Below are positions 1 to 30,851 of a stretch of 30,851 bases of DNA, one piece after another. Every line of letters starts with the position of its first letter. Within the stretch, counting starts at the first letter, position 1. Below the pieces are notes generated by a model, which did no database searches, had not been told where the DNA came from, and was given only the letters and a program-made list of their open reading frames with translations. The position numbers and the translations under genes are program-made. The stretch is from Hadesarchaea archaeon (GTDB lineage Archaea; Hadarchaeota; Hadarchaeia; Hadarchaeales; Hadarchaeaceae), in contig JAPDJH010000021.1 of the NCBI GenBank assembly GCA_029259175.1, positions 1-30,851 of the forward strand. Direction: 5' to 3'.

Positions 1-496
1 GTTCGCGACCGAACGCAGGGCGCGTAGACTCGTGGTGGTCGACGAGACCAAGGTGCGCGTGCGCGGGGGCTACGTGTGGGTTTTCGCGGCAATAGACCCT
101 GAAAATCGCGAGATCGTGGCGATTCACATCTCGCGGTACCGCGAGTGCGTAGACGTGCTGCGCTTCCTGAAGCGTTGTCTCGAGCGCTGCGAGGGAAAGC
201 CCGTGTTCGTGACCGATGGGGGCCCGTGGTACCGCTGGCCGGCCCGGCGCCTGGGCCTGAAGCACCTCGTGATCTCGGGCGGGGAGCGCAACCGCATTGA
301 GCGTTGGTTCGAGACGCTCAAGGATCGCCTGCGCGCCTTCGACTGCTACTTCCCAACGGCGGGCACCAAAAGCATCGAGCGCTTCTGCTGGGCCTTCGTC
401 TTCTTCTACAACCGCTACAGGTGGCATCAAACACTGAAGGGGCCTCCATCCGGGGGCGATGGTGGGTTAAAGAAGTGGCTGGAGGTGGTTATTTGA
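1..496 (+). mobile_element. IS6-family (DDE_Tnp_IS240-like) transposase, 5'-truncated by window edge
   Basis: Frame is open from base 2 (FATERRARRLVVVDETKV...). DDE motifs VDETKV, WVFAAID, VTDGGPWY and NRIERWF are typical of archaeal IS6 transposases. Confidence 0.88.
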
Positions 497-505
497 ACAG
501 CATCC
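490..505 (+). repeat. Putative right terminal inverted repeat of the IS6 element
   Basis: TATTTGAACAGCATCC overlaps the transposase stop and resembles IS6 ends (...TTGCAACAGTGCC in IS26). The left end is outside the window, so it is unconfirmed. Confidence 0.4.
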
Positions 506-558
506 CTCTGACCTCCCCAAAACCTCTTAAATAACCAGTTTGTAAGAAAAGTGGAGGT

Positions 559-921
559 ATGATGAGACCCAGACCCATCAGCGCAAGCGAGCTCCACAAC
601 TTGCCCGAGGCTTTTCTCGGTCTCGCTGCCTTGCTGGTACTCGTCGCTGGCGCCTCTTGGCACGACGCCTTCACGGCCGTTATGGGGCTGATAATGGGTG
701 CTGGTGCCTTGGTTTCGATGGGCTTCGCTGAAAGTCCTGTGATGAAAAGCCTGTTTTCCTTCTTGTCCGTGTCCGGGTGTTTCGGCACTCTACTACTGGT
801 GCGGTGGATCCAGTTGCTCTCTTGGGGCATCAGCAGTGAGTGGGAGACTTGGGTGATATTCGTCGCTGGGATCCTCTCACTGCTGGCCGCTTATCGAGCA
901 GTCCTCCTGCACAGGTACTAG
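559..921 (+). CDS. Hypothetical membrane protein (about 4 TM helices)
   Basis: ORF preceded by GGAGGT; four hydrophobic stretches. Confidence 0.7.
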   Translation: MMRPRPISASELHNLPEAFLGLAALLVLVAGASWHDAFTAVMGLIMGAGALVSMGFAESPVMKSLFSFLSVSGCFGTLLLVRWIQLLSWGISSEWETWVIFVAGILSLLAAYRAVLLHRY

Positions 922-930
922 GGGAGCCAG

Positions 931-1140
931 ATGGACTGTCCTGTGTGCGGCAAGCCGCTAGCACCCCCCTCCGTCCAGTGCTCGCTCTGCAAGGCAGAGG
1001 TTCACCGCGATTGCGCGAAGAAGCTCACGGGGCGCTACTACTGCAAGCGGTGCTATCGCCAAGGGAAAAAAATGGCCCGCTACGAGCGGATGGCGCAGCG
1101 CCGAGCTCTCGGCCAACACGCGCCCAAGAAGCTCTGGTAA
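931..1140 (+). CDS. Small zinc-finger protein (C4-H-C3 pattern) with basic tail
   Basis: C-x2-C-x10-C-x2-C-x4-H-x2-C-x9-C-x2-C; SD-like GGGAG upstream. Confidence 0.8.
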   Translation: MDCPVCGKPLAPPSVQCSLCKAEVHRDCAKKLTGRYYCKRCYRQGKKMARYERMAQRRALGQHAPKKLW

Positions 1141-1173
1141 GATTTTATTCTGTTTGTGCCCGAATCTAATTTG

Positions 1174-1258
1174 GCAGGGGTACCCAAGCCAGGCCAAAGG
1201 GGCAGGGTTTAGGACCCTGTGGCGTAGGCCTTCGTGGGTTCAAATCCCACCCCCTGCA
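1174..1258 (+). tRNA. tRNA-Leu (anticodon TAG), intronless, CCA not encoded
   Basis: Acceptor stem GCAGGGG/CCCCTGC plus A discriminator. Anticodon stem CAGGG/CCCTG with loop TTTAGGA (TAG at 1210-1212). Long variable arm GGC-GTAG-GCC. T arm GTGGG-TTCAAAT-CCCAC. Confidence 0.97.
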
Positions 1259-1321
1259 CTATAACAAATCTCTTCCGCAGTAGCTCAAGCCTGTCCTCGA
1301 TTAGCGCCTTGAGCACGATTA

Positions 1322-2578
1322 TCAAAAGTAAAAAACAGGAACTCGGTATATTTTGGCCCCAGCGATCCGTTGCTCCCCAAAAGTGTCGAGCGTCACTATT
1401 ATTCCGCGATCCGGCCGGTAAGCTTTCAGAAAACTATGAAAACCTTTTCCCGGCGGCCCCCCTCTCAACTTCACTTCAATCGGAACGACCTCATTCTCCT
1501 TTGCAAGCACGAAATCTATCTCGGCTCCGCCCGTTGTCCTCCAGTAACGAAGCCTGCCGTCCGTGCTTTGAACGAGCTCCCTAAAGACGAAGTTCTCCGC
1601 CAGTGCCCCGCGGTCTGTTCGCGTGTCAAATCCCGAAAAATTTTCCAAGGCGGCATTTCGTAATCCCAGATCCCAAAAGTAGAACTTGGGCGCTTTTCTG
1701 AGCTCCGTTACAAGATTGCGAGCAAAAGGCCTCAGCCAGGAAATGATATACGTGTGCCTGAGTATTTCAAGAAATTCTTCGGCCCGCCGGTAACTCAGCT
1801 TCAGATCGGAAGCCAATGAAGAAAGTGAAATGATAGAGGAGGTGTTGAAAGCCAACGCCTTCACAAAGTCCTGAAACTTAGAAGTTTCCCCAACCCTGAA
1901 GAAGGTGGCTATGTCTTTTTCCAAGTATAAGTTGAACACGTTCTTCAATACCGTTCTTTTTTCCTCTTCCTTTGGGGATTTGATGACTTCGGGATAACCC
2001 CCGTATATCACATATTCTTTCCAAAGCTCGAGGAAGTCCCTGATGAAGGATGGTTCTTCAATGCTTCCCCCCTCCCTTATGAACCTCATGAGGTTTTCAT
2101 GTTTTTCTCTGAACACCCGCCACAGTCCCGGGTCTCTCGCCATTAAGAACTCCTCGAAATCGAATGTCAGCAACTCGAACAAGAAAACCCGCCCCACGAG
2201 CGGCGGAAGCACGTTCACTTTCAGCTCCAGAGAAGAAGAACCCGAAATGAGGAGTTTTACATCAGGAAATTCGTCATAGATGAGCTTCAAACTTTCACCG
2301 GCGTTTTCAACCCGCTGAACTTCGTCCAAAAACACAACTAGTTTCCTTTTCGCTTCCTTCAGCCTGCGAATGAGATCCAGCGGGTTCTGCTGAAGTGTTC
2401 GCCGGTATTCTGGGAGATCCAAGTTGATGAAAGCTTTTTTTCCACGGACTCGCTTTTCTATAACCCTCATCAGAGTGGTCTTTCCAGCTTGTCTTGGTCC
2501 TCTTATCGCTAGAATTTCCCTTCGCTTCATGAATTTCCAAAGTTTGCTTTCCAATTTTCGCTTGTAAAGCCTTGTCAT
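1322..2578 (-). CDS. AAA_14 / DUF4143 family ATPase with C-terminal PD-(D/E)xK-like domain
   Basis: Walker A GPRQAGKT, Walker B VFLDEVQ, ISGSSS, YGGYPE, KFYFWDLGL, ENFV, EIDFV...PIEVK. Confidence 0.92.
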   Translation of the reverse strand: MTRLYKRKLESKLWKFMKRREILAIRGPRQAGKTTLMRVIEKRVRGKKAFINLDLPEYRRTLQQNPLDLIRRLKEAKRKLVVFLDEVQRVENAGESLKLIYDEFPDVKLLISGSSSLELKVNVLPPLVGRVFLFELLTFDFEEFLMARDPGLWRVFREKHENLMRFIREGGSIEEPSFIRDFLELWKEYVIYGGYPEVIKSPKEEEKRTVLKNVFNLYLEKDIATFFRVGETSKFQDFVKALAFNTSSIISLSSLASDLKLSYRRAEEFLEILRHTYIISWLRPFARNLVTELRKAPKFYFWDLGLRNAALENFSGFDTRTDRGALAENFVFRELVQSTDGRLRYWRTTGGAEIDFVLAKENEVVPIEVKLRGGPPGKGFHSFLKAYRPDRGIIVTLDTFGEQRIAGAKIYRVPVFYF

Positions 2579-2584
2579 ACCAAG

Positions 2585-2632
2585 TCTATTATTTTTTCAA
2601 ATATTAAAAATTAACTCTATTAATTTTTCAAA
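2585..2632. promoter_or_regulatory. AT-rich promoter/operator of the ATPase gene with direct and inverted repeats
   Basis: TCTATTATTTTTTCAAA (2585-2601) and TCTATTAATTTTTCAAA (2616-2632). Inverted repeat AAAAATTAA-CTCTA-TTAATTTTT (2606-2628). Confidence 0.6.
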
Positions 2633-2680
2633 AAAGAAACCGACGAGAACCCTACCAGAGGCCAGAAAAGCCGTGATACT

Positions 2681-3412
2681 TCACTTCGCCTTCTGCAGGT
2701 ATTGATCGGCCAGCCGGTACACCATGCGCCGCTTTCGGTCCTGCTCCAGTATGTGCGAGATCACGAGCGAAACTGACGTAAAGAACAGCAGGACTCCTCC
2801 GAGCGCCGCCAAGATGTTTCCGATTTTTGCTGGCACCGTGCTCACGTTGGAGGCCTGAAGCGTGAGCGCGGCAAGCAGCGCCTGATATACGGATCCGATC
2901 AGCATGGCCCCAAGCGCCACGAAAGCGGCTCCAACTCCCACCACTACGAGGATGATCGGGTGGTTTCTCAGCACGTCGGCGACCGAAGCCACAAACCCAC
3001 CGCGCTTGCACATCACCGCCCGCTCCACATACGCGCCCTTTACCACCCCGCAGTTCCTGAGCTTCTGGAAGAGACGCTCCTTGCGCTCGGCCGGCTTTCC
3101 GTCTCGTTCCACCACTAGCTCCGGCACCACTCGCTCGAGATCCCGGCCCGTTTGCTCGCTCACCAGCATTGAGGCGCAGCTCCTCGAATCGCGCTCCGAG
3201 AGATCCGTCGCCCGCTGAGTGTGCTTCACTAGGTTCTCGAAGAACTTCTTGAAGCGATCCTCTTGTAACACCTTTTCCACAATCGAGTGAAAGTCCTCTC
3301 CCGCGCTTCCGCGGTCTCTGATGTGTTCCGCCACCGCCTTGGCTAAATCTTTCCGAACCTGCTCGTACCTTGCTGCCTTCAGAATGTTTCGTCCTTTCTG
3401 GTCAAGCGGCAT
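2681..3412 (-). CDS. Hypothetical protein, soluble helical N-terminus plus 2 C-terminal TM helices
   Basis: Long ORF; ATG at 3412 (TTG at 3418 is an alternative) with GAGGA upstream; two hydrophobic segments. Confidence 0.7.
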   Translation of the reverse strand: MPLDQKGRNILKAARYEQVRKDLAKAVAEHIRDRGSAGEDFHSIVEKVLQEDRFKKFFENLVKHTQRATDLSERDSRSCASMLVSEQTGRDLERVVPELVVERDGKPAERKERLFQKLRNCGVVKGAYVERAVMCKRGGFVASVADVLRNHPIILVVVGVGAAFVALGAMLIGSVYQALLAALTLQASNVSTVPAKIGNILAALGGVLLFFTSVSLVISHILEQDRKRRMVYRLADQYLQKAK

Positions 3413-3496
3413 CAACAATTCTTTCCTCTCGACCGCTTAACTAACTTGTGGAGGAATGAGGTTAAAAGGCACGCCTCCAAGTGAGATGGGTTCGGC

Positions 3497-4549
3497 ATGC
3501 CCGTTCTCACGCGCGACCAAGAAATCCGAGTGATCACCGAGCTGTTGACGAGCGCAGGCGCCGACCCTAAACAGGCGTCCGTGACCGCCACCGTGCTCAC
3601 CGAGGGCGATCTCCGCGGTTTTGCCTCTCACGGAATCCTCCGCCTCCCCTACATCTTGAGGGCTCTCCGGCGCGGCACCATAAACGGCAATGCAAACATC
3701 CGAGTCATCCGAGAAACTCCCTCCACCGCTTTGGTGGACGGCGACCACGGGCTCGGCCACTACGTGGCGTCCGAAGCCATGCGGATAGCGATCGGCAAAG
3801 CGAAAAAAACCGGAGCCGGAGCCGTGGGGGTCCGCAACACCAATCACTTCGGGATAGCGGGCTACTATGCGGAAATGGCCGTCTCCGAAGGACTGATCGG
3901 CGTGGTCACCACCACAACCGACGCGCTCGTCCACCCGTGGGGAGGGGTCGAGCCAATCCTAGGCACCAACGCTCTCGCCGTGGGGATCCCCGCCGAGCCG
4001 GTCCCAGTCCTGCTAGACATGGCGATGAGCATGGGTGCGCGCGGCAAAATCGTCCAAGCCCTCAAGGAAGGGAAACCCATCCCAGAGGGATGGGCAGTCG
4101 ACAAGGAGGGCCGCGTCACCACGGATCCGAAGAGCGCGTTAGAGGGCGCCCTCAGTCCGTTCGGGGGCGTGAAGGGGTACGCTCTCGCGTTGGTCCTCGA
4201 AATCCTAGCCGGACCTCTAGTCGAAGCCGCCGCGGGAAAGGCGGTCGTCGGAACACTAGAGCCCGTGGAAGGCTACAGCACCAAGGGGGACTTCATGATC
4301 GCCATCGATCCAAGCGCCTTCACCGACAGTTCCTCCTTTAAAAGCAGAGTGACCAGCTTCATCCGGGAAATAAAAGAATCCCGAAAGGCACCAGGGGTGA
4401 AGGAGATCCTCGTCCCGGGAGAGCCCGAACACAGAACCCGTGCGCAACGGCTTCAGCAAGGCATACCCATATCGGAAGAGGTGTGGAAGGAAGTGGAAAA
4501 AATCGGACGCGAACTCGGAGTAAACCTCGAAGAGCTGCTCAAAACCTAA
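3497..4549 (+). CDS. Ldh_2 family malate/L-lactate/sulfolactate dehydrogenase (ComC-like)
   Basis: DLRGFASHG, DGDHGLG, NHFG, GTNALAVGIP, LDMAMS, PFGGVKGYAL, VPGEPE motifs. Confidence 0.92.
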   Translation: MPVLTRDQEIRVITELLTSAGADPKQASVTATVLTEGDLRGFASHGILRLPYILRALRRGTINGNANIRVIRETPSTALVDGDHGLGHYVASEAMRIAIGKAKKTGAGAVGVRNTNHFGIAGYYAEMAVSEGLIGVVTTTTDALVHPWGGVEPILGTNALAVGIPAEPVPVLLDMAMSMGARGKIVQALKEGKPIPEGWAVDKEGRVTTDPKSALEGALSPFGGVKGYALALVLEILAGPLVEAAAGKAVVGTLEPVEGYSTKGDFMIAIDPSAFTDSSSFKSRVTSFIREIKESRKAPGVKEILVPGEPEHRTRAQRLQQGIPISEEVWKEVEKIGRELGVNLEELLKT

Positions 4550-5117
4550 CGCCCTTCCTTTTCAGATAAGCCACCAACCTGGGAGAGATGAGAGGCCTCC
4601 CCTGCCTCAGTGGATAAGTAAAGGGGAGCACCACCGAACACCCTGGAGCCACGCGGATTTCGATCTCGCAAACCAGCGGGATCTCCTCAAGTTGCTTCCC
4701 CTCCGCGATCTGCTTCGCAACGTAGACCGTCCCGTCGATGGAGAGCTGCTCCTTCCCCAGATTTCTTCGCTTGACACGCCGAAGACGGGAGCTCAGAAGC
4801 TTCTCGGTTCTCCCCTGCGGAGGGTCGTCTCCCAGAATCCCGCCCACGACCATCACCGTGTCCTCGCCCACATCGGTCGGGCACAAACTCTTGCGCGCTC
4901 GGGGATCCAGCACGAGGAGTCTGGATCTCGGAAACAATTCGGCAACACCCCGGCTCTCCACGCGCACAAATCGCTGAAGTTTTCTGCGCTCCGCCGGCTT
5001 CTTGACATTGGTTATCACCACCCGGCCCCTGCCTGCTATCCGAACCGCGTGGGAGTACTCGATCAACAACCACTCGCTAAGTTTGGGCTCGAGGTGCTCG
5101 ATTGCGAAGCGGATCAC
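4539..5117 (-). CDS. SFM1-like (DUF431) SPOUT-class SAM-dependent methyltransferase
   Basis: IEHLEPKLSEWLLIEY, VLDP, VVGGILGDDPP..RT, RNLGKEQLSIDG, LPFTYP. Start placed at GTG 5117 behind GAGGTG. Confidence 0.85.
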   Translation of the reverse strand: MIRFAIEHLEPKLSEWLLIEYSHAVRIAGRGRVVITNVKKPAERRKLQRFVRVESRGVAELFPRSRLLVLDPRARKSLCPTDVGEDTVMVVGGILGDDPPQGRTEKLLSSRLRRVKRRNLGKEQLSIDGTVYVAKQIAEGKQLEEIPLVCEIEIRVAPGCSVVLPFTYPLRQGRPLISPRLVAYLKRKGVRF

Positions 5118-5190
5118 CTTTGCCACCTCGTCGGGGTTGCGATACGTCTGCTCTGTGTTCGCAGACATATTAAGAATCACTGGTGAATAT

Positions 5191-5598
5191 CTAAACTAGT
5201 GTTTTCAGCGTCTTTACTTCCACATGCCTAGAGGCAACCTTGGCCAACTTCCTATCGTCGGTGACCAGAGCCAACCTCTTCTTTTTGGATGCAGTTATAT
5301 AGGAGGCGTCATAAAACGTGATCCTTTCGCGCACAGCCAAGGTCAGCGTTTCGAGCACATCTATCTCGGAAACCGGTATTTCTTTCATCACCGCTGTTAG
5401 ATCCATTACTACCTTCATGAGAAGCCGGACGTCGTCAGCGCTCAGTTTGTCGAGCAGAACACGAGCTCTCCACAACGCGTTGCCAATCTCGTAAAGACTC
5501 AAGTCTAGGAAATAGTTGTCCTCAACTAGCTCGAGAGCTTTCTCGCCCTTTTCTAAAACAATGTTCAAAAATGAACTTGCGTCGAAAAGATATGGCAT
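5191..5598 (-). CDS. vapC: VapC PIN-domain toxin
   Basis: YLFDASS, YEIGNALW, ITFYDASY, LVTDD acidic PIN motifs. Confidence 0.92.
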   Translation of the reverse strand: MPYLFDASSFLNIVLEKGEKALELVEDNYFLDLSLYEIGNALWRARVLLDKLSADDVRLLMKVVMDLTAVMKEIPVSEIDVLETLTLAVRERITFYDASYITASKKKRLALVTDDRKLAKVASRHVEVKTLKTLV

Positions 5599-5828
5599 TA
5601 TCTCTCCTCTCTGCTCGTCCGAATAATCCTAGTTATCTCGGCTGCGCTCATCTTCCCTCTAATTTTCGTGGACACTTTTCCCAAGTTGTCCAATAACAGC
5701 TTCCTTTCGTGTGCACGAACCTCCTTTTCAAGCGCCCTTCGCACAATCTCGCTGACTCTAAGCCGGTGCTTCTTGAGCCTTTCGTGCAGTTCCTTGGGGA
5801 TTTTCGCCGAAATCGTTACCATCCCCAT
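5598..5828 (-). CDS. vapB: Ribbon-helix-helix antitoxin (VapB-like)
   Basis: TISAKIPKELHERLKK...VSEIVRRAL RHH pattern; TAATG overlap with the PIN gene. Confidence 0.85.
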   Translation of the reverse strand: MGMVTISAKIPKELHERLKKHRLRVSEIVRRALEKEVRAHERKLLLDNLGKVSTKIRGKMSAAEITRIIRTSREER

Positions 5829-5838
5829 GCTCTCGAAT

Positions 5839-5882
5839 AATACTTTGTTGGTAATACTATATAAGTATTACATCAAAGTATT
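5839..5882. promoter_or_regulatory. Palindromic operator centred on the vapBC TATA box
   Basis: AATACTTTG-ttg-GTAATACT-atata-AGTATTAC-at-CAAAGTATT. Confidence 0.7.
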
Positions 5883-5890
5883 TACGAAAA

Positions 5891-7225
5891 TCAAAGCTTC
5901 CGCAGCACTGCCTCCGCGGCCATCACCAGCGGCTCGATGCACTCGTTGACCGGCGGCGCATAACAGTACTCCATCCGCGCCAGCTCGTCGACTGTTGCCT
6001 GGTGCTTTATCGCAAACGCCAGCAAGTTCACCCGCTCTGCCGACCCATCCCCTATGACCTGTCCGCCCACTACCCGTCGGCTTCCCCGATCCACCACGAG
6101 CTTGATTGTGATCGGTTCCGCCCCCGGATAGAAGTAGGGCTTGCTAAGCGTGCGCACACGGGCTGCGACCACGTCCATCCCTGCCTCCTTCGCCGCCTGC
6201 ACCGTCAGTCCAGTCGCTGCGATCTCCATCCCATACGCCGAGGAAACAACGGTGTTGAGCACCCCGGGAAACACCTCATCTCCACCGGCAGCGTTTATCC
6301 CAGCGACCTTCCCCATGCGGATCGCAGTGGTGGCGAGCTGACTCTTGATGGGTCTGCCAGTGAAAAAGCACTTGGACTCAGCACAGTCACCAGCCGCGTA
6401 GATGTCAAGGTCGCTGGTCCTGAGATGATCGTCCACCTTTATGAGCTTGGTGGGGCCGAATTCCAAGCCGGCGCGCTGGGCCAGCTCGACGTCCGGCTTC
6501 ACCCCGACCGCCACGATCACCAAATCCGCCTCGAACTCGGCATCCTCGACGGCAACGGATCTGACTTTTTCATCACCCAAAATCTCCTTCACGGGCTTCG
6601 AGCAGAAAGTCTTGATGCCCACTTGGTTCAGTCTGTCGATGACCGTTTCGGACATGTCCGGGTCGAGCATCCCAGGAAGAACGCTCGGCTTCATCTCGAG
6701 CAGAACAACTTCCAGGCCCCGCTCCCTGAGAGCACAGGCCGCCTCAATCCCCACAGGGCCAGCGCCCACAACCACGGCCTTCGTCGCACGGGGCAAAGCA
6801 GCCAAGATCTCCTCCCCATCTCTCATGGTCCGGAGGGTGAACACGTTGCCGAGGTCTACACCCGGAATCGGCGGTTTCAGGGGCAGGCTTCCAGTTGCGA
6901 GGACGAGCTTGTCATAGAAAACTTGGCGCTCACGCCCGGTCCTCCTGTCTCGAATCCTGACCGTGCGCGCACCCCGATCGATCTCCGTCGCTTCGACCCC
7001 GATCATCACATCCACTCCGGGTAGTCTCGGGGCGGCCTCCACGAGGTGCCGGATGTGGGGCACGTCGCCGCCGATCGCGAATGGCAAACCGCACGGATGG
7101 TAGGTCGCGTACATCCGGCGCTCTATCACGGTTATTTCGGCTTGCCTGTTGGTCAAGCGAGCCGAGGCAGCGGCAGTCAGCCCTGCCGACTGAAAACCGA
7201 TTATCACTATGCGTGTCCGCTCTAT
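5891..7225 (-). CDS. NADH oxidase / CoA-disulfide reductase family flavoprotein (start ATA 7225 proposed; first canonical start is GTG 7207)
   Basis: Redox Cys motif YHPCGLPF, LVLATGS, VVGAGPVGIE, IYAAGDCAE, C-terminal dimerisation domain YAPP. Confidence 0.92.
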   Translation of the reverse strand: MERTRIVIIGFQSAGLTAAASARLTNRQAEITVIERRMYATYHPCGLPFAIGGDVPHIRHLVEAAPRLPGVDVMIGVEATEIDRGARTVRIRDRRTGRERQVFYDKLVLATGSLPLKPPIPGVDLGNVFTLRTMRDGEEILAALPRATKAVVVGAGPVGIEAACALRERGLEVVLLEMKPSVLPGMLDPDMSETVIDRLNQVGIKTFCSKPVKEILGDEKVRSVAVEDAEFEADLVIVAVGVKPDVELAQRAGLEFGPTKLIKVDDHLRTSDLDIYAAGDCAESKCFFTGRPIKSQLATTAIRMGKVAGINAAGGDEVFPGVLNTVVSSAYGMEIAATGLTVQAAKEAGMDVVAARVRTLSKPYFYPGAEPITIKLVVDRGSRRVVGGQVIGDGSAERVNLLAFAIKHQATVDELARMEYCYAPPVNECIEPLVMAAEAVLRKL

Positions 7226-8502
7226 GATCTCACCCTTTGTGCTGCTCGTTTTAGGGCCTCCACGGCGGGCAGGGGCTCACCGCACAAGAATGTGATCGCC
7301 GCCCCTCCGCCGGTGCTCACGTGGCTCAGCCGGTCGGCCACTCCAGCGGCCACCGCTGCTGCCACAATGTGTCCACCACCTATCACCGTGTAGGCCTGCG
7401 ATTCTGCCATCACTCTCAGCAAACCATATGTTCCTTGCTCATAGCCCGTCTGCTCGAACACACCCACCGGACCGTTCGCCACCACGGTCTTCGCCCCGCG
7501 GATGAGCTCAGAGTACTTTGCCACGGTCTTTGGCCCGATATCGTAGATCGGATGCTGGAAGTTGAAAGCCTTCAGCTGTGGCCCGAGCGCCTTGAGTTCT
7601 GCAACGGTAAAGCTCGACGCTGCAGGGTTCAGCTCGGCCACTTGAGGGCCGCTGGGTGTGGCCAAAACCACATCAGCTGGCACGAGAATGCGCTCGCCAA
7701 ACTGTTGCGCGAGTTGCCGGGCGCGTTCCGCTTGCTCCTCATAGCCCTTCGAGCGCAGAACTTCCAAGTTTGTCTGGCCGAGTTCAGCCCCGATTGCCGC
7801 CAAGAACGCATTCCCGACCAAGCCACCCGTGAGCACGGCGTCCGCAATCCCCTTGTCCAACACGTGCTCGATTATTTTGAGAGAATCGTCGAACTTGGCC
7901 CCACCCAACACGTACAAGCACGGGTGTTCAGGACTCAACGCTCGACCCAGGCCGCGCAGTTCCTTCTCCATCAATCGGCCAGCATACGCCGGAAGAACTT
8001 CGGCGAGACCGACCAATGAGGGGCTCGAGCGATGTGCAGCCCCGAACGCGTCGTTCACATAGATCTGTGCCACCGACTTGAGAAGGCGAACCATATGAGT
8101 TCGCACCTGTTGCTCCGGTTTGAGCTTGGCCACTTCCTCCGCCAAGAACCTCACATTCTCCACCAGCGCGATTTCTCCGGGTTTTAACAAACGGATCTTG
8201 TGAATCGTGAACGGGCAAACGGGGTCAGGAATGTACTCGACGTGAAGGCCCAGCACCTCTCCCAAGCGCTTCGCGTGTTTCTCCAGAGTGGTGAAATCCG
8301 CTCCTCCAGGACGTCCTTGGTGCGCCAGAACCACCACCCGGGCCCCCTTCAGCGCCAGCTCCTTCAAGGTGGGTGCACACAGCCGGATTCGCGTATCGTC
8401 CAGGATCTCCCCGGTTTTTGGGTCAATGGGGGAGTTTATATCGACCCGGACGACCACCACTTTTCCCTTTACATCGGCTTGGTCGAGAGTGAGGAACTCC
8501 AT
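7222..8502 (-). CDS. pgk: Phosphoglycerate kinase
   Basis: RVDINSP, AHQGRPG, ENVRF, NDAFGAAHRS, LGGAK, DIGPKT, NGPVGVFE, HVSTGGGA. True start is ATG 8502 (MEFLTLD); the ORF-track extension to 8787 runs into the divergent gene. Confidence 0.97.
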   Translation of the reverse strand: MEFLTLDQADVKGKVVVVRVDINSPIDPKTGEILDDTRIRLCAPTLKELALKGARVVVLAHQGRPGGADFTTLEKHAKRLGEVLGLHVEYIPDPVCPFTIHKIRLLKPGEIALVENVRFLAEEVAKLKPEQQVRTHMVRLLKSVAQIYVNDAFGAAHRSSPSLVGLAEVLPAYAGRLMEKELRGLGRALSPEHPCLYVLGGAKFDDSLKIIEHVLDKGIADAVLTGGLVGNAFLAAIGAELGQTNLEVLRSKGYEEQAERARQLAQQFGERILVPADVVLATPSGPQVAELNPAASSFTVAELKALGPQLKAFNFQHPIYDIGPKTVAKYSELIRGAKTVVANGPVGVFEQTGYEQGTYGLLRVMAESQAYTVIGGGHIVAAAVAAGVADRLSHVSTGGGAAITFLCGEPLPAVEALKRAAQRVRS

Positions 8503-8555
8503 GCGGACCCTTTCGACTATCCCCTCCAGAGATTTAAAACAATGACTGCTCTTTC

Positions 8556-8603
8556 TTGTTGTTCCAGAAATGGAATAATAAACAAAAATGGAAAAATATA
8601 AAA
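8556..8603. promoter_or_regulatory. Candidate RbkR operator plus TATA box of the rib operon
   Basis: Imperfect palindrome TTGTTGTTCCA-GAAA-TGGAATAATAA (8556-8581). The half-site AAATGGAA recurs at 8586. TATAAAA lies about 25 nt before ATG 8627. Confidence 0.5.
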
Positions 8604-8626
8604 CCCTCGCACATGAACCATTAGCG

Positions 8627-9276
8627 ATGCCCATAAGCGAAATCGATGTGCTTGTGGCGTTGTGCGAGCAGGGTGCGCAGCAAGGGTGGAAAGGGGTGAA
8701 GCTAAACCAGCTGGCCTCGCGTTTTAGCACATCAAAACAGACCATTCTGCGCCGCTTGCGCCTCTTGGAATCGAAAAACCTCATCAAACGCAGAAAGCAC
8801 GGACGCCAGCACCAAGTGTGGATAACCGAACACGGTATTGCGTTCTTGGTTCGAACAAAGCGGGTGATCGAACGAGTTCTGGAAAACCAGCCACACGAGC
8901 TGGTGCTGAGCGGCAGAGTGGTGGACGGAATGGGCGAGGGAAAATACTATGTGGGCCAGCGCTTCTACCGCCTTCAATTTAAGGAGAAACTGGGATTCAG
9001 TCCCTATCCCGGAACTCTCGACCTGATGGTCGATCGAAACTCCGTCGGAGATCTGGAACTGCTGCGCAATCAGCCGGGGCTGTTGGTAAAGGGCTTCAAA
9101 ACGAAGAACCGCACGTTCGGCGATGTGCGCGTTTTTCCAGCGCGAATCCACAACACGGAGTGCGCCGTGGTTTTTCCAGAGCGGGGGCATCACCGAGACA
9201 TTATCGAAATCGTCGCTCCGCAGAATCTAAGGCGGTCTCTCGGTCTGAAAAACGGTGACCGAGTGGAGGTGAGAGT

Positions 9277-9292
<16 letters not shown>
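8627..9292 (+). CDS. ribK: CTP-dependent riboflavin kinase with N-terminal winged-HTH (RbkR-type regulator)
   Basis: HTH LASRFSTSKQTILRRLRLLE; kinase motifs GMGEGKYYV, LGFSPYPGTL, GFK...RTFG, IEIVAP.NLR..L.LKNGD. Confidence 0.93.
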
Positions 9293-10430
<1,138 letters not shown>

Positions 10431-10437
10431 GAAAGAA

Positions 10438-10887
10438 ATGGTGCGATTGGGAATCGTCGCCAGTGAGTTCAACTTCGACGTCGTTTCACCGATGCTGGAA
10501 TTCGCACGCCGTCACGCCGAGTTCTTGGGAGCACAGATCACAGCAGAACTCATAGTGCCAGGAGTCTTTGAGATTCCGCTGGGCGCCAAGCGATTGGCAG
10601 AACAAGCGGACGTGGACGCCGTGGTGTGTCTCGGAGCCGTGATCGAGGGGGAGACCGAGCACGACGAAGTAATCATGCAACACGCGGTGCGCAAACTGAT
10701 GGATCTGAGCCTGCAGTACAACAAGCCCATGGGTCTCGGGATCTCGGGTCCGGGAATGACTAGACTGCAAGCGCTGGAGCGGGTGAACGACTACGCGCGC
10801 AGAGCCGTCGAAGCTGCAGTGAAAATGGTCAGGCGAAGCGAAGGCCAAGAAACACCCACGGTTCCCTCATGGCTGAGATCGGAGTAG
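10438..10887 (+). CDS. ribH: 6,7-dimethyl-8-ribityllumazine synthase
   Basis: GIVASEFN, VPGVFEIP, LGAVIEGETEHD, GLGISGPGM, AVEAAVKM. Confidence 0.96.
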   Translation: MVRLGIVASEFNFDVVSPMLEFARRHAEFLGAQITAELIVPGVFEIPLGAKRLAEQADVDAVVCLGAVIEGETEHDEVIMQHAVRKLMDLSLQYNKPMGLGISGPGMTRLQALERVNDYARRAVEAAVKMVRRSEGQETPTVPSWLRSE

Positions 10888-11637
10888 CGGGAACGACAAA
10901 CGGAGACGAAATGGTTCTGCGTTCCAGCTCTCATAGCTCAGAGCTAGTGCTTCCCCTCTTCTTAATTTGGGAAGGAGCGACGACTCTTTTCCGAAGTAAA
11001 GCGCGGCTGTTTCGATCTCCGCTTGATCTCGAGTGCCGAGATGAACTACTGTCCAGAAGTTTGTCCTCAGCGGGTCGGTCAGTGTCGAAAGACCCTCCGC
11101 GCTCATCGCCACCCCTATGCCCCATTTTCGGAACTCGCGCACCGCACGCTCTAGATAAAAAATGCTAGCACAGCGCGATCCACGGTTGTGAACAAGCACA
11201 TCGTATACCCCATCGAAAACCAATAACAAGCGCAGAGCTCTGCTCTCCTCACGAACACTGTCAGAGAGCTCATCCAAGAGACTAGCAAGCCTGTGGTCTA
11301 TCTTCTTAGAGTGGGCAAGATCCATCAGCACGCGAAGGTTCGGACTTCTAGCGTTGGAGATCATGGCAATTAGGTCCTTCGCGGAGGAATAGCAATCAAG
11401 AATTCTGCGTCCAAGGTGGGCATTCCATTCCGAAATTGTGGAAAACACAGCTACTCTACGACGGCGCTTGTACACTTGCTCCGCTACATATCTCATTAAG
11501 GCATGACGAGAAAACGGTGCTCCGCCACACACAAGCAAATGAGTGGAAAGGGAATCAACAGGAAGCATCCAGCGTGGATGGTGAACAGGAAAATCCACAT
11601 TTTTTCCCATAAAAACGGCAGCTCGTCCTCGAGGCAT
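10867..11637 (-). CDS. HerA/DUF87-like P-loop protein with degenerate Walker motifs (start uncertain, 11637 or 11649)
   Basis: THLLVCGGAPFSRH at the Walker A position, LLLVFDGVY at Walker B, VREFRKWGIGV arginine-finger motif, LPKLRRGEAL C-terminal motif. Confidence 0.65.
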   Translation of the reverse strand: MPRGRAAVFMGKNVDFPVHHPRWMLPVDSLSTHLLVCGGAPFSRHALMRYVAEQVYKRRRRVAVFSTISEWNAHLGRRILDCYSSAKDLIAMISNARSPNLRVLMDLAHSKKIDHRLASLLDELSDSVREESRALRLLLVFDGVYDVLVHNRGSRCASIFYLERAVREFRKWGIGVAMSAEGLSTLTDPLRTNFWTVVHLGTRDQAEIETAALYFGKESSLLPKLRRGEALALSYESWNAEPFRLRLSFPLLRSQP

Positions 11638-11703
11638 AGTTCCCAGCATACCATGAGCATGGGGTAAGATTAAATCCTTTCTTGAAAACTCCCTTTGGTT
11701 CGC

Positions 11704-12348
11704 ATGCTGCCCGAAAAAGTTGGTGTCCTCGCCATGGGATCGCACAACGAGCGCCATGGGGCGGCCTTGCCGCCAGACACCGACGCCAAACTAGCGGTGC
11801 ACGTAGCTGAGGAAGCCGCCAGACGCGTGGGTGCAAAATTCATTGGCGTGCTCTACTCCGCATACGAGCTTCCCAAAATTGACACGGGAGAACACCAGCC
11901 GCTCGAAGTCGTGCTCGACGAGTTGCGTAGCGCGCTAAAGAACGCAAAAAACCTCTTAGGCATCGAGGGAGCTGTAATCGTTAACGCTCATGGTGGGAAC
12001 AAGCCGGTGAGCAAACACATCCCGGAACTTGAGCGCGAGCTGGGGTTGAAAATCGCTTTCAATTCCACAATTGTGGATCTCGAGGGGCCTCACGCCGGCA
12101 CCGGAGAACTCAGCATGGGTGCGACGCTGGGGATTCTGGACCCATCCAAGCTGGCAGAACACACAGACTTCGCAAAATATCCTGAAGTTGGCTTCGTCGG
12201 GCTCACAGAAGCTAGACGAAAGTACGAATGGGTAGAACGACAAGCACAAGAAATCATGCGTCTTGGAGTTAGGGCGAGCCTCTTTTTAGGGAGAACACTC
12301 CTAGAATGCGCGATTTCTGATGTGATAAACACCATCAGAGAGCTATGA
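11704..12348 (+). CDS. arfB: FAPy (2-amino-5-formylamino-6-ribosylaminopyrimidin-4(3H)-one 5'-phosphate) deformylase, creatininase family
   Basis: GSHNERHGAALPPDTD, YEL, VNAHGGN, EGPHAGTGELS, YPEVGFVG; sits in the rib cluster. Confidence 0.88.
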   Translation: MLPEKVGVLAMGSHNERHGAALPPDTDAKLAVHVAEEAARRVGAKFIGVLYSAYELPKIDTGEHQPLEVVLDELRSALKNAKNLLGIEGAVIVNAHGGNKPVSKHIPELERELGLKIAFNSTIVDLEGPHAGTGELSMGATLGILDPSKLAEHTDFAKYPEVGFVGLTEARRKYEWVERQAQEIMRLGVRASLFLGRTLLECAISDVINTIREL

Positions 12349-12356
12349 GGATATAG

Positions 12357-13112
12357 ATGCTGTACTTCTTGGGCGCTCTCTCAATAGGAGTCTTGACTGG
12401 TCTGCTCTCCGGTGCCTTTGGAATAGGAGGGGCCACGATCACCACCCCTTTTCTGAGAGATGTCCTGCACACCTCAGGCTACATCGCGTTAGGCACCCCG
12501 CTCCCAATCATAATTCCCATGGCCCTTTCGGGAGCTCTCGTCTACCACAAGAAGAGATTTATAAGATACGAAATCGCCTTCTCGTGCGCGCTTGCGGGGT
12601 CTTTGGCAGCCATCCTCACTGCGAGCAGTACTCAGTATCTGAGCGGGAGATCTCTAATGCTCATAACAAGCCTCTATATCGCCCTAGTAGCGGTAAAGTT
12701 CTGGAAGGGGACTCCAAGAAGAAAACCCAAAACGAAAGGAAGGCTCTTCGCTTCCTTTCTAATCGGAATCGTCGGCGGAGGGATTTCGGGTTTTCTCGGA
12801 GTGGGCGGGGGCATAATCCTCGTGCCGGGCTTTACCCTTCTGCTCGGGCTCCCCATGCACCAAGCCATTGGGACCGCTCTGCTCACAATGGCGGTCTATT
12901 CAACTCCGGGATCTTTGATCCATTACTGGCTAGGCCATGTGAACCTCGAACTCCTCCCCCCGCTGCTCGTGGGTTCGCTGGTAGGGGCTCACGGCGGTGC
13001 TAGGCTGGCCGTCCGCGCTCGCGAGCCCAAGCTGAGACGTCTATTTACTGTCTATCTCTTCCTCGTGGCTGTCGTGATGGCCACTTTTGAGATCTTTCAT
13101 GTGGTGGACTAA
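12357..13112 (+). CDS. TSUP (TauE/SafE) family permease
   Basis: Duplicated motifs SGAFGIGGA and SGFLGVGGG, AIGT, about 8 TM segments. Confidence 0.9.
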   Translation: MLYFLGALSIGVLTGLLSGAFGIGGATITTPFLRDVLHTSGYIALGTPLPIIIPMALSGALVYHKKRFIRYEIAFSCALAGSLAAILTASSTQYLSGRSLMLITSLYIALVAVKFWKGTPRRKPKTKGRLFASFLIGIVGGGISGFLGVGGGIILVPGFTLLLGLPMHQAIGTALLTMAVYSTPGSLIHYWLGHVNLELLPPLLVGSLVGAHGGARLAVRAREPKLRRLFTVYLFLVAVVMATFEIFHVVD

Positions 13113-13115
13113 AAA

Positions 13116-14039
13116 TCAGCTTACAAAATCCAGCCATTCTAAGTATTTAGAGTTTCTACCCCGCACCGTGTCGAAGTAAATGCGCTGAAGACGCTCTGTA
13201 ATCGGGCCCCGAACGCCAGCGCCGATTGGCTTTCCGTCGACCTCCCGGATTGGAGTGACTTCTGCAGCAGTCCCTGTGAAAAACGCTTCATCGGCGCCAA
13301 GCAGGTCATCTACGGTGAGTTCGCGTTCTTCAAAGGGGATTCCCTCATCGCGTGCGATCCGGATGATCGAGTCTCGGGTGATTCCGATAAGGGCGCCAGA
13401 AGAAACAGGCGGAGTACACAAAACACCATCTTTTACCATGAAAACATTCTCTCCGGGCCCCTCAGCGATTTTTCCGTCCAAGTTGAGCAAAATGGCCTCG
13501 TCATAGCCCGAGCTGAGAGCATCGACCTTGGCCAAGATGGAATTGGCGTAGTTCGCGACAACTTTTGCCTGCGGTGGAAGAATAAGCGGGTGAATTCTAC
13601 GCCAAGGAGAGATCTTTACCCGAACTCCGCGCTTGAGTCCCTCTTCACCCAAATAGGTGCCCCAAGGCCAGACCACGATCGCCACATTCACTGGCGCTCC
13701 GGCAGGGTTGAGACCCATGACGCCATACCCGTAAAAAGCTATCGGCCGGATATAGCACTCTTCGATCTGATTTCGCCGTATGGTTTCCTTGACCGCCTCG
13801 ATTAGTTCCTCAATCCCATAGGGTATCTTCATCCCTACCATGCGGGCGGAATTGTGAAGGCGCTCGATGTGATCCTTCAGCCGGAAAACAGCCGGGCCCC
13901 TTTCGGTTTTGTAGCACCTAATGCCCTCAAAAACACCCATCCCGTAGTGCAGAGTGTGGGTGAGCACGTGGACCTTTGCTTCCTCCCACGGGACGAACTC
14001 GCCGTTGAACCAGATGAACTTTGTAGGGGTCAGCGTCAT
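13116..14039 (-). CDS. ilvE: Branched-chain amino acid aminotransferase
   Basis: LHYGMGVFEGIRCY, YIRP, AK...NY, EGPGENVF, LIGITR, TGTAAEVTP. Confidence 0.95.
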   Translation of the reverse strand: MTLTPTKFIWFNGEFVPWEEAKVHVLTHTLHYGMGVFEGIRCYKTERGPAVFRLKDHIERLHNSARMVGMKIPYGIEELIEAVKETIRRNQIEECYIRPIAFYGYGVMGLNPAGAPVNVAIVVWPWGTYLGEEGLKRGVRVKISPWRRIHPLILPPQAKVVANYANSILAKVDALSSGYDEAILLNLDGKIAEGPGENVFMVKDGVLCTPPVSSGALIGITRDSIIRIARDEGIPFEERELTVDDLLGADEAFFTGTAAEVTPIREVDGKPIGAGVRGPITERLQRIYFDTVRGRNSKYLEWLDFVS

Positions 14040-14090
14040 CTAATTAGGTTTTCCACCACGATTTAAAGGAGTTACCAGTAGAAGTGAGTG

Positions 14091-15026
14091 ATGATAACGA
14101 TTCTCTCGGGAGGCACGGGGACACCAAAGCTTTTGCAAGGAATGATCCAAGTTATGAATCCATCTGAGATCACGATTATCGTGAACACGGCCGAAGACAC
14201 GGAGGTTTCGGGTCTGCACGTCTCACCTGATTTAGACACGGTGACGTACACGCTGGCCGGCATCGTCAATGAGCGCACGTGGTATGGAATCAGGAATGAC
14301 ACGTTCTGGTGCCATGAAATGCTCAAACGTCTGGGGTGTCCCGAACTCCTCAGAATAGGTGATCGAGATCGTGCAGTCAAGCTGACCAGGACGTTGATGA
14401 TGAAAAGAGGAGTCACCCTCTCGAAAGCTACTCGTTTTATCGCCAGACGTCTGGGTGTGAAGAGCCGAATACTTCCCATGACAGACGATCAGGTCAGAAC
14501 AGAAATCGTGACGCCGCGGGACAAAATGAGCTTTCACGAGTTTTGGGTGGCCAGACGTGCTAGGGTTCGAGTTGTGGGTGTAAAGTTTCGTGGAATCAAA
14601 AAAGCTGAGCCGGCGCCCGGAGTAGTCGATGCCATCCGAAAATCCCGAGCAGTAATAATAGGACCCAGCAATCCGGTTACAAGCATCGGTCCGATTCTGC
14701 ACCTACGAAAGATCGGAAGAATGCTCCAAACAAACCGGCACAAAGTGTTGGCTGTGAGTCCCATTATAGGACGCTCGCCGGTGAGCGGGCCGGCTGGAAA
14801 GCTGATGAGGGCTCTCGGAATCGAAGTTAGCCCCTTTGGAGTGGCCAAAATATACAGAAATTACATTTCCACGCTTTTGATCGACACAAGCGACAGCGGC
14901 CAAGCCGACAAAATACGCTCGTTAGGAGTTCAACCCGTACTAGCAAAACTCCACATGAAAACTCTAAAAGACAAGATTGTGCTGGCTCGGAAAGTCCTCA
15001 GCGTTGCCTACCGAAGAGCTTTCTAA
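14091..15026 (+). CDS. cofD: 2-phospho-L-lactate transferase (coenzyme F420 biosynthesis)
   Basis: LSGGTGTPKLL, VSPDLDTV.YTLAG, IGDRDRA, PMTDD, GPSNPVTSIGPIL, GPAGKLM. Confidence 0.95.
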   Translation: MITILSGGTGTPKLLQGMIQVMNPSEITIIVNTAEDTEVSGLHVSPDLDTVTYTLAGIVNERTWYGIRNDTFWCHEMLKRLGCPELLRIGDRDRAVKLTRTLMMKRGVTLSKATRFIARRLGVKSRILPMTDDQVRTEIVTPRDKMSFHEFWVARRARVRVVGVKFRGIKKAEPAPGVVDAIRKSRAVIIGPSNPVTSIGPILHLRKIGRMLQTNRHKVLAVSPIIGRSPVSGPAGKLMRALGIEVSPFGVAKIYRNYISTLLIDTSDSGQADKIRSLGVQPVLAKLHMKTLKDKIVLARKVLSVAYRRAF

Positions 15027-15432
15027 GCTCTGCTGGTAATTTTTGCACATCGCGCACGATCTTTATCACCGACTGAGCGATCATGTTGTTGACTTCTTCT
15101 TTCTCGGCGAACTTCCGAACATCAGTCTTGAGGCCGATGATGGGCTTCCCCAGTGCTCGGGCGTAGCCCATTTCGAAAGCCACTCCGGAATCCACATCGT
15201 TGCCGTCAAGCACTGCAACCACCACGTCACAGCTTTCCAGCGCTTTCAAATCCTGCCGATAGACATCTTTATAGGCCCTTTTGCCGTGTTTCTTGAGTTT
15301 GTCCCAGAGATCTCCCACATCGCGCTGTGGCAGAACAGCATCGAAGCCGCTCGACCGGAGGATTTTATCTACTTTCTCGTTGAACTCGCGCTCGGCCTGT
15401 GAGAACAAGGGCGCGGCAATGAACACTTTCAC
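14998..15432 (-). CDS. Nucleoside 2-deoxyribosyltransferase family protein
   Basis: IAAPLFSQAE, DLKAL..CD, DSGVAFEMGYARALGKP, NNM. GTG 15432 follows GGAGGTG. Confidence 0.9.
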   Translation of the reverse strand: MKVFIAAPLFSQAEREFNEKVDKILRSSGFDAVLPQRDVGDLWDKLKKHGKRAYKDVYRQDLKALESCDVVVAVLDGNDVDSGVAFEMGYARALGKPIIGLKTDVRKFAEKEEVNNMIAQSVIKIVRDVQKLPAELRKLFGRQR

Positions 15433-15541
15433 TTCAGACACCTCCGCCAATAAGTGGTTTGAAGGAACGTATTTAGCTTCCTAGGACGATCGGTTCAGCA
15501 TTCTGATGAGCGCATGGACTTGGACCGAGGCACGCCCAACG

Positions 15542-15549
15542 TTTTAAAT
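15542..15549 (+). promoter_or_regulatory. TATA box for the RNase P RNA gene
   Basis: TTTTAAAT ends about 22 nt upstream of the P1 helix start. Confidence 0.55.
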
Positions 15550-15570
15550 CAACAAAAACAGAAACTTTAC

Positions 15571-15873
15571 TGCCGGCGAGCTGGTGGGCGACCGTCGGGC
15601 GCAAGCCTGAGGAAACACCACCCACCCGGCGGGAACCGCGGTCCGAAAGGACACGGCTGAGAGGCCGTCGAGGCGGCACAGAAACGAAACCCTCCGGCTC
15701 GCGTGCAAGGAGGCGGAAACGCCGAGGTCGAGCCGGCCGGGGGTGAAACGGCCGCCTCCGCGGGGGTGCAAGGGCAAAAGATTCGCCGATGAGTCCCGCC
15801 AAAGGCGAGTGGTGGCCCGCTGAGCCGAATGTCGCCTGAAAACAGAAGGCGGGTTACGGCCAGCACGCCGGCA
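15571..15873 (+). ncRNA. rnpB: Archaeal RNase P RNA (type A-like)
   Basis: P1 TGCCGGCG-a-GCTGGT / GCCAGC-a-CGCCGGCA. Conserved GAGGAAAC, ACAGAAACG, TGAAACGG, GTGCAAG and AACAGAAGGCGGGTTA elements. Tetraloop hairpins (GCAA, GAAA, GAGA). Confidence 0.93.
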
Positions 15874-15889
15874 ACCGAGAGTGATGCGA

Positions 15890-16114
15890 ATGGGAAAGAA
15901 GTGGGGTCTATACAAAGCCGGAGGCCGGAGCCAGCCAGTCACCTGCATCTACTGCGGCCGCCTAGTGCCTAGAATAAAAGCCATCGAGGTCCGCCGACGC
16001 CCGCCCATCGATCTCCGCAGCATCCCTGGAGTAGACAGACGTCGTGTCTTTTTGCCACGCGAAAAGGGCTATGCCTGCATCTCTTGCGCCAAGCACCGCC
16101 GTTTAATCAAGTAG
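15890..16114 (+). CDS. rps26e: 30S ribosomal protein eS26 (S26e)
   Basis: GRSQPVTCIYCGRLVPRIKAI ... ACISCAKH matches the eS26 C-x2-C-x3-VPxxKAI ... C-x-S-C-A-x-H pattern. Confidence 0.82.
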   Translation: MGKKWGLYKAGGRSQPVTCIYCGRLVPRIKAIEVRRRPPIDLRSIPGVDRRRVFLPREKGYACISCAKHRRLIK

Positions 16115-16880
16115 TCCGGCTCCGCCTGCGCCGGCGGCCAGCTTTCTTTATCGACTCAACCAAGGGCAGCAGACTTTCTCGAACCTCCCGGACTTGCTCC
16201 ACCAGAGTGCCGGTGACTATCAAATCACCTCCTGCCAGCACGCGCTCCGCAGCCGCACGTGCAGATCTTATTCCACCGCCGATGATCAGCACTCCCGAAA
16301 TGGTTCTCCTCACTTTCCGAACCATCGGAACCGGAACCGGACGGTCGGCACCCGAACCCGCCTCGAGATAAACAAAACGCATTCCGAAATATTCCCCCGC
16401 GAGCGCATATGCTGCCGCGAGATCGGGTTTTGATCGGGGAATCAGATCGGCCTTGCCAACGCGCCCTACTGTCCCGCCCGGCTCGATCACGAGATAGGCC
16501 ATCGGAAGGGGCTCGAGACCATATTTCTTGACCGCCGGGGCCCCCATCATCTGTGCTCTCGAGAGATAGTAAGGATCTTTTGAATTCAGCATGCTCATGA
16601 AAAAAATCGCATCGGCATATCGGCTCACTCCAGCCTCGCTCGCTGGGAAGAGAATCACGGGCAAGTCCACTTTCCGCTTGATCGCGAGCACCGTTTGATC
16701 AAGCACTTTTCCTCCCGCCCGCGTTGAGCCGCCAACCATGATCCCGTCTGTCCCCGCGTCGCTGGCTTCGACGGCGATTCGAGCGGCGTCCGAGGGCGGT
16801 TGCTTCTCCGGATCTATGAGCGTTAGGTGACCAGCACCATCACGTCGCAAAACCCGCCGCAGATAGGCTTCAACACGCAC
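16107..16880 (-). CDS. Geranylgeranylglyceryl phosphate synthase
   Basis: HLTLIDPEK, IMVGGS, ILFP, ADAIFFMSMLNS, MAYLVIEPG, YLEAGSGA, GGGIR, IVTGT. Confidence 0.95.
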   Translation of the reverse strand: MRVEAYLRRVLRRDGAGHLTLIDPEKQPPSDAARIAVEASDAGTDGIMVGGSTRAGGKVLDQTVLAIKRKVDLPVILFPASEAGVSRYADAIFFMSMLNSKDPYYLSRAQMMGAPAVKKYGLEPLPMAYLVIEPGGTVGRVGKADLIPRSKPDLAAAYALAGEYFGMRFVYLEAGSGADRPVPVPMVRKVRRTISGVLIIGGGIRSARAAAERVLAGGDLIVTGTLVEQVREVRESLLPLVESIKKAGRRRRRSRTT

Positions 16881-16891
16881 CCCATCACTCC

Positions 16892-17038
16892 TCAGGCCCG
16901 CGGCTCCTTCGATTTGGGGCGTAACCCCTTATACCCACACTTTCGGCACTTCTCGGCTCTCCAAGGATTGCGGGCATTGCACTTCATACAGATCTTCACG
17001 CGGAAGAGCCTTCGTTCGGCTTCCGGAAAGCGCGCCAT
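16892..17038 (-). CDS. rpl40e: 50S ribosomal protein eL40 (48 aa, not in ORF track)
   Basis: Manual translation [48 protein letters not shown]; TAATG overlap with the upstream gene. Confidence 0.96.
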
Positions 17039-17898
17039 TATCTGACCCTCCTCAGCTCCGCAAACACTTCTGGAAGCTTCTCTATAACATCCGACGCTAC
17101 GAATTCATAACCTTTTTCTCGCGCGCACAAATCACCGGCTCTGCCACAAATCCACGCGGCACAACACGCTGCTTCGAAGGGCTGAAGCCCCTGCGCAAGC
17201 AGCGCCCCTACGATCCCCGCCAACACGTCACCCGTCCCTCCCACAGTCATTCCAGCGTTTCCCGTGGGATTCAATGCTGTCTTTCCATCTGGAGCGACTA
17301 CAACGTCCCGCGGCGACTTGAGCAGGAGCGTGACCTCTTGTTTTTCCGCCCAAACACGCATCACCGAAATATCCTTGGCCCGCTTACCACTCAGCGCTTT
17401 TCCCACTATGCGTTCGAACTCGCCTCGATGAGGGGTCAAAACCCATCTCCTGCTCAGACGCGAAGAGGGCAAAGCCTTCAGCGCGTCGGCATCGACCACT
17501 GCTTTTTTGTTTCGCAGACGGGAGAGCAACACTCTCACCGCTCTAAGAGTCGCAGGCATGTCGCCAAGACCCGGACCGAGAACCACCGCATCTGACCGCT
17601 GAACTGCTCTCCCCAAGCGCTGCAGCGCCCGAGGAGTGAGCACGCGACCCGGAAGTTTGATGGTTATCAGGTCTGGCGAAAACGAGTTGATGATCCAAGC
17701 CGCTTGCTCTGGAGCAGCTATGACTGCGAGATCGGCACCGCTCCTGAGAGCGGCTAGAGCGGCCAAGGCGGGAGCACCAACAAACTGCTCACTTCCCCCG
17801 ACCACCAGGACTCTTCCATTGTCTCCCTTATGGGAATCGGGACGTCTGGTCGGGATCCAGCGCGCGACCCGCCGCTTGGTCAAAAGCACGCCAACCAT
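17038..17898 (-). CDS. nnrD: ADP-dependent NAD(P)H-hydrate dehydratase (stand-alone YjeF_C)
   Basis: [42 protein letters not shown]. Confidence 0.93.
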
Positions 17899-17960
17899 GA
17901 GGACTCCAAATCATTATGGGATAAGTAATAAAACACCCTTTGCTAAGGGTTTTGGATACT

Positions 17961-19328
17961 ATGCCGCGGAAAAAATCCGTACCATGGAACGGTCTGCTCC
18001 CCAAAGTCGTAGTTAGGGTTCCCGGTCCCAAGGCGCGGAAAATCGTTGCCAGAGACAAACGAGTGATGTCCCCTTCCTACACGAGAGCTGAACCGATAGT
18101 CGCGAGTGACGGGTGGGGCTGCTATGTGCGGGATGTGGACGGCAACATCTTCCTCGATTTTTCTTCCGGCATGTTTGTTTTGAATTACGGGTATTCCCAC
18201 CCACGCCTCATTTCGGCCGTCGAACGCCAGCTCCGTAAACTCACGCACTTCGCTGGCACGGACTTCTACTACGAGGCGCAAGTGACTCTAGCAGAAATGC
18301 TCATCCGAATCACTCCAGGACGCTTCGAAAAGCGCGTCTATTTCGGCAACAGCGGAGCGGAATCCGTCGAAGCGGCATTCAAATGCGCTCGCTGGCACAC
18401 CCGGCGCCCGCGCATGCTCTCCTACGTAGGGGGTTTCCATGGGCGCACTTTCGGTGCGATGAGTCTTTCGTCAACCAATGTGTTGCACCACCGCTACTTT
18501 GCCCCCTTGGTTCCAGGCGTGAGTTTTCTCCCCTACCCCTACTGTTATCGGTGCCCGTTCAAACTGGAATATCCTGGCTGTGGATTCGCCTGCATAGACT
18601 TCATCAAAGACATGTTGCGCAAGGTGATTCCGCCCGAGGAAGTAGCAGCAATAATCACGGAGCCTATCCAGGGGAGCTCGGGCTACATCGTGCCGCCGCC
18701 GGAATACTTCAAGGTCATAAAGGAGGAGTTCTGTGACAAGTATGGCTGGCTCTTCATAGTGGATGAAATCCAGACGGGATTGGGTCGAACCGGAAAAATG
18801 TTTGCTATCGAACACTGGAAAGTCATCCCGGACATAGTGTGTGTGGCCAAAGCGCTGGCCGGTGGAATCGCACCCATCGGTGCGACCATCGCGCGCGCCG
18901 AGGTGATGAACTGGGAGCCAGGAGCACATGCATCCACGTTCGGCGGCAATCTGGTCGCGTGTGCAGCGGCCATTGAGGGGCTCAAGCTGTTGAAAGAAGA
19001 AAAACTCGTAGAAAGAGCAGCGAAGCTCGGCAGAGTGATGCTAAGGCGTCTCACCGATCTTGCAGAACGATCCAGACTCATTGGTGACGTGCGAGGAAAA
19101 GGATTGCTCGTCGGGATCGAGCTTGTGAAAAACAAGCGAACGAAAGAACGAGCGATAAAGGAGCGCAATGCGGTTGTGCAGCGGGCCTTGGACAAAGGGC
19201 TGCTCATCTTTCGGGGAGGCAAGTCTGTGATTCGATTGGCCCCGCCACTGACCATCACGCGCCAAGAGCTCGATCTGGGTCTCGATCTTTTTGAGGAGGC
19301 CCTGCGAGAGGTCGAGCGCAAATGCTGA
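17961..19328 (+). CDS. Class III (fold type I) PLP-dependent aminotransferase, GABA/ornithine-AT family
   Basis: DVDGN..LDF, NSGAESVEAA, FHGRT, DEIQTG.GRTG, catalytic K in VAKALAGG, STFGGN, RGKGL, IRLAPPL. Confidence 0.93.
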   Translation: MPRKKSVPWNGLLPKVVVRVPGPKARKIVARDKRVMSPSYTRAEPIVASDGWGCYVRDVDGNIFLDFSSGMFVLNYGYSHPRLISAVERQLRKLTHFAGTDFYYEAQVTLAEMLIRITPGRFEKRVYFGNSGAESVEAAFKCARWHTRRPRMLSYVGGFHGRTFGAMSLSSTNVLHHRYFAPLVPGVSFLPYPYCYRCPFKLEYPGCGFACIDFIKDMLRKVIPPEEVAAIITEPIQGSSGYIVPPPEYFKVIKEEFCDKYGWLFIVDEIQTGLGRTGKMFAIEHWKVIPDIVCVAKALAGGIAPIGATIARAEVMNWEPGAHASTFGGNLVACAAAIEGLKLLKEEKLVERAAKLGRVMLRRLTDLAERSRLIGDVRGKGLLVGIELVKNKRTKERAIKERNAVVQRALDKGLLIFRGGKSVIRLAPPLTITRQELDLGLDLFEEALREVERKC

Positions 19329-20635
19329 TGCTCAAGCCGCATTTCAAGACCAACGTACGGGGACATTTGGTGATTGGCGAGATGGACACCGTGGAGCTGG
19401 CTGAACGCTTTGGTACTCCCTTGTACGTGATGGATGAGCAACGGATTAGAGAGAATTACCGGCGCTTTTACAAAGCATATGCTGACCGATGGGGGGGAGT
19501 TCTGGTATGCTATGCACTGAAGGCCAATTCCAACTCCGCGGTCGTCCGTGTGCTCCAGAGTGAGGGTGCCGGCGCAGATGTGAGTTCGGAAAACGAGTTG
19601 CGCATCGCTCTCCGAGCTGGGATACCTGGAAACAAGATGGTTTTCAATGGGAACCACAAAACCATGCGCGAGCTCGCTTTGGCAATCGAGAACGATGTGC
19701 TGATAAACGTGGACAATTTTCAGGAGCTGGAGCTCGTAGACCGGCTAGCCGCTAAAGCCGGAAAACGCGCGCGAATATCTTTTCGTGTAAATCCTGACGT
19801 GGAAGCCCCTACACACCCATACATCGCAACAGGGCTGAAAGAAAGCAAGTTTGGATTCGATGTGGCGAGCGGTCAGGCGCTTCAGGCCTACCGGATGGCT
19901 GCTCGCATGAGAAACGTGGAGGTTATTGGAATCCACGCCCACATAGGGTCGCAAATCCTGGACCCCGCTCCCTTCGAGGAAGAGGCAGAAAAGCTCATGC
20001 AACTGGTGGTTCAGATAAAGGAGGAAGTGGGAGTGTTTATCTCGGTGGTTGATTTCGGAGGGGGACTGGGTATCCCGTACAAACCAGAAGATCAGGAGCT
20101 GGATCCGGAAGTGGTGGCGGAGCGGGTGGTGGGGGTTGTGTCGCGCTACGTGGAAGAGCACGATCTGCCAAGACCTATCCTCATGTTCGAGCCGGGGCGC
20201 TACATCGTCGGGGATGCGGGAGTGCTGCTAGCACGTGTGGGGTACATCAAAGAAAGACCCGGTTTGCCCACATGGATTGCGATCGACGCTGGAATGAACG
20301 CCCTTATAAGGCCTGCGCTCTACGGTGCCTATCACCACATCGAAGTGGCAAACAAAATCCGCGAAGCCAACGAGCGTGAGTACAACATAGCCGGGCCGCT
20401 CTGCGAATCGGGAGACTTTCTGGGTAAACAGCGAAAACTCCCACGGGTGGAGCCCGGGGACCTCATAGCGATCTTCGACGTGGGGGCCTACGGACTTGCG
20501 ATGTCCAACCAACACACGGCACAGTCAAGGCCAGCAATGGTCTTGGTCAACGGGAAGAAAGCAGCCATAGTGCGCAGGCGTGAAACGTTTGAGGATCTGG
20601 TCCGCTTGGATGAGATTCCAGAGTGGTTGAAATGA
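19322..20635 (+). CDS. lysA: Diaminopimelate decarboxylase
   Basis: GTPLYV, YALKANS, IATGLKESKFG, HAHIGSQ, GGGLG, EPGRY, GPLCESGD, GAYG. Confidence 0.97.
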   Translation: MLMLKPHFKTNVRGHLVIGEMDTVELAERFGTPLYVMDEQRIRENYRRFYKAYADRWGGVLVCYALKANSNSAVVRVLQSEGAGADVSSENELRIALRAGIPGNKMVFNGNHKTMRELALAIENDVLINVDNFQELELVDRLAAKAGKRARISFRVNPDVEAPTHPYIATGLKESKFGFDVASGQALQAYRMAARMRNVEVIGIHAHIGSQILDPAPFEEEAEKLMQLVVQIKEEVGVFISVVDFGGGLGIPYKPEDQELDPEVVAERVVGVVSRYVEEHDLPRPILMFEPGRYIVGDAGVLLARVGYIKERPGLPTWIAIDAGMNALIRPALYGAYHHIEVANKIREANEREYNIAGPLCESGDFLGKQRKLPRVEPGDLIAIFDVGAYGLAMSNQHTAQSRPAMVLVNGKKAAIVRRRETFEDLVRLDEIPEWLK

Positions 20636-21855
20636 AGCGGATAGTGGTCAAGTTCGGCGGAACAAGTGTGGGGAATCTAGCACGGATAAGAAGGGATGCG
20701 GAAGCGGTAGCCAGAGAGGTGAAGCGAGGAAATCAAGTAGCCGTGGTGGTATCAGCCATTGGACACACTACTGATGCGCTGATTAAAGCATTCAAAACCT
20801 TCAATCCCAGTCCTGAGCCAGCGGATATAGACTTCATCATGGCGTTAGGAGAGCGCTACTCGGCACGTGTCTTCGCCCGGATTCTGCGAGAGCTGGGGAT
20901 TCAAGCCAAGGCGATCGATCCGAGGAGTCCGGAGTGGCCAGTAATCACCGATTCGCGGCACGGAATGGCCAACATCGACTTTGAGGAAACGAGACGCAGA
21001 GCACAACGATACCTGCTGCCGCTTATGAAGCGCGGGGTAGTTCCCGTGATATGCGGTTTTCTGGGAAAAAACAAGAAGGGGTGGATCACCACGCTGGGGC
21101 GCGGGGGAAGCGATATCACGGGCTTTCTGATGGGTGAGTGCTTGGATGCGGACGAAGTGGTGATCGTCACGGATGTGGACGGGGTCATGAGCGCCGATCC
21201 AAACGTGGTAAGAGAGGCCCAGGTGCTGAGGCGAATAAGCGTGGAGGAGATGCGGGATCTCGCCAGATTCGGTGCGCAGGTCATGCACCCGCGGGCAATG
21301 GCATACAAGCATCCGAAGATCACGGGGAAAGTGGTGAACTTCAGAAAGTGGAATTTGCAAGCTCCTGGGACCGTGATCGTCGGTCCTCAAGAAAAAGAAA
21401 CGGAGAGGGTGTGGCTCTACCCCGAACCGCTGGCAATGCTCACCGTGGTGGGGGAGGAGATGCAAACAACGCCCGGTGTGCTCGTCAAGGCCTCTACTCC
21501 CGTCAGTCGGGCGCGGATCAACATCTTCGGGGTGTCGATTGGGCCACGCTCCTTCTCGCTCTACGTGCGGGAGGAAGACGCTGAGCGGGCAGCCCGTCTC
21601 GTTCACCGCGTCATCGTGAAGAACGGGTTGATGAAGTCGGTTACCATCCAGAAAGGGCTGGCGATGATAACTGCTGAAAGCGAACGCTTCATCTACACCC
21701 CGGGAGTGATCGCCAAGCTCACGGCACCGGTGGGGCACGCCGGGATAAACATTGTGGAGATTCTGTCGAGCAGAGCTTCCATCAGCTTTTTCGTCGACTG
21801 GGAAGTGCGCGAGCGAGCACTCAAACTGTTTAAAGAGGCGATGCAGAGGATTTGA
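20632..21855 (+). CDS. lysC: Aspartate kinase with ACT domains
   Basis: VVKFGGTSV, VVVSA, TTLGRGGSD, TDVDGVMSADP, GAQVMHP; ATGA overlap with lysA. Confidence 0.96.
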   Translation: MKRIVVKFGGTSVGNLARIRRDAEAVAREVKRGNQVAVVVSAIGHTTDALIKAFKTFNPSPEPADIDFIMALGERYSARVFARILRELGIQAKAIDPRSPEWPVITDSRHGMANIDFEETRRRAQRYLLPLMKRGVVPVICGFLGKNKKGWITTLGRGGSDITGFLMGECLDADEVVIVTDVDGVMSADPNVVREAQVLRRISVEEMRDLARFGAQVMHPRAMAYKHPKITGKVVNFRKWNLQAPGTVIVGPQEKETERVWLYPEPLAMLTVVGEEMQTTPGVLVKASTPVSRARINIFGVSIGPRSFSLYVREEDAERAARLVHRVIVKNGLMKSVTIQKGLAMITAESERFIYTPGVIAKLTAPVGHAGINIVEILSSRASISFFVDWEVRERALKLFKEAMQRI

Positions 21856-21864
21856 GGGACGCGA

Positions 21865-22746
21865 ATGTTTGAAGGGGTTTTCACAGCCATGGTTACGCCG
21901 TTCGACAAGGACGGCAAAGTAGATGAAGAAGGGCTTCGAAAAAACGTGGAATTTCAAATCAAAAGCGGGGTTCACGGGCTCGTGCCGGTGGGGACGACGG
22001 GAGAATGCGCCACTCTATCATACGAAGAACACAATCGTGTCATCGAGATCGTAGTAGATGCCGCAAAGGGGCGTGTCCCCGTTCTAGCTGGTACCGGGAG
22101 CAATTCCACTTGGGAAGCCATCATGCTTACCAAACACGCGAAAGAAGTAGGGGCGGACGGAGCGCTTATCGTAGTTCCCTACTACAACAAGCCGACCCAA
22201 GCAGGTCTCTATGCTCACTACAAGCGCATCGCCGAAGAGGTGGACATCCCAATAGTCATTTACAACATACCGTCGCGCACGGGAATCAACATGCTCCCTG
22301 AAACGATGGCAAAGCTGGCCAAGCTTTCCAACATAGTCGGGGTAAAGGAAGCCACCGGAGATATGGATCAAGTGAAACGGATTATAGAGCTCACCAAGAA
22401 CGAGGATTTCGTGGTGACCTCGGGGAACGATTCCGACACGCTGGAAATTATGAAGCTCGGAGGAGTCGGAGTAATTTCGGTTGCATCCAACATCGTTCCA
22501 GATCGTGTGGTCGCGCTGGTGGAAGCGGCTAAGAGCGGGGAGTGGGAAAAAGCCGAGCGAATACACCAAGAGCTCAGCCCTCTCTTCAAAGCCCTCTTTA
22601 TCGAGACCAATCCGGGGCCGGTTAAAACGGCCATGAACTGGATGGGGCTACCAGCAGGGGGGCTAAGACTTCCGCTGGTGGAGATGGCGCCGGAAAACCA
22701 GCAAAAACTGCGCGAAGTGCTTGTGCAGATGGGGCTTCTAAAATGA
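21865..22746 (+). CDS. dapA: 4-hydroxy-tetrahydrodipicolinate synthase
   Basis: TAMVTPF, GTTGE, PYYNKPTQ, YNIPSRTG, GVKEA, ETNP.PVK. Confidence 0.97.
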   Translation: MFEGVFTAMVTPFDKDGKVDEEGLRKNVEFQIKSGVHGLVPVGTTGECATLSYEEHNRVIEIVVDAAKGRVPVLAGTGSNSTWEAIMLTKHAKEVGADGALIVVPYYNKPTQAGLYAHYKRIAEEVDIPIVIYNIPSRTGINMLPETMAKLAKLSNIVGVKEATGDMDQVKRIIELTKNEDFVVTSGNDSDTLEIMKLGGVGVISVASNIVPDRVVALVEAAKSGEWEKAERIHQELSPLFKALFIETNPGPVKTAMNWMGLPAGGLRLPLVEMAPENQQKLREVLVQMGLLK

Positions 22747-23564
22747 TTCGAGTGGCACTCTGCGGGGCCTGCGGGCGAATGGGTCGTGAAATCATTAAGC
22801 AGCTGGTGAAACAGCCAGACATGAAGCTATCGGCGGCAATCGAAGCTCCGGATTCCCCCTTTCTCGGAAAAGATGCCGGTGCGGTGGCCGGAGTAGGAAA
22901 GCTTGGGGTCAAGGTCGAGAGCGCCAAAGAACTCCCAAAAGCTTTGAAAGAAAAGAAACCCGATGTGCTGGTCGACTTCACACGAGCTGAAGCAGCGGTC
23001 GAAAATGTTCGAATCGCTGCAGAACTCGGAGTCCCAGTAGTGGTGGGGACCACGGGGTTCTCGGCAGAACAGAAAAAAATGCTCGAAGAAGTCATAAGCC
23101 GAAACAAGATACCTGCGGTGATTTCTCCAAACATGTCGGTGGGAGTAAACGTTTTTTTCAAACTCGTTTCTGAAACTGCACGAATGCTCGGTCCCGACTA
23201 CGAAGTGGAAATAGTAGAGACCCACCACCACGGAAAGCTGGATGCGCCAAGTGGTACGGCTCTTAAAGCAGCCAAGCTCATTGCCGATGCGTTAGGGCTG
23301 AGCGAAGATCTGATAAAAACAGGGAGGCCGGCGGGAAAACAAGAGAAGCGGGGAAAGGAAATTTACATTCACTCGTTGAGAGTTGGGGACGTGGCTGGAG
23401 AGCACACCGTCGTGTTCGCTGGGCCAGCCGAGCGAATCGAACTTACCCACCGAGCGCACAGCCGGGAAACTTTTGCGGCAGGAGTCATCCGGGCCATCCG
23501 GTTCGTGAAAGAGCACGGAAAAGCCGGGAAAGTCCACGACATGTGGAACGTGCTGGGTCTATAA
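22743..23564 (+). CDS. dapB: 4-hydroxy-tetrahydrodipicolinate reductase
   Basis: GACGRMG, VDFT, VGTTG, PNMSVGVN, ETHHHGKLDAPSGTA, GEH, HRAHSR..FA.G. Confidence 0.97.
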   Translation: MIRVALCGACGRMGREIIKQLVKQPDMKLSAAIEAPDSPFLGKDAGAVAGVGKLGVKVESAKELPKALKEKKPDVLVDFTRAEAAVENVRIAAELGVPVVVGTTGFSAEQKKMLEEVISRNKIPAVISPNMSVGVNVFFKLVSETARMLGPDYEVEIVETHHHGKLDAPSGTALKAAKLIADALGLSEDLIKTGRPAGKQEKRGKEIYIHSLRVGDVAGEHTVVFAGPAERIELTHRAHSRETFAAGVIRAIRFVKEHGKAGKVHDMWNVLGL

Positions 23565-23608
23565 TAATGTTTTAATACTGTGCTGGGGCTGGAAATAGGG
23601 GATCGAAG

Positions 23609-24748
23609 ATGAAGCGCATTCCAGTTGGGATCCTAGGTGCGACTGGAGAAGTCGGACAGAAGTTTGTGGTTAATTTGCAGAATCACCCGTGGTTTGAGAT
23701 CAGAGAACTGTATGCCTCTGAACGGTCAGCTGGACTCACCTACGCGAGGGCTGTGGGGTATGGAGAATCTGAAAGCCGGTGGTTCTTGAAGGAAACTCCG
23801 AACGAGGAAATTCTGGAAATCAAAGTGAAAAACGTGCGTGAAGCGGCGGGTGGGGAGTGCAAAGTCTATTTCTCTGCTCTCCCATCCAAGGTCGCGCTGG
23901 AAATAGAGGGAGAAATCGCCAAACAACACCCGGTCGTGAGCACCGCTTCGGCTTATCGGTACTTCGAAGACAGCTTCACCTACTTGCCGGGAGTAAACGA
24001 GGAGCATGTGGCCATGATTGAGGTGCAGCAGCGAAGCCGGGGGTGGAAAGGGTTTGTGGTGCCCCAGCCCAACTGCACGACGATCGGACTGGTGCTCTCG
24101 CTCAAGCCCATCTACGACCGCTTTGGACTTCAAGAGGTGATCATGACATCCATGCAGTCGGTTTCTGGCGCAGGCTACGGTGCTGTGGTCGAATGGGCGA
24201 AGCAAAGGAGAGAACAGGGGGGTGATCTGCCATCAGAACTCTCAGAGTATCGTCCAAAGCTTTTCGAAGGCAACGTCATTCCGTACATCGAAAAGGAGGA
24301 AGAAAAAGTGAAGAAAGAAACAGTTAAGTTGCTGGGAAAATTCGAGAATGGCAAAATCTTCCCGGCGGAGTTCAAGATCGCGTGCAAATGCAACCGTGTC
24401 CCGGTGCTTCACGGACACACCGAGTCAGTATTCATCCGGACTCGGGAACCAGCCACGGTGGAAGAACTCAAGCGCACTTGGTCCGAGTACCGGGGTGAGC
24501 CCCAGCACTTGAAGCTCCCATCTGCCGCAGAGCGACCAATAGTAGTAATGAAGGAACGTGACAGACCACAGCCTCGGTTCGATGTGCTTATCGAAAAAGG
24601 AATGGCGGCCGTTGTCGGCGGGGTAGAAGCGAACATTTTTGAAAACGGCTTTCAGTACACCGTCCTTTCCCATAACACGGAGCTGGGCGCGGCGAAGGGT
24701 GCGGTTCTGGCCGCCGAATATCTCTACAAAATCGGAAGGATCAAATGA
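23609..24748 (+). CDS. asd: Aspartate-semialdehyde dehydrogenase (archaeal/fungal type)
   Basis: GATGEVGQ, HPWFE, ASERSAG, PNCTT, QSVSGAG, EEEK, RVPVLHGH, HNTELGAA. Own TATA-like TTTTAATA near 23570. Confidence 0.94.
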   Translation: MKRIPVGILGATGEVGQKFVVNLQNHPWFEIRELYASERSAGLTYARAVGYGESESRWFLKETPNEEILEIKVKNVREAAGGECKVYFSALPSKVALEIEGEIAKQHPVVSTASAYRYFEDSFTYLPGVNEEHVAMIEVQQRSRGWKGFVVPQPNCTTIGLVLSLKPIYDRFGLQEVIMTSMQSVSGAGYGAVVEWAKQRREQGGDLPSELSEYRPKLFEGNVIPYIEKEEEKVKKETVKLLGKFENGKIFPAEFKIACKCNRVPVLHGHTESVFIRTREPATVEELKRTWSEYRGEPQHLKLPSAAERPIVVMKERDRPQPRFDVLIEKGMAAVVGGVEANIFENGFQYTVLSHNTELGAAKGAVLAAEYLYKIGRIK

Positions 24749-25683
24749 ACCGCGCCTCTCCTAACGGAGTAACAACCGTCGCTGTCGTCGTTTTTGCAAT
24801 AGTTGTGGTGGTCATTGCCCTCGGTGCAATTTTTTTGCTGGGGAAGCCGAGCAGTTTTACTCATGAATCTGCGACCCTCATCCAAATAACTTTCTCAAAT
24901 TCGGATTACGATCCGGACTGGAGTCCGGACGGCGCCAAAATAGTTTTCGCCCATGTTGAAGGAGAAACGCAAACTTTGTATATAGTCAACGCGGACGGAA
25001 CAGGGCTCACGGAAATCGGTCCGGGTTTCGATCCCGCTTGGAGCCCGGTCGAGAACAAGATAGCGTACACACTGGACGGGCAGATCTACACCATGAACTC
25101 TGACGGCAGCGACGTTACCCAGCTAACAACAGAAGGGTTCAACGGCAATCCTGCTTGGAGCCCGGACGGCACCAAGATAGTTTTTACGAGATACGAAGAA
25201 GAGGAAGCATCGATTTGGATAATGAACAGAGACGGTAGCGAAAAAGTCCAGCTTACCTTTCCAGAGAACGACGGGAGGTGTTCTTGGCCTTCCTTCAGCT
25301 ACGATGGGTCGAAAATCGTTTACATCAAAGGGCCAGTGACTGCAACGCCTGGTGAAGAGGCCGAACCCAACGAAATCTGGGTGATGAATAACGATGGTTC
25401 GAACAAGCACCCGATATATGCTCCTGGAGACAGCGGGCAGCTGATATTTCAACGCGCTTGGAACAAGGATAACAAAATCTTGTTCATGAAACAAGTGCCG
25501 GGAAGACCGCCCGACGTGTGGGTGATAAACTCCGATGGTTCTGGTGCTTCTCCTGTGCTCGAAAGCGACCAGTATTGCTATGGCGATCCGGTGTGGGATC
25601 TGGCTGGCACGAAAGTGGCACTCATAAAATCCTCTTCTCCGGGATCTCAAAACGTTTTTATCTTTCTTTGGCCTCAGGAGTGA
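24745..25683 (+). CDS. Membrane-anchored TolB-like / PD40-repeat beta-propeller protein
   Basis: N-terminal hydrophobic helix; repeats PDWSPDG, PAWSP, PAWSPDG, PSFSYDG and [IV][WY]x[VM]NxDG[ST]. Confidence 0.88.
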   Translation: MNRASPNGVTTVAVVVFAIVVVVIALGAIFLLGKPSSFTHESATLIQITFSNSDYDPDWSPDGAKIVFAHVEGETQTLYIVNADGTGLTEIGPGFDPAWSPVENKIAYTLDGQIYTMNSDGSDVTQLTTEGFNGNPAWSPDGTKIVFTRYEEEEASIWIMNRDGSEKVQLTFPENDGRCSWPSFSYDGSKIVYIKGPVTATPGEEAEPNEIWVMNNDGSNKHPIYAPGDSGQLIFQRAWNKDNKILFMKQVPGRPPDVWVINSDGSGASPVLESDQYCYGDPVWDLAGTKVALIKSSSPGSQNVFIFLWPQE

Positions 25684-26281
25684 CCTCCTCTATCTTGATG
25701 CCGAGTCTCCTCAGTGACTTCGCCATCTCGCGAACGGCTTTGCTCTCTCTCACCTTTCCGTGGAGGAGGAGCCCGAGGGTGATCACTCCGGTGACCAGAA
25801 AGATCATCCACGTTTCGGGGAGAAAAGGCATGACTCCAGAAAGAGCGGCGGTCCAAAAAAGACTGGACGCCAACGCCCCGGCCGCCACCGAGAGAAAAAT
25901 GGTGGAAACACGGATGTTGAGCAGAGATGCTAATAGTGCTGACCACGAGACCCCCATCATGAAGGTGAAGAGAAAGAGTCCGGTGCCCAGACACCAACGC
26001 CTCCGCCCGCGTTCGAACACCCTGAGGTTTTCCGCGATGACCGATTCGATCTTCTGAGTGAGCTTGGGGCCGCCCAGCTTCTCGAGGACTTTTCGGCGGT
26101 AGAAGAGCTCGTACTTGAGCAAGCGAAAGATAGCGAACCACACAGGCACCAAGGCCAGGTGAACCGCGCTCACTGCAAAAGCAGTTTCGGGGATGGAGAA
26201 TCCCTCGGCCAAACAGAACGCGGCGCCCATTGCGGGACCGAAAGCAAAAGTGAACGCAATCAGCAACAGGATGTCCAGCAT
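25658..26281 (-). CDS. Hypothetical polytopic membrane protein (weak resemblance to small multi-drug export family)
   Basis: About 5 hydrophobic segments with a basic loop; family assignment tentative. Confidence 0.65.
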   Translation of the reverse strand: MLDILLLIAFTFAFGPAMGAAFCLAEGFSIPETAFAVSAVHLALVPVWFAIFRLLKYELFYRRKVLEKLGGPKLTQKIESVIAENLRVFERGRRRWCLGTGLFLFTFMMGVSWSALLASLLNIRVSTIFLSVAAGALASSLFWTAALSGVMPFLPETWMIFLVTGVITLGLLLHGKVRESKAVREMAKSLRRLGIKIEEVTPEAKER

Positions 26282-26302
26282 TGGGGCTCACTCAAGAGTT
26301 CG

Positions 26303-27235
26303 TCACCCAAATCCGACGAACCAGATGCCCGGCTCGCGGTGAGAGCGATCCCACCACTGGCTCCACGTGATGCGGTCAGCGCTCACGTCGTTCTGGATTC
26401 CCAAAGCGTAAACCCATCCGGAGTACACGAGCTCGGTCGCCATGTCCACCAGCTCTTTTGTTCCGTACGCCACGTCCGCGTTGGGATTGCCGGAATACTC
26501 CGAATAATCACTGGACTCACATTTTCGGGATTGAATCCAGTCGCCGAGCCACCCCCCCATTGGGTCATCCGGAGGCATCACGTGGTCTATGAAGTTATCG
26601 AGTTGCACTGTTGCCGCGCTGATGAAATCCTCAAGGCTCGAATAAGGAATGCCCGTGCCCGAAACAATCAGTGCCGGATCCTTTGGCCGGTAGTACTCCA
26701 CTTGTGCTTCTAGATGATCCTCTATGGGTCCATAAGCAGAATATGCGAGATCTGGGTCGCCAAAAAGGCTCTCGAAGTACGGCCGGAAGTTGTCGTGCGA
26801 GGTGTACGCCATCACGTCAGCCAAATAATGAGCCGCTATCCCTAGAAAATAAACTGCGTTATCGTATGCGCCGGCATTCCAGTTATCTCTCGCGCGCAAC
26901 AGCCACTCCATTCCTTGATTTTCCGCATAGGTCATGGTGTGGCGGAGGTCTAGATAGTAAGGACCTCTCCTCCACGTGTCCGGTTTCACCGAGCCGGTGC
27001 GGATGAGCTCCCACTTCTCGCTCAGTGTTTGTTTTGCGGTTGTCACGCTTGACGAGGTCGAGGGATCGCCCGTAATTCGCCACAGGGCGACCATGGATAT
27101 TCCCCGGCTCCCGTAGACCCCTCCATACGTGCGCCAAGCCCATCCATTTCCTGCGGGGACGGTAAGGAGGAGAACCACCACCAGAAGTGCCAGTGAGCAA
27201 GCCATGGTTCCGCGATGCATGGTTCTCACCAGCAA
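26303..27235 (-). CDS. Secreted Zn-dependent phospholipase C / S1-P1 nuclease superfamily protein (start uncertain)
   Basis: Signal peptide ending ...GWA|W; GSVKPD, LGIAAHYLADV...H motifs. Confidence 0.7.
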   Translation of the reverse strand: MLVRTMHRGTMACSLALLVVVLLLTVPAGNGWAWRTYGGVYGSRGISMVALWRITGDPSTSSSVTTAKQTLSEKWELIRTGSVKPDTWRRGPYYLDLRHTMTYAENQGMEWLLRARDNWNAGAYDNAVYFLGIAAHYLADVMAYTSHDNFRPYFESLFGDPDLAYSAYGPIEDHLEAQVEYYRPKDPALIVSGTGIPYSSLEDFISAATVQLDNFIDHVMPPDDPMGGWLGDWIQSRKCESSDYSEYSGNPNADVAYGTKELVDMATELVYSGWVYALGIQNDVSADRITWSQWWDRSHREPGIWFVGFG

Positions 27236-27258
27236 CTCGTTTTTTAAACCTAAAAGGC

Positions 27259-30200
27259 TCAGCCCAGCGGGCGCACCACCAGCTCCTTCACGCGCTCGTA
27301 GTAGATGATGTCGTTTTCCGCACCCATCCCCTCGATCACTAACTTAACAATGCCGTCATCCACCTCGCTGTTGTCCGCCCAGCACACGGTGGTTCCGAAC
27401 TGGGCATTTATCTGCTTGCTCAGTCGTGTGAAGTATCCATACCATGCGTCGGTGTACTCCGTGAGCACTTTCACCGTCACCGAGCTCACGTTGGGCGTGC
27501 TCGGATCTGTCGGTCGGACGGTGTAGAGGGGTGCTCTGGGCATGTAGACGGAGAGCCCGCCCGAGGTTACCACTATTCGTCCAGACATGCCACTGGGCTG
27601 CGACACGAACAGGTAGTTCACGGTGACTTTCAAATCGCTTCCGCCAGCGCTCTCGATCTGGATCATATTTTCCGGTGACGAGATCATGACGCTCTTGTCC
27701 TGTTGCGCCAGAATCACTGCTCCTCCTTCTATCACCCACTCCTGATCGGGATACTCTGAATAGTGCGGATCTATTACGATAGAGCCTAGGCCGCCGTAAT
27801 AAGCGATTCGGACCTCGTGAACGGCAGGTGCGGCGCTCTTATCGGCGTTAGCTGCCAAGTTGACTCGATACTGGATGTACCGGGTGTTGGGCAACGAGCT
27901 GAGATCGGCTTTGCCTCCGGTGTACGGGCCGTACCACTCGCTCATCCCATCTGGACGGTTGCCCACGCGCACGTAAAGGGCCACGGAAGTACCGGGAGGC
28001 CTCGTCTCGTCCCACTCCAAGAAGCGCCAGTCCACTCGCTGTCCGGCGTCGAAGACGTCTGACAGGAAACTACCGGAGGATACGAAGCGTGTCACGAAGC
28101 GGAACGGGATCTCGCGGTGGGCCTTGATCTCCCATCCAGTTTCACTGCTCGAGCTTACGTAGTTAGACGAGGACCCTCCGTAACCGGTTTCGGTCCATCC
28201 GGTGGTATCCTCCCAAGCCGTCTTCATCGTGTTGACCGCCACGTAGTTTTTGAAATCCGATCCGGGAGACATTACATAAGCGATGTATTGCTCATTTTCC
28301 CAGATGTCAACTGGATTCGGGAAGGTGAAGCGGAGCCACTCCCATCCGAAATCGGATACGTCAATGGGTCTTTCCACATAGAAGCGTTGGAGCACCGTCC
28401 CACCGTTTTTCAGACCCACCCAGAACTCCGCTGGATCGCCAACGCGCTGGCAGAAGAACTCAATTGCTCCGGCCTTGAAATCACTGCCACTGAAGCTTCC
28501 ATACGCCTTGTCTACCCGGAAGCTCTCACCCGCATTGTTGTGCTGGAAGATCTCGTCGGCCGACTTGTAGTAGGGATTTCCATCGTAATTGTCGATAGTG
28601 AGCCAGTTGTCATCTGTGCTCACGTCCAACACGTACTGGGGCTCACGGTTGTAGAGCGGGCTGGCGGGATCCTCAGAAGTCCACCACGTCTTGCCACCGT
28701 CGGGCGAGTAAAGGACTCCACGGTTCTGGTTGATGGGTTGGTTGTTGATCCAGTTATCGTGTTTTGGCTTGATCGCGAGTGGTATGAAGTAGTTCTCCTC
28801 GGAAATAAAGTTACCGGAGACGCTGGGGTTCGCGTCCACCACCAAGTGATAGGTCTGACTCGGATAGACGGTAACGATGGTGTCGAACTCCATTCCAATG
28901 AAGGTATCCTCCTGAGGCACGCTTTGTACGTTATACTTCTTCTGTCCTACGCGCGGATAAGGCATATACCACTCGCTTGGCCAGTCCTTATCGGCGTATC
29001 CGACCGCCGTGGCCAGCACGTTGCTCAGATCCGGTTTACCAGTGCCGTCATCGGGGCAGAGGCGAATCCGGATCCAATTGTCATCGTCCCAGCGCCCCGG
29101 AGAGTCTCCAGGCGATATGGTTTCTCCCTCCTCTGTCAACTGGACAAGCAAACGAACGCGAACCACGTTCTCCTGTTGCTTGGGCTGGAATCGGATGGAG
29201 AAGAGCTTGTTCGGCCCATCGATCTTGGCTCGCGGCGAATAACCGGACTCTCCGGCAAACTGGTTGCCCCAGTAGCTCTCGGCTTGCAGGGTGATATCAC
29301 CGGGAGCCACGAGTTCGACGTTAGACCCATAGTCGGACGGCATTCTTCCGGAAGCGAATTCTTCGGTTGTGGTCTGTTTCCACGTTTTGAGCAGCGCATC
29401 TAGGGAGGGAGTAGTTGCGCCTCCAGAAGTCGTGGGCTGGTAAGAGAGCTGGACTTGATGGACCACAGGAGTAGTAGCGTTGTCGGGCGTCTGGAGTTCG
29501 AGCCGGTACTGGATATAGCGGGCGGAGGAGTCGATGGTGGAGCCAGAGATTTCCTGCCATACACTCCACCCCCCGTCGTACGGATTGGGATCGCTGCCGG
29601 TTCTCACGTATTTGTTGACCGTGCCCCCACTCAGGGTTGCCCACAAGGTGATAGTCTTCCAGCTCACGACCTCGCCAGCGTCGAAAACGCTAGACTCGAT
29701 GGCGCCACTCGTGCAGAAGTTCTCGGCTATTAGAAGCTTGAATACAGGATCACGCCGAGTGTTGTCGGTCCAGCCAGCGCCTCCAGTCGCCGAAGAGGTC
29801 CCGTAGGTGTTGGTCCCATCAAAGGTTGCCCTATCGGTACACCCTGGAAGATAGCTGACAGAGCGGCCGGGGGCCATCCAGAGATAGTAGTTGGATGTGT
29901 CTCCACCGGTAGTCCAGAAGTACGCCCGGTACCGGTGGTCGTCTAACAACACGTTTTCAGTTGAGATGGTGACCCAAGACCAAGTGGTGTCCACAGAGGC
30001 CGAAACTTGTCGGTTCTCGATCACGCAAGCGGAGGTCAAGTCATAGAGGGTGAAGTAGAGGCTGGGCGGAGAGCCGACCTTTTTCAGATAGGCGGAGAAG
30101 CCAAGCAAGAGTTTAGTATTGTCAAGGATGGTGCCCGTCAGCGTGAAGACCACACCGGCGTAGCGATTGCCGTAGATCGTGTAGGCGGTGTTTTCGTCAT

Positions 30201-30851
30201 AGGGGTTGCCCTGGTGGGCGTCCACGGAGCCGCTCGAGTTCGTGTCCACGTCCAAGACGTAGATGGGCTGGTAGTTCCGTGCCACCCAAGTGCTCCCATT
30301 GTAGTAGAGCACGTTGAAGTTCCCGGGGGTCTGCCCATCGTACGGCATGTTGTCGTTCAGCGGCGAGCTCACGCGCAGAATGATCCAGCTCATATTCTCA
30401 GCGGCCGGTTTGCTCCAGGCGATGGAGATGTCGTCGAAGCGCGGGGTCCGCGTGTTGTCGGTGGTCGAGAGCTCGACGCGGTAGCGGATGTACCGGCCCA
30501 CCATTCCGACCGACTCGCTTCCATCGCCCGCGGTGAACGGTCCGGCGCTGGCCGACCACCCCGCGGTGGTGGAGTTATCGACTTGTACGTACACCTGGAT
30601 GTCCGTCCCAACCGGTTTGGAATGTGTGAAGCTGATGGTGCCCCACTGGGTATCGGTAGAGCCGGAATCGTACCAGGTAGAGAGCAGGTACCCGCTGGTG
30701 TAGTGGTGAGTGGTGCTATAACGGGTTTCAAAGACAAGATAATTCAGGCGGGCCTTGAAGGAGTAGCTAGAGTTCTCTCCGATAAGGCGGATGCGGATGT
30801 TGTCAGAGGTGTCGTGGATGTAGTTTTCCGGGTCGACGGTGATGGTGTTGT
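27259..30851 (-). CDS. Very large extracellular beta-rich repeat protein with archaeal pilin-like C-terminal domain; 5' end beyond window
   Basis: Frame is open from the window edge (about 1196 codons visible). S/T/G/Y/W-rich. Three RYI[QR]YRxxL modules. C-terminal YPDQEWVIEGGAVILAQ...MISSP and TEYTDAW..YF. Confidence 0.85.
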   Translation of the reverse strand, partial: NTITVDPENYIHDTSDNIRIRLIGENSSYSFKARLNYLVFETRYSTTHHYTSGYLLSTWYDSGSTDTQWGTISFTHSKPVGTDIQVYVQVDNSTTAGWSASAGPFTAGDGSESVGMVGRYIRYRVELSTTDNTRTPRFDDISIAWSKPAAENMSWIILRVSSPLNDNMPYDGQTPGNFNVLYYNGSTWVARNYQPIYVLDVDTNSSGSVDAHQGNPYDENTAYTIYGNRYAGVVFTLTGTILDNTKLLLGFSAYLKKVGSPPSLYFTLYDLTSACVIENRQVSASVDTTWSWVTISTENVLLDDHRYRAYFWTTGGDTSNYYLWMAPGRSVSYLPGCTDRATFDGTNTYGTSSATGGAGWTDNTRRDPVFKLLIAENFCTSGAIESSVFDAGEVVSWKTITLWATLSGGTVNKYVRTGSDPNPYDGGWSVWQEISGSTIDSSARYIQYRLELQTPDNATTPVVHQVQLSYQPTTSGGATTPSLDALLKTWKQTTTEEFASGRMPSDYGSNVELVAPGDITLQAESYWGNQFAGESGYSPRAKIDGPNKLFSIRFQPKQQENVVRVRLLVQLTEEGETISPGDSPGRWDDDNWIRIRLCPDDGTGKPDLSNVLATAVGYADKDWPSEWYMPYPRVGQKKYNVQSVPQEDTFIGMEFDTIVTVYPSQTYHLVVDANPSVSGNFISEENYFIPLAIKPKHDNWINNQPINQNRGVLYSPDGGKTWWTSEDPASPLYNREPQYVLDVSTDDNWLTIDNYDGNPYYKSADEIFQHNNAGESFRVDKAYGSFSGSDFKAGAIEFFCQRVGDPAEFWVGLKNGGTVLQRFYVERPIDVSDFGWEWLRFTFPNPVDIWENEQYIAYVMSPGSDFKNYVAVNTMKTAWEDTTGWTETGYGGSSSNYVSSSSETGWEIKAHREIPFRFVTRFVSSGSFLSDVFDAGQRVDWRFLEWDETRPPGTSVALYVRVGNRPDGMSEWYGPYTGGKADLSSLPNTRYIQYRVNLAANADKSAAPAVHEVRIAYYGGLGSIVIDPHYSEYPDQEWVIEGGAVILAQQDKSVMISSPENMIQIESAGGSDLKVTVNYLFVSQPSGMSGRIVVTSGGLSVYMPRAPLYTVRPTDPSTPNVSSVTVKVLTEYTDAWYGYFTRLSKQINAQFGTTVCWADNSEVDDGIVKLVIEGMGAENDIIYYERVKELVVRPLG

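What the first reader, a model, noticed from the sequence alone, without database searches (positions are those of the whole stretch)
17961..24748. Lysine cluster lacking every known THDP-to-meso-DAP gene but led by a class III aminotransferase: candidate new DAP pathway variant
Seen: aminotransferase-lysA-lysC-dapA-dapB overlap or lie within 10 nt of each other, and asd follows. This covers Asp to THDP and meso-DAP to Lys. No dapD/C/E, dapL, dapF or ddh is present in the window. Established: the known routes are succinylase, acetylase, DAP dehydrogenase, and DapL (a class I/II enzyme) plus DapF. Class III enzymes include a stereo-inverting D-phenylglycine aminotransferase and Thermococcales amino-acid racemases. 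Inference: this enzyme fills the gap. It could aminate ring-opened THDP to LL-DAP, or directly to meso-DAP, which would make DapF unnecessary, or act as a PLP-dependent DAP epimerase.
Basis: partly seen in the sequence, partly recalled or inferred. Interest (0 to 1): 0.85.

Follow-up and report, generated by a model that had tools for sequence, protein, structure and literature searches.

The report
Aminotransferase filling archaeal lysine pathway gap
A group of subsurface archaea makes lysine with a gene cluster that lacks every known enzyme for one middle step, and an unusual aminotransferase gene fused onto the cluster is the best candidate for that missing step.

Summary
On the + strand, a class III aminotransferase (AT1, 17961-19328) overlaps lysA and is followed by lysC, dapA, dapB and asd.

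The window belongs to a 1.3 Mb Hadarchaeota genome (90.9% complete). That genome has no dapF, ddh, dapD or dapE, and no dapL above cut-off.

The gap holds across the phylum. 50 of 66 species genomes have lysA but neither DapF nor Ddh. AT1 orthologs occur in 55 of 66 genomes and sit directly upstream of lysA in 49 of those 55.

Three genomes have an intact cluster without AT1. Two of them carry a true Ddh and one carries dapL-like plus dapF. Their LysA is unchanged, so meso-DAP is the common intermediate.

AT1 is a Hadarchaeota-only clade. It has lost the "Glu switch" of ornithine/GABA aminotransferases and lacks the catalytic Asp of the related racemases. It keeps both carboxylate-binding arginines.

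Best reading (about 0.65): AT1 aminates tetrahydrodipicolinate to DAP. How the D-centre arises is open, because no epimerase candidate was found.

Evidence against: AT1 stays intact beside Ddh or DapL/DapF in five genomes, there are only about two independent loss events, and there is no biochemistry.

The parts
17961..19328 (+). AT1: class III (fold-type I) PLP aminotransferase of a Hadarchaeota-only clade. It is the candidate tetrahydrodipicolinate-to-diaminopimelate enzyme.
   Evidence: PF00202 scores 391.5 bits and NF004426 scores 580.6 against a cut-off of 552. The ATG at 17961 gives the 455-aa form of P0001. The clade is monophyletic with 100* support. Position 246 is S/N/T/G instead of the Glu switch.
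19322..20635 (+). lysA, diaminopimelate decarboxylase. Its start overlaps the AT1 stop by 7 nt.
   Evidence: TIGR01048 scores 509.9 bits against a cut-off of 297.9. The overlap is read.
20623..21855 (+). lysC, aspartate kinase with ACT domains.
   Evidence: NF005159 scores 470.2 bits against a cut-off of 379. Pfam finds AA_kinase plus ACT domains.
21865..22746 (+). dapA, 4-hydroxy-tetrahydrodipicolinate synthase.
   Evidence: TIGR00674 scores 386.5 bits against a cut-off of 206.
22743..23564 (+). dapB, 4-hydroxy-tetrahydrodipicolinate reductase.
   Evidence: TIGR00036 scores 312.8 bits against a cut-off of 122.
23609..24748 (+). asd, aspartate-semialdehyde dehydrogenase (archaeal type).
   Evidence: TIGR00978 scores 344.9 bits against a cut-off of 301.
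17038..17898 (-). Divergent NAD(P)HX dehydratase gene. It is the conserved left border of the cluster, a context marker and not a pathway member.
   Evidence: TIGR00196 scores 268.5 bits. In the AT1-less clusters of G013, G016 and G049 its ortholog lies directly upstream of lysA.

Best explanation
AT1 is a neofunctionalised class III aminotransferase that supplies diaminopimelate to LysA in Hadarchaeota. It would take ring-opened tetrahydrodipicolinate (L-2-amino-6-oxopimelate) as the 2-oxo-acid acceptor and glutamate as the donor. That makes it the functional counterpart of DapL, possibly of DapL plus DapF, and it completes an Asp-to-Lys operon. Shown here: the gene cluster, the phylum-wide absence of known routes, the conserved translational coupling to lysA, the loss of AT1 only where Ddh or DapL/DapF exist, and the changed active-site residues. 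Inferred: the substrate, the donor and the stereochemistry.
For: (1) Gap in the own genome. There is no match to PF01678, TIGR01921 or TIGR00965. TIGR03532 scores only 41 bits on a gamma-carbonic anhydrase. The only M20 hit is an M28 peptidase. The dapL models score 294 bits at most against a cut-off of 593, on an AspAT-like gene. phmmer with Hadarchaeal DapF (two proteins) and Ddh found nothing at E<=10 among 13,276 six-frame ORFs.

(2) Gap across the phylum. DapF is present in 6 of 66 genomes, Ddh over cut-off in 3 of 66, and DapL over cut-off in 0 of 66. LysA is over cut-off in 59 of 66. All 9 carriers of an alternative route have lysA, so 50 genomes have LysA without DapF or Ddh. These include G025 (3 contigs), G062 (4 contigs) and G043 (9 contigs), which are 94-95% complete.

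(3) Synteny. AT1 orthologs occur in 55 of 66 genomes and lie directly upstream of lysA, co-directional, in 49 of the 55. Four of the rest are cut by contig ends and two have a relocated cluster. Of 59 loci holding the ~50%-identical paralog type, 0 have dap genes nearby.

(4) Natural replacement. In G013, G016 (both with Ddh, ~390 bits) and G049 (dapL-like plus dapF), the cluster is intact in mid-contig with the same left neighbour but has no AT1. All 46 genomes with an assembled cluster and no alternative route keep AT1.

(5) LysA of the Ddh-only genomes is 92-93% identical to LysA of AT1-bearing genomes in the same genus. No systematic change appears in 125 conserved columns.

(6) Active site. 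The position of hOAT Glu235 / GabT Glu211 is S/N/T/G in 117 of 117 AT1-clade proteins in which the motif was found. It is E in 56 of 60 paralog-type sequences. Met-Phe replaces Ile-Ala at the hOAT Tyr85 position. The Lys and both Arg residues are kept. The roles of these residues come from passages of PMC13327489.

(7) The closest characterised relatives, PH1423 and TK2101, accept 2-oxoglutarate and 2-oxoadipate (PMC9986279, table passage). A C7 2-oxo-dicarboxylate acceptor is therefore a small step.
Against: No assay exists. AT1 is intact and still lysA-linked in 5 genomes that also carry Ddh (G022) or dapL-like plus dapF (G048, G052, G054, and G053 as a partial gene), so redundancy does not always lead to loss. 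The three AT1 losses amount to about two independent events, because G013 and G016 are close kin. In hOAT an E235S variant loses only about 8-fold efficiency on ornithine (PMC13327489), so losing the Glu switch does not exclude an omega-amine substrate. An L-specific amination would give LL-DAP, and no epimerase was found. The DapF control search rang in only 9 of 14 control genomes, and 3 controls with lysA gave no DapF match, so its sensitivity is not proven complete. The genome is 90.9% complete.
Confidence: 0.65

Rival explanations
1. AT1 is only the epimerase (a DapF analogue). A generic class I aminotransferase (G000 C2:120017-121147) would do the DapL reaction, and AT1 would interconvert LL-DAP and meso-DAP by PLP chemistry like its class III racemase relatives.
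For: Class III relatives include racemases: PH0782, PH0138 and Ile 2-epimerase (PDB hits; PMC6047364). The gene sits directly before lysA. No other racemase family was found in 5 near-complete genomes. A class I AT scoring 294 bits to the DapL model exists in 58 of 66 genomes.
Against: The Asp essential in these racemases is never present in AT1, which has S/N/T/G in 117 of 117. That Asp is ILEP D222, where D222A and D222N are nearly inactive, and ASR D234, where D234A is inactive. The spacing to the Lys confirms that it is the same column as the Glu switch. AT1 keeps the FHGRT arginine, which the two solved racemases have replaced by Q or M. The class I AT scores best as an archaeal AspAT (411 bits).
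Confidence: 0.1
2. AT1 is a DapC-like N-acyl-LL-DAP aminotransferase in an acyl (succinylase or acetylase type) pathway whose acyltransferase and deacylase are not recognisable.
For: Class III ArgD-type enzymes are annotated as acetylornithine/succinyl-DAP transaminases (NF003468 name). That E. coli ArgD serves as DapC is recalled, not checked here.
Against: No DapD was found: TIGR00965 gave no hit, and the best LbH protein is a gamma-carbonic anhydrase. No DapE was found: the only M20-like gene is an M28 peptidase, and strong M20 hits (>=93 bits) occur only in genera g9 and g14, in G046 and in G001. AT1 scores 336 bits against the argD cut-off of 410, while a separate ArgD (481 bits) sits in an argB-argD-argF-arcC cluster. 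This reading needs two unknown enzymes instead of none or one.
Confidence: 0.07
3. AT1 has nothing to do with the THDP-to-DAP step. It could be an ornithine/lysine omega-aminotransferase, a diaminobutyrate (aspartate-semialdehyde) aminotransferase or an extra aspartate aminotransferase that merely rides in the operon. The gap would then be filled by an unrecognised enzyme elsewhere.
For: The closest solved and characterised homologue is the P. horikoshii ornithine delta-aminotransferase (7vno, E 1.1e-122; its function from PMC9986279). AT1 passes the same NCBIfam equivalog model (NF004426) as its paralog. AT1 persists beside Ddh or DapL/DapF in 5 genomes. hOAT E235S keeps ornithine activity.
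Against: This reading does not explain why AT1 is missing only from clusters whose genomes have Ddh or dapL-like plus dapF (3 of 3, against 0 of 46 without an alternative). It also does not explain the conserved stop/start overlap with lysA, or the clade-wide change at two known specificity positions. A paralog with the GabT-like motifs is present in about 25 of the 66 genomes and could cover omega-AT roles. An AspAT-like class I gene also exists.
Confidence: 0.15

Closest known systems
DapL, LL-diaminopimelate aminotransferase (EC 2.6.1.83; TIGR03540/TIGR03542)
   Same: The proposed reaction is the same: one-step amination of tetrahydrodipicolinate with glutamate, bypassing DapD, DapC and DapE (abstract of PMC3102117, seen in the listing). 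A dapL-like gene plus dapF stands in for AT1 in G049.
   Different: DapL is a class I/II enzyme, whereas AT1 is class III. AT1 gives no match to the DapL models: genome-wide hits fell only on C2 and C3. DapL needs DapF, which 60 of 66 Hadarchaeota genomes lack.
PH1423 / TK2101 ornithine omega-aminotransferases of Thermococcales (PDB 7vno)
   Same: These are the nearest characterised homologues (413.6 bits, E 1.1e-122). They share the NCBIfam family NF004426 and keep the same Lys and both Arg residues.
   Different: They carry EPIQGEGG, the Glu switch, and Ile-Gly at the Tyr85 position. AT1 has QG[S/N/T][S/A]G and Met-Phe. They are not reported next to lysA, and none of the 59 paralog-type loci is.
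meso-Diaminopimelate dehydrogenase (Ddh, TIGR01921)
   Same: It converts THDP to the LysA substrate in one step. It replaces AT1 in G013 and G016 and coexists with it in G022.
   Different: Ddh is an NADPH- and ammonium-dependent dehydrogenase, not a PLP enzyme, and is unrelated in sequence.
ArgD/DapC, acetylornithine / N-succinyl-LL-DAP aminotransferase (class III)
   Same: It belongs to the same aminotransferase class and acts on a 2-oxo-pimelate derivative.
   Different: It needs the DapD and DapE partners, which are absent here. AT1 is below the argD cut-off, and the genome has a separate ArgD.
Class III racemases/epimerases (Ile 2-epimerase, PH0782 Ala/Ser racemase, PH0138 BAR) and the stereo-inverting D-phenylglycine aminotransferase
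   Same: They share the fold and family and show that this scaffold can make or invert D-centres (PMC6047364; abstract of PMC3503884). That D-PhgAT is class III is recalled, not checked here.
   Different: AT1 lacks the racemases' essential Asp and keeps the distal-carboxylate Arg that they lost. No comparison with D-PhgAT was made.

Membership tests
Aminotransferase class III (Pfam PF00202, fold-type I PLP enzymes) | HMM match over the gathering score across the whole domain | tested here: met
   391.5 bits against a cut-off of 30.5, covering residues 52-455 of the protein and 10-403 of 403 in the profile.
Aminotransferase class III (Pfam PF00202, fold-type I PLP enzymes) | Schiff-base Lys, the Asp that binds the pyridine N, and the phosphate-binding SG(A/T)E motif | tested here: met
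   K304, D275 and S138-G139 are invariant in 22 of 22 AT1 and 60 of 60 paralog sequences. The assignment of roles rests on alignment to hOAT/GabT numbering (recalled) and on PMC13327489.
NCBIfam NF004426 (PRK05769, 'acetyl ornithine aminotransferase family protein', equivalog) | Score over the curated cut-off | tested here: met
   580.6 against 552. The 50%-identical paralog also passes at 587.2, so the model does not separate the two clades and says nothing about substrate.
Dual-substrate omega-aminotransferases (ornithine / GABA aminotransferase type) | The Glu switch (hOAT Glu235 / GabT Glu211) that shields the alpha-carboxylate Arg | tested here: not met
   S/N/T/G in 22 of 22 locus sequences and in 117 of 117 database representatives where the motif was found. 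It is E in 56 of 60 paralog-type sequences and in PH1423 and 2eo5.
Dual-substrate omega-aminotransferases (ornithine / GABA aminotransferase type) | The two substrate arginines (hOAT Arg180 and Arg413) | tested here: met
   R169 (in FHGRT) and R432 (in IR-x-PP) are present in 22 of 22.
Dual-substrate omega-aminotransferases (ornithine / GABA aminotransferase type) | Tyr (OAT) or Ile (GABA-AT) at the hOAT Tyr85 specificity position | tested here: not met
   Met in 22 of 22, followed by Phe. 'MF' occurs in 118 of 118 representatives with the motif.
Class III amino-acid racemases/epimerases (ILEP, ASR, BAR) | Essential Asp near C-alpha (ILEP D222 / ASR D234) | tested here: not met
   This is the same alignment column as the Glu switch. 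In ASR the D-to-K spacing is 57 both in the chain and in the paper's numbering. AT1 never has Asp there.
DapL (TIGR03540 / TIGR03542) | HMM match | tested here: not met
   Genome-wide searches with both models hit only C2:120017-121147 and C3:88566-89390, not the window.
ArgD/DapC (TIGR00707 argD subfamily) | Score over the cut-off, and presence of the DapD and DapE partners | tested here: not met
   AT1 scores 336.4 against 410, while the genome's ArgD scores 481. No DapD or DapE was found.
Diaminopimelate pathway of lysine synthesis (system) | LysC, Asd, DapA, DapB and LysA present | tested here: met
   All five score over their equivalog cut-offs. No LysX of the alternative aminoadipate route scores over its cut-off in 5 genomes.
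Diaminopimelate pathway of lysine synthesis (system) | One of the four known THDP-to-meso-DAP branches (succinylase, acetylase, Ddh, DapL plus DapF) | tested here: not met
   Searches cover the own genome. Searches cover the phylum. dapD was tested in the own genome only.
THDP:glutamate aminotransferase activity of AT1 (the function claimed) | Catalysis with THDP/DAP, and the stereochemistry of the product | not testable with these tools
   This needs enzymology or complementation.

The most novel reading that the evidence does not exclude
AT1 alone turns tetrahydrodipicolinate into meso-diaminopimelate. It would do so either by stereo-inverting amination (L-glutamate donor, D-centre formed) or as a bifunctional aminotransferase/epimerase. 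Hadarchaeota would then run a fifth DAP-pathway branch in which two translationally coupled PLP enzymes (AT1 and LysA) take THDP to lysine with no DapF and no Ddh. Support: LysA is unchanged in the Ddh-only relatives, so meso-DAP is the substrate. No DapF-fold, Asp/Glu-racemase, proline-racemase, PhzF or alanine-racemase-type gene exists in five near-complete genomes. In G043, G025 and G062 the only class III enzymes are AT1 and ArgD.
Probability: 0.3. Interest if true: 0.85.

Novelty: new variant of a known kind. Interest (0 to 1): 0.72.

Why it matters
Four branches from tetrahydrodipicolinate to meso-DAP are established. The last, DapL, was found by the same kind of genomic gap analysis. 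Here a whole archaeal phylum keeps LysC, Asd, DapA, DapB and LysA but lacks all four branches, so an undescribed enzyme must exist. This work narrows it to one conserved, operon-embedded gene that can be cloned and assayed directly. If confirmed, it would add a non-orthologous class III enzyme to lysine biosynthesis and correct the 'GABA/acetylornithine aminotransferase' annotation of hundreds of database entries. It would also repair the 'incomplete lysine pathway' calls in metabolic reconstructions of Hadarchaeota. If the enzyme makes the D-centre itself, it would be a rare natural stereo-inverting transaminase from thermophiles, which is of interest for biocatalysis.

Tried and rejected
Genes inserted between dapB and asd in relatives were checked as hidden pathway members. 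They differ from genome to genome (polysaccharide pyruvyl transferase, DUF6951, DUF364, a nucleotidyltransferase), so they were rejected.

The weak DapD_Ac hit in the own genome is a gamma-carbonic anhydrase. The weak M20 hit is an M28 peptidase with no NCBIfam match. The class I aminotransferase on C2 scores best as an archaeal AspAT.

The class IV aminotransferase in the window (13116-14039, - strand) was considered as a D-centre-forming enzyme. It is a canonical IlvE (442.8 bits against 279).

The paralog AT2 (C1:203007-204329) was considered as the epimerase. It has GabT-like motifs and is absent from G043, G025 and G062.

The DapF of G058 lies on a 4.7 kb contig whose neighbours are only 29-41% identical to G000 proteins, in a genome with 4% contamination. 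I could not tell whether it belongs there.

RNA evidence was weak. Two metatranscriptome runs from one sample gave 7 short contigs each (160-325 nt, at most one mismatch). They lie on AT1 (18964-19177), lysA, lysC, dapA, the dapB-asd junction (23517-23700) and asd. None bridges AT1-lysA, and DNA carry-over is not excluded, so this is only a weak hint of expression. Parts without cover say nothing.

The search of protein representatives returned 150 representatives of at most 53% identity, and none showed the Met-Phe signature. My regular expression found the switch motif in only 103 of the 150, so this check is incomplete.

Literature searches: 'Hadarchaeota' plus 'lysine biosynthesis' returned one unrelated paper. 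'tetrahydrodipicolinate' plus 'class III aminotransferase' returned none. 'Hadesarchaea/lysine/diaminopimelate' returned nothing relevant. I therefore found no published description, within that library only. The structure paper for 7vno was not in the library, and supplements were not consulted.

Steps not done: no structure prediction, because the tool returns no coordinates with which to place R425 or R359; no complex-prediction job, because I do not claim binding; and no phylum-wide dapD search.

Full report
OBSERVATION. The six genes are present as described, all on the + strand.
- A class III aminotransferase, called AT1 here (PF00202, 391.5 bits).
- lysA (TIGR01048, 509.9 bits against a cut-off of 297.9).
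- lysC (NF005159, 470 against 379).
- dapA (TIGR00674, 386.5 against 206).
- dapB (TIGR00036, 312.8 against 122).
- asd (TIGR00978, 344.9 against 301).
The AT1 ORF opens at TTG 17940. The ATG at 17961 gives the 455-aa form that is identical to database protein P0001. The AT1 stop (TGA 19326-19328) lies inside the lysA start, ATGCTGA. The other junctions are lysA/lysC -13 nt, lysC/dapA +9, dapA/dapB -4 and dapB/asd +44. Residue numbers below follow the 462-aa TTG ORF; subtract 7 for the ATG form.

ORGANISM. The window is contig C11 of a 1,306,024-base genome in 23 contigs, 90.88% complete and 0.54% contaminated. The nearest proteins and loci are all named Hadarchaeota, Hadesarchaea or Hadarchaeales by their depositors. 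An archaeal GGGP synthase lies 1 kb upstream.

THE GAP IN THIS GENOME.
- There is no match at E<=0.001 to DAP epimerase (PF01678), DAP dehydrogenase (TIGR01921) or DapD (TIGR00965).
- The acetyl-type DapD model scores 41 bits on a protein that is a gamma-carbonic anhydrase.
- The single M20 hit (26 bits) is an M28 peptidase with no NCBIfam family.
- The two DapL models reach 132 and 294 bits (cut-offs 365 and 593) on a class I gene that scores best as an archaeal aspartate aminotransferase.
- As an independent check, phmmer with two Hadarchaeal DapF proteins and one Hadarchaeal Ddh found nothing at E<=10 among 13,276 six-frame ORFs of the genome. A Hadarchaeal DapL-like protein hit only the two generic class I genes.
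- The aminoadipate route is not an alternative, because no LysX scores over its cut-off in 5 genomes.
- A separate ArgD lies in an argB-argD-argF-arcC cluster.

THE GAP IS A PROPERTY OF THE PHYLUM. The figures below cover 66 species-representative genomes.
- LysA is over cut-off in 59.
- DapF is present in 6.
- Ddh is over cut-off in 3.
- DapL is over cut-off in 0. Five genomes of one genus (g14) have a DapL-like gene of 390-409 bits directly beside dapF.
All nine carriers of an alternative route have lysA. That leaves 50 genomes with LysA and no DapF or Ddh, including G025 (3 contigs), G062 (4 contigs) and G043 (9 contigs) at 94-95% completeness. Strong M20 matches (>=93 bits) occur only in genera g9 and g14, in G046 and in G001. 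dapD was not searched across the phylum.

SYNTENY. By my reading of the coordinates, AT1 orthologs (58-81% identity) occur in 55 of the 66 genomes.
- In 49 of the 55 the gene lies directly upstream of lysA on the same strand.
- In 4 (G007, G008, G053, G061) a contig ends at the junction.
- In 2 (G031, G032) the lysA-asd block has moved elsewhere, and AT1 stays beside its old left neighbour.
In named public records the pattern is the same. Of 21 loci with at least 60% identity, 17 show AT1-lysA(-lysC-dapA-dapB), 2 are the relocated cases and 2 end at the contig edge. Of 59 loci holding the roughly 50%-identical type, spread over many bacterial and archaeal phyla, none has a dap gene within reach. 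In one family (f5) AT1-lysA stands as a pair, apart from a second lysA-lysC-dapA block.

NATURAL REPLACEMENT.
- A true Ddh (about 390 bits against a cut-off of 180.6) occurs only in G013, G016 and G022. All three are in one genus, and the Ddh contigs have neighbours 57-72% identical to G000 proteins.
- In G013 and G016 the block lysA-lysC-dapA-dapB-X-asd lies in mid-contig. The orthologs of the window's GGGP synthase and NAD(P)HX dehydratase sit directly upstream, but AT1 is absent from the locus and from the genome.
- G022 has both Ddh and AT1-lysA.
- G049 has dapL-like plus dapF and likewise has the cluster and the same left neighbour without AT1.
- Of 54 genomes in which the region upstream of lysA is assembled, all 3 that lack AT1 carry an alternative route.
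- All 46 without an alternative keep AT1.
- Five carriers keep AT1 (G022, G048, G052, G054, G058), and the gene is intact there.
A naive exact test gives about 0.002, but the three losses are probably only two independent events.

THE INTERMEDIATE IS MESO-DAP. LysA of the Ddh-only genomes is 92-93% identical to LysA of AT1-bearing genomes in the same genus. Of 125 columns conserved in at least 95% of 26 AT1-linked LysA sequences, the Ddh-only pair differs at a single column, an L-to-M change in one genome. Ddh makes meso-DAP (established knowledge), so the AT1-dependent route must deliver meso-DAP as well. This step is inferred.

THE ENZYME.
- AT1 forms a monophyletic, Hadarchaeota-only clade with 100* support. 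Its sisters are Hadarchaeal paralogs and Borrarchaeum sequences, which fits a duplication followed by a change of function (FastTree, 83 rows).
- Its best solved relative is the P. horikoshii protein 7vno (E 1.1e-122). That protein is the ornithine delta-aminotransferase PH1423, which also acts on L- and D-lysine. Its T. kodakarensis counterpart accepts 2-oxoglutarate and 2-oxoadipate (table passages of PMC9986279).
- AT1 keeps the Schiff-base Lys (K304), D275, and both substrate arginines: R169 in FHGRT and R432.
- It differs at two classical specificity positions (roles from passages of PMC13327489). The 'Glu switch' (hOAT Glu235) is S/N/T/G in 22 of 22 locus sequences and in 117 of 117 database representatives where the motif was found. 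It is E in 56 of 60 paralog-type sequences and in PH1423. The hOAT Tyr85 / GabT Ile50 position is Met-Phe in 118 of 118.
- Further clade-specific residues are Y83, Y85, W270 and R359, plus an extra arginine, R425, found in 98 of 115 representatives. Where these sit in the structure was not tested.
- The switch normally hides the alpha-carboxylate arginine while an omega-amine binds. Losing it fits an enzyme whose substrates both carry a carboxylate on the reacting carbon, as 2-oxoglutarate and ring-opened THDP do. This is inference, and hOAT E235S still uses ornithine.
- The same column holds the Asp that is essential in the related racemases (ILEP D222, ASR D234; PMC6047364; column identity checked by the D-to-K spacing). 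AT1 never has Asp there, and it keeps the arginine that the two solved racemases have lost. A racemase of that known type is therefore unlikely.

NO EPIMERASE IN SIGHT. In five near-complete AT1-only genomes there is no Asp/Glu racemase over cut-off, no proline racemase and no PhzF-type protein. In G000 the only fold-type III PLP match is lysA itself. In G043, G025 and G062 the only class III enzymes are AT1 and ArgD. So one of three things holds: AT1 makes the D-centre itself, it also epimerises, or a wholly unrecognised epimerase exists.

EXPRESSION. Short metatranscriptome contigs from one sample lie on all six genes, but none bridges AT1-lysA and DNA carry-over cannot be excluded. This is a weak hint only.

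VERDICT. AT1 is the best candidate for the missing THDP-to-DAP step (about 0.65), and about 0.3 of that is for the bolder reading that it yields meso-DAP without any DapF. It is not a member of DapL, of ArgD/DapC, of the omega-aminotransferases in the strict sense or of the known class III racemases. It would work like DapL. I found no description in the searchable literature.

Noticed in passing
L102 (G062:C1:391000-409000), L105 (G060:C9), L104 (G062:C2): Genomes of one Hadarchaeota family (f5) carry two LysA genes. One (70% identical to the window's) is paired only with AT1. The other (50-54% identical, 458 bits to TIGR01048) heads a lysA-lysC-dapA block. Why two decarboxylases are kept is unexplained.
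   Followed up: partly
L103 (G043:C4:17000-35000), ORF 7874-9169 on the - strand: A genome of the same genus as the window has an extra LysA-family decarboxylase. It is 40% identical to the window's LysA and scores 445 bits to TIGR01048, and it lies away from the lysine cluster.
   Followed up: no
G000:C1:203007-204329 (L100:5999-7345, - strand): This is a paralog of AT1 (50% identity) with GabT-like motifs (Ile-Ala, Glu switch). It passes the same NCBIfam equivalog model (587 bits against 552). The type is present in about 25 of 66 Hadarchaeota genomes and is widespread in bacteria.
   Followed up: partly
window 13116-14039, - strand: This is a class IV aminotransferase 4 kb upstream of the cluster. 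It is a canonical branched-chain aminotransferase IlvE (442.8 bits against 279).
   Followed up: yes
window 24745-25683, + strand: An ORF overlapping the asd stop encodes a PD40/TolB-like beta-propeller protein (PF07676). Its link to the cluster, if any, is unknown.
   Followed up: no
window 27259-30594, - strand (1111 aa), and 10867-11757, - strand (296 aa): These two ORFs (1111 aa and 296 aa) gave no Pfam match at E<=1e-5. The 296-aa one also gave no NCBIfam match at E<=1e-10.
   Followed up: no
control genomes: Among the 14 named control genomes, Methanosarcina acetivorans, Lactococcus lactis and Deinococcus radiodurans matched lysA but not the DapF family. This is either a sensitivity limit of the genome search or a sign that other lineages also lack a canonical DapF.
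   Followed up: no
L031 and L033 (Borrarchaeum loci), about 8001-10859 and 3557-6409: Two class III aminotransferase genes stand in tandem (51% and 37-38% identical to AT1), with no dap genes nearby.
   Followed up: no
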